Assembly (NCBI GenBank): GCA_964016885.1
Contig: OZ024743.1
Span: 198,028,001 to 198,092,000, forward strand
Reading direction: 5' to 3'
Source of the DNA: Eledone cirrhosa
Lineage: Eukaryota
DNA: 64,000 nt
Shown piece by piece: positions 1 through 64,000 of the stretch (the first letter of the stretch is position 1; the number at the start of each line of letters is the position of its first letter). The notes below the pieces were generated by a model. The model made no database searches. It worked only from the letters and a program-made list of their open reading frames with translations, and was not told where the DNA came from. A program made the translations under genes and the position numbers.

Positions 1-641
1 AGAGTGTGAGGGGGGAGAGAGGGAGGCGGGAAAAAGAGCATCTAAGAATGTGCTTGGGTAAATATATAAAGAATGCGAAGGTGACAAGTTTTTGTATGTG
101 GCGAGGCATCGAGATGAAACCGAAGAACAAAGTATAATAATAATAATAACAATAATGATAATAAAAATAATAATAACAACAACAACAACAATAATAATAA
201 TGATAATACTACTACTACTAATAATAATAACAAAGAAGAAGAAGAAGAAAAAAGATAGTAAATATGAATAATTGAACTGACTGATAACTTACGAAGGAAG
301 TGTGAAGAAGATGTACTTTGTAGAGGCTGTGGTGGCAAATTTTGAGGTAACGATAGACGAGAGAAATCGTCGGGGTGTGGGTTCATGTGGGATTAAAATA
401 AGAACTGAAATTGATATAGAGATCAAGTTGAATAAAATAACAACAACAAGAAATTGAGAAAGATATTTCAGGAGATATTTTGTGTAACATCCTGAATATG
501 GTGTAGTATGGGAGTAAAGAGTGCCAAGTGACTTGACATCGGTCTGTAAATAGATAACAGCCGAAGCAGACAAGGCAAAGTGTGTTATGTCTGACACAGA
601 GTATAGAATGGATAAGAAAATAATGGTAATATAAATATGCA

Positions 642-713
<72 letters not shown>

Positions 714-794
714 TACACTTTGATCTTAGCCAAAAGGCCGATATTCTGATGTCTGAATATATCCGTCTGTGTATAATGTATATGATGATAATAA

Positions 795-1240
795 TTGTTT
801 CTACTATTGGCACAAGGCCAGCAATTACCCAGTACATTACAGGTACTTTATTTTATCGATCCCGTAAGGATGAAAGTCAAAGTTAACCTCGGCGGGATTT
901 GAACTCAGAATGGCAAGGGCCGTAACTCTATGCGTCAAAGCAAGGCGTGCGACCCTCTCATGGTTTCTTATATAGGAACAAGGCCAGTAATTTTGGGAGA
1001 GGAGAAAGTCGAATAAATCGACCTCAGTTTGTCACTGGTACCTTATTTTATCGACCCCGTAAGGATGAAAGACAAAGTTAACATCGGCGGGATTTGAACT
1101 CAGACCGGAAAGGGACATGAACTGCAATTTTGGAGAAGGTGAACGTCCATTAAATCGACACCAGTGTGTGACTCTTACTTTATTTTAATTACCCCGTAAG
1201 GATGAAAAGCAAAGCTAGCCTCGGTGGCATTTGAAATCAG
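795..1240 (-). mobile_element. Three tandem tRNA-derived SINE copies (Octopus OK-like family)
   Basis: The reverse complement of GAGTTCAAATCC (B box)-CGCCGAGGTTAACTTTGCCTTTCATCCTTACGGGGTCGATAAAATAAAGTACCAG recurs three times. Family name is from recall, not from a search. Confidence 0.85.
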
Positions 1241-1759
1241 AACTAATGCTATTCTGGAATGTATATTAGATTCCCACTTGTCAGGAGCCACTATCACCCG
1301 TTGCTGGTTGGTGAGAACCCACGGGGATTTTGTATACCAGTACTTATCAAAATTTGACAGTTATGTATGTGGATGTTCATTTGAAGTAGAATTTAAAAAG
1401 ATTACACAACTTATATATATTTATATTTTTTATTTTCTATTCGTCTGTTGGAACACAGAACAAGCTAAAAAGAAAGAGTGTGTGTGTGTGTAGGAGGGTG
1501 GGTGGGTGTATACATTTAAAAATATAATTATGGTTTCTTGAATGCTGCCTTATTATATTACTAGTAATTTAATGCTGCGTTTCAACATGAAATAGATCCC
1601 TACCTCTGACCTAAGGATTTCTTAGGAGCCCCAGCAAATCTAAACTATCATCCTCTACTACAGCATCCAAGGAGGGCGCCCTATCTCTAAACTCTCCAGC
1701 CTACAGGCGCATGGTCGGGATAGGCCATCCTCGCTACAATGAACTACATTGTAACAAAT

Positions 1760-2670
1760 GTACTGGTGGGCAACACTTCGCTCTCTACGATCAACTTCCT
1801 TTATAACTGGAACTTGAAGAAAATGATGATGGCATAGATGAAGAAGAATGTGTCTTTCTTCGGTCCGTTCAGCAATGTCCACCAATCAACTTCTTTCACT
1901 ACAGCCACCAGGCAAAGAAGAATGCAACTGTGTTGGGCGATTTTCACGATGGTCTCAATCGCTAGCCGGATCCGTCCTACACGTAATAAGAGCTGTTCGA
2001 CAAAATTACACAAGTCAGTCATGCACGGACACTAGATGCGTGCGTGCAGAACGGTTGGCTCGCACTGCACGCATCTTGGATAAGTCTGTCTGACAGCACT
2101 TCCGCGCCTGTATAATAAGCCTTTAGCCGGCAATGAGCCCCAAACCACCAAGGATTTCTGGAAGCTGTCCATAGTCCACGACTCGAACCTTTTCCGGAAC
2201 AGACTGGTCAGTTTGATTTCACACTTTCGCACCACTAGTTTTCTATAGAATTCTAGAGTGTCATTTCCACAGATCACATTGCCCGACAGGTAGAGGGCTG
2301 TGAGCGCCTTACAACATTCCAGATGACAGGCGCCCAGCCTCTGGTTTCGTCTGAGCCAAGTTTACAGCTCAGTCAAAGAGGCCAGCTGCGGTAATACTTG
2401 TCTGAAAAACGACGGTCACAACTGTTCACCGATTTGCAATATCTGAAGATGTAACCAAGGTATGTTTGCACATCATCAGCCACGGCAATACCAACCCTTC
2501 GCGGAAAGGGTGCAGGGCGCAGACATGGAGAGAGATAGAGGATGGTATAAACTCTACCGTGACGCGAGGCTGTTTCAGCTTGTATGGAGTAACCTTCCTG
2601 AAGTGTATACATAAAAGCTTAGGCGTCGCGCTCGGGTTATACCTTCCTTTATACCCACTCTGTTCTTTCT
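1760..2670 (-). pseudogene. Degenerate 3' part of a Tx1/L1-clade LINE ORF2
   Basis: ORFs 2032-2277 (TLEFYRKLV..MDSFQKSL..PRCVQCEPTVLH) and 1801-2022 (GRIRLAIETIVKIA..CLVAVVKEVDWWT..FFKFQL) align by eye with the C-terminus of ORF 48227-50551. Confidence 0.85.
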
Positions 2671-2679
2671 CAGGCATAG

Positions 2680-2750
<71 letters not shown>

Positions 2751-2752
2751 AT

Positions 2753-2900
2753 ATAGAAATGGCTTCTACAGGACTAGAATTGTTTCATTCGCGAGTTCTA
2801 GTCCTATAGAAACATTTCTATATCCAATATTTATTTATACTCTGCTATGTATTGAGTACCTTATTTACTGTGGTTACCTCCGATTGAACCCGGGATAAAC
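2753..2900. repeat. Short PLE-like terminal relic in foldback arrangement (same family as 7508-7625 and 31727-31835)
   Basis: TAGAAATGGCTTCTACAGGACTAGAA is followed by its imperfect reverse complement; 2850-2897 is the reverse complement of ~7508-7552. Confidence 0.6.
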
Positions 2901-3058
2901 ATATCTATCTATCTACCTATCAATCTCTCTCTCTCTCACTGGTTTATCCGAACTATTGAGCACTTTGCCGCACATTTCGAAGACTGTGTTTCGTTATTTC
3001 GTGGGCCGAAGTTCCGATTCTCGATAATTTATTTATATATGTATATATATATAGGTAC

Positions 3059-3164
<106 letters not shown>

Positions 3165-3637
3165 TCATATATATATATATATATATATATATACGTACAT
3201 GCATACATATGTACGTTCATGGGAATTATTCTCAGATCTTATATTCATTATATATAGAACTATGTCTCTATGAGAACAAATCGTCAATACAGATAAGATA
3301 AACATGAAACAAAATTAAATGTGATAAACCTTTTCTTTCGCACCGAGTACATATTTTTAATTCTCTTCCAAGTGTCTTTTATATATCTATTCACCCTTTG
3401 TTTACATAAAAATATATAATTCTCATTCAATCCTATATTTATTCTCATAAATCTAATTTAATTACATTTATATGATTTTCATTCACTCACATGCAAACAT
3501 ATTTACGTACGAACTCTCTCCCTCTCTCTCAAATACACCTATAGACTCGCATACACTCCATTTGTATACATAGATTATCATATATAAACCTAAACACAGA
3601 AACGAACACATACCCACCCCGCACATATATATGTATG

Positions 3638-3730
<93 letters not shown>

Positions 3731-3803
3731 CCGTACATATATATATGTATATATGTGTGTATATATATATATATTTATATATATATATATTTATATATAT
3801 ATA

Positions 3804-3853
<50 letters not shown>

Positions 3854-3878
3854 CATACATATATATATATACATACAT

Positions 3879-3919
3879 GTGAAAGTGACAAAGTGTAAAA
3901 TGATGTAGCTATAGATGTA

Positions 3920-3989
<70 letters not shown>

Positions 3990-4127
3990 ATATATACATA
4001 CATACATACATATATATATATATATACATGTGAAAGAGACAAAGTGTAAAATGATGTAGCTATAGATGTTATATATATGTACATATAACATCTATAGCTA
4101 CATCATTTTACACTTTGTCACTTTCAC
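3879..4127. repeat. ~40-bp unit present twice in direct and once in inverted orientation among (TA)n tracts
   Basis: GTGAAAGTGACAAAGTGTAAAATGATGTAGCTATAGATG at ~3879 and ~4030; its reverse complement at ~4089-4127. Confidence 0.9.
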
Positions 4128-5254
4128 ACACACACCCGTTTGTGTTTGTGTAATTACATAAATATATAGCCATACATAAATATATACACATGTTACAATG
4201 TGATGAATTATTTATGTTATAGAATTAAATATATAACTTCTTTCTTGCAGAGATAATTACTTGAATTGAAATCCCTGATTCAAGTCTCTCATTCATTTGT
4301 ATGATATTCTTTTTAATTTCTTTAAATGTGATTTTATTGATAACCATTTATTGCAAGTGTTTTGTGTTGTACAGTAGAACATCTTCAACACGAGCTTGTA
4401 ACTATATTACACGTTGCATTTTTAACCATATTGATCCCGTGTGTTTTCGTGTCAAAAAAAGCTTTTCTGTTCATGTAAGATATGTATTCTTATAAAGATA
4501 AATATATGTTATTATGTTATATTAATTCAAGTTATATTTTCCCCACCTCTTTATTATATGAAGCGTGTGTCCTTCCATATGCTCTATTTCGTTCTGTACT
4601 TTGAAAGCAATATGTTCCAGTTGACATATAAAAATGCATGCAGCTACCTCTAGTGATTTCTCTATGTAAATGTTGCAATCGAATAAAATATATATATATA
4701 CTATGTTTTAGCAGCAATCGGATGTTACATGTAAGTTAAGTGATTCTACACTATTATGGTTGTTATCTACACTAACTAATAAGTAAACTTGCGGCAACAC
4801 CGAAAACTATGATGTATTTCCTTCATGTATCAATATTTTTATGTATCAAAATTTTTATATAAATGTTCCAATAATTCTTTTTTATTAAGTTAGAAATAAG
4901 AAGATTATCCTTTAACTTGCAAACTGAATTTGTAAACGGAATTTGCATAAGTAAGTTAGTTTTTAATAGATATTGTTCAAATATCTAGAAAATTTATAGC
5001 TTACGAAACATTGGGTGAATTTGAAATTTGAAAATGTGAGCGTTCCAACGCAGAACATGACTATAATACACTTGATTGCTTTAAATATCACTTGGGAAAT
5101 TTCGTAAAATAGACATAAAGACGAAAAGATTTGTGGACAGAAGCGCCTGCGAGGAATCGATATCTGTATATCTCGAATACCGCTTGAGAGAACAAATGAC
5201 TAAAATATTTGTAATGAATAGTACATTTATTTTTTATAATCTCGACAAGCATAG

Positions 5255-5630
5255 GACGTGGATTGGGTGTATCGCTAGAGCCCCAAACATCCTGCTTTGC
5301 AGCATAAATTTATGGCCCTTTACGTTCTGAGTTCAAATCCCGCCGAAGTTAGTTTCGCCTTTCATCCTTACAGGGTCGATAAATAGAGCACCACTAATGC
5401 ACTGGGGTCGATTTAATGGACTTTCCTCTCCCCTTCAAATTGCTGGCCTTGTGCCCAAAGATGAAACAATTATTTCGACAAGAATGAGTTCAAATCCCCA
5501 GAGGTTAACTTTGATTTTCATCTTTACGGGATAGATAAAATAAAATTCTAGTAACACACTGGGGTCGATTTAATCGACTTTCTTGTTTCCCCAAATTTTT
5601 TGCCTAGTGCCTATATCAAAACGATTTATT
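5255..5630 (+). mobile_element. Two tandem SINE copies
   Basis: GAGTTCAAATCC B boxes at ~5329 and ~5487, each followed by the conserved SINE core. Confidence 0.8.
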
Positions 5631-7633
5631 TCGATAAGTACAGTAGATATTCCTAGACATATTTCGGTCTTATTTTGAATACATCAGAACATTCCTTTCT
5701 GGTAAAAGAAAAATAGGTGAAGATTCTATTCACTTACGCAGTCCGCATGAATAACAATATTCATTATCAAAAATAAATTAGTATTAACATATTTAATACA
5801 TAAAAGTTAACACCTTACAGTATGTCTGGTCTTATTTCGTTGCATAACGTATTAATGCTCAGAGCGTTATATATGCTAATATTTTCGATTAATTGAATGT
5901 TTGATTGATTAAATTAGGAATGCCTCAATAGTGATGCGTCTGGGGGGTACCTAGCTACGAGAACACTGAGAATCCTGCTGTTCGACTTTCCAGCTTTTGT
6001 AATGTGGATTTGATTAAACAATAATAGTGCCAACTGACTACATTTAGTATTATAGCTAACGAAACAACAATTTATAAGTAAATAATTCAACATATGAAAT
6101 CTGATTACTTCCTTAACAATAAAATGGTTGAATGCTAAACGACTATATACTTACAATATAAAATACTAGTTACATACATGCATACATACACACATATGAA
6201 CATATGTATAGACGAAAGCATATATATGTAAATATATATATGCACACCCACACACATACACTCACACAGGCAAACACAGACACAGGCACAGATACTCCCC
6301 TCCCTCTACATATATTATACTCTCATTCAGATGCACTTACATATATGAGTATGTACATATGTGTACAATGCGTCTATGTGTATTGGTCCATGATAATATC
6401 TGTGCATGTATGTGTACGTTAACGTCTCTTACATTGTTGTAGTGTTATAAACCTTAAATGTTTCGTATAGAGGAATTATATCTGAGCAGAATGACAGACC
6501 GAATAATATATAATAGTTTCATATTAAAAAATTGCCGTTAGATCATGTTGCATTGCTATTGTAAGCAAAACATTCATATACAATAGAAATCTACTACACT
6601 GCCTTTACACTTACAGATGTCCATAAATCTTTCGTAAATAGCACAGTTTTCCGGATATTGTAATAATATTTGTAATACAAGTTATCTAACACATAGGCAG
6701 AGGTAAACAACATGTATACACAAAGCCACGATACAATGTAAACGCAATAAGGATATTTTTTGTTATCAGAATGAGGTAACAATTTTCCAGCCATTAATTT
6801 CCATTGAAGCATGGCTTCTATTATAGTGTTATCATAGAACGATTGCAAGACAGTTTTTTTTTATATGTATATATATATATATATATAATATATATAACGG
6901 AACACTAAAGCAAATTCAAAATAATGGCTGCGAAGGAAAACAACGAGCGATAAAAATGAAAGAAGCAACAAGCTTATGTCTGTTTGCATTGTTAGTTAGT
7001 TTAGCTGCTTTGTTTATTCTGTAAAATAAATCATTTTCATCTATTTATTAAGCAACAAAAGCAAACATACAGAAGACAAAAGACAATGTTAAAGGGAAAA
7101 CAGTATATGGTGCATATAACAGCATGTAGTGGGAAATAAACACAGCACACAAAACCACACGAATCTAATGTTTATTCTATCAACATCAATTAAAATCTAA
7201 TTCCCTAATTCTTTGCACGAAGAATATTTTACCACATTTTCATGTAAAATGTCTAATTATCATAAATCTACTAACATAAAAATTATACCTTATTCTTTAC
7301 CGTATTTTTCACACATTCTTTCATATATTCTTTAACCTATTTTTCACACATTGAAAGCGATATATCACTTATATCTTCTATTCTTTTGTAATTGAAGTGC
7401 GACCATTCTGGAGCCGCGCCTCAATTTAGCCGGCACCAACATTTTGGTTACAAAGTGATTTTTCAATATTATAAAGTGCGAAAGATATGTCTGTGTGTGT
7501 GTGTGAGTCCCGGATTCTATGGGAGAGGGGCAACCACAGTAAGGTACTCAATATATTAGTAGAGTGTAAACCCTGATGATTTCTTTTGAATGAAACAGTT
7601 CTAGTCCTGTAGAAGCCATTTCTATGTTAAACA

Positions 7634-7710
<77 letters not shown>

Positions 7711-7832
7711 GGAGGTGAGTTTTATTGTAGTACAATAAAGCAATGCAGATATCGGATAAGAAGCACTCTACAGTTGTAGGACTGGAGTATACATAATATA
7801 TAAGATCAAAAGATGGTTAAATGAGTTCCATG

Positions 7833-7903
7833 TATTTTATTATGCGCATTTCAAAAACAAATATCATCATGCAATAACATTTGTGTTTTCATCAGATAAA
7901 ATA
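7833..7903 (-). ncRNA. Inverted copy of the hammerhead ribozyme motif
   Basis: Reverse complement of 10117-10187. Confidence 0.8.
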
Positions 7904-8786
7904 GGAGGACATGATATGAAGGTTAAAAATACTTGTGGATAGTGCAGTTTTAAATCAACATATGAAAAGTAGTTTTAGATTGATGTGTGATATTGGGGAA
8001 AAATTTTTTGAGGGGGGTGGGGGGTGGAAAGGATGAAAAAGAGGAGGAGATGAGAGTAAAAAGTGGAGGGGGAGGAGTATAATGAAAGGAGTATAATGAA
8101 AGGAGTATATTGAAAGGTTTAATAATATGTGCGATGAAAAGAAATTGTTAATATGTATTAAGAATAATATTTAAGGGTTTAATAATATGTGCTATGGAAA
8201 GAAAATGTTAATATGTATTAAGAATAATATTTAAGGGTTTAATAATATGTGCGATGGAAAGAAAATGTTGATATGTATTATTAAAAAAACAGAAGTAATG
8301 TAAGTAAGGATATATTGTGAGATGAGCATGAATAAGTTAGATGAAAGTGAGAAAAAAAATAATGAATAGAGGATGAATAATCTAACATAAAAAAAAATGT
8401 TTATGTTTACGAAGGATTTTTTCAAGGTGATATGAAGTAAGAATATAGTGTATTGTGTAATAATTGTTTCTATGTTAGGCACAGTGAGAAAAGGTACAGA
8501 TTAGGGGTTAGAAATTAAAAGAAAAAGAAAAGAAAAGGAAAAGGAAAAAAGGGAAGTGATGAATAGGAGTGATATAGAATGAGTAACAAGTATTATATAA
8601 TGTAATAAGGTAGAAAGATGGGTATATTTTTAAAGAAGTATATATATGAGAAGAGGATTCTGAATTGATAAAGTTTAGGATATTAGCTGTATACTTTATG
8701 GAAAGTTCTGTGGAATTTATGCAAGCAGATAGAAAACAAGTCAGTGCGTCTATTTATTATAGAATCTAAATTAGATATAATGGTAA

Positions 8787-9155
8787 ATTTACGAATGTAA
8801 AGTTATAACTGACACCAATTCCTTCACCTATTTTGGCTCCACTTCCACCTCCTTTAAAGCTCGTCTTTATAATCATCATTCTTCTTTTAAATATAAACTT
8901 AAAAGAACCAAAACGGCTCTCTCAGAACTCATATGGTCCTTGAAAGACAAAATTATTAAATATAACATCTCTTGGAAAAAGGTTTCCTCTGCTTCTTTAT
9001 ACTTGAACAGTTCTCTATCCAAGACTTGCAATCTCTGTCTAAATGAAAAATTTACCATTATATCTAATTTAGATTCTATAATAAATAGACGCACTGACTT
9101 GTTTTCTATCTGCTTGCATAAATTCCACAGAACTTTCCATAAAGTATACAGCTAA
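8787..9155 (+). pseudogene. PLE GIY-YIG endonuclease C-terminal fragment
   Basis: Open frame IYECKVITDTNSFTYFGSTSTSFKARLYNH..LSELIWSLK..CNLCLNEK..C.HK. Confidence 0.85.
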
Positions 9156-10116
9156 TATCCTAAACTTTATCAATTCAGAATCCTCTTCTCAAAGGCACAC
9201 ACACACATATATATACTTCTTTAAAAATATACCCATCTTTCTACCTTATTTCAAAGTTATTTATCATACATTATATAATACTTGCTACTCATTCGATATC
9301 ACTCCTATTCGTCACTTCCCTTTTTTCCTTTTCCTTTTCTTTTCTTTTTCTTTTAATTTCTAATCCCTAATCTGTACCTTTTCTCACTTTGCCTAACATA
9401 GAAACAATTATTACACAATACACTATATTCTTACTTTATATCACCTTGAAAAAATCCTTCGTAAACATAAACATTTTTTTTGACGTTAGATTATTCATCC
9501 TTATTCATTATTTTTTTCTCACTTTCATCTAACTTATTCATGCTCATCTCACAATATATCCTTACTTACATTACTTCTGTTTTTTTAATAATACATATCA
9601 ACATTTTCTTTCCATCGCACATATTATTAAACCCTTAAATATTATTCTTAATACATATTAACATTTTCTTTCCATCGCACATATTATTAAACCCTTAAAT
9701 ATTATTCTTAATACATATTAACAATTTCTTTTCATCGCACATATTATTAAACCTTTCAATATACAAACCTTAACTTTACATTATTTTTCTCTTCGTTAAT
9801 TTTCAAATCCTTTTAATTTATACATTATCTTCCAACGGTTTTTCAACCTCTCTATGTAAAACAATATATTTTCTCAGTTATAAAAGCTATCTCTCTCTCT
9901 CTATCACCCATCTCTCCTCCTATCTCATCCTTCCTCACTATACTCCTCCCCCTCCACTTTTTACTCTCATCTCCTCCTCTTTTTCATCCTCTCCCCCCCA
10001 CCTAAAAAAGAAATTTGTTTTCCCCAATATCACACATCAATCTAAAACTACTTTTCATATGTTGATTTAAAACTGCACTATCCACAAGTGTTTTTAACCG
10101 TCATATCATGTCCTCC

Positions 10117-10187
10117 TATTTTATCTGATGAAAACACAAATGTTATTGCATGATGATATTTGTTTTTGAAATGCGCATAATAAAATA
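10117..10187 (+). ncRNA. Type I hammerhead ribozyme motif in PLE terminal repeat
   Basis: Stem I TATTTTAT/ATAAAATA, CTGATGA at 10125-10131, long stem II, GAAA at 10168-10171, palindromic stem III ATGCGCAT, AUA cleavage triplet. Confidence 0.8.
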
Positions 10188-10767
10188 CATGGAACTCATT
10201 TAACCATCTTTTGATCTTATATATTATATATATATATATGTTACTTTGGTATATTATTGTGTGTTAGATTTTGCCTACCACAATGTTCGATTTGTCAAGC
10301 CATTTAAACATGTTATTACTCTAAGTATCTAACTTATCGAGAACTTTGCTAACTCATCATTTCATATAAGTAAACCGAATTTGCTTGCAAACCGCCAGAG
10401 ATTCGATTTTACTAAATTTCCAATTATATATATATATACTAGTAGTTTAGCCCGGCGTTGCTCGGGTTTGTTCATTTGGTATGAAAAGTTACATACAGGT
10501 AAACGTGGTTTGAAAGCGAATAAGCTTATCAATTAAGTGCATAAAGCAGTTGAACCGGTTATTAAAAGTTACGAACCAATTAGCATTTTGGTCAATCAAT
10601 GATGGGTTAATAATCTTCCAATAGCGAATTTAGTAGACCAAAGTTGCAAGATGGTGGCCCTGATGCCGCTGGGTGTCAGATCTGTCCGCCATGGGATACC
10701 CTACCAGGAAATAGTGTTCCAGACGGCATAGCTCCAACACCTGCACCAACATCTATAGCACCTCTTT

Positions 10768-12015
10768 TTAGACGATATTGCGTGTCATCCCTTGAGGAGA
10801 GTAAGCAAAAAGTCCATTCCTGCTCCCTGCGCGGGAACAGGCAACATAAAGTTGGCCATGGGAGAAGCATGGCTCCCCCAAATGGATGCCCGCCACCGAC
10901 AATGTTTGCCCTTGTGACTTGTTAATGGACATGGCAAAAAATGGTCTCATCGGGAATTGGGATCGCCGGAAATCGAATGGGATATCTGACGCCGAGGGGA
11001 AAAGGTTCATCCTTGGAATGAAAACATTCTCCCCTCTTCCGCACCCCGTTACAATGGTGGCCTCAATCAAGTGTGTGTCAGTGACTTGACGACCATGCGA
11101 GTACCGTTGCACTGCTTTGGTGGACGCAAGTTCCTTATTAGCATAATGGGACAGCCAACCCTAAGCTTAATAATGTGAGGTGGGAGCCCTGGGGGCTCAA
11201 GGAGATTTAATAACTCAACCGGATAATTAACGATATCGTCGGGGTCTGATTTGAAGATGTGCTCTTTACCGGGAATCTTCTCAATCAGCTGCTCGTTAAT
11301 AAAATTAACCATGGTATTTTTCGGAGCAAGGATGGCTCTTTCGCTGAGCCAATCGAGGTTTTTAAAGTTAGATGAGACATTAGGAAAAACTGCTTCCCAA
11401 AGGTCAGAAGGGCTGCTCACAATGTTGCACAGGGTGTCGATTGCTATGCCACCCTTGTCATCAGCAGGGATCTTGCCCTCACCAAGTGCTAAAATGTTCT
11501 GTGCTGCAGACATGTTGTCACCATGCAAATGAGCACGCATATTTGTGCTCAGGTACAAACTATTCACCTGGAGCCACAACATGGACGACTTAAGACAGGC
11601 ACGCACTTCATCAGCTCTTGTCCATTTGGGGATGACAGGCAGCCTTTTCCGAAAATCCGCTGATAGCAGAAGGGTTACGCCACCCATAGGAGCCGTAGAA
11701 TCCCTAATGTCTTTCCGGGCCCCGTCCAATGCCTCAAGGGCACCCTTGTGTGCCATTGTGCACTCATCCCAAACAATGAGTCAACATCTTTTGAGAACCA
11801 GAGCTTTGTGTGAACTCTTGCTGATATTGCATGTTGGTGTCTCAGTTTTTACTAAATCCAAAGGGAGTTTAAAGGTTGAATGTGCTGTCCTGCCTCCCGG
11901 CAGCAAAGTAGCAGCGATCCCGGACGATGCAACGGACAACGCAACTTTTTTCTCCTGACGAATCTTAGCAAGAATCAAATTCGTTACAAAAGTTTTTCCA
12001 GTACCCCCAGGAGCG
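10768..12015 (-). pseudogene. Helitron PIF1-like SF1 helicase, frameshifted
   Basis: Walker A region near 11990-12015, ASSGIAATLLPGGRTAHSTFKLPL, RAILAPKN, LRVGCPIMLIRNL, FAMSINKSQGQTL, FSHGQLYVACSR. Confidence 0.92.
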
Positions 12016-12049
12016 TTTTTTATTGGGGGGGGGATCAGGGTATTTTTTT

Positions 12050-12779
12050 TTTGACCTTGAGGTATAACCAGTCAGTAGTTCCTTCAAAAGCTCTGGCGGT
12101 TCCGGAAGAGGGGGCAAGGTGACCTTACCGTTTAAGCAGCACATTGCAGGTGGCTCCCCAGCCCACTTTGTAGCATTGCAGAATTGGCAATTGAAGCGCA
12201 TCTCGCCTATATTTATGTCAGAGCGCATCGAGTAATTAACGTTTTGCTCATACTTGAAAGCCAGTAGGTGCCAGTAAGGGCTGTTGGGGCTCGTCACACC
12301 GCGTGCAGCTTCTCGCCGTCGACTGTTACGCTTGAACGTAGAACATTGGTCGTGTGGTTGGTGGGAAGGCCTGGCAGCAATAGCAGAAGCAACATTTGCA
12401 ATGTTAATGGACCGCCCGTCTGCATCTTCAGAAGCCATGGAAGTAGTCATAGCCGCAGCGTTCGTAGGAAGGCGAGCCGTCCGTTGTTTTAAACGTTCCA
12501 AAGACCTGGAAGCAGCATTAGTCGCATCGTTTCTAGCCAGGCGCTTCGACCTTTGTTTCCGGCTCTCTGAAGCCCTGGAAGAAGCCTGGTATGAAGCCAT
12601 TTTGGCTAGGCGTGCGGTGCGCTGTTGGAAACTTTCAGCGGCTCGACATTCTGCTGAACGTAAGGCTGTCTGTGAAAGTCTTGAGGCATTTTCCTCAGAG
12701 GACTCGTTTGCTATAGTAGCCTTTTGCGCCACTGCTGACGCGTATGTCAACTGAGGCGACTTCTCTTTTTAGGTGGCAT
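12050..12779 (-). pseudogene. Helitron RepHel N-terminal region (Arg/Ala/Glu-rich repeats, CxxC..CC motif)
   Basis: CQFCNATKWAGEPPAMCCLNGKVTLPPLPEPPELLKELL is typical of Helitron N-termini; no Rep domain follows. Confidence 0.75.
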
Positions 12780-13164
12780 TTTATGTCCAAAAGAAAGGGT
12801 GAAAGTTACTTCTACAGAAAAATTGAGTTTGAAAGTCTACTGTCTGTTTATGAATATTGTTATTGTTGTTGTGATACAAATGTTAGTAAGTAAATGGGTA
12901 TCGAAAAATAAAGGGTGAAAGTTACTCAACATAAAAATTGACTTTGAAAGTATAAGGCTGATAATTGAATGTAAAAAGATTGATAAGAAAGACCCCCCTA
13001 AAAAAATTACAGGTATTTGTATGTATGTGTGTATTTTTATGTAGAAAAGAAAGGGTTAAAGTTACTTCTACAGAAACATTTAGTTTGAAAGTGTAAGGCC
13101 GATGTGTGTGTAAATTAAGTGACAGGTATTTGTATGTATGTGTGTATATGTATGTATGTGTGTA

Positions 13165-13694
13165 TATGTATGTTTTCTCTTTCTCTTAATTTCGAGTATA
13201 TTTTTTTGACCGGCCACCTTCCTGGTGGCAAGGTTGTAAAAGAAGAGAAATTGTCATCCCTTGAATCGCAAGAATGTTTTGCAAATTTTGAAGGTGCCAG
13301 CTATCGCAGCCATTTGTAGACTATGAATTAGGGAGCTGCGCTTTTTGTCCGCAAATCCAAGTTCGGTCATACTTTGGTCCAAGCGGGTTGGTATATAACC
13401 CGTAGCACCAATAATGATGGGTATGAAGCTAAAGGTGTATCTTGGATACTGGATTTGTAAACTCCTCATCAATGGTCCGTAGATGTCCTCCTTCTCCTGT
13501 ATTTTTCTGACAACGTTTACATCAAGTGGGCAGCTGATCTCCACAACAGAACACGTTTTCAATGTGTGGTCCCAAACTACAATATCAGGCCGGTTGTGCT
13601 TTAATTTGGTGGCAGTTTTTATTTTCAGGTTTCACCAGTATTCCTTAGTGCCATCTGTCTCAATATATTCTTCCTCGTTTGTTGTTAATTTTGT
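13165..13694 (-). mobile_element. 3' fragment of an R4/Dong-like RLE retrotransposon in a TATG-rich tract, nested in the Helitron
   Basis: HNRPDIVVWD and VVEISCPLD..EKEDIYGPL..FIPIIIGATG; TATG-type repeats on both sides. Confidence 0.85.
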
Positions 13695-14844
13695 ATGTAT
13701 GTATGTATGTATGTATGTATGTATGTATGTATGTATGTATTAAAGGTTGAAAGTTACTTCAACATAAAAATTGACTTTGAAAGTATAAGGCTGATAATTG
13801 AATGTAAAAAGATTGATAAGAAAGCCCCCCCCAAAAAAAAATTTACAGGTATTTGTATGTATGTGTGTATTTTTATGTCGAAAATAAAGGGTTAAAGTTA
13901 CTTATACAGAAAAATATAGTTTGAAAGTGTAAGGCCGATTGAAAAACTTACAGTTTAGTAAATGAAAGTCAGCTTCGAAATGGAGCTAAAACAAACTGTG
14001 TATGCGTTGATTGATTGAAATTCCCGCGTTCCTGTTTCTATGACGTCAATCGTAACCATACCAACATATATGTGTGTATGCACCCACATATATGTGTGTA
14101 TATGTTTTTTTTCAATGTTTCTCTTTTTCACAAACACTTATAAGAGAAGGTAGCAATTTTAAGGTGAGGTGATGAAGGGAGTAGATATAGGAAACGTATA
14201 TCATATGAGAGAGGAGAAATCATCGATTGTTGAAATAAATCGATTTTTCCGTAATTGTAGCATTTTTTACCCAATAATTTCGCCCATGACCCAAGTTAGA
14301 ATATTTGTAAACATTCTGCTTAATTATTCATTCAATATTTTTGGAATTGTGTAAATGTATAAAATTGAAACATACATACAGACACAAAAATCTGCCTTTT
14401 ATAGATAATGATGATATAAATAACAATATTAACGAAGATCGCTGGTATAAATACAGCGTCCTTCGGTCATATATATATGTGTGTGTATGTGTGTGTGTGT
14501 GGGGTGAGTATGTGTAGTGTTAAAATATCACACATAATCGATGAATGAGGGATGGAGCACACAATGTATGTGGATATGTGAAGTTTAGTTGTGTTTTTAT
14601 CTCCATTCCAAAACATGCGTACTTTATGCATCTCGCTAATAAGGCTCTGGACATTTGAGTTGCTCTCATCAAACCGGCCCTGGTGCGTTTTCATATGTAT
14701 GCGCGTGTGTGTGTATGTGTGTGTGTATGTGGATGTGTGTGTGTGTGTATGACGAACGTATGCAACATTCTTCTACTGAATTGCAGGCACAAAGTAAATA
14801 GTCGATTCGTTGCTATAGAAGAAGATATTTACTAAGGTTCAAAA

Positions 14845-15052
14845 TAATGGTTCTTATATAGGCACAAGGCCAGCAAATTTAGGGGAGGGGAAAGTCGATA
14901 AAATCGACCCCAGTGCCTGACTGGTACTTTATTTTATGAAAGGCAAAGTTAGCCTCCGCGGGATTTGAACTCATATCTTAAAGGGCCGTTACTCTATGCT
15001 GCAAAGCATGACACCCGACCTTCTACCGATACTACCAATCCACGGCCCCCAC
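14845..15052 (-). mobile_element. SINE with flanking direct repeat
   Basis: SINE body; ACTAAGGTTCAAAATAATGG occurs at ~14831 and ~15051, a possible target site duplication. Confidence 0.8.
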
Positions 15053-15833
15053 TAAGGTTCAAAATAATGGGATGAATCCAATTTCCCCGTGGTAGCGAAG
15101 CGAACTTTTTAACCATCCAGCCACAACATGCCAGAGCGAAAACAAAACAAAATATGACAAGTAAAGTAACTGGAAATTATCTGAATCAAAGTAAATTATA
15201 ATTCTAGCTGTGTAGAAACTTAAAATGAAATATAACAACCAATCAGATATTGTTGCATAATATGTCATCAAATTCTGTAAAATAGTTTAGAAAAATATGC
15301 TGAAACTGTATCAAATTTTTTTAAGGTATCAATCTAGAAAATTTGAGCGGTTGTGAGAAGTTAAGAGATGATTGTGTGTACGCGTATGTGTGGGTCTATG
15401 CGTGTTTATACGTGAGTATGTGTTTCTATGTGTATGTGTAAGAGAGCGAAAGAGAAATGCAACGGGAGAGTGAGAGAGAGAGGGAGAGAGAGAGAGGGGG
15501 ATAAAGAAAAATAAAGAGTAGGAAAGGAGAATGAGGATAGTTGACCTCGGACAATTCACTACATGTATGAAAATGAAGAAAATTAGTTTGTATAAAGGGT
15601 GAGAAATACTAAGAAATAAACACACTTCCTTAATCAAATATCCACAAAAACACACACATACTCACATATTCACACAGATGATATTTTGTGCATGCGTTTG
15701 TGTGAGTGACTGCACACGTACGTGTACCTTTATGTGTGTGTGTGTACCTGTATGTGTGTGTGTGTGTATGTGTGTGTGTCTGTGTGTTTGGGTCTGTGTG
15801 TGTATGTATGTCAGTATTCGTGTCTGTGTGTGT

Positions 15834-15884
<51 letters not shown>

Positions 15885-16394
15885 TGAAGGACAACGATTG
15901 AATTATTACGCTCGGAAGAAGTTCGAATTTACATTATCGATTTTGGCGTCTTAGTATTCGGAAAACTAATTAATTAATCCAAGCCGCTAAAATAAATACC
16001 AGTAATATTTGTCAATATCACTAAATCAAAGACGTTTCATGTTTTAATATAATAATAAGAAAAATGAAAAAAGAATGTTATCTCTGATCGAGACGAAGCG
16101 AGGGTGTATTTGAATACATATGAAATTGAGAAAACTCATCTCTAGAACAGTCGTTAAAACAGCTAAATGCTGTCAAAGGCAGTGATGGCAAGAGTGCTTC
16201 AGAAGACATAGACCAGTGGCTGAGGGTCAGCAGAGAGACAATCAAAAAGGTGGGTGACAGGCAGATGAAATATAGAAAAAAACGAAAGCGGAGGAGGAGA
16301 AGAAGAAGTGCGCTGGCGCACAGAAGTGACTGGAAGAAGGGAATAAAGAAAGGCGAAGTAAGAGACAAGTTTACACACTTAAATCTTCACCCTT

Positions 16395-16680
16395 ATCAGC
16401 TCCCAAACCAGCAAAATAGTTTCGCTCTGCTCTTCGGGCTGAGGAAGGCAAACTCTCTAAGTACCCGTCCTTCTCCGACAGGTTTGCGGTCGTGCCCTTA
16501 ACAGTGGAGTCTTCTGGTATCCTTGGTCCTAGGGCTACCTCCCTACTCACCACCATATGCGCTGAGCTGGTCAGCTGCAGGTATGAGCCTCACGACATTG
16601 AATGGCTCTTCCAGCGCATCTTCCATACCATCCTCCGGGGATACGCTCTCTCTATTCTGTCCACCCGGGATGGAGGGCGG
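16395..16680 (+). pseudogene. C-terminal fragment of a CRE-like RLE non-LTR retrotransposon
   Basis: AEEGKLSKY..VPLTVESSGILGPRA..WLFQRIFHTILRGYALSIL fits the CRE-type C-terminal pattern PL.VET.G..G..A...LFQR.S....RGNA..I. Confidence 0.65.
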
Positions 16681-16829
16681 TGCGCACGTGGGACCCCATT
16701 TGCTTGCAATACAGAAAGATGAGGAGGGTAAGAGAGATGGAGGCGATGACACTGTGAGTTCGGCTCTTCCGTGTTCGGACACATTGCACCTGTCATGTGA
16801 ATCAGAAGGGCTTTAAGTGTTGTGGGCTG

Positions 16830-17025
16830 TCAGATTTGGTAGAGCGTTGGTTAAACTTTCATTGTCATATTTGTTCTAGCTCTTTACATTCTGAGTTCAA
16901 ATCTCACCGAGGCCATATTTGCCTTTCATGTTCCCGGGGTCGATGAAATATAATTCCAATCATGTATTGGTGGTGATTTAATCCACTTTGCTTTTCCCCA
17001 AAATTTGCTGTCCTTTTGCCTAAAT
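16830..17025 (+). mobile_element. Diverged SINE
   Basis: GAGTTCAAATC..GCCTTTCAT..GGGGTCGAT core. Confidence 0.7.
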
Positions 17026-17178
17026 CAATATAATCAATATAATCAATATTAATGATAAACTTTTATAATTGATCTTCTCTTTCATACGGATACATTTTAT
17101 TATTGTTTTACCTTCTAAATAATTCTGTTTTCCTTTGCTAACAAACAAACCATTGTATTCCTGGCACACCCGAAACCG

Positions 17179-17520
17179 TCTTTGAGAAGTCTACTCTACA
17201 AACACCGACCCGCAGGCAGTGATATATGTACACTTCCTAAGTGCCCCATCAACCACGCAGAAATGTGTATGAGAGCGTATGTAGTCTACATGGTCACCTA
17301 TAAACAATTTAGCTTCTCGTACATTGGAAGTACCTTCCGGATGCTGCACATCCGAGAATAGAGTGTACATGAAAACGTGAGCTGCTTCTGTCAAAACACC
17401 TTTACATATCTCACAACTGGGACATTGAGGTCACCAGAGGAGCGACAGAAAGGGATGTACGGAATTTATGACAAAAGAGGCTCCAATAATTAACAAACAG
17501 AAGGTACCAATGGCAAAAAT
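17179..17520 (+). pseudogene. Degenerate PLE GIY-YIG fragment (different family)
   Basis: Hand translation from 17179 gives CTLPKCPINHAEMCMRAYVVYMVTYKQFSFSYIGSTFRMLHIRE*, a Cys-rich linker followed by VVY..YIG.T.R.L..R. Confidence 0.7.
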
Positions 17521-17696
17521 CAATAAAAGACCGACGTGGAGCAACGTGGCTTCCATGACTGCTCCACGCACGCACAATCCAAATACTGATTAAGAAAAAC
17601 ATCTTTTGATTTATTTGTCATTCCTTTTTCTTTATATTATACCACATTGGACCGGCTTTCTGAAGTACATATACATATATATATATATATATACGG

Positions 17697-17818
<122 letters not shown>

Positions 17819-17944
17819 ATATATATACATATATACATATATATATAGTGGTGGAATACTGGAAGGTAATATCCGTAGTGGTAGAGCACTCAGTTCAAGG
17901 GACGAGTTAGGTAGAAGTGGTTACATAACAGTTAGTTCACCATA

Positions 17945-17984
17945 CCGAGAACAATTGTTTCATCTTCGCGGATCTTCAGCTCGG
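17945..17984 (-). ncRNA. Minimal type I hammerhead motif; the + copy at 19582-19621 has a mutated core
   Basis: CCGAG-CTGAAGA-tccgcgaagat-GAAA-CAATTG-TT-CTCGG: stem I CCGAG/CTCGG, palindromic stem III, weak stem II. Confidence 0.65.
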
Positions 17985-18312
17985 GATGTGTATGGTTATA
18001 GGAACAGGAAGGACAACCGTACGAACGCGCATGCGCAGAAATCCGGTCACTTCACACAGGCAATACTAGACTGCGTGCGGGAGGTGTAAGGGAGATAACT
18101 GTCTATCTAAGAGGGCTAGAAATGTTCTTCCTACATTGGTTTTAACGTTGAGTGAGAAGGGAGGACAGAACCAGATAGTTTGTCTATTGATGTGCTTACT
18201 TTTCTTACTGGTGTTGTTGCTAGTGGGAGAGTAGATGATAGGGTGTGAGAATCCGTTAGGTTGGCCTATTTATCTTAGACATATTACGTGTTAGATTCCT
18301 GGACTTCCACAC

Positions 18313-19398
18313 GGGAATATACCGGGACGATGACTGACTTTATCGAGCCATAAAAGTGGTCACGACCTCGACCGGTTTAAAAAAGACTTAGCTTCTACTT
18401 TCAACGAGTTAGGCCTTAGGATAACAGTAGCCACCAACCTCTCTAGCGTAGATTTCTTAGACATTAATTTAGACCTTCGCACCCACACCTACAGACCATT
18501 CCATAAGCTAAACGAGAAACTTAATTACATTCACAAGGACTCATGCCACCCTTCCACTGTTTTTAGAAACTTCGTTAAGAATATCAGTACTAGAATCTCA
18601 ACCCTCTCCTCTAATAAGGCTATCTTTGACAGGGCGGCACCCTACTATAACACGGCGTTGGCTAACAGCGGCTTCTCACACCCTATCACCTACTCTCCCA
18701 CTAGCAACAACACCATTAAGAAAATTAAGCGCATCAATAGACAAACTATCTGGTTCCCTCCTCCTTTCTCACTCAACGTTAAAACCAATGTAGGAAAACA
18801 ATTTCTAGCCCTCTTAGATAGACACTTCCCCATAGGCCATAAATACCGCTCCATCTTTAACCGACACAAAGTTAAACTAGGATACTCCTGCGCTAAGAAC
18901 ATGAAGGCCCACATCACTAGCAGCCCTAGGAGCAACACCCCACCAGGGTGCTCTTGCCGTAAGCCTGAAGCTTGCCCCCTTCATCAGCAATGCAACACAC
19001 CAGCTGTAATCTATGAAGCTGTGGTCACTTCCAACCGACCAAACGAACCACAGGAGGTCAAATCCTATGTGGGCATGGCGGAGGGCCGATTCAAGGAGCC
19101 TTTCCTGAACCACCAGTCTACCTTCAGATACCCGGACAGACGTTAATCCACGAAACTCGCGAGCCACCTATGGTCCCTCAAGGACTCAACTATAGGCTAC
19201 TCCATTCAATGGAAAGCCATCACTAAGTCCAAGCCATACGCAAGGGGAAATCCGACGTGTGGCTTATGTATTGACGAACGAATAACTATCCTAAAGAGAT
19301 TACGCAATAGTGATTGCGTAAACACGAGAGGTGAATTTTTCACACGTTGTCCACACGTCACCAAACATCTATTGCATAACTACAAGGCTCCGGACTGA
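18313..19398 (+). pseudogene. PLE RT C-terminus, thumb and GIY-YIG endonuclease, disrupted
   Basis: GIYRDD, VDFLDINLDL, HKDSCHP, IWFPPPFSLNVKTNVGKQFL, CSCRKPEACPL, VIYEAVV..YVG, CGLCIDER; contains a stop and a frameshift. Confidence 0.9.
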
Positions 19399-19678
19399 TT
19401 CTTTGTAATTTTATTTTTAATTTTTTTAATTTTATTTTCAACCTAAAAACTTTCCGGACTTTCGCAGTTATCTCCCTTACACCTCCCGCACACAGTCTAG
19501 TATTGCCTGTGTGAAGTGACCGGATTTCTGCGCATGCGCGTTCGTACGGTTGTCCTTCCTGTTCCTATAACCATACACATCCCGAGCTAAAGATCCGCGA
19601 AGGTGAAACAATTGTTCTCGGTATGGTGAACTAACTGTTGTGTAACCACTTCTATATATATCTATATCTATATATATA

Positions 19679-19724
<46 letters not shown>

Positions 19725-20245
19725 TATAGAAACTCCCCCCACACACACCTTCCTGAACATGCAACCCCGTTCTTCCCCCAACCCTCACTTTCACATACAC
19801 ACACACACACACGCACACCTAACCACACACACCACCTTCAGCCCTCCCCGCTCGGACACCCCGTCTCCCTCTCCCCACTCCACCCGCCTCCACCTCTACT
19901 CACCCCACACCCTTCCACCACCTGTTTACCTCCCTTTTAATTTCAGTTTATTTTGATCATGCCTTTATTTTTAAATGTTCTCATTCCTTGTATTTTGATC
20001 ATGCTTTATTTTTATTTATTATTTATTATTTATTATATTTTTGTCTTTATTTGTTAATTTTTCATTCGCACCGTTTCCTTTCGCTATATGTCTCTCCACC
20101 ACTCCCCTACACACCTTTTGAACTCTCACCTGAAGAAGGGCTTATGCCCGAAACGTCGTCCTCCACCTACCCCCCACTCTCCTGAGCGTGAATTTAATAA
20201 ACATTTGTCGTACTGCCTCTCTGTTCTGTCCCTGTTCAATTTTTC

Positions 20246-20296
<51 letters not shown>

Positions 20297-21146
20297 ATGA
20301 ATATATATATATATATATATGAAATATATGACATATATCTGAAATATATGACATCCTTCTCTTCATATAATTCTTAAAATATAATACTATAGATACCAGT
20401 TAATCAAAATATACTGTAGTTATTTTAACTAGAACGTCTGTAGATCAGCCTTCCTCTGGCTACATACTAGATTTTCCCTGTGTACACATTCAATACAAGT
20501 GGAGGAAGAAATATATCAGTAGATAAAGCCTATGTAAGCTTTCACATGATATATTAGAAATAGATATTATCGAAAACGAATGCGACTTTAAAAATATGAA
20601 ATTATATACGTATATAGATATAATAGATTAATTGCCTAGGATTTATACAGTATATTTATGTATTTATTAAATTTGTGTAAACATTAATATTTAGATATAT
20701 AAGTTTTCAAAAAAAGAAAAGAATAAACAAATTCAACAAGAAAAATGAACAACTCAAGTTTTAATATATGTACATTATATATTCTATAGGTTTATAAGAA
20801 TGAATTGTCCTATAGAAAATATTCTTGAAGAAAATATCTTGGAAAACAGTGAGCGTAGCGTTATCAAAGAATCTTTAATGTGGCAGCAGAGAAATTTATC
20901 TATCTATCTATCTAAGAATTGAAATCTTTCGGTGGAAGGGGAAAAATATGGGAACCCTCAGTAAAACAGTAAAAATTGTTATAGAAACATTTTTCAAAAA
21001 GAATGGAGGAGTGAAAGAAAGAAAACTGAATAAACTATAATTAGATCTTGAGACTTTAAGTAACATAAATAACTCAACAAAGGAACTCAATTCCTGACAC
21101 ATTGAGCTATCTTCTTTATGAAAAATGTTGCTACCACCACTACCTT

Positions 21147-21191
<45 letters not shown>

Positions 21192-21201
21192 GGCTCTACT
21201 G

Positions 21202-21286
<85 letters not shown>

Positions 21287-21339
21287 GGCTCTGCTGCTAC
21301 TACTACTACTAAGCACGTCGGATGAAATGCCTTGCCGTA

Positions 21340-21890
21340 TTTCGTTTCGGCCCACTACGCTTGGAGTTCGAATGGCCTTTAGTTCAAATTTGTCTTTCTC
21401 CCTTCCGAGTTTGGTAAAATAAAGTATCAATTATCATTGTGTCGATTGAATTGAATTCTCCTCTCGGGAAAATCGATGGTATTGCGCCCAAATCAGAAGC
21501 CATTATTATGGCAGTATCGGTAAAGGGTCGGACGCCATGCTTTCCAGCATAGAGTTACGTCCCCTTACGTTATGAATTCAAATCCCGCCGAGGTTAACTT
21601 TGCCTTTCATCCTTACGGGGTCGATAAAATAAAGTAGCAGTAATGTACTGGGATAATTGCTGGCTTTGTGCCAAATGTAGAAACAAATATTATTGTAATT
21701 TTTATCAGCATTTTCAGTGCGGTGAATTTGCAGTATCGGTAGAGCATCGGACAACATGCTTTGCAGTATAAAGTTTATAGCCCCTTACGTTCTGTGTTCA
21801 AATCCCACCGAGATTAGCTTTGCCTTGCAGTCTTACGGAGCTGATAAAGTAAGGTACCAGCAATTCACTGGCGTCGATCTAATCAACATT
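21340..21890 (+). mobile_element. Tandem cluster of three SINEs; best copy ~21509-21690
   Basis: A box TGGCAGTATCGG, B box GAATTCAAATCC, conserved core and an (ATT) tail. Confidence 0.85.
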
Positions 21891-22749
21891 ACCGTTTATT
21901 ATCATCGTTTTAATTTTACTTGAATGGAACCGCATGAAATAATGTGTATTGCGAAATATCACAGCCTGCAGGGAATCGAACAGCCGAAGTGTATGATAAA
22001 GTTATATCTGTATAAATATAGTGTGTGTGTCAACGAGACTGCTCCAACGTATATATATATATGTGTGTGTGTATGTGTGTGTATGTATATATATATATAT
22101 ATATATAATGCAGCCTTCATATGTGGGTAGTATTGTGTCCCCACCACATAAACATTCTCACAAACACATATATATGCATAGCATATAAATACATACTGAT
22201 ATATATGTATGTGCATATATATTCCAATATAATAACATTTTACTATCTTAAGTATCAAGTACTCTGCCGAATAATCGTCGTACAAGTGTGTATGTGTAGG
22301 TGTGTGAGAATGTATTAATCCTTTTTAAAACATTGGGATTTAAAATTATTGTTTTAGCGGTCCATGAGGTCCGAAAATTTGGAGACCGCTGCTATAGACC
22401 ATTAAATATGCGGTGGCCCATATATTAACCCCGTGGCCCAGAAAAAAATCATAAAATATCTGTGGCCCACCTGAAATTTGCCATGGCCCAATTTAGCCAC
22501 GTGACTATAGACTGGGAAATACCGATTTAATGTTTATTTGTACAGACTGGGTCTATTATTGATGTGATATTGAATTAGGAATTACAAAACTTTGAAGTAT
22601 TTCTGATACATGATCACCAGTATTGCAGCAATTAATTAGAATAATTGAGAAAGAACGAACGCTGGAAGAACTGCTGAAATAGAAGAAACTATCAATGTTG
22701 GCAGATTCCGTTATATGCTTATGTATGTATGTATGTATGTATGTATGTA

Positions 22750-23080
22750 TGTATGTATGTATGTATGTATGTTTTCTCTTTCTCTTAATTTTGAGTATAT
22801 TTTTTTGACCGGCCACCTTCCTGGTGGCAAGGTTGTAAAAGAAAAGAAATTGTCATCCCTTGAATCGCAAGAATGTTTTGCAAATTTTGAAGGTGCCAGC
22901 TATCGCAGCCATTTGTAGACTATGAATTAGGGAGCTGCGCTTTTTGTCCGCAAATCCAAGTTCAGTCATACTTTGGTCCAAGCGGGTTGGTATATAACCC
23001 GTAGCACCAATAATGATGGGTATGAAGCTAAAGGTGTATCTTGGATACTGGATTTGTAAACTCCTCATCAATGGTCCGTA
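22750..23080 (-). mobile_element. Short 3' fragment of the (TATG)n-embedded R4-like element
   Basis: Nearly identical to 13170-13481 and flanked by (TATG)n on both sides. Confidence 0.88.
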
Positions 23081-23199
23081 AGTATGTATGTATGTATGTA
23101 TGTATGTATGTATGTATGTATGTATGTATGTATGTATGTATGTATGTATGTATGTATGTATGTATCTATCTGTATGTATCTATCTGTATGTATGTATGT

Positions 23200-23762
23200 A
23201 CCTGTCTCATGGTCGGGTCGTTGGCGACTAAACTGGCAACCCCACCAAGGTTTCTTGGTGAGAAGGGTGGCTTTGGACATCCTGCAGGACTAAAAACAAA
23301 ACCTGTCAAAAGGCAAAGGGGCTCTTAAGAGTCAATAGCCATCCAAAATCACCGGGAGAGATGACCCCTTAGCCTTTGTCAAGGCAGAATTCTAGGAGAA
23401 GGAAAACTCTGATATAACACCTGCAACCCTGATGGTATCCAATGATGTTGACTTGTTCTTCTTTTTGGTAAATATCATCTTGGTTAAGAGAGTGGGACTG
23501 GCTTTGTGCAGTGCCTTTGCTCACTATAAAAGCTTCACGGCACAGGCGTTGCTTTATATCTGGAGATCTCTCTGCACTTGTCGTCACATGGTGCCATGGG
23601 CCCAGCACTATGTGTCAATAATTGTCACAAGTGCAGTGTTTGTACCAGAGTTTTCAAGTCGCTGGCTGGACTAAAAAGTCACACTTGTTTAGCGCATTGG
23701 TAGGGGTTCTCCTACATGGATATAAAGTAGTGGCCGTACTCGAAAACGAATTGGCAGCCAGC
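23200..23762 (+). mobile_element. Probable 5' UTR-like fragment of an RTE/RTEX-type LINE
   Basis: GC-richer island between (TATG)n tracts containing CTAGGAGAAGGAAAACTCTGA, which I recall from RTE-type 5' UTRs; no ORF evidence. Confidence 0.35.
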
Positions 23763-26010
23763 ATGTATCTATCTATGTATGCATGTATGTTTTTATGTAT
23801 GTATATATGTATTTATGTGTTTATGTATGTATGTATGTATGTATGTATGTATTTATGAATGTATGTATGTATATTTTTATGTGTGTATGTATATATAATA
23901 ATATATATTATATATGTGTATGTGCATACGTCAGTATGCATGTATGGATGGATGTATTTATGTATGTGTATATCTGTTTGTATGTATATATATAATATAT
24001 ATTATATATGTGTGTTTGCGTATGTATAAATATATATGTATGTGTGTATGTACTTATATATATGGAATCATGTATATGTATGTATACATGCGCACACAAC
24101 CCCCCCCCCCCACACACACACTCTCACTAAGCTAATACCTTTCGTAACTTGTACTCCCGTGTTGTTGTTGTTTTTTTACTTTCCTATATATATATATGTG
24201 TGTGTGTGTGTATGTGTGTGTGTGTGTGTGGTGCGTGTCTGTGTGTGTGTGTGTATGCATATGCATATGTTTATATTCATATGTAACTATATATATGTAA
24301 CTATATATGTATATTTTTATGTGTGGATTTATATGGACATACACATATATATGTATATACACACATATATATATATGCGAACACACATGTATATATGTCC
24401 CGACGGTATTAATAAGCGAGTCTAGTGTTGTAATGTTCTAATCTTGGACGCAATGTTAAAAGCTGCGTAATCGCCTGGATCTAAATTCGTCAATATATTT
24501 TGCTAGGATGTCCAGTAATGCGAAGTGTTGTGGCCATTTATAGATATATTCAAATATCTCGCAATAGTTGACTGAATTATATCTGCCACGTTGCTATATT
24601 TATAAACCTTTTTAGCTCGGTTCTATGTAATGATTATACCTTTCTTTTCCTTTCCCTTTAATCTGCCAGTTGTAATTATTATGATTAAGATATCGATAAT
24701 ATTAATATTAGATGATAATTGAAATTATTAGAGATTACTTGTTCAATGGACTTAATTTCTGGATTGGTCGACAGACAAGGTTGGAAATGTGGCTTTGAGA
24801 CATTTTTGTTACGAATGATTTACACTCCATGTTCATCTGACTGGAACATTTATCAAACAAGTTATTTAATGTTGCTAAATCGATAATTTGTTCTGATGGA
24901 GCAAGATGGGATAGGTTTCTAGGAAAGGAAACTGATGTTGTAATTCTGTTTCGATTCATGGTAGGAGGAAATTTTCAATTTAATCACAGCACAAAACGAT
25001 TTGATAAAAAAACTCACTATTATACCCCTCCAATGTAATTCACCTGTATGTTTTCAACTGAAATTAATATTTGTGCAACTTATCATGTGTGTCTGTGTGT
25101 GAATTTGAATTCTTTAATGTATAGTCTGGCAATACTAAACTTTGGTATTGTGGTATCCAAAAACGGACTCGGTTTAATACCTGGTGACACTGATTAACTG
25201 AAGTTTGAAGGAGAGATGTGTGTGTTTTCACTGTAAAGCGATTTCCGTATAAGTGTCGCGGTTATGACATCAGTCTTTCGTGATAATTTTACAGCTTTTA
25301 AAAAAAATATTTTAACAGCGCTCATGTATTTATATTTTAAATGTAATTTTGGAACAATTGGAATTGTTCTAATATAAATGGCAATAGTATCGTTGACTTG
25401 ACTGAATAGGTAGATGTGCTATATTTATTTGGGTACAAGTATGGTCTACGTTCTCATCCCTTCGAGGAGGTCTTTGGATTTCGTACTTCCAAAGTAGACA
25501 AAATATTAACAACGTACAATTAAAATGGTACCCGGGGAAGCAGACACTTTTCTGTTGGTGTTGACTTTGTTCTTTGCCCATTTTTCGTGAGGGCTGATAA
25601 ATTGTTTTGTTATGTGGAAAGGATTAAACAATTGACAGTATACGTTTCCTATAAATCTATGGCCTTCGTCCAGTTCAATATTATAATGATATCTAATACC
25701 TCTGCTATTTCTGTTCTTTCATTTCTCTCAATAAAATAAGTATATTTCCACACATAGCTACCACTGAGGGCCGATTAACTATCCTAATAAAGCATTCCGA
25801 GGGAAAGATGGAATTATTATAGAAGTGAAGCATACACAAGAACACACATTTCATCAGATTTTAATAATTTTCTCCTCATAGTAAATACGACTGTTGTCAC
25901 TTTTGGAACAAATATCTGTTTCTGTCGTTCTTGTCACCGTTTCAGTTACCATGCATGTAGCTGCGGGGTGCCATATCATACAGACCAGCTCCACAAGTCA
26001 ATTGCTAGAT

Positions 26011-26156
26011 CAGTCTTGGACAAACTGCGGCCCGTTTGGTTTTCAGAATGGCACAACTAATTAAAAATTACCTTGATTGTTTTTGTAGTGCGGCCCGCAT
26101 TATGTTGCGCCATATCTGGTGCTGTCCACTGACCAAAAATGTGTTACCCATACATG
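26011..26156. mobile_element. Degenerate hAT-like MITE
   Basis: CAG..GGACAAACTGCGGCCCG at the start, a second TGCGGCCCGC internally, and a degenerate ..CCCA..CATG end. Confidence 0.4.
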
Positions 26157-26774
26157 TTGCAGCTACTACATTCCTATGCCTTGGTAAAGATCATACGACA
26201 TGATCCATCATGTAGTTATGAATCGTATGAAGGAATGTTTTGTGTAACAGACGACACAGTTTGTTTTCCCTCTGCTAGATCCCTTTACGGTATTTAGGCA
26301 GAATTTTGGTGAACTATTTCTTTTAATATTATTTATTATAATATTTGTCTACCCGATGTTTTCAATAATCCACTCATATTATTGTTTAATTTGAACAAAG
26401 CATCAACTTCAGTTGTTAATGTCAATACTTTATAGCAATTAAGCAGACCAATGAACGTTTACAGGTCAATATTGATATTCAATTTCAACACAACCACGTC
26501 TAACAATCGTGACGCAATTTCATACGGTGTATAAGATTTTAATTTCCTCTGCATCTGTGGGGCTAAAAGTAACATTTGCGGCACATTCAAATAGTGATAT
26601 TATATACGACACAGAAAGATTTCCACATAGTATAGTTTGCTTAGCTATGCATGCTCGAGTTAAGAGAACGAGAGGTTTTTTTTTTATTTGCATCTAAATA
26701 TTATAATTTTGTGTGTGGTTTGTGTTATGTAAAGATAAGGAAATATTTATATACACACAGATACAGGCACACAC

Positions 26775-28190
<1,416 letters not shown>

Positions 28191-28706
28191 TGTATGTGCG
28201 TGTGTGTGTGTATCCAAATAGATTTATATGTGTGACGTTAAAGGTGCCTAGTATTACACGGCGGTGTTGATAATATTACATAGACGATAACTATCCGTAG
28301 GGAAATATTGTAAATTGATCAAGTACACCGGTTAAATGATTAAACATTTCTGATTTATCCCTGGGGAAAAGAAGGTCGAAAGACTAAATAATTATTAAGC
28401 ATGCAGAGCAGTACTATATTGATGGAGGAGGGCAGAGGACAGAGAAGATAGCGTTACGAGAATTTACCAGCATAGCAATACAATAACAGAAAAAAAGGGG
28501 TAAAATGTAAAAAAAGAAAGACATCCTCAAAAAGCTAACACATACATACACACACAAGCCCCAACAAACAGTCAAATCACGCCAAGTCTGGGAGCAAGAA
28601 AGTTGATTTTCTTCTATCGATGATGAAAAAGGCGATAGATAAATAAAAATGAAAGAGCCTCCATTTTTACTCTTTTTAGATCTGCTTTTCTCCTCCCTCT
28701 AACATT

Positions 28707-28771
<65 letters not shown>

Positions 28772-28788
28772 CCTCTCTCTATCACTGT

Positions 28789-28872
<84 letters not shown>

Positions 28873-30569
28873 GTATATATCCCTCTCTTAAAATCTCTCT
28901 TTCTCTTTCTCTCCTCAATCTTACTTTCGTTTCCTGTAACTGTGAAAACCTCCTGACACATCTTACCCTAAATAGCTTGATTGTTCAAATTGCCACTAAT
29001 TTGTAGATTTTTAATTTCCTTTAAATATTTTCTAAATGTGAGAAACTAATGGATCCTGCTCCTACAAAAGTGCCAACAGGATAGCGCATGCGCAGAATTT
29101 GTTATAAATGAATATGATAGTCAGTGTGTGTTGCATATATTTTTAATTGCAATTTTTTCTTTTGCTTGACATAGATTTCTCTGCACCTAAGACACATTTT
29201 TTTCCTTTTTTGAAAACTACTTAACATTAATAGAGATTAGTAAGGCAATGACATTAAGAAAAAATGAATATTGAGGGAAAGAAACGTAAACAAAAATGTA
29301 AGAAATAGTATTTAATTCTTCAGATATTAATATTTCTAAGCTTTCATATTATTATTTGAGAGTTATGGATTATAAACCAAATGTTCCCTAATTATTTTTT
29401 ATAGATGTTATCTGTCTCGTTTATTGATTGGAATGTTCTCCATATGCTCACGTATCAACATACAAGACTGTGTGCTCACGAGAATGTGCTCACGTATCAA
29501 CATACAAGACCCTATGTGACCGCAATACACACGTCATATATATATATATTGTTTGTGAGTAAATATCTACATATATATATTTATATGTACGTGAGTTTGA
29601 GAAAAGTGCCAAATTGGAGACTGAAGTGAATGACGCCAGCAAACCACTGAACTATGGTTTGATGCATTTTTTAAGGAAATAACTGGCGGTGAATATTTAC
29701 AAATAGTTGGGCCTCAGACTAAATAAATTTAACGATTTAGTCCCCTGCCCCTATCTTATGAATCCAATTTCATTGAGACGAACATTGCATTTCCTACATT
29801 TCCACTCCATACTTCGGTGGAAATATGTAGCAGTCATACTCTAAGGAAAGCAGGATTTTCAATTGACTGTACCTAACTGCTAAGGCAAGGAAGTGGCAAA
29901 ATAGTCATTAATGGTGTCAGATTGAATGTAATGGGTTTCTGCATCTCTGAGTGCAAATCCCACCAGGGTCAACTTTTCTTTTCATCTATTTGGCATCGAT
30001 AAATAAAGCGCCAATCAAGATCGACTATTTATCTTCCTCCCTCTTACGTTCGCTCTTCCTAGACCCTCTATTTATCTCTCTCACTCTCGTTATCTCTCTC
30101 ACTCTCTTTATCTCTCTCTCTCTTCCCTATAAAAGAAATAGGCTGTAATCAGAACAAGAAAACATAGAAAACAAGAAAACAAGCGTAAGATATCCTAACC
30201 AAGGCACACTGTATGAGACGACGGCGTCTCTACAGCTGCATCTGGTTTGCGGGGCTCAGAAAGGAAAGGAAGGGGATATTCTCTGTAATATCTGCTGCTC
30301 AGTTAATGCAACAAATAAATGTTCTTAGAATGTTTAAAAATTCCATGTTGTTGTATACAGTTGAGTAGTTTAGATGATATACGTTTATCTGATACGTAAT
30401 TATACAAAGCATGTATTATAAATATATGCGTTCATATATTCAGACATACACAAAAGCATATGAACACACATATATGATATAATTTATATAAGTATATAGA
30501 CATGCATCTTTACCTACCTATGTAAGCGTCTATCCCTCTCTCTGTATATATATACACACACATACACAC

Positions 30570-30614
<45 letters not shown>

Positions 30615-31607
30615 TACATACATACATACATACATACACATGTACACACACGCACACACACGCACACACACAAACACACACACAAACACACAAACACACA
30701 CACACATATATATATATATACATATATACATATATATATATATATGTAATAGTAAGATTAAGAACAGAAGAACAAAAATAATATATACGTGAAAATAGAG
30801 AGAATAAGCGATGTATGCTCAATTTATATCAGTTTCGTCTCATTTTGTATTAGAATATTCACATTACACAACAAACAACAGGGAAGAACTGTAGGTGTTT
30901 CGTTTTGTTTCTATTTAGTTTTTGTCTTTTTACCAGGTATAGAGTGAATTATAATACAGAATTAAAAAAACAAATTTCAACAACACAACAAATCTAAATA
31001 ATACTAGGCCGGTGTTAGAAATGAAAAGACAGTATCAATTGTGTTGCTTAGGGACATCAAGAGAGTCAGAGGTGAAGGAGAAGAAACCATCAGTGTTGGC
31101 CAAAAGGAAGACAGCGCTTTGAATGTAAATGATTTTATATGTCAGTGAAATATCAATGTAGCCGCGAGGAAAGACAATAAGAAAGAAAAATGAGAGCAGA
31201 AAAATATGGAAATTGCAATAATATAGCTGTGACAAGAACTGAAAGATATAAATATACAGCCTGAAAAGAACGAACATATACAAACAACAACAACAAATTA
31301 AATAGCAAAAAATATGAAATAAATAAAATAAATATAAAATTAAAATAAAATGGAATACGTTACTTGACTGAAATGAAGTAGTCTGGTAGTTATATATGTT
31401 GACGGGAAGAAGGGTGGGAATATTTAATATAAAAATATATATATTTCCAAAGTTTGTAAAATGTTAAACTAAACGAAAATGAATTTTGCAGAATGTATGT
31501 TTTATTTTAAAATTAACACTTATTTAAAAAGGTAGTATAGAATGAACGGAAATAAATAAATAATAACCAAGTGAGTGAATAATATATATATAAATATATA
31601 TATATAC

Positions 31608-31717
<110 letters not shown>

Positions 31718-31726
31718 ATTTAATAT

Positions 31727-31829
31727 AGAAATGGCTTCTACAGGACTAGAATTGTTTCGTTCGAAGGAAATTATCAGGCTTTCCTAATGATTTTCTTCGA
31801 ATGGAAAAATTCTAGTCTTGAAGAAGCCC

Positions 31830-31835
<6 letters not shown>
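31727..31835. repeat. Inverted pair of the short PLE-like terminal motif
   Basis: AGAAATGGCTTCTACAGGACTAGAATTGTTTCGTTCGAAGGAAATTATCAGG followed by a diverged reverse complement. Confidence 0.65.
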
Positions 31836-31914
<79 letters not shown>

Positions 31915-31981
31915 TATGTACATATATATATATATATATATATATAAATATATGTGTGTGTGTGTATGTATATTGTATATG

Positions 31982-32044
<63 letters not shown>

Positions 32045-32091
32045 ATATATATGTATTTTTATATATATATGTATATATATATATGTATATA

Positions 32092-32214
<123 letters not shown>

Positions 32215-32945
32215 ATATAAAGTTATGATTTATGTATTGGTAGATTTGTTCTTCTGACATTAATTAGCTGAAGTGGAAGTTGTGAATGGAATGTCTGAGA
32301 AATTTAACTAAAAAATAACTTTCGGGTTAGATATGAAATTTCGTTCAATTTCATAATTTTAAAACAAAATCACACTTATAAATTTATATGTATGTATGTA
32401 TGTTGACTTACAAGAGTTCGTATAGTTGAAGCCGTTCGTATTACAGTCCAGTATTATTATAATTGCTTTACAGCATAGAGCTATGGCTCTCCACGCTCTG
32501 AGCTCAAATCCCTCCGAAATCAACCTTGGATTTCATCCCCATGGAGTCAACAAAAGAGAGTACCAGTAATGCGCTGGACCAGTCGCTGGATCCGTGCCAA
32601 AAGCAGAAAAAATTATTATTATTAAAGTTGTTTTCTTAAGGCCCGGTCGCTGGTGATGGTGATGGCGGCGGCGGTGGTGGTGGTGGCAGTTGATGTTGTT
32701 GTTGTGTTGTGTGTGTGTGTGTGTGTTTTGTTATTGTGAGTTTTTTTGTTTTTTTTTAAATCTTTTGATGCCGCTGTTGTTGTTGTTGTAAATGTTCATT
32801 TCAATTCATTCTGAAGTTGTTGTTGCTGTTAACATTAGTGCCAGTGTTGTTGTTGTAGATGTTGGGGTTGAAATCTGGTCGTTTGATTGAGTGATGTATA
32901 TACACACATATAAATACATATATATATATATATATACACACACGC

Positions 32946-35095
32946 ATTCAACACAGAGTGACACCGCTTCGCAGCAAGGATGGCAAAGAACTTCTTCGTG
33001 ACTCACCAGGAATTCTACTAAGGTGGCGAGAGCACTTTGATGATCTTTTGAATCAGCCGTCTGTCGCAGTGAAGATTTCCTCAATCTCATTCCAGAAAGT
33101 CCTGTGAAAGTAGCTCTCCCAGAACCTCCAACGCTTGTGGAGGTTGCAGTGGCTATCTTGAAGCTGAACAGTGGAAGGTCTCCAGGTATGGATGGCATAC
33201 ATGCTGAGCTCCTACAATATGGTGGTGAGAGACTCCTGCAACATCTTCACTCTTTGTTTAGCAGGATATGGGCTAATGAATCCGTACCTGAGCACTGGAG
33301 AGATGCAGTAATGGTGGTCTTGTACAAGGGGCATTATGGAAGGTTCTCCAGAAACTTGGTTGCCCTGATAAGTTCCTTACTTTAGTTAGGTCTTTCCATG
33401 ACGACATGAAGGCTTGGGTTAATGTCGGAGGTAACATGTCGGAGCCTATCTCAGTAAAAAATGGAGTGAAACGGGGATATTCCAGCACCGACCCTGTTTG
33501 CCATATACTTTGCAATGGTTTTCTGTATTGCATTCAGGAATTGCGAGCATGGTGTTTACATCCGATATCGAACCTCAGGCAGCATATTTAACATCAGACG
33601 CTTGGCTGCAAAGACAAAAGTATTTACATCAATCATAAGAGACCTCTTGTATGCAGATGATTGCGATCTTGTAGCGCACACAGAGAGTGATATGCAGCAC
33701 ATTTTGAATGCATTTTCTGACGCTTGCACTGCCCTAGGATTGACTGTCAGTCTCAAGAAAACTGTCGCCATGTACCAACCTGCCCCTGGTAAGCAGTACA
33801 CTGAACCAAATATCTATCTGTATGGTAAACGAATTGGAGTGGTTGATCAGTTTGTCTACCTGGGAAGCACTGTCAATCGATACAGCAACCTTGATAGTGA
33901 AATCTCACTTAGGATTAGGAAAGCAAGTGATGCTTTCGGGAAGCTAGAAAGGCGACTCAGGGGTCGGCGAGACATATGCAAGAAGACAAAGGTAAAGGTG
34001 TACAAGGCATGTGTGATCTCTTGTCTTCTTTATGCCTGCGAGACCTGGGTCACATATCGACATCACCTTAAGCAATTGGAGCGTTTCCACCAGATGTGTC
34101 TCAGACGGATCCATGGCGTTCACTGGAAGGACCACATCAGTGATATCGAGATTTTGGAAAGCTCTATGTGTGACAGTATAGAAGCTCTTGTGCTTAAGCA
34201 ACGACTCCGTTGGAGTGGTCACCTTGCCAGGATGAAGGATTCTAGATTACCAAAACAACTCTTTTATGGAGAGTTAGTTAAAGGAAAACGACCGCCACAT
34301 AAACCAAAAAAAAAAGAGGCGTAAGGATTCCTTGAAAGCCTCTTTGAAAGACGCTAACATCTCTGCTGATACATGGGAAAATATTGCTGCTGATCGTAAT
34401 AAATGGAGAAAGACTGTATATGAGGGAAAAGTTGCCTTTGAGGCATCTCGAATCGCATACGAGAAAGTAAAGCGGAAATGTGAGGAAGGGCATTGCTGTT
34501 GTACTTACAAACGGAGAGGGACCTCCTATGGTGCTGACATGCAGCGTCTGTGCGAGACTCTGCCTAAGTAAAGCTGGACTCGAAAGTCATCTTCGCAGTC
34601 ATAAATTAAGACCAGTGGTTGACTACCAGGCTGCTGTTGGAGATGATACTCATCATGCTTGCCAAGCATGTGGTAGAGAATCTAAATCAGCAGGAGGGCT
34701 CAAGCGAGATGCAAAAGTACATGAACTCCAACCACAGCCGGCTATTCCCAGTGAATGTTTTGTTTGCCGACTCTGTGCAAGGCATTTTAGATCATTGGCT
34801 GGGCTAAAAGGCCACATTCGATCGCAGCGCTGTTAGTTGCTATCGTGTGTGTGTGTGTATAGATATGTTTATGTGTGTGCGTGTGTGTGTATATATATAT
34901 GTATACGTATATTATTATTGTTGTTGTCGTTATTATTATTGTTGTTATTATTATTATTATTATTGTTATTAATATATATGTATGTGTATGAATATATATG
35001 TATATATATGTACGTATATGTATATATATATATATATATATATGTATTTTTTTTTCTCGTGCAATGGCCATACTCGATAGGGGGCAGCCATCATG
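32946..35095 (+). mobile_element. 5'-truncated, internally deleted RTE-clade LINE
   Basis: RWREHFDDLLN, SPGMDGIHAELL, LLYADD, FVYLGS, LLYACETW, RLRWSGHLARM..RLPKQLFYGEL, C-terminal C2H2-like fingers; 3' end followed by (TATG)n. Confidence 0.92.
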
Positions 35096-35494
35096 TTTGT
35101 ATGTATGTATGTATGTATGTATGTATGTATGTATGTACGTACGATAGTTCAAATTATGTATTTTTTATGTATGAATGCATGAATGTATATATGTTTGTTT
35201 GAATGTACGTATATTTGTATGCATGCAAGTATATATATCTTTATGTATGCATGTATGTATCTGTGCGTTTCTATGTGTATGTCTGTACGAGCCTTCGTAA
35301 GTATGTATATTTTTAAGGATTGATGTAAGTATGTATATATGTATATATGTATGTATGCATATATGTATGTATGTTCTTCTGGTTTTATAATTTCACAAAG
35401 TTTTACCATTAGAGAGAGAGTCGGTTTCTAACATAGACACAATACTCTCTCATTGGAATTTACACAACATCAACTAGGTAGATATGTATGTATG

Positions 35495-37812
35495 CATGTG
35501 TAAATATGGGTTTTATTGTATGTGTGGACGTGGATGTTTTGATGCTTTGCATCTGTACATGTAATTATGCAGTTATTAGGTGCAACATTTTTGGAAGGTT
35601 TTACATATGTTTACTGTTCCATTAATGGATTGTACTTGTAATTTCCTAACTAGTTGTGTTCTTTCTGTTCCTGTGAAGCCTAACTTCTCAAGACTTGTAT
35701 TGAGGCAGTTACTAACACACCCCAGTGCCCCAATAATCACAGGCATAAATCTGAAGGTGTAGTCAGGGTGGAGTATCTGCAGATTTCTCATCAGTTCTGC
35801 ATAAAAATTATCCTTTTCACTAATCTTTGATATTATATTGGCATTTGATGGACAGCTAATTTCCACTACTGTCCCATATCATAATATCTGGTCTGTTATG
35901 CCTGCATGTTATTGGGGTTTTTACTGGAACATTCCACCAGCACTCTTTCATATTATGTATATGGATGTCTTCCACATTGCTGTAGCTTTTAATGTGTTTA
36001 TTATCGGGGCTATCTTTTTTACGAACTGCATTGTACAGTATTTTGGCTACTACATCATGCCTCATAGGTAGATAGTACCGCGATGACATCTTTGGACAGC
36101 TGATGATGACATGGGTGATATCCTCGATGTTATTTCCGCAGAGTCTGCACTTGTTATCACATCTAGGTGTTTTGCCTGCATCCCTATCTCTTTTGTGAAT
36201 CAGGTATTTCGTGTTAATCTCCTGTTCTTGGATTGCAAAAGCGTATCCTTCAAAGTGGGAGCCAATATAGCGGTTGTTGGTCCAAGATAGACTACTTTCC
36301 CTATCTATATTACTCTCACTCTGGAGCTTCCTGGCAATATATCCATTCATGATTTTTTGCTGATAAGCATACAGTTTTACATCCATGGATTCACTGTGAT
36401 ACTGCTGAGCGACATCCCTGGGTGTGAGTTTCGATTAACACACAGGGAATATCTCTCGAGGAGTTCCTTCCCAACTCTCATGATCCTATCTGTTTCATGC
36501 AGATAGACTTGCTCGAGAAACGGGCTCCTACGCGTCGAGGTTCGTAGATGTTGTCGGAGAGATATGATGCGATATTCAAATGTTGTCTGGACTGATGTTA
36601 GGACTCTGCCTCCCTGCTTACGTTTCAAGTAAAGGCGGTCCAAGTCACTGTTGATGTGGAAGTTTCCGGTGTTGTTTAGTATTTTTCGAGTTCCAACATC
36701 AACTGCTCGGATTTCGTCTATCGTCTATCGTTTTATCAGTGAAAATAGAGTCCTCCCTCTCTATCTTTAACCTTAGTATAGTCGCCCAAGAAGAAGACAG
36801 CCTCTCTATGGCTCTGACAACAATGTCTGACAACAATGTCTGGGAGTTTAGCAAGTTGGAGGGCCTCTATCATCCAAGAGTGGGGGACAGAATCGAAAGC
36901 TTTCCTGTAGTCCAGCCAGACTGTAGTCATATTCCTCCTAAGTTGTCGCACCTCCGACATCACAGTTTTGTTGATTAGGAGTTGTTCAGCACATCCTCAA
37001 ACCCCTTTCTTTCCAGCTGCTTGTTCATCTGTGATGATGTTATTATTTTCACAGTGATCTTGGAGGAATAGGTTCAGGCAGGCTGTATACATCATTTACA
37101 TTGGGTTCTGGCATGCAATGGGTCGGTAGTTTTTTGCCAAGTAGGTGTCTTTGTCTTTGGGGACCAGTAATGTTTGTGCTAATGTCAACCATTCTGGTAT
37201 AAGTGTATCTCCCTTAAGAACTTGTTGGTAGAGGTCAGTAAGATACCTCCGATAGAATATGAGTTTTTTTAACCAGTAGCCGACAATCATGTCTCTTCCT
37301 GGTGTTTTCTTATCTTGGAGTTTTCCTATCACAGTCTCAAGGGTACCCTCACTTATTTCGTATGTTTTTGTTGTAGTGTAGGAGCAATAGTTCTTTCAGA
37401 TTTCTCTTAGCCACACTGCATCTTGGTTGAAATTCTTCTTTTCACCTCATATTTTGCTCCAAAAGGAATCTATGTCTTTCTGGGATGGGGCCTCAGTGAC
37501 ACTTATTATTTTGCCCTTCATATCTCTATAGACTGATGTTTGGTTTCGTCTGAATCTTTAATTAAGCACTTTTCTCTCACCTACCTTCTTCAGGTATCGG
37601 CGTTTTTCGCTAACAGCTCTCAATTCTTGTTTGAGGGTGATCAGTTTATATTGGAGAGTTCTGGTTCTACTGTTACCAAACATCGTCTCTATTTTATTTT
37701 TCCCTCTTGTTGGTGAAGAGTGAGGTTTTTTTGTGTTTGTTTGCACGTAAGGAGCATTGTCACATATCCTATGTTTTTTTCGTAGGTCAACAATCTTTTT
37801 TTCTACTTTAGT
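35495..37812 (-). mobile_element. Degenerate R4/Dong-like RLE retrotransposon (second subfamily) in (TATG)n
   Basis: NYRPIAC, WLDYRKAFDSVPHSW, DRLYLKRKQGGR, AIQEQEINTK, CRLC..H..SC, RHD, HNRPD, EISCP; frameshifts and deletions; TATG flanks. Confidence 0.9.
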
Positions 37813-38206
37813 TATGTATGTATGTATGTATGTATGTATGTATGTATGTATGTATGTATGTATGTATGTATGTATGTATGTATGTATGTATGTATGTATG
37901 TATGTATGTATGCACGTATGCAGTTAAGAATATATTCCCCAAGTATTGAACTAGATTCTAAGCAACAATTTTCTATCACAGGAACCTATTTAACATCAAA
38001 TCTGAAGATTTAGTTCTTCCATTTCAGATAATAGACCCTTGCTTTCTATGTTTGAGAATCACAGCGTTTTCAGATTGTTAAACAAACTCTTAATAATAAA
38101 TCCTTAAACACGAATGGTTATATATTCTGGTTAGAGGGTTACGTTTAATGGCAGTTCTGCATAAATGCTCTCTTTTTGTATGATTGCGGATGAAATGTTT
38201 ACATCT

Positions 38207-38690
38207 GTTGTCCGAAGAATTAGAACATTATACACATACACGTCGATATACAAACTCAGGGCCGATCCTAGGCAAGGGTAGATTCTGGCGTATCCATCTC
38301 CCACAGAAAATATCAATTTCAACATTTATAAAGAATAAACTTAAAAAAAGTTTTTCAACATTTGAGCATAGACGAAGTGTAATCACAAAAAAAAAGAACA
38401 AAAAAAAACAAGAAAACAAAAAAAATTACCCCTTTGTGCTCAAATGCCTGGACACCCCCGCCAATAAAACACTACTTGATACTATTTTATTTGCAAAATT
38501 AAGACATGAATAAACAAACATAAAAATACATATTAGTAATGAACTAACAGCATAATGGACAGTTGATCAGACGCTGAATACTAATCAGGGGCGGTGGAAC
38601 ATCAGGGTGGACGTGCCGCCCCAATAATTATATTTTTCTCACCAAACTACCAGAACACACTTCTATTTGTATATGCGCTACAATTTATGT
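38207..38690 (+). repeat. ~480-bp dispersed repeat, copy 1 (copy 2 at 41416-41893)
   Basis: Collinear from GTTGTCCGAAGAATTAGAACATTATACAC to TGCGCTACAATTTATGT. Confidence 0.85.
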
Positions 38691-38945
38691 ACATGACAAA
38701 TAAATTGTGTATAACGTACAAAAGAACGTTATTGCTCCAATCAGTCCACAAACACTAAGCAAAGACCCTAAACCGAACGCCTACCTACTCTCACGACTCT
38801 TGCTAAACCAAACAGCACTCACCCACAAGACTTGGCAAACCAAACGCGGACTACCCATCTTCCCAAATTCGGCATACAGATGCAAACGATGCCAAATGGA
38901 GGAAGACAGGCATTATCATGCTGTCATATTACGTAGTTCCTATAT

Positions 38946-39575
38946 AATTGTTTCTACTATTGGCACAAGGCCAGCAATTATCTCAGTGCATTACTGGTAC
39001 TTTATTTTATCGACACCGTAAGGATGAAAGGCAAAGTTAACCTCGGTGGGATTTAAACTCAGACCACAAAGGGCCGTAACTCTTTGCTGCAAGGCATGCC
39101 GTCCGACCCTCTACCGATACTGCCAATTCACTGCCCTTATAGTTCCCATATTATAAAGCTCAAAAAGCTATTACTATCTAAAAGTTATTTTGTTTTCAGT
39201 CCCAAAGAAAATTATTGGGATTGTTGTGTTGGTTTATACAGAAGTTTTCATGAAACTGTTTTACAATGTTCGTTAAACATGAATGCCCGGAACGTCACTA
39301 ATTCATACCGCTTTGTATTTCCCATTAATATTATATGTTTTATTGCATATTGTTTTAGTAACAACTTAGTGTGTTACTGGTACTTTACTTTGTCAACACC
39401 GTAAAAATGAAAGGCAAAGCCAACCTTGGCGGGATTTCTATTAATAATGGTTTCTTATTTAGGCAATTTTGGAGAAGGGGAATGTTGTTTATATCAACCC
39501 AAGTGCGTAACTGGTACTTTATTTTATCAACCCCATAAGGATGAAAGTCAAAGCTAACCTTGGCGATATTTCTAT
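38946..39575 (-). mobile_element. SINE cluster (one near-complete copy plus partial cores)
   Basis: Reverse-complement SINE consensus at 38946-39138; partial cores at ~39370-39440 and ~39500-39570. Confidence 0.8.
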
Positions 39576-40177
39576 TAATAAAAAAAAGGAACATAATTTA
39601 AAATGACACTCACTATCATCGATTACATGTTTGTTCTTCCAGTTGTTGTTTAGCTCCCAGATTAACTTAAATCAAGCAAATCTATATTTAAAGGCGTTCT
39701 AACATTTAACATCCTATTTGTACGGTCTACAGTCATTTCAGACTACATTAAGAACTAAAATAAGGAATATATTCTCCCGATTTTAAAGAACCCTTAGCAT
39801 AATTTGAGAAAGATTTATTTGCTAATTTTGTAGCTCGAGCAGCCATACAAATATGTCTTTCATTGGTTCGTTTTCCTTTTCGTTTTACGAGTGCATTCAG
39901 CTGTTCGATAGCCAATATAGCTAAAGTATGTACAACATCACACGTTCATTTGTAATCCAACATAGAACCACAGAGACCACTATATATGAAAAAAAATCCC
40001 CAAACCCCAAAAACAACTTCATTAAAAATATATCTGACTAATGCCTGGTTGGCGCAAATATGAAATAGCTACACAGACATTTATCTTTAATAAATACATT
40101 ATACATACATACATATGCACATATATACATACATACATACATACAAACAATATATGTGAGTATAAATATAATATAAT

Positions 40178-40250
<73 letters not shown>

Positions 40251-40305
40251 TATATATGTGTGTGTGAGTGTGTGTTTTACATGTATATATATTATATATG
40301 TAACA

Positions 40306-40404
40306 CAGGGTGTCCCAAAAAATGCATACATATTTTGATTACCTGTACAGGCAATATTTATTAGAATGCTGTTGAAGTGTGTATACATTTATTTGGACAA
40401 CCTG
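40306..40404. mobile_element. Tc1/mariner-like MITE
   Basis: Terminal inverted repeats CAGGGTGTCCCAAAAAATGCATACA / TGTATACATTTATTTGGACAACCTG; a related copy lies at 45158-45234. Confidence 0.7.
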
Positions 40405-40413
40405 TAAACATAC

Positions 40414-40474
<61 letters not shown>

Positions 40475-41415
40475 AATATATATATATATATGGGTGTGTG
40501 TATGTGTGTATGTATGTGCGTGTGGTTGTTTGTGTGGTTGGTTGTGTGTGTGTGTGTGTTGGTGTATGTTTTTATGTGTATTTGAATAATCCGATTACAT
40601 GTTTCACATTGGTTAATCTTACGTTAATATATCACAGATTTTAGATTAGATTAGTAATATTAAATATTTTGCATTAATAAAGGTATGTAATAAACGTATA
40701 GACATAAATAATAATCTTTACATAAACAGCAAAATATGAAGAATTATATATTTGACCTTAAAATAACACGTAAATATATTAAAGTATTTGCATCCATGAA
40801 AAGTTTGCTAAATTCTATTATGATCATGATATATGTTTATTGACAAAAATATAAAACTTGCATTCTGGGAATTAAACATTTTTTCGACCATTCAAATTAC
40901 GGTATATTGGTTTTCTTTTGAAATGGCAAAATAATGTTTTGTTGTTGATTTTTATTATTTTCGGTTGTAAAAACTATGACAATTTTAGTGTGTTATGTAA
41001 CATTTAGATTTTGTATTCATTAATAGAATCTCGAGTAGAAATAACTCGTTAAATTTGCTGTGTCAGCCTACGTAATTGATATGAAATTCTCCTTATAAAA
41101 CTATGAAATCGTCACTAATTGCGATCGTAATCTCAGGCAGACTTTGGCTTGTAATTACAATATTATATACGCACTTAAAAAAATACATGTAAAGAGCGTG
41201 AATTAGTATTTACGGAATTCGATTTACGATTAAAAAATTCGTGTTGGATTCATACCGGTGCCTAGTGTCCATGAACAAGAAAATTTAATTTACGTTGCTC
41301 CAGTTCAATCAGCTTGCGAAAATGAGTTGTACATGTAATACACGCTGAATCTTTGTGTCAACTACGTTAAGGGTGTACATTCACTCGTACGTTAAATTCA
41401 CGTGCAGGCTGTTCA

Positions 41416-41893
41416 GTTGTCCGAAGAATTAGAACATTATACACATACACGTCGATACACAAACTCAGGGCCGATTCTGGCGCCCCCTTTACCCCGGAAA
41501 ATATCAGGTTCAAAATTTATAAATATTAAATAATAAATAATACATTTTTAAAAGTTGTTTTCAACATTTGAGCACAGACCAAGTGTAATTAAAAAAAAAA
41601 AATTAACCCTCTGTGCTCAAATGTCTGGACACCCCCGCCAACTACTGGACACCCACTACTACTGGACACCCACTACTACTGGACACCCACTACTTGATAT
41701 TATTTTATTTGCAAAATTAAGACAAGAATATACAAATATAAAGATAGACATTAGTGATGAATTAACAGCATAATGGACAGTTGAACAGACGCTGAATACT
41801 AATCAGGAGCGGTGTACCTGAGGGGGATAATTATATTTTTCTTCATAAACTACCAAAACACACATCTATTTGTATATGCGCTACAATTTATGT
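41416..41893 (+). repeat. ~480-bp dispersed repeat, copy 2, with an internal 18-bp tandem repeat
   Basis: Matches 38207-38690; CTGGACACCCACTACTA repeated at ~41625-41695. Confidence 0.85.
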
Positions 41894-41949
41894 TCATGTT
41901 ATGTAGAGATAGATGGGAGATATAAATATAGAGAGGAAGGCTGAGAGAG

Positions 41950-42305
41950 AGTGCTGTATGTTTGATGTAGAGAGGGGGAGAGTTCGGTGGTAATGAATAG
42001 AGTGAAAGGATTGATAGATAGAGAGAGGGACATTGGAAGAGAGTGTTTGTATGGTAGATTTAGAGAGGCGGGGGGGAGTTTGGTGCTAATTGATATAGAG
42101 AGGGGTATTGGAAGAGAGTAACGTGTAGTAGATATAGAGAGGGGAGAGTTTGGTGCTAATTGATATAGAGAGGGGTATTGGAAGAGATTGACCTGTAGTA
42201 GATATAGAGAGGGGAGTTTGGTGTTAATTGATATAGAGAGGGGGATTGGAAGCGGGGGCATTGGAAGAGAGAACCGTGTATTAAATACAGAGAGGGGGAG
42301 AATTT
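41950..42305 (+). repeat. Purine-rich minisatellite (~70-bp unit)
   Basis: GATATAGAGAGGGGTATTGGAAGAGA..GAGTTTGGTGCTAATT repeated several times. Confidence 0.8.
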
Positions 42306-45046
42306 GGCGGTTGTTGCGTGTGAGTGCGTGCGTGTAAATGTGTGTGTTTATGTTAACTTCCGTGTGAGATGGCTCTATATAAAAATAGGGATAAATCATA
42401 TATTAATGCATTGTTTTAAATCATGCCACTTGTAGTTTCATAGTTTTCACTGTTAATAGTATTCATCTCTTATACGTCTTTTACATATATATACAGTAAT
42501 AAATAGAGGATTCAAGTTTTAAGTTATTTAATGTACCCTTGGTGTTTTACGATAGTGTGTGATTTGAGAAAAAATTGGTTACGGTCGACCACGTGAACGT
42601 AGAGAATTTCTCGTTGCTTCATGTGACTTCTTCGTTGGCTAGGATGTCAGTATTCTTCTACTGGGGTAGATTAAATCAATTATGGACTTTGCCCTCACCA
42701 TTAGAACGTCAATTCTCAGAATATTCTGAAAATCAAAATCAATATAACTGCAATGGCGAATGAATATGTTGGAAAACTTCAAATAAATCGAACATCATTC
42801 TTCGATACTACTCTTTCCCCATTGCTTGTTAACATTTTATAAGAATTAGAAAATGCAAGAATATCATCTAGGCAAACTAACAGGTTAAAAAACAGTTTGG
42901 GAAGAAATTTAATAATAATGGTATTGCTACTTTTGTTGCCCGTAGCCGTTCTATTGGTTTTATGTTTCAATGTGAAACAAATGATATAAACAAAATCAAA
43001 ATGGAAGGCAACAAAAATAATTTACGTTTCATAGCTAGATATCGTTCAAGTGAGCAGCCAATCGTAGCTTGCTTAGCTGTCACATATTCTTCTAGTTTCA
43101 TTAAATGTTAAATAAAAAGCAAAACTTTTTCGCGATGTTCGAATTGACTGGTCTGAAATAACATTTACCTTGATAATAGACAAATATTCTGTCTATCCTG
43201 TCTACTCATACTTCATTAGTTCTAGGAATTCTTCATTCCGTTAGATTAACCTTCAAATTAGAAGAAAAATTTTCCCGTTATTTAATAATAGGAAATACCG
43301 ACGGTGATGGAGATGGTGATGATGGTTGTAGTGATGTTGAAGGTGCGAATAAATGTGAGTGTGGGGTTGGGTTTGAAGCTGGAGTGGGGTGAAAGAGAAT
43401 CAATACCAAAAGCAAATAGAAAAAGAATGCAAAAAGAAAGAAAAATTTCGCTTGGATGTTTTTGTTTTCTTAAAAGAAAGAACATTCCTTGTTTAGAGAT
43501 CTGTGTAGCAAGCCTCGCTCTATGCATGGTTCGATCCCTATAAAAAATGGTCTGTGTAATCGACTTAACCCATTAGTAACTAGCAGCAGTGCTTACTGAG
43601 GCATGGCATTGAATCAAAGAGAATATTTAACCCTTATCATCTGATTGGATATATAGCTATTGACAGTAGAGTTACAAATATATCGATATATGCTCTATCG
43701 AAAAACTAATTTTCCATCTTCAGTCTGCATTTTGTCCATGAGTAAACGGCAAGACAGCTGCCGACATAAAGGCCAGCAAAACTTTGCTTGATTTATAATA
43801 TGTCATTTTCTACCATATGAAATGAAAGCAGACTTCGCAGATGTTCGGACGATGCAACTCCGTCTGCAGTTTACAGATGTTTAGATGGTGCGACTCGATG
43901 CGTGTAAGATGTCTGTATAGGAATAACAAACAATGATGGAGTCGGTGATTTATTGATTTGGCCAGCGGAAGTTAGTGTTAACAACTAAATATATCATGTA
44001 ACATGACTAACTAAATATTCTCCTTGTATTGATTGTTTGTCCAGTTGGCTTGCTTTCATTGTTTCTTTCCTTCTCATCTCTGTGATGCTATAGAATTGTT
44101 TTTGCACTAGAATTACTCTTCCGACAGACATAACGATCTTCTACACAATATGGAATAATTTCTTTTTGCCCGCTTTCTTTCTTTTTGTGCTTCATGTTGG
44201 CATTACATAAACGCCAATGCTACTGGCCTTATCACTACTGCTACTGCCACTAGCGACGCCATTTTTTTTCATAGCTGGGAGAAGGCGTTTGTGACATAAA
44301 GTCTATCGTTGTTGTATTTTTCAATAGTTTCAATTACAATGGCTTTTCTCATAATTTTGTCGATATTCTGAATTTCGTTGAAATGTTTTGTTTGTGCGGT
44401 CGGGTATCTCCCTTGTATTTCCAACCCCATAATTGTTTTGTCTATATGTATATACAATGTGCAGCAATAAAATACACTAACGCATTCAAAAACAAACACA
44501 TGCGCATATACAAATACATGCTTAGAGATGCACACACACACACTGACGCACACACCGGATCACATACACACTGACGCACACACACGTTCACACACACACA
44601 CGCACACACACACTCATGCAGACAGACAAATATCTGGGCAAGTTTTATACACCACTAAACACAAATTGTAATTTGCATGGATGAATATTCGTGCTTTTTT
44701 TAAATTTTGGTTTTTAATATTGTATATTTTTTTATTGTGTTGTTTCTATTTTCCCTAGGTCACTTGTATTAGAGCCAAGCTCTGATCAAGGACATCCTTG
44801 ATGTGAATATTCACTATATCTCTAGAACTTTCGTATTCAGATCAGCATCATCCAATATACTTATTTCGTATATATATATATATAAATGGAACGAAATTTC
44901 ATTTCTCACTCTTAGTACGGCAGTTACTTAAAGGTAAGTATGTATGTATACGTACATACATATATGTATACAGACGTACAGTAGTATGTATATATATACA
45001 TACATGTACACATATATATATGTACGTATCGGTTTACCGAACATTT

Positions 45047-45090
<44 letters not shown>

Positions 45091-45157
45091 AAACACACAC
45101 GCACACATATATATACATACGCACAGACACACACACACACACAAACATATATATATA

Positions 45158-45234
45158 CAGGGTGTCCCAAAAATGCATACACACTTCAACAGCATTCTAA
45201 TAAATATGTATACACATTTTTGTGGAACACCCTG
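45158..45234. mobile_element. Tc1/mariner-like MITE
   Basis: TA|CAGGGTGTCCCA...TGGAACACCCTG terminal inverted repeats. Confidence 0.7.
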
Positions 45235-46604
45235 TCTATATATATATATACATACATATATTCTACATACATACATGCAAACATACATACATTTATTCAT
45301 ACATACATATATACATACATACAGATACATACATACATACAGATACATACATATGTATATACATACATACAGATACATACATATTACATACCTATAGGTA
45401 TGCGATTGTGACTATGCTTGTTTGTATACCTATTACTCCTTTTAGTTTACCTCCCTCTTCACACACATACACATCTATATAGTTCCTTCTAATGCAACAA
45501 TCTCATATTTTCTATATCTTTTCAAACATACTTCTTCCCTCTCAAGTTTTTATATCACATGACTATTAATTATACTGCTACTACATTGTAATAGGATTTT
45601 CATTATCATATATAACTTTACTTAATTTTCTGAGCTCTATATGTCATGGCAGTACTGATACCACAGTGACTAAAGAACTCTTTTGTTTAGGGCCCCGAAA
45701 CTTATCCTTATCTATATCTTCTCCATTACTAGTAATCTACCGTCTGACTGTATTACTTATTCTATTAACTTCTCTATATATCAAACCGAAAATATATACA
45801 TTAGCACTTAGATGGCTGTTTAAGATTTTATAAATGTATTTTTCTATGATATTTTCATGCTTCCCCGAACGTTCACTGCCTTATCTGTGTTCTTGCCGTT
45901 GGTGTCGTCATCCGCTTTGTCATTGTTGTTGTTACTGTTGCCCTTCTTACTGATTGTTTTTTTTTTTCAAAGATATCATTGATAGGGAATACTTATAACC
46001 AGGCATGACCATCCCGCTTTATTCAGGACATTATCCAATGTTATCTTCATTTTAAATCGTATAAAAATATGGTTTAGATTGGCATTAAAACTGAAAGAGT
46101 TACACGAAACAAAACTGCCATTAAGAGATATTTAGATACTAATTCGAGCAGCTCGGGTGTAAACATATAGACATACATTCATGGCTCGTGTTTTCTTGTT
46201 GTCTTATCCAACCTCTAATGAAGCTTATGTATATTAGAAGACGGCAAATAGAAGATCACTAATGATTCTATTTAAAGGCTTATTAAACCACAGCACGTTA
46301 TCGAAACTGGATTATGTTCTCTCCCTAAGGTTTGTTTTCGTTGTAGTTAATGACACTCAACACACACCTATTAACTCTTAGATAATTTTGGAAAAGAATG
46401 TTTGCAACATGCTGAAAGATTGAGTACAACTATAAGTTGTTAGCAAGGTAAAATCTATCGCTATGAGAGAATCCTATTTATCTAATATCGTGAGTTCAAA
46501 CCTTTCATCAACATTCCATTAACCAAGCAATTAGAAGAGATGAGCTCATTCTAGATGTGTTTAACCTCTAAAAAATGAAGGAGAAACAAAGGAGAATATT
46601 CTAA

Positions 46605-47140
46605 TATTGTTTCTACTTTTCGCACAAGGTCAGCAATTACCCCAGTGCATTATGGTACTTTATTTTATCGATACCGTAAGGATGAATGGCAAAGTTAACC
46701 TCGACAGGATTTAAATTCAGATCGTAAAGGGGCGTAACTCTATGATGCAGAGCATGGCGTCTCACCCTCTACCGATACTACCAATCCACCGCCCTAATAT
46801 TCTAATATTTGGATTTGTAGTATCGGTAGATTAAACGGCCATTTATGGTCTGAGTTCAAACCGCCGAGGTTAAATTTGCCTTTCATCCTTACGGAGTCAA
46901 TAAAATAAAGTACCAGTAATATTGGGGTGAATTTAATCGACTTTCCCTTCCCCCCAAATTACTGGCCCTCTGCCTATATAAGAAACCATTATTATTATTA
47001 TTGCTGAGTTCAAATCCCGCCGAGGTTGACTTTGCCTTTCATCCTTACGGGGTCGATAAAATAAAGTACCAGTAATGCACTGGGTAATTGCTGGCCTTGT
47101 GCCAAACGTAGAAACAATTATTATTATTATTATTATTATT
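46605..47140. mobile_element. SINE cluster: one minus copy (46605-46795) head-to-head with two plus copies ending in (TTA)n
   Basis: SINE consensus on both strands; (TTA)n tails at ~46989-47002 and 47118-47140. Confidence 0.88.
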
Positions 47141-50100
47141 GTTCTTTGTGTCTCAGTCATGGCTAATCTTAGAATAGGTGGCATAAATGTACGTGGCCTG
47201 GGCTCGTCTTGGAAGCAGGGGCACCTGCTGAACGATCTCAGGTCGCTAAACATAGATGTGGTGGACATCAGCGAGACCAGAATCTCCGAGGCACAGGCTT
47301 TCGCACCGATCTTCGGCGGCTACGATGTGTACGCATCTCCCAGCCGTCCTGGATCGGGGGGGGGGGGGGAGTTGCTGAGCTTTTTCGGAGAGGCTTGGAT
47401 CTCGTCGTACGGGCCATCTTCCTGGACACCGAAGGTAAGTTGGTGGTGCTGGACGTGACCAGCGGAGACAGGCAAGCTTTCAGGCTAGTGGCCGTCTATG
47501 CCCCGACAGGAGCAGGGCGGCCTGATTTCTTCCGTCCTTTCTTGGAACGTCCCACTTTTTAGTGTTAATGGGCGACTGGAACGGGATCTTAGATGCACGC
47601 TCGGACTGTGTGGGATTAGCGGATAGGGGAGGAGGGTGCAAGAGCCTTACCAACCTGCTCAGGTGTTTTGAACTGTCTGACAGGTACCGATTGGATTTCC
47701 CGAATGTGCCAATGTGGACTTGGACAAACCGTATCGGGTCATCCAGATCATATCTAGATAGAGTATTTTGTAGGGAAATAGATAGGTCTAGCACAGGCTG
47801 TCCACAATTCAAGATAGTCAGCTACACGGACCACAAATTCCTGATCTGTGTGGTTGACTTAGATAGGCTTCATACACAAGGACCCGGCTACTGGAAGCTA
47901 GACGCGTCGTTACCAGCGCGCAAAGCCTACAGAGACCGGATTAGCGAACTAGTTAAGCGTGCGTTGACGGGGGCCATCTTCAACAAGTGGTGGTTTGCTC
48001 TGAAAAGAGCGATTAGAACAGAGTCCATTAGGTTTAGTAAGGCTTTAGCAATAGAGAAAAATAGAGCAGAGGGAGGACTAGTTAGAAAATTAGACGAGGC
48101 GCTTCGCAAAGGCATCGCGACCGACGTACTTGTGGCGAAATTGGCCCTTGACCAATTCTTCAATGCAAAGCATGAAGGTTGCGTTGTCAGAGCTAGGGTG
48201 CGTGCTCTCAGACACGATGGGCCCGAGTGGCGGAGGCGCGTCGTGGCAACAAAGCCACGATCCGGTCTTTGGTGGACCACGACGGGCGCATGCTACTCGA
48301 TCCCGGGCAAATGTGTGAAGCTTTTCAGCGACACTTCACTCAACTGTTCGGGGGCAGTGGCGGGCCGGATCGAGGGATGGACTTTAGTGTCTACCTCGAC
48401 GGACTGCCACGGCTCTCGGCCACTGAGGTGGAGTGTTGCGAAAAGCCGATGACAGCCGCTGAAGTACGGGAGGCAATGACTGGCTGCACAAGGGGTAAAT
48501 CGCCTGGTTTGGATGGTCTTCCCTATGAACTTTACGTACAAATGCCACACTTGTTCGGAGGCCTCTTGGCGGACGTCTACTGCAACTGGCAACAGAACGG
48601 GAGAATTCCCAGCTCTGTGAGCCGAGGAGCGGTGGCGCTGCTGAGAAAGGATCCGAACAAGGGGGATAACATAGATAATCTTAGGCCCATAACTCTGCTA
48701 AACACAGAGTTCAAGATTTTGGCCAAGGTGCTAGCAAAGAGGTTGACGCTTGTCGTTGGTGGTCTGGTGGGAGAGGCGCAGACATGCGCCATTCCCGACA
48801 GATCCATCCACGATAACCTCCACCTCATGCGATACATCGTAGAGAGGGTAGCTAGGGAACCTGGCACAGGTGGGTCTTTGATCAATTTAGATCAGTCGAA
48901 AGACATCGATAGGGTCGACCATCGTTACCTAGCGGCAGTCCTGAGGGCGGCTGGCTTTGGGCCCGTCTTCAGAGGCTGGATCGCTACCATGCACAGCGAC
49001 ATCTGCTCTGTAGTGAGAGTGAACGGTCACCTTTCGGAACCGTTCAATATCATGAGCTCGGTCCGCCAAGGATGTCCCCTCTCGTCCCTATTGTACGTAT
49101 TGACTCTCGATCCATTACTGCACAAACTGGAGACGTTGAGGGGGGTCCCGCGCGAACTAGGATGCGGAAGATCCGTGTCAGCATATGCGGACGATGTCAC
49201 CGTAGTGGTGTCGAACGCCAAACACATCGAGGCGATCGGCACTACACTAAGAGAATACGAAGCGGTGACAGGAGCAATGATCAACCAGGAAAAGTCAGTG
49301 GGCCTGCAGCTCGGCACCTGGAGAGGCAGGTCCATGCCGTCCAAAAGCGTCGCCGGGCGCTGGACGGAGGGACCGGTTAAATTGCTAGGTGTCCGGTTCG
49401 GTCCAGAGCTCCAGACGGACAAAAACTGGGACGAGGTGACGAGCAGGGTGGCTTCTCTCACCCAGAAATGGGCCGAGAGGAAGCTATCCCTGAAAGGTCG
49501 AGCGGAGGTGGCTAACGCGTACATCGCGTCCGTCATCTACTACCGCCTGACCGTCGTACCTTGTCCTAAGCCCCGCCTGACTGCGCTGGAGCGTTTGCTC
49601 TTTCGCTTTTTGTGGAAGGGACGCGCTCCGATGGTCAGGCGGTGCATCTACTGTCAACACCCGGTACGTGGAGGGCTGGGCGTGCCGTGGCTGATGATGC
49701 GCAGACACGCGCTCAGGCTACGACATCTCCACCTCTTCCTCGACGGTGATCAGGTGTGGTCGCCGTTTGCAAGACACGTATTTTCCCAGCTCGTCTCCTT
49801 GACGGAGCTAAGGTCCTGGGTCAAGCGAAGACCGAGAGGGAGCGCTTGGAGACTGGAATGTCTTCAGGCGCTCACAGCTCTCGACCAATCGGGCAATGTG
49901 ATCGGTGGAAACTCCACCTTGGCGTTCTATAGAGGATTAGTGGAGGGGAAGAGCGACGACGTACTTGGAGAAACTCTAGGCGTCGACGAAAATCAACTAG
50001 CCAATCTCTTCGGAAGGATTTTCTGGCCGGGGCCTATGGACAACTTCCAGAAATCCCTGGCCTGGCAGTGCTACCGGGGAGCTTTGCCAGTTCGGGATAA

Positions 50101-50830
50101 ACTCTACAGGCATGGAGCTGCCGTCAGCCGGGCATGTCCGAGATGCGCACAGGGCGACGAAACCGTCCTGCACGCACTCGTCCAGTGTCCGAGCTTTGCT
50201 GACTTGTGGGTTTATGTCGAACACCTGCTGTCGCGTTTAGGACGGATCCGGCTATCATCTGAGTCCATCGTGAGGATTGCCCCGCACTCCTCCTTTAGCC
50301 GGGAAGGGCAGGAAGTTTTTATCTGTCTGGTGGCCATGGCGAAAGAGATAGTATGGTGGACACGTTTGAAAGGGCTGAAAACGAGTACTTACCTCTTCGG
50401 TGATGCTCTGATTGACTTTTTCAAATTTCATTTGAAAAGGAAAATCAGAGTAGAGAGGGAAGTGCTCTCTTCCCAGCATTTTGTTGAAAGATGGGTGAGA
50501 GAAGCAAGAATGGCCCGAGTGAATGGGCCTACTCTGAGTATATATCTGTAAATTAAAGGTGGAAAACTGGGAGAGGGCACTTGCCTTGGTGGTCAGGGTC
50601 ATTGTGGCTTTTTACTGGGCTTTTTCCACAAATGTCCCTCCGAAGTCTGCCCCCTATTGGGGAATTTTTCATTGTTATTTTTTGTTACATCCTCTGTTTT
50701 TGTTTTTTACACGCAGAAATGCCCATTCATACCGTCCTGCATTGTCCTGCACTGTCCTTAATGTCTACTTTATGTAAACCCTTGTGGTTAATAAAGAAAT
50801 CATTATTATTATTATTATTATTGTTATTTT
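47141..50830 (+). mobile_element. Tx1/L1-clade LINE (ORF2 plus 3' UTR, no ORF1) flanked by (TTA)n
   Basis: APE-RT-CCHC ORF2, a 250-bp 3' UTR with AATAAA, and (TTA)n at both ends. Confidence 0.92.
47159..50551 (+). pseudogene. Tx1-like ORF2 (APE endonuclease, RT, zinc knuckle), about three frameshifts
   Basis: MANLRIGGINVRGL, ISETR, VAVYAP, MGDWN, SYLDR, TDH, GPGYWKL, KSPGLDGLP, RPITLLN, VRQGCPLS, YADD, CPRC..ETVLHALVQC. Confidence 0.92.
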
Positions 50831-50908
50831 TATTCCTTGAATCTCAGTCATTGATGTTGGTTAACTGGAAAGTCCGTTGGATTGAATATCAAGCCACTAC
50901 CTGCAGCC

Positions 50909-53761
50909 TCAGATATTCAGGACGTATCGGAGGGTTCTTGCCGTTCCAAGCAAGCATGCCTTTTGAAGCGTTCCAAAAAGCATGAAGGGGCCGATTTTCT
51001 TTAACCATCCCTGGAAACCTTTGGAGATAGTCCCCAGTGCGCCTATGACAATCGGGATCACTTTGACTTCATGGCAGTTCCAAATCCTTTTCACCTCCCA
51101 CTTTAGGTCCTGGTATCGGTTTATTTTCTCCCTCTCCTTCTCTTGCACTCTCGTGTCGAACGGGCAGGCCACATCCACAATCAGGCACGATCTTTTTTCT
51201 TTGTCCACAACCACCAGGTCAGGTCTATTGTGTTCCAGTTTTTTGTCCGTCTTTATCCTAAAATCCCACAGCACCTTCACCTGACTGTTCTCCATCACCG
51301 CCTCTGGCCTATGCTCATACCATTTCTCAGAATGTGGTAGATTGTTTACTTTGCACAGGTGCCAGTGGATCACCCTGCCCATCACATCGTGTCTCCAGCC
51401 CTTATAGTGGGTCTGGGCTAGGTGTTTACACTCGGACACAATGTGAGCCACAGTCTCCTCTCTCTCTCCACAGATCCTGCACAGTGGGCTAGCCTCTTCC
51501 TTGTAGATATGGTGCTTCAACCACTTCGTTTTGAGGGCCTGCTCCTGCGCAGCCATTAGCATTCCTTCTGTAGCCTTTTTGAGGTCTCCTCTTCTCAACC
51601 AGTTCCATGCCTGTGGATCTCTAAATTCAGTTTTCTCAAAGAAGGTACTATGAAGGGATTTTCCCTTAAGGCTGCTCTTCCTCCTTGATGTTATTTCCTC
51701 CTTGGATATCCCCTGGCCTACTGTCCCCTCCTTCAGTACAGCTCTGAGCATTGGCTCCTTACTATAGGTCACGTATTTGTATAGGTTGTTTTTCTCCATC
51801 TGAACACAGTCCTCTATGCTGATAAGACCTCTTCCACCCTCAGATCTCCTTAGGTAGAGTCTATCGACATCACTCCTCTTGTGGAACATGTTGTAGATAG
51901 TCAATAGCTTCCTAGTCTTCCTATCCATTTCTTTTTGTTCAGCAACATTCCATCTCAGAATTCCCGCACTGTACCTAATAATAGACACAGCTCGGGAATT
52001 TACTGCGCTTATGGCATTTCTGCTGTTCAGATGTGACTTCAATACGCTCCTTACTCTCCGAATGTATTCAGTTCTTAACAATTCCTTCATTTTTTTGTTC
52101 TTTATGCCATCAGCCTCCAGAACGCCCAAATACTTGTATCCTTCCTCAGAGTCAATTTCCTTTATCATCTCACCTGTTGGTATCTGGATCCCGTTACTTC
52201 TGCTCAACCTACCCCTCTTCATCACAATGACTCCACATTTACCAATACCAAACTGCATACATATATCACTGCTGAAAATACGGACAGTGTCAACAAGCAC
52301 ATCCAACTCCTTCTCACTTTTCCCGAAGAGCTTAAGATCGTCCATGAAGAGGAGGTGATTGATGGTAAGCTCTCCCCTTCCCAACTTGTATCCTGCTCTC
52401 ACTTTTCGCAGCATAATGGTCAAGGGCATCAGGGCAAGGACAAACAACAGAGGGGACAGGCTATCTCCCTGGAAGATACCTCTCTTGATCTTCACGCTTC
52501 CCAAGGATACTCCAGTTGATGTCAACTCTGTCTCCCAGGACCCCATACTCCTGCCCAGCAACTGTCTGATGTTATCTGCCACCCTGAAGATCTCCAGGCT
52601 TTTGGTGATCCAGGAATGAGGCACCATGTCAAATGCCTTTCTGTAGTCTATCCATCCCATGGCAAGATCAGTGTGTCTCCTCCTGCAATTCCCCATTACC
52701 ATCTTATCAATAAGCAACTGGTCCTTTGTACCACGTGACTTCTTTCGGCATCCTTTCTGTTCGTCCGGTAACAAGTTGTTTGTGTGGAGGTGATGGTAGA
52801 TTTCCTCAGACACAATGCTCGTCAACAGTTTCCACATTACGGGCAGACATGTGATAGGTCTATAGTTGGTAACATCATTACCCTTGATTCGGTCTTTCAT
52901 TATCAGAACTGTGGTACCTTTTGTCAACCACTCTGGCACCTCACCCGACACCAAACAGTCATTGAACATGGCCGTCAGCTTCGGGTGGAGGGATGTTAAA
53001 TGTTTAATCCAATACCCCTGCACACCATCTGGGCCTGGTGATTTCCAGTTGGTTAGTTTTTTGGCTTGCCCCTTAAGAGTTTCAACTGTGATACTCAAAT
53101 CAGTCTGTTGTTGTGCCTGCTCACCGATCTCCCTCTGTACTGTCTCAATCCACCCTGCCTGGGCATTGTGTCTAACATCCTGCTCCCATATTCCTCTCCA
53201 GAATGTTTTAGCTTGTTCCGCCCCAGGGATCAAGTCGTTGCCTCTTTCTTTCCCCTCAAGCTGTCCAAACAGCATCTTCCGGTTGTTGTCGAACATGCGG
53301 TTCTGTTTATACTGACTGACTCTGTTCTCGTATCGCCTGATTTTGGCACTCTTTGCTACAATGCGTTGCTTCAATTCCTCTATGATAATATTTAGCTTTT
53401 TACTCCTAGTTTTGTATTTTATTTCCAGTCTATTTTTAGTGCCTATGTTTTTTAGTGTCCCATTCAGTAGTGACTCAAGCTTTCCTATGTCATTTCTCAT
53501 TTCCCCGATTTGCCCACTCAGTCGCTTCTTCCACCACGGCTCTGCTCTTTCTTGTCTGTTGTTTCCTCTCGCTTTTATACCAAGTAGTTTCCTCACCGTA
53601 TTTGCTGTTGCTTTGAGGATATTGTTGCACTGGTGAAGGCTCCTCGCCTCAAGGTATGGGATGACTTTGTTTACCTTAGCTGTTGTTTCTTTTAACTTTT
53701 TCCTGTCTACAAATCTTAGGTTCATAGGTCTCCCACTATCATTGTTCAATTCATCTACCAC
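50909..53761 (-). CDS. R4/Dong-like RT-RLE polyprotein, copy 1 (N-terminally truncated, frame open)
   Basis: 950-aa ORF with NYRPITCL, DYRKAFD, RGIFQGDSLSP, LLFMDD, CRIC..H..SEC, RHD, NRPD..D. Confidence 0.92.
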   Translation of the reverse strand: MVDELNNDSGRPMNLRFVDRKKLKETTAKVNKVIPYLEARSLHQCNNILKATANTVRKLLGIKARGNNRQERAEPWWKKRLSGQIGEMRNDIGKLESLLNGTLKNIGTKNRLEIKYKTRSKKLNIIIEELKQRIVAKSAKIRRYENRVSQYKQNRMFDNNRKMLFGQLEGKERGNDLIPGAEQAKTFWRGIWEQDVRHNAQAGWIETVQREIGEQAQQQTDLSITVETLKGQAKKLTNWKSPGPDGVQGYWIKHLTSLHPKLTAMFNDCLVSGEVPEWLTKGTTVLIMKDRIKGNDVTNYRPITCLPVMWKLLTSIVSEEIYHHLHTNNLLPDEQKGCRKKSRGTKDQLLIDKMVMGNCRRRHTDLAMGWIDYRKAFDMVPHSWITKSLEIFRVADNIRQLLGRSMGSWETELTSTGVSLGSVKIKRGIFQGDSLSPLLFVLALMPLTIMLRKVRAGYKLGRGELTINHLLFMDDLKLFGKSEKELDVLVDTVRIFSSDICMQFGIGKCGVIVMKRGRLSRSNGIQIPTGEMIKEIDSEEGYKYLGVLEADGIKNKKMKELLRTEYIRRVRSVLKSHLNSRNAISAVNSRAVSIIRYSAGILRWNVAEQKEMDRKTRKLLTIYNMFHKRSDVDRLYLRRSEGGRGLISIEDCVQMEKNNLYKYVTYSKEPMLRAVLKEGTVGQGISKEEITSRRKSSLKGKSLHSTFFEKTEFRDPQAWNWLRRGDLKKATEGMLMAAQEQALKTKWLKHHIYKEEASPLCRICGEREETVAHIVSECKHLAQTHYKGWRHDVMGRVIHWHLCKVNNLPHSEKWYEHRPEAVMENSQVKVLWDFRIKTDKKLEHNRPDLVVVDKEKRSCLIVDVACPFDTRVQEKEREKINRYQDLKWEVKRIWNCHEVKVIPIVIGALGTISKGFQGWLKKIGPFMLFGTLQKACLLGTARTLRYVLNI

Positions 53762-53777
53762 TAAATTTAGGATGTCA

Positions 53778-53848
53778 ACCGTCCTGTATTGTCCTGTACT
53801 GTCCTTAATGTCTACTTTATGTGAACCCTTGTGGTTAATAAAGAAAAC
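53778..53848 (+). mobile_element. ~70-bp Tx1 3'-terminal stub, junction 1
   Basis: Matches 50731-50800 with about four differences; followed by (TTA)n. Confidence 0.9.
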
Positions 53849-53964
53849 TTTATTATTATTATTATTATTATTATTATTGTTATTGTTATTCCTTGAATCT
53901 CAGTCATTGATGTTGGTTAACTGGAAAGTCCGTTGGATTGAATATCAAGCCACTACCTGCAGCC

Positions 53965-56817
53965 TCAGATATTCAGGACGTATCGGAGGGTTCTTGCCGT
54001 TCCAAGCAAGCATGCCTTTTGAAGCGTTCCAAAAAGCGTGAAGGGGCCGATTTTCTTTAACCATCCCTGGAAACCTTTGGAGATAGTCCCCAGTGCGCCT
54101 ATGACAATCGGGATCACTTTGACTTCATGGCAGTTCCAAATCCTTTTCACCTCCCACTTTAGGTCCTGGTATCGGTTAATTTTCTCCCTCTCATTCTCTT
54201 GCACTCTCGTGTCGAACGGGCAGGCCACATCCACAATCAGGCACGATCTTTTTTCTTTGTCCACAACCACCAGGTCAGGTCTATTGTGTTCCAGTTTTTT
54301 GTCCGTCTGTATCCTAAAATCCCACAGCACCTTCACCTGACTGTTCTCCATCACCGCCTCTGGCCTATGCTCATACCATTTCTCAGAATGTGGTAGATTG
54401 TTTACTTTGCACAGGTGCCAGTGGATCACCCTGCCCATCACATCGTGTCTCCAGCCCTTATAGTGGGTCTGGGCTAGGTGTTTACACTCGGACACAATGT
54501 GAGCCACAATCTCCTCTCTCTCTCCACAGATCCTGCACAGTGGGCTAGCCTCCTCCTTGTAGATATGGTGCTTCAACCACTTCGTTTTGAGGGCCTGCTC
54601 CTGCGCAGCCATTAGCATTCCTTCTGTAGCCTTTTTGAGGTCTCCTCTTCTCAACCAGTTCCATGTCTGTGGATCTCTAAATTCAGTTTTCTCAAAGAAG
54701 GTACTATGAAGGGATTTTCCCTTAAGGCTGCTCTTCCTCCTTGATGTTATTTCCTCCTTGGGTATCCCCTGGCCTACTGTCCCCTCCTTCAGTACAGCTC
54801 TGAGCATTGGCTCCTTACTATAGGTCACGTATTTGTATAGGTTGTTTTTCTCCATCTGAACACAGTCCTCTATGCTGATAAGACCTCTTCCACCCTCAGA
54901 TCTCCTTAGGTAGAGTCTATCGACATCACTCCTCTTGTGGAACATGTTGTAGATAGTCAATAGCTTCCTAGTCTTCCTATCCATTTCTTTTTGTTCAGCA
55001 ACATTCCATCTCAGAATTCCCGCACTGTACCTAATAATAGACACAGCTCGGGAATTTACTGCGCTTATGGCATTTCTGCTGTTCAGATGTGACTTCAATA
55101 CGCTCCTTACTCTCCGAATGTATTCAGTTCTTAACAATTCCTTCATTTTTTTGTTCTTTATGCCATCAGCCTCCAGAACGCCCAAATACTTGTATCCTTC
55201 CTCAGAGTCAATTTCCTTTATCATCTCACCTGTTGGTATCTGGATCCCGTTACTTCTGCTCAACCTACCCCTCCTCATCACAATGACTCCACATTTACCA
55301 ATACCAAACTGCATACATATATCACTGCTGAAAATACGGACAGTGTCAACAAGCACATCCAACTCCTTCTCACTTTTCCCGAAGAGCTTAAGATCGTCCA
55401 TGAAGAGGAGGTGATTGATGGTAAGCTCTCCCCTTCCCAACTTGTATCCTGCTCTCACTTTTCGCAGCATAATGGTCAAGGGCATCAGGGCAAGGACAAA
55501 CAACAGAGGGGACAGGCTATCTCCCTGGAAGATACCTCTCTTGATCTTCACGCTTCCCAAGGATACTCCAGTTGATGTCAACTCTGTCTCCCAGGACCCC
55601 ATACTCCTGCCCAGCAACTGTCTGATGTTATCTGCCACCCTGAAGATCTCCAGGCTTTTGGTGATCCAGGAATGAGGCACCATGTCAAATGCCTTTCTGT
55701 AGTCTATCCATCCCATGGCAAGATCAGTGTGTCTCCTCCTGCAATTCCCCATTACCATATTATCAATAAGCAACTGGTCCTTTGTACCACGTGACTTCTT
55801 TCGGCATACTTTTTGTTCGTCCGGCAACAAGTTGTTTGTGTGGAGGTGATGGTAGATTTCCTCAGACACAATGCTCGTCAACAGTTTCCACATTACGGGC
55901 AGACATGTGATAGGTCTATAGTTGGTAACATCATTACCCTTGATTCGGTCTTTCATTATCAGAACTGTGGTACCTTTTGTCAACCACTCTGGCACCTCAC
56001 CCGACACCAAGCAGTCATTGAACATGGCCGTCAGCTTCGGGTGGAGGGATGTTAAATGTTTAATCCAATACCCCTGCACACCATCTGGGCCTGGTGATTT
56101 CCAGTTGGTTAGTTTTTTGGCTTGCCCCTTAAGAGTTTCAACTGTGATACTCAAATCAGTCTGTTGCTGTGCCTGCTCACCGATCTCCCTCTGTACTGTC
56201 TCAATCCACCCTGCCTGGGCATTGTGTCTAACATCCTGCTCCCATATTCCTCTCCAGAATGTTTTAGCTTGTTCCGCCCCAGGGATCAAGTCGTTGCCTC
56301 TTTCTTTCCCCTCAAGCTGTCCAAACAGCATCTTCCGGTTGTTGTCGAACATGCGGTTCTGTTTATACTGACTGACTCTGTTCTCGTATCGCCTGATTTT
56401 GGCACTCTTTGCTACAATGCGTTGCTTCAATTCCTCTATGATAATATTTAGCTTTTTACTCCTAGTTTTGTATTTTATTTCCAGTCTATTTTTAGTGCCT
56501 ATGTTTTTTAGTGTCCCATTCAGTAGTGACTCAAGCTTTCCTATGTCATTTCTCATTTCCCCGATTTGCCCACTCAGTCGCTTCTTCCACCACGGCTCTG
56601 CTCTTTCTTGTCTGTTGTTTCCTCTCGCTTTTATACCAAGTAGTTTCCTCACCGTATTTGCTGTTGCTTTGAGGATATTGTTGCACTGGTGAAGGCTCCT
56701 CGCCTCAAGGTATGGGATGACTTTGTTTACCTTAGCTGTTGTTTCTTTTAACTTTTTCCTGTCTACAAATCTTAGGTTCATAGGTCTCCCACTATCATTG
56801 TTCAATTCATCTACCAC
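53965..56817 (-). CDS. R4/Dong-like RT-RLE polyprotein, copy 2 (truncated, mosaic of copies 1 and 3)
   Basis: 950-aa ORF offset by exactly 3056 bp from copy 1. Confidence 0.92.
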   Translation of the reverse strand: MVDELNNDSGRPMNLRFVDRKKLKETTAKVNKVIPYLEARSLHQCNNILKATANTVRKLLGIKARGNNRQERAEPWWKKRLSGQIGEMRNDIGKLESLLNGTLKNIGTKNRLEIKYKTRSKKLNIIIEELKQRIVAKSAKIRRYENRVSQYKQNRMFDNNRKMLFGQLEGKERGNDLIPGAEQAKTFWRGIWEQDVRHNAQAGWIETVQREIGEQAQQQTDLSITVETLKGQAKKLTNWKSPGPDGVQGYWIKHLTSLHPKLTAMFNDCLVSGEVPEWLTKGTTVLIMKDRIKGNDVTNYRPITCLPVMWKLLTSIVSEEIYHHLHTNNLLPDEQKVCRKKSRGTKDQLLIDNMVMGNCRRRHTDLAMGWIDYRKAFDMVPHSWITKSLEIFRVADNIRQLLGRSMGSWETELTSTGVSLGSVKIKRGIFQGDSLSPLLFVLALMPLTIMLRKVRAGYKLGRGELTINHLLFMDDLKLFGKSEKELDVLVDTVRIFSSDICMQFGIGKCGVIVMRRGRLSRSNGIQIPTGEMIKEIDSEEGYKYLGVLEADGIKNKKMKELLRTEYIRRVRSVLKSHLNSRNAISAVNSRAVSIIRYSAGILRWNVAEQKEMDRKTRKLLTIYNMFHKRSDVDRLYLRRSEGGRGLISIEDCVQMEKNNLYKYVTYSKEPMLRAVLKEGTVGQGIPKEEITSRRKSSLKGKSLHSTFFEKTEFRDPQTWNWLRRGDLKKATEGMLMAAQEQALKTKWLKHHIYKEEASPLCRICGEREEIVAHIVSECKHLAQTHYKGWRHDVMGRVIHWHLCKVNNLPHSEKWYEHRPEAVMENSQVKVLWDFRIQTDKKLEHNRPDLVVVDKEKRSCLIVDVACPFDTRVQENEREKINRYQDLKWEVKRIWNCHEVKVIPIVIGALGTISKGFQGWLKKIGPFTLFGTLQKACLLGTARTLRYVLNI

Positions 56818-56833
56818 TAAATTTAGGATGTCA

Positions 56834-56904
56834 ACCGTCCTGTATTGTCCTGTACTGTCCTTAATGTCTACTTTATGTGAACCCTTGTGGTTAATAAAGA
56901 AAAC
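56834..56904 (+). mobile_element. ~70-bp Tx1 3'-terminal stub, junction 2
   Basis: Identical by eye to 53778-53848. Confidence 0.9.
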
Positions 56905-57020
56905 TTTATTATTATTATTATTATTATTATTATTGTTATTGTTATTCCTTGAATCTCAGTCATTGATGTTGGTTAACTGGAAAGTCCGTTGGATTGAATA
57001 TCAAGCCACTACCTGCAGCC

Positions 57021-60000
57021 TCAGATATTCAGGACGTATCGGAGGGTTCTTGCCGTTCCAAGCAAGCATGCCTTTTGAAGCGTTCCAAAAAGCGTGAAGG
57101 GGCCGATTTTCTTTAACCATCCCTGGAAACCTTTGGAGATAGTCCCCAGTGCGCCTATGACAATCGGGATCACTTTGACTTCATGGCAGTTCCAAATCCT
57201 TTTCACCTCCCACTTTAGGTCCTGGTATCGGTTAATTTTCTCCCTCTCATTCTCTTGCACTCTCGTGTCGAACGGGCAGGCCACATCCACAATCAGGCAC
57301 GATCTTTTTTCTTTGTCCACAACCACCAGGTCAGGTCTATTGTGTTCCAGTTTTTTGTCCGTCTGTATCCTAAAATCCCACAGCACCTTCACCTGACTGT
57401 TCTCCATCACCGCCTCTGGCCTATGCTCATACCATTTCTCAGAATGTGGTAGATTGTTTACTTTGCACAGGTGCCAGTGGATCACCCTGCCCATCACATC
57501 GTGTCTCCAGCCCTTATAGTGGGTCTGGGCTAGGTGTTTACACTCGGACACAATGTGAGCCACAATCTCCTCTCTCTCTCCACAGATCCTGCACAGTGGG
57601 CTAGCCTCCTCCTTGTAGATATGGTGCTTCAACCACTTCGTTTTGAGGGCCTGCTCCTGCGCAGCCATTAGCATTCCTTCTGTAGCCTTTTTGAGGTCTC
57701 CTCTTCTCAACCAGTTCCATGTCTGTGGATCTCTAAATTCAGTTTTCTCAAAGAAGGTACTATGAAGGGATTTTCCCTTAAGGCTGCTCTTCCTCCTTGA
57801 TGTTATTTCCTCCTTGGGTATCCCCTGGCCTACTGTCCCCTCCTTCAGTACAGCTCTGAGCATTGGCTCCTTACTATAGGTCACGTATTTGTATAGGTTG
57901 TTTTTCTCCATCTGAACACAGTCCTCTATGCTGATAAGACCTCTTCCACCCTCAGATCTCCTTAGGTAGAGTCTATCGACATCACTCCTCTTGTGGAACA
58001 TGTTGTAGATAGTCAATAGCTTCCTAGTCTTCCTATCCATTTCTTTTTGTTCAGCAACATTCCATCTCAGAATTCCCGCACTGTACCTAATAATAGACAC
58101 AGCTCGGGAATTTACTGCGCTTATGGCATTTCTGCTGTTCAGATGTGACTTCAATACGCTCCTTACTCTCCGAATGTATTCAGTTCTTAACAATTCCTTC
58201 ATTTTTTTGTTCTTTATGCCATCAGCCTCCAGAACGCCCAAATACTTGTATCCTTCCTCAGAGTCAATTTCCTTTATCATCTCACCTGTTGGTATCTGGA
58301 TCCCGTTACTTCTGCTCAACCTACCCCTCCTCATCACAATGACTCCACATTTACCAATACCAAACTGCATACATATATCACTGCTGAAAATACGGACAGT
58401 GTCAACAAGCACATCCAACTCCTTCTCACTTTTCCCGAAGAGCTTAAGATCGTCCATGAAGAGGAGGTGATTGATGGTAAGCTCTCCCCTTCCCAACTTG
58501 TATCCTGCTCTCACTTTTCGCAGCATAATGGTCAAGGGCATCAGGGCAAGGACAAACAACAGAGGGGACAGGCTATCTCCCTGGAAGATACCTCTCTTGA
58601 TCTTCACGCTTCCCAAGGATACTCCAGTTGATGTCAACTCTGTCTCCCAGGACCCCATACTCCTGCCCAGCAACTGTCTGATGTTATCTGCCACCCTGAA
58701 GATCTCCAGGCTTTTGGTGATCCAGGAATGAGGCACCATGTCAAATGCCTTTCTGTAGTCTATCCATCCCATGGCAAGATCAGTGTGTCTCCTCCTGCAA
58801 TTCCCCATTACCATCTTATCAATAAGCAACTGGTCCTTTGTACCACGTGACTTCTTTCGGCATACTTTTTGTTCGTCCGGCAACAAGTTGTTTGTGTGGA
58901 GGTGATGGTAGATTTCCTCAGACACAATGCTCGTCAACAGTTTCCACATTACGGGCAGACATGTGATAGGTCTATAGTTGGTAACATCATTACCCTTGAT
59001 TCGGTCTTTCATTATCAGAACTGTGGTACCTTTTGTCAACCACTCTGGCACCTCACCCGACACCAAGCAGTCATTGAACATGGCCGTCAGCTTCGGGTGG
59101 AGGGATGTTAAATGTTTAATCCAATACCCCTGCACACCATCTGGGCCTGGTGATTTCCAGTTGGTTAGTTTTTTGGCTTGCCCCTTAAGAGTTTCAACTG
59201 TGATACTCAAATCAGTCTGTTGCTGTGCCTGCTCACCGATCTCCCTCTGTACTGTCTCAATCCACCCTGCCTGGGCATTGTGTCTAACATCCTGCTCCCA
59301 TATTCCTCTCCAGAATGTTTTAGCTTGTTCCGCCCCAGGGATCAAGTCGGTGCCTCTTTCTTTCCCCTCAAGCTGTCCAAACAGCATCTTCTGGTTGTTG
59401 TCGAACATGCGGTTCTGTTTATACTGACTGACTCTGTTCTCGTATCGCCTGATTTTGGCACTCTTTGCTACAATGCGTTGCTTCAATTCCTCTATGATAA
59501 TATTTAGCTTTTTACTCCTAGTTTTGTATTTTATTTCCAGTCTATTTTTAGTGCCTATGTTTTTTAGTGTCCCATTCAGTAGTGACTCAAGCTTTCCTAT
59601 GTCATTTCTCATTTCCCCGATTTGCCCACTCAGTCGCTTCTTCCACCACGGCTCTCCTCTTTCTTGTCTGTTGTTTCCTCTCGCTTTTATGCCAAGTAGT
59701 TTCCTCACCGTATTTGCTGTTGCTTTGAGGATATTGTTGCACTGGTGAAGACTCCTCGCCTCAAGGTATAGGATGACTTTGTTTACCTTAGCTGTTGTTT
59801 CTTTTAACTTTTTCCTGTCTACAAATCTTAGGTTCATAGGTCTCCCACTATCATTGTTCAACTCATCTACCACTAAATTTAGGATGTCAACCGAATCTTG
59901 TCCTAGCCCGTCAGCATTCATCTCCTCAGTGGCCATATCTCTGTTCCAGGTATTATTTATCTCAGTATTCAGATCATTGTCTGCTTCGGGTGGTTCCTCC

Positions 60001-60413
60001 GCTCTCAGGACCTCCTCACCTTCATTTCCCGCCGGCTCGCTTGTCTGGCATACTACACCCGCCATCTCCAAGCCATTCTCTCTGCTCAGTTCCTCCAGTT
60101 CCAGCTCGCTTATCCACCCATTAGTTCTTATTACCCGAGCCTGCCCGGCCAAATTTTGTTCATCTAATTTAAATAAACCAATCTCGTTCCAGATGTTATG
60201 CATCCGTCTCCTGTAGCCCCTCTCCTTGGGGTTACTTTTCAGGTAGCATTGCATAACAGTTCTATTCAATTCTTTCGTCCAGTTGGTTCTGGCCCCTTTC
60301 CTTCTTCTTCTTCCTCCAACATCAGCAGTATTTGGTTGACAGTCAGGTTCCTGCTGCTGAGCCAGGGGGCACCTGTTGGGTGAGAGTCTGTCACATGACG
60401 TTCTAGTCTCCAT
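57021..60413 (-). CDS. Full-length R4/Dong-like non-LTR retrotransposon ORF (N-terminal domain, RT, CCHC, RLE), copy 3
   Basis: 1130-aa ATG-initiated ORF; N-terminal WTKELN..MQCY..RGYRRRMHNIW..EQNLAGQARVIRTNGW..LELEEL as in the R4 clade; ~80-nt 3' UTR and (TAA)n tail. Confidence 0.95.
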   Translation of the reverse strand: METRTSCDRLSPNRCPLAQQQEPDCQPNTADVGGRRRRKGARTNWTKELNRTVMQCYLKSNPKERGYRRRMHNIWNEIGLFKLDEQNLAGQARVIRTNGWISELELEELSRENGLEMAGVVCQTSEPAGNEGEEVLRAEEPPEADNDLNTEINNTWNRDMATEEMNADGLGQDSVDILNLVVDELNNDSGRPMNLRFVDRKKLKETTAKVNKVILYLEARSLHQCNNILKATANTVRKLLGIKARGNNRQERGEPWWKKRLSGQIGEMRNDIGKLESLLNGTLKNIGTKNRLEIKYKTRSKKLNIIIEELKQRIVAKSAKIRRYENRVSQYKQNRMFDNNQKMLFGQLEGKERGTDLIPGAEQAKTFWRGIWEQDVRHNAQAGWIETVQREIGEQAQQQTDLSITVETLKGQAKKLTNWKSPGPDGVQGYWIKHLTSLHPKLTAMFNDCLVSGEVPEWLTKGTTVLIMKDRIKGNDVTNYRPITCLPVMWKLLTSIVSEEIYHHLHTNNLLPDEQKVCRKKSRGTKDQLLIDKMVMGNCRRRHTDLAMGWIDYRKAFDMVPHSWITKSLEIFRVADNIRQLLGRSMGSWETELTSTGVSLGSVKIKRGIFQGDSLSPLLFVLALMPLTIMLRKVRAGYKLGRGELTINHLLFMDDLKLFGKSEKELDVLVDTVRIFSSDICMQFGIGKCGVIVMRRGRLSRSNGIQIPTGEMIKEIDSEEGYKYLGVLEADGIKNKKMKELLRTEYIRRVRSVLKSHLNSRNAISAVNSRAVSIIRYSAGILRWNVAEQKEMDRKTRKLLTIYNMFHKRSDVDRLYLRRSEGGRGLISIEDCVQMEKNNLYKYVTYSKEPMLRAVLKEGTVGQGIPKEEITSRRKSSLKGKSLHSTFFEKTEFRDPQTWNWLRRGDLKKATEGMLMAAQEQALKTKWLKHHIYKEEASPLCRICGEREEIVAHIVSECKHLAQTHYKGWRHDVMGRVIHWHLCKVNNLPHSEKWYEHRPEAVMENSQVKVLWDFRIQTDKKLEHNRPDLVVVDKEKRSCLIVDVACPFDTRVQENEREKINRYQDLKWEVKRIWNCHEVKVIPIVIGALGTISKGFQGWLKKIGPFTLFGTLQKACLLGTARTLRYVLNI

Positions 60414-60982
60414 TTCACCGTTATTCGAACTGTTTATGTTCGATATTTAAACACTCTTATCGAGGATTGGCGAATGTATGTTTACATAGCCATCTGTGGA
60501 TCCGCCATCCCACTTGGCCCTTGTGTGGCATTATCACCACGCTGTATACGGACACACATAAACAAACAAACACACGGGCAGAAAGGGCCCCAAAAATGAA
60601 TAAGCATAAGTTTCATTGTAATGTAGTATTCGAATGTCTGACTTAGTTTTTGTTTTTTAAGTTTTACTTTTTCCCCCCTCTTCTCTGTCCGTCCGCCTGC
60701 TTCTCTCTTCATTCTTATTTTCTTTACGTTTTTGGGGTTTCTTTTTTTGTTTTTGTTTTTCTCTGTTTTTCTCGTTTTTTACTGTTGTTGCTGTGCTGCT
60801 TTTGTTGTTTGTTTTTTCTTTTTTCTTTTGAGTCTATCTATATATTTTGATGCCTTCCTCTTTGTTAGTAGTAGGAATTCTATAATGTGGAAGTGGTAGC
60901 CAGCAGAGACTAGCGGCGTTGGCGATACTGAGACAGTGGTGGCGGTGATGTCGATACCGAGGCAGTGGTGGCGGTGATGCGA

Positions 60983-61639
60983 CCGTATTACTGTAGTGAT
61001 GGTGCTGTAGCGGTGGCAGCAGCAGTGAAGGAGTCACGGGGTGGTGGCGGCGGTGATGGGATAGTGGTGGTAATGATGGCCGTAGTGAGCGGTGGCGGTG
61101 AAGGTGAAAATGAAAATGCTGTTGTGTTTAGTGTACACAGATGATGGGGTGGGTGGTGTATCTAGTTTCTGGTGTTGGTGAGTTTCGCTGTCCTATATAG
61201 TGTAGCCAGAGGAGAGGAGGGGGGGTTCTTCTTCTTCCATTTATAGCCATTTTATTATTTTTTTTTTTTGGGGATATACAGTGTACAATACAAAGTTGAA
61301 TATTTGAATATTTGAGCCGTATTACTGTAGTGATGGTGCTGTAGCGGTGGCAGCAGCAGTGAAGGAGTCAAGGGGTGGTGGCGGCGGTGATGGGATAGTG
61401 GTGGTAATGATGGCCGTAGTGAGCGGTGGCGGTGAAGGTGAAAATGCTGTTGTGTTTAGTGTACACAGATGATGGGGTGGGCGGTGTATCTAGTTTCTGG
61501 TGTTGGTGAGTTTAGCTGTCCTATATAGTGTAGCCAGAGGAGAGGAGGGGGGGGGGGGGTTCTTCTTCTTCCATTTATAGCCATTTTTTTTTGGATATAC
61601 AGTGTACAATACAAAGTTGAATATTTGAATATTTGAGCC
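60983..61639 (+). repeat. Two-copy tandem duplication (~335-bp unit)
   Basis: CCGTATTACTGTAGTGATGGTGCTGTAGCGG starts at ~60983 and ~61317; collinear to GAATATTTGAGCC. Confidence 0.9.
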
Positions 61640-61804
61640 TTATAACAATATATTTTGGGTCCGAATTTTTTGGGGCTCAAGCCGGGTGCTTTACGTAGCA
61701 TTTGTACTAAGAGTTGTTATTTCACAAATGATTTAAATATGTTAAAAATTCAAAACTTACGGGAGCGATTTCATGACCTCCGTCACCTCGTGCGTCTTCT
61801 TCCC

Positions 61805-61887
<83 letters not shown>

Positions 61888-62669
61888 GTTGGGTGGTCGA
61901 CTGGCAGTCGACTGAGAGCATCGGACATCATCCTTAATAGCATAGCGTTACGACCATTTAAGATCTGTGTTCAAATTCCACCGAGGTCGGGATTCTACAT
62001 CTCTTTCTCTCCATATAGATAAATAGATACATTTTGATATATGTACTTCTGCTCTTAACAGTGACTTTTAGTAGAGCTGCTTCAATTTAGATCAAACGCC
62101 CTCTACTTCTAGCAGCGTTGGTCCCCCTGTATCCTTATATTGTAACGACCTCACCATGTGCGTTCATAGTTTCTTTTGAATCTATGATGGATGGTCGTTT
62201 CTAATGCGTTTATTAAAACTAATTTCTACTAAGGATGCGTTGGTTGATGCACTTCTATGTTTCCTGGCACAGAAAAAGGTGCAACGTGTCTTTCGGCTAG
62301 CACAGCAAGGTATATTAACAAATAATAATAATAATTTCTTTGGTATTTGAGAGCACAGATTACGGTACCAGCGAAGTTTGAAAATGGTAACAATGGAAAG
62401 TAGGGATTTTGAATAAAGTTTCCCGAACCAAGTATAAGAAGAGAGCAATAAACATACCCTGTCAGAGTTGAAGTCATGTAGTGAGGGAAAGAATAAGTTA
62501 GATCAGAAATTTGGGCATGCATCAGCATGTAGAGAGGAGAAAATAGGAAGAGAAAAGTAAGAAAACAGAAAGAGTGAAAACGGAGTAAGCTGAGAGAAAA
62601 ATCGAGAGTTTCTGCGCTGGTAAAGAAACAGTTAATCAAAGAAAGAGCCAGTAGCGTTTCAGTAAAAAT

Positions 62670-62945
62670 TGTTTCTACTTTTGGCACAAGGCCAGCAATT
62701 ATCCCAGTGCATTACTGGTGCTTTATTTTATCGACCCCGTAATGATGAAAGGCAAAAGTTTATCATTACGGTGTCGATAAAATAAAGCACTAGTAATACA
62801 CTGTGATAATTGCTGGCCTTGTGCCAAAAGTAGAAACATGTAATAATTGTTTCTACTTTAGGCACAAGGCCAGCAATTACCCAGTGCATTACTGGTACTT
62901 TATTTCATCGACCCCGTAAGGATGAAAGGCAAAGTCAACCTCGGT
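62670..62945. mobile_element. SINE 3' halves forming a ~170-bp hairpin (62670-62838) plus a further minus copy
   Basis: 62670-62747 is a near-perfect reverse complement of 62762-62838. Confidence 0.88.
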
Positions 62946-63876
62946 TGTAATAATACATAGCAAAATTAAACGAGGAAAAGAATGAAGCACGCGAGTCGAA
63001 TGAACGAAAAGCAGCTAACTTTCTCGTCACTTCACTCTAAACAATACAATTTCGTGTAAAAGAGTGGGATTTCTTCCTATTGTGCTCAGGTTGCACGGCA
63101 GCTCGATCAAGCCACCGGACAGATGTATGCAAGACAACAAAATACCATAGGAACAACGAAAAACAAAGGAGTACAAATCTAAAACGGTACACAACTGGGG
63201 ACAGTACAGGATACTGTGGAGTGGAGTTATCATTTTTGATAAGTTTAATATGAATATGAAAATAGGTTTAATATAAAAATTATCAAATTAAAATGTTAGT
63301 TATAGGAAATCGCTGAAAATTCAGTGTGAGGGAGGGAGAGGAAGAAGAAGAAGAAGAAGAAGAAGAAGAAGAAGAAGAAGAAGAACAACAACAACAACAA
63401 CAACAACAACAACTGTTAAAATTGATCCATATGAAACCGTAATTCTGGCGCTTATTTATTTACGAAAGTGTACAACAGAGAGGCCGCAAAATGGCGAGGT
63501 GTAAGTAATGGGCAAACTCAGTAGGTGGGCGTGGCTAAATGCATTATTTGACATTAGAAGACAAAATCAGGAGTTGGTAGGAGAAGTAGTGTTTCCGTAT
63601 TTAGCGAGATTTGCTGAAATAATTAGTCAGTTGTATATTTCAAACGACGACTTAAAGCCTGAATTGATTTTCCAGATTTAGATGGGAGGAAATAATATAA
63701 TTTCAAGTAACAATACGCTCAATTTGTCTGAAACAATTTACAGCCAGGATCAGTGTTCCGTGGTTTTATTGAAACTAGGCTCTCTTTCTAACAGCAGTTG
63801 GTCAATGAACAGGACAACGATAGAAGATTATAAAATGGGCAACACACGCACTCACACACACACACACACACACACA

Positions 63877-63926
<50 letters not shown>

Positions 63927-64000
63927 CTCTCTCTCTCTCTCACGCACATACACATACAAGCATATATATATATATATATATGTAAATATATATATATACA

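What the first reader, a model, noticed from the sequence alone, without database searches (positions are those of the whole stretch)
50802..60535. Triple tandem array of an open-frame R4/Dong-like element whose middle copy is a recombinant
Seen: three copies at an exact 3056-bp period, none with stops or frameshifts. Copies 1 and 3 differ at 12 aa over the shared 950 aa. Copy 2 matches copy 1 at the 4 N-terminal sites (P, A, R, N) and copy 3 at the 8 C-terminal sites (V, R, P, T, I, Q, N, T), with one private change at 55759. SNPs place the switch between 56167 (copy-3 allele) and 56294 (copy-1 allele). Inference: this is the product expected from unequal crossing-over in a two-copy array, i.e. 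DNA-level amplification of a retrotransposon. An assembly chimera would look similar.
Basis: partly seen in the sequence, partly recalled or inferred. Interest (0 to 1): 0.75.

Follow-up and report, generated by a model that had tools for sequence, protein, structure and literature searches.

The report
Retrotransposon pair caught becoming a triplet
Two separately inserted copies of a young jumping gene sit head to tail, and the third copy between them is a clean hybrid of the two, likely made by misaligned recombination (a known first step from jumping gene to satellite DNA), although an assembly error would look the same.

Summary
Three copies of a Dong/R4-type (RT + restriction-like endonuclease) LINE lie on the minus strand at a 3056-bp period; the middle copy B follows the low copy C at 7 of 7 upstream sites and the high copy A at 15 of 15 downstream sites, switch 56168-56293, one private change. 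New here: A and C are not duplicates. They belong to different subfamilies of a very young, abundant family and each has its own private changes; B combines private alleles of both. Only A is full length (5' end 61804); B and C are cut at one base and joined through a 70-bp stub of a Tx1/L1-type LINE. So: dimer by separate insertions into one (TAA)n, then one homology-driven duplication. Open frames reflect youth (55 of 57 other copies open); A and B carry a change at an invariant RT glycine. A second such triplet lies 39 Mb away. No reads could test the assembly (about 25-30% artefact). The mechanism is published (PMC5932611); the scan noted the shared AAT landing pad elsewhere in this genome before. 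Ordinary, neat example.

The parts
47117..47141 (+). (ATT)n run at the truncated 5' end of the APE-type LINE; follows a SINE-like repeat (about 47004-47116)
47142..50800 (+). Older Tx1/L1-type LINE (APE endonuclease, RT, zf-RVT), cut near the start of ORF2, frame broken into 99, 308 and 784 aa pieces; AATAAA at 50790-50795; about 94-95% identical to young family copies
50802..50834 (.). (ATT)n/(AAT)n run shared as tail by the APE-type LINE (+) and copy C (-)
50835..53781 (-). Copy C: 5'-truncated Dong/R4-type element, older subfamily, 7 private changes; open 956-aa frame 53779-50909
53778..53849 (+). Stub 1: last ~70 bp of a young-type APE LINE; 4-bp microhomology with the element at 53778-53781
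53850..53890 (-). (AAT)n tail of B, identical to the tail of A
53891..56837 (-). Copy B: recombinant; 5' 544 bp = C (0 differences, 7 to A), 3' 2277 bp = A (1 difference, 15 to C)
56168..56293 (-). Interval of the switch from C alleles to A alleles (126 bp)
55759..55759 (-). Only base private to B (K533N); seen in 0 of 60 other family stretches at 99% or more
56834..56905 (+). Stub 2: identical to stub 1; the junction 31-mer occurs only at these two places in the assembly
56906..56946 (-). (AAT)n tail of A
56947..61804 (-). Copy A: full-length 4858-bp element, youngest subfamily; ORF 60413-57021 (1130 aa from ATG: RT, CCHC, PD..D..K endonuclease); 5' UTR with a ~330-bp internal repeat (60983-61646)
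61805..61887 (-). (AAT)27 at the 5' flank of A, remnant of the target microsatellite

Best explanation
Copies A and C are two different-subfamily copies of a young TAA-repeat-associated Dong/R4-type LINE, likely inserted separately into one nested (TAA)n site, and copy B is a single-switch A/C hybrid, likely made when A and C mispaired and recombined in 56168-56293, turning a dimer into a trimer. Steps: (1) inferred: C inserted into the (ATT)n tail of an older APE-type LINE. (2) inferred: a young APE-type LINE landed at C's 5' side; all but its last ~70 bp and the first 1.9 kb of C were lost at a 4-bp microhomology, either during that insertion (L1-mediated deletion) or by a later deletion. 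(3) inferred: A inserted into the stub's tail. (4) shown: B carries C's 5' alleles and A's 3' alleles, tail and stub. (5) inferred: this came from unequal exchange between sister chromatids or homologues, or a template switch in repair that leaves the same product, recently (about a tenth of the age of A and C by my arithmetic from 1 versus 6-7 private changes; wide error). The array is probably neutral and not a source of active enzyme.
For: Single switch at 22 sites. C shares all 7 subfamily-marking alleles, on both sides of the switch, with L065 and L089; A matches the commonest young type; B's allele string is found in none of the other copies and holds private alleles of both A and C. The stub is the young APE-LINE type seen 28 times in fetched loci and differs from the local flank at 3 internal sites and at the tail start, so it is not a copy of that flank. 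25 of 30 other truncated copies have (AAT)n at their 5' end and C has none, so C's end looks secondary. Head-to-tail stacks are common: 18 of 57 copies; 11 of 57 are tail to tail with the APE LINE. A second triplet with one repeated junction and a 1144-bp period, short enough for any long read, has its middle copy equal to the full copy at 13 of 13 sites. No N gap in the window; no second contig carries the junction. Precedent: PMC5932611 (passages), PMC7058536 (passages).
Against: One mismatch in 6238 bp and identical microsatellite tails are also what a false duplication would give. No read-level support: no contig bridging the junction was listed in 4 runs of 2 samples, and no raw or long reads holding the stretch were offered. 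The second triplet has no mismatch at all in its repeated unit, so it could share an assembler error. The order of steps 1-3 is not shown: A and C have similar private loads (6 and 7), which also fits one joint insertion.
Confidence: 0.65

Rival explanations
1. The genome holds only the A-stub-C dimer, and B is a false tandem duplication made by the assembler, for instance by leaving one haplotype in C and re-entering the other in A; the base at 55759 would be a heterozygous site or an error.
For: The repeated 3056 bp are near-exact (1 mismatch) with equal tail lengths; the product is identical in sequence to an unequal crossover; false duplications on one scaffold are documented (PMC9516828, passages).
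Against: No gap in the window, while gaps between the pair are a listed hallmark; the assembly has chromosome-size contigs and the repeat is short against long reads (inference; the read type is unknown); a 1144-bp-period triplet of the same build exists.
Confidence: 0.27
2. B was made by reverse transcription: a read-through RNA of the A-stub-C dimer, or a circular RNA, was copied and reinserted in register.
For: Non-LTR RTs can jump templates (PMC8857657, search listing only); the junction has microhomology.
Against: B holds post-insertion private alleles of both A and C, has no new (AAT)n or new junction of its own, and keeps the exact period; the junction is not at an AG acceptor, so back-splicing does not fit; the junction occurs nowhere else.
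Confidence: 0.04
3. B is the parental type: a DNA circle [truncated element + tail + stub] from another locus integrated twice into one resident element, so that A and C are the hybrids.
For: The stub comes from a different APE-LINE copy than the local flank; the structure is formally the same.
Against: A and C each match real subfamily haplotypes across the switch, B matches none; no donor with the junction exists in the assembly.
Confidence: 0.02
4. Three independent insertions into the same microsatellite.
For: Independent head-to-tail stacking is common in this family (18 of 57).
Against: B and C are cut at the same base with the same stub, and B shares private alleles with both neighbours.
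Confidence: 0.01

Closest known systems
Tandem TE dimers formed by double insertion and expanded by unequal exchange (R1 array, hobo array, jockey/DMRT1B tail-to-internal tandems in Drosophila melanogaster; PMC5932611, passages read)
   Same: Site preference makes dimers; tail joined to a 5'-truncated copy; expansion repeats one junction exactly.
   Different: Here only three copies, the parents are two distinguishable subfamilies so that the switch maps to 126 bp, and the repeated junction holds a stub of an unrelated LINE instead of a target duplication.
Dong (Bombyx mori) and Dong-like elements of the R4 clade (PMC7998251 and PMC3774820, passages read)
   Same: Single ORF with RT and restriction-like endonuclease; sits in (TAA)n.
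   Different: Clade placement by tree, the Myb/SANT-like domain and the 5' HDV-like ribozyme were not shown here.
Recently active Dong-R4 and L1-Tx1 families in Octopus vulgaris (PMC13282606, passages read)
   Same: Many young near-full-length Dong-R4 and L1-Tx1 insertions in one genome (1129 and 421 in that paper).
   Different: No call named this window's organism and no sequence was compared with that library; the passages read do not treat tandem or recombinant arrays.
L1-mediated deletion with 5' microhomology (PMC7058536, passages read)
   Same: Very short truncated LINE insert with tail, 1-5 bp microhomology at its 5' join, loss of kilobases beside it.
   Different: Somatic human L1 there; here only one of three possible origins of the stub junction, and the pre-insertion allele is not seen.

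Membership tests
R4/Dong clade (RLE non-LTR retrotransposons) | Single long ORF with a non-LTR RT | tested here: met
   1130 aa from ATG, RVT_1 E 6.7e-22; best solved relatives are R2 proteins (E 8.7e-31) ahead of L1 ORF2 (1e-13)
R4/Dong clade (RLE non-LTR retrotransposons) | C-terminal CCHC knuckle and PD..D..K restriction-like endonuclease, no APE domain | tested here: met
   CCHC at aa 941, PD..D..K..Y at 1026, invariant in 29 of 29 homologues; aligns to the R2 endonuclease; no APE hit
R4/Dong clade (RLE non-LTR retrotransposons) | No N-terminal zinc fingers (unlike R2) | tested here: met
   no C2H2/CCHH pattern in the first 450 aa (pattern scan only)
R4/Dong clade (RLE non-LTR retrotransposons) | Divergent N-terminal Myb/SANT-like domain | tested here: inconclusive
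   a conserved tryptophan-spaced block lies at about aa 40-110 but no Pfam Myb/SANT hit in 32 of 32 members
Dong subgroup | Insertion in (TAA)n microsatellites | tested here: met
   (AAT)n directly 5' of 9 of 14 full-length starts by a strict test and within 40 nt of 25 of 30 truncated starts; nicking itself not assayed
Dong subgroup | HDV-like ribozyme at the 5' end | tested here: inconclusive
   no Rfam match of note in 60300-62100
R4/Dong clade (RLE non-LTR retrotransposons) | Groups with named R4/Dong proteins in an RT tree | not testable with these tools
   none of the 120 listed homologues carries an informative name
TE tandem expanded by unequal exchange | Identical junction repeated between copies | tested here: met
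   two identical junctions, found nowhere else in 3.0 Gb
TE tandem expanded by unequal exchange | Inner copy is a single-switch mosaic of the outer copies | tested here: met
   7|15 split; parents match family haplotypes
TE tandem expanded by unequal exchange | Copy number real in reads and variable among individuals | not testable with these tools
   only short contigs were available for holders

The most novel reading that the evidence does not exclude
This genome keeps a countable series of dimer-to-trimer steps in one young LINE family (this locus plus 1 of 18 other stacks checked), each with a mappable switch point, so the rate of the first step from retrotransposon to satellite could be measured; and the founding A-stub-C dimer may be one insertion in which the reverse transcriptase jumped from a C-type RNA to a read-through A-type RNA carrying 70 nt of antisense Tx1 sequence.
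Probability: 0.15. Interest if true: 0.6.

Novelty: new member of a known kind. Interest (0 to 1): 0.3.

Why it matters
If the reads confirm it, this is a clear snapshot of the earliest expansion step of a retrotransposon tandem, with both parents typed and the exchange mapped to 126 bp. It shows that some young-looking, open-frame LINE copies are made by DNA recombination, so counts of 'recently active insertions' are slightly inflated and subfamily trees can hold hybrids. It opens no new mechanism.

Tried and rejected
Sequencing runs: 24 listed, no RNA holder listed, holders kept only as Logan contigs. Laying 4 runs on 50300-62200 and 4 runs (2 samples) on the 96-bp junction listed no contig bridging the junction; output was cut and filtered and the samples may be other individuals or species, so this says nothing on copy number. 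Spacer as a duplicate of the local flank: rejected. Circle integration with B as parent: rejected. Back-splicing: rejected, no AG acceptor. Remainder of C's 5' part beyond A: none in the window or the next 20 kb. Search for the APE LINE's 5' target: uninformative, the 24 other hits were internal to longer copies; 3 of 10 truncated APE copies had (ATT)n at the 5' side, several of the rest being internal deletions. More same-junction triplets: none seen in 18 further 10-kb stretches covering 17 head-to-tail loci (top three diagonals per stretch). Rfam on the 5' UTR: nothing of note. Protein-atlas look-up of the N-terminal block gave no answer. Paper searches listed no paper on a recombinant Dong triplet; these are word searches of open-access texts only, and supplements were not read.

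Full report
Naming.

Observation. The self-comparison gives diagonals at 3056 and 6112 and no N in the window. Frames are open over 1141, 996 and 996 codons stop to stop. In register, B equals C at 7 sites from 56837 down to 56294 and equals A at 15 sites from 56167 down to the tail, with one private base at 55759. From 53112 to 59349 the sequence is periodic with that one mismatch; a single-switch split of 7 and 15 has chance 1.2e-5.

Anatomy. Only A is complete. Its family begins at 61804, since other genomic copies match up to there, and (AAT)27 follows. B and C begin at element base 1912, residue 174. Between each tail and the next copy lies a ~70-bp piece that is the 3' end, on the opposite strand, of an APE-endonuclease LINE of Tx1/L1 type (name by domain order and recall); an older, frameshifted copy of that family lies at 47142-50800 and shares its (ATT)n tail with C. 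The stub joins the element at a 4-bp microhomology. It is not a copy of the local flank: it matches the young type found 28 times among fetched loci and differs from the flank at three internal sites and at the tail start. The junction 31-mer occurs twice in the 3.0-Gb assembly, both here.

What the element is. RT (Pfam RVT_1), CCHC knuckle and PD..D..K endonuclease, no APE domain, no N-terminal zinc finger; nearest solved relatives are R2 proteins. It sits in (AAT)n: 9 of 14 full-length starts by a strict test and 25 of 30 truncated starts. That is the anatomy and target described for Dong in the R4 clade (PMC7998251, PMC3774820; passages). A tree against named members was not possible, and the Myb-like domain and ribozyme were not shown. 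So it works like Dong; membership is likely but rests on domains and target.

Family context. Searches with A and with C each scored 40 of over 2000 candidates and returned near-identical copies. Of 57 distinct fetched copies (top hits, so biased to the youngest), 55 have an open frame, 18 lie head to tail with another family copy and 11 lie tail to tail with the APE LINE. Open frames and tandem neighbours are thus ordinary here. Earlier scan notes describe the same shared AAT landing pad elsewhere in this genome; my counts agree.

Who is parent, who is hybrid. At the 22 variable sites in the element body, C shares seven subfamily-marking alleles, three 5' and four 3' of the switch, with L065 and L089; A matches the commonest young haplotype apart from its own changes; B's string matches no other copy. 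Against 57 copies A has 6 private alleles, C has 7, and B has one of C's, three of A's and one of its own. B's first 544 bp are 0 from C and 7 from A; its last 2277 bp are 1 from A and 15 from C. Hence A and C are separate products of retrotransposition from different subfamilies and B is their hybrid. This removes the circle-integration reading, in which B would be the parent, and limits 'DNA-level amplification' to the step from two to three.

Function. A and B carry valine at RT glycine 517, which is invariant in 29 of 29 homologues, and asparagine at lysine 1055 (28 of 29 K); B adds K533N (27 of 29 K). B and C lack the 5' UTR and the first 173 residues. The array is therefore likely decaying, not amplified for function (inference; no assay).

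How the dimer formed. C lacks the (AAT)n that 25 of 30 truncated copies have at their 5' end, so its end is probably secondary. Three routes fit the 4-bp microhomology: a truncated APE-LINE insertion that deleted C's first 1.9 kb (as in L1-mediated deletions, where 47 of 63 had 1-5 bp microhomology; PMC7058536, passages); a later deletion between a longer APE copy and C; or one insertion with a template jump from a C-type RNA to a read-through A-type RNA. No remainder of C lies in the window or the next 20 kb. Subfamily age (C older) fits the first two; equal private load fits any. I cannot separate them.

A second case. At G000:C4 near 158.89 Mb a full-length copy is followed by two copies cut at element base 3779 with the same junction (25-bp duplication), period 1144; the middle copy equals the full copy at 13 of 13 sites and the repeated unit has no mismatch. 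I saw it because its second copy fell inside a fetched locus. The other 17 head-to-tail loci, read 10 kb further, showed no such triplet: 1 of 18.

Real or assembly error. A crossover and a false duplication give the same letters. For real: no gap, the private base, a second case with a short period, no other contig with the junction. Against: near-exact repeat with equal microsatellite tails. Runs offered were contigs only; none listed bridges the junction, which is uninformative. False duplications are known on one scaffold and usually show gaps and half depth (PMC9516828, passages). I put real at about 0.7.

Comparison. PMC5932611 (passages) reports that site preference yields TE dimers, often a tail joined to a truncated copy, and that dimers expand, with unequal exchange as the obvious cause and one junction repeated through the array. 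This locus fits that scheme. PMC13282606 and PMC9115989 (passages) report young Dong-R4 and L1-Tx1 families in octopus; no call named this organism, and the likeness is my recall. PMC11899658 (abstract) shows polymorphic tandems for plant LTR elements. Searches listed no report of a recombinant Dong triplet.

Verdict. Observation confirmed, interpretation supported with two limits, mechanism known. New member of a known kind; interest 0.3.

Noticed in passing
L093+L094, positions 7652-14814 (G000:C4:158891652-158898814): Second triplet of the same family: full copy plus two copies cut at element base 3779 with an identical 25-bp-duplication junction, period 1144; an older 94% copy sits upstream.
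   Followed up: yes
window 47117-61887: The whole 14.8-kb stack (APE LINE, C, stub, B, stub, A) lies between two (ATT)n runs, apparently nested in the tail of a SINE-like repeat at about 47004-47116.
   Followed up: partly
L102 6479-6480 (G000:C3 near 194.551 Mb): Very young full-length copy with an internal deletion of element bases 2483-3113, followed by a 539-bp truncated copy identical over 568 bp.
   Followed up: no
L111 4079: An unrelated copy is truncated at element base 1901, 11 bases from the cut of B and C (1912); chance or a pause site.
   Followed up: no
L015 (G000:C4:17069464): The only other fetched APE-LINE end with the same tail-start variant as the stub; no Dong-type element follows it.
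   Followed up: partly
L024 1672-3095: A young APE LINE's tail abuts the interior (not the 3' end) of an older Dong-type copy that also has an internal deletion.
   Followed up: no
window 60983-61646: 5' UTR of the element holds a ~330-bp tandem repeat; many copies (e.g. L042-L044, L046, L047) have a variant UTR only ~87% alike while their ORFs are 99.7% identical, suggesting UTR turnover.
   Followed up: no
window 8105-9764: Inverted repeat of about 700 bp arms (94%), each with a 60-bp minisatellite; MITE- or foldback-like.
   Followed up: no
window 1935-2512: Old fragment (66%) of the APE-type LINE on the opposite strand.
   Followed up: no
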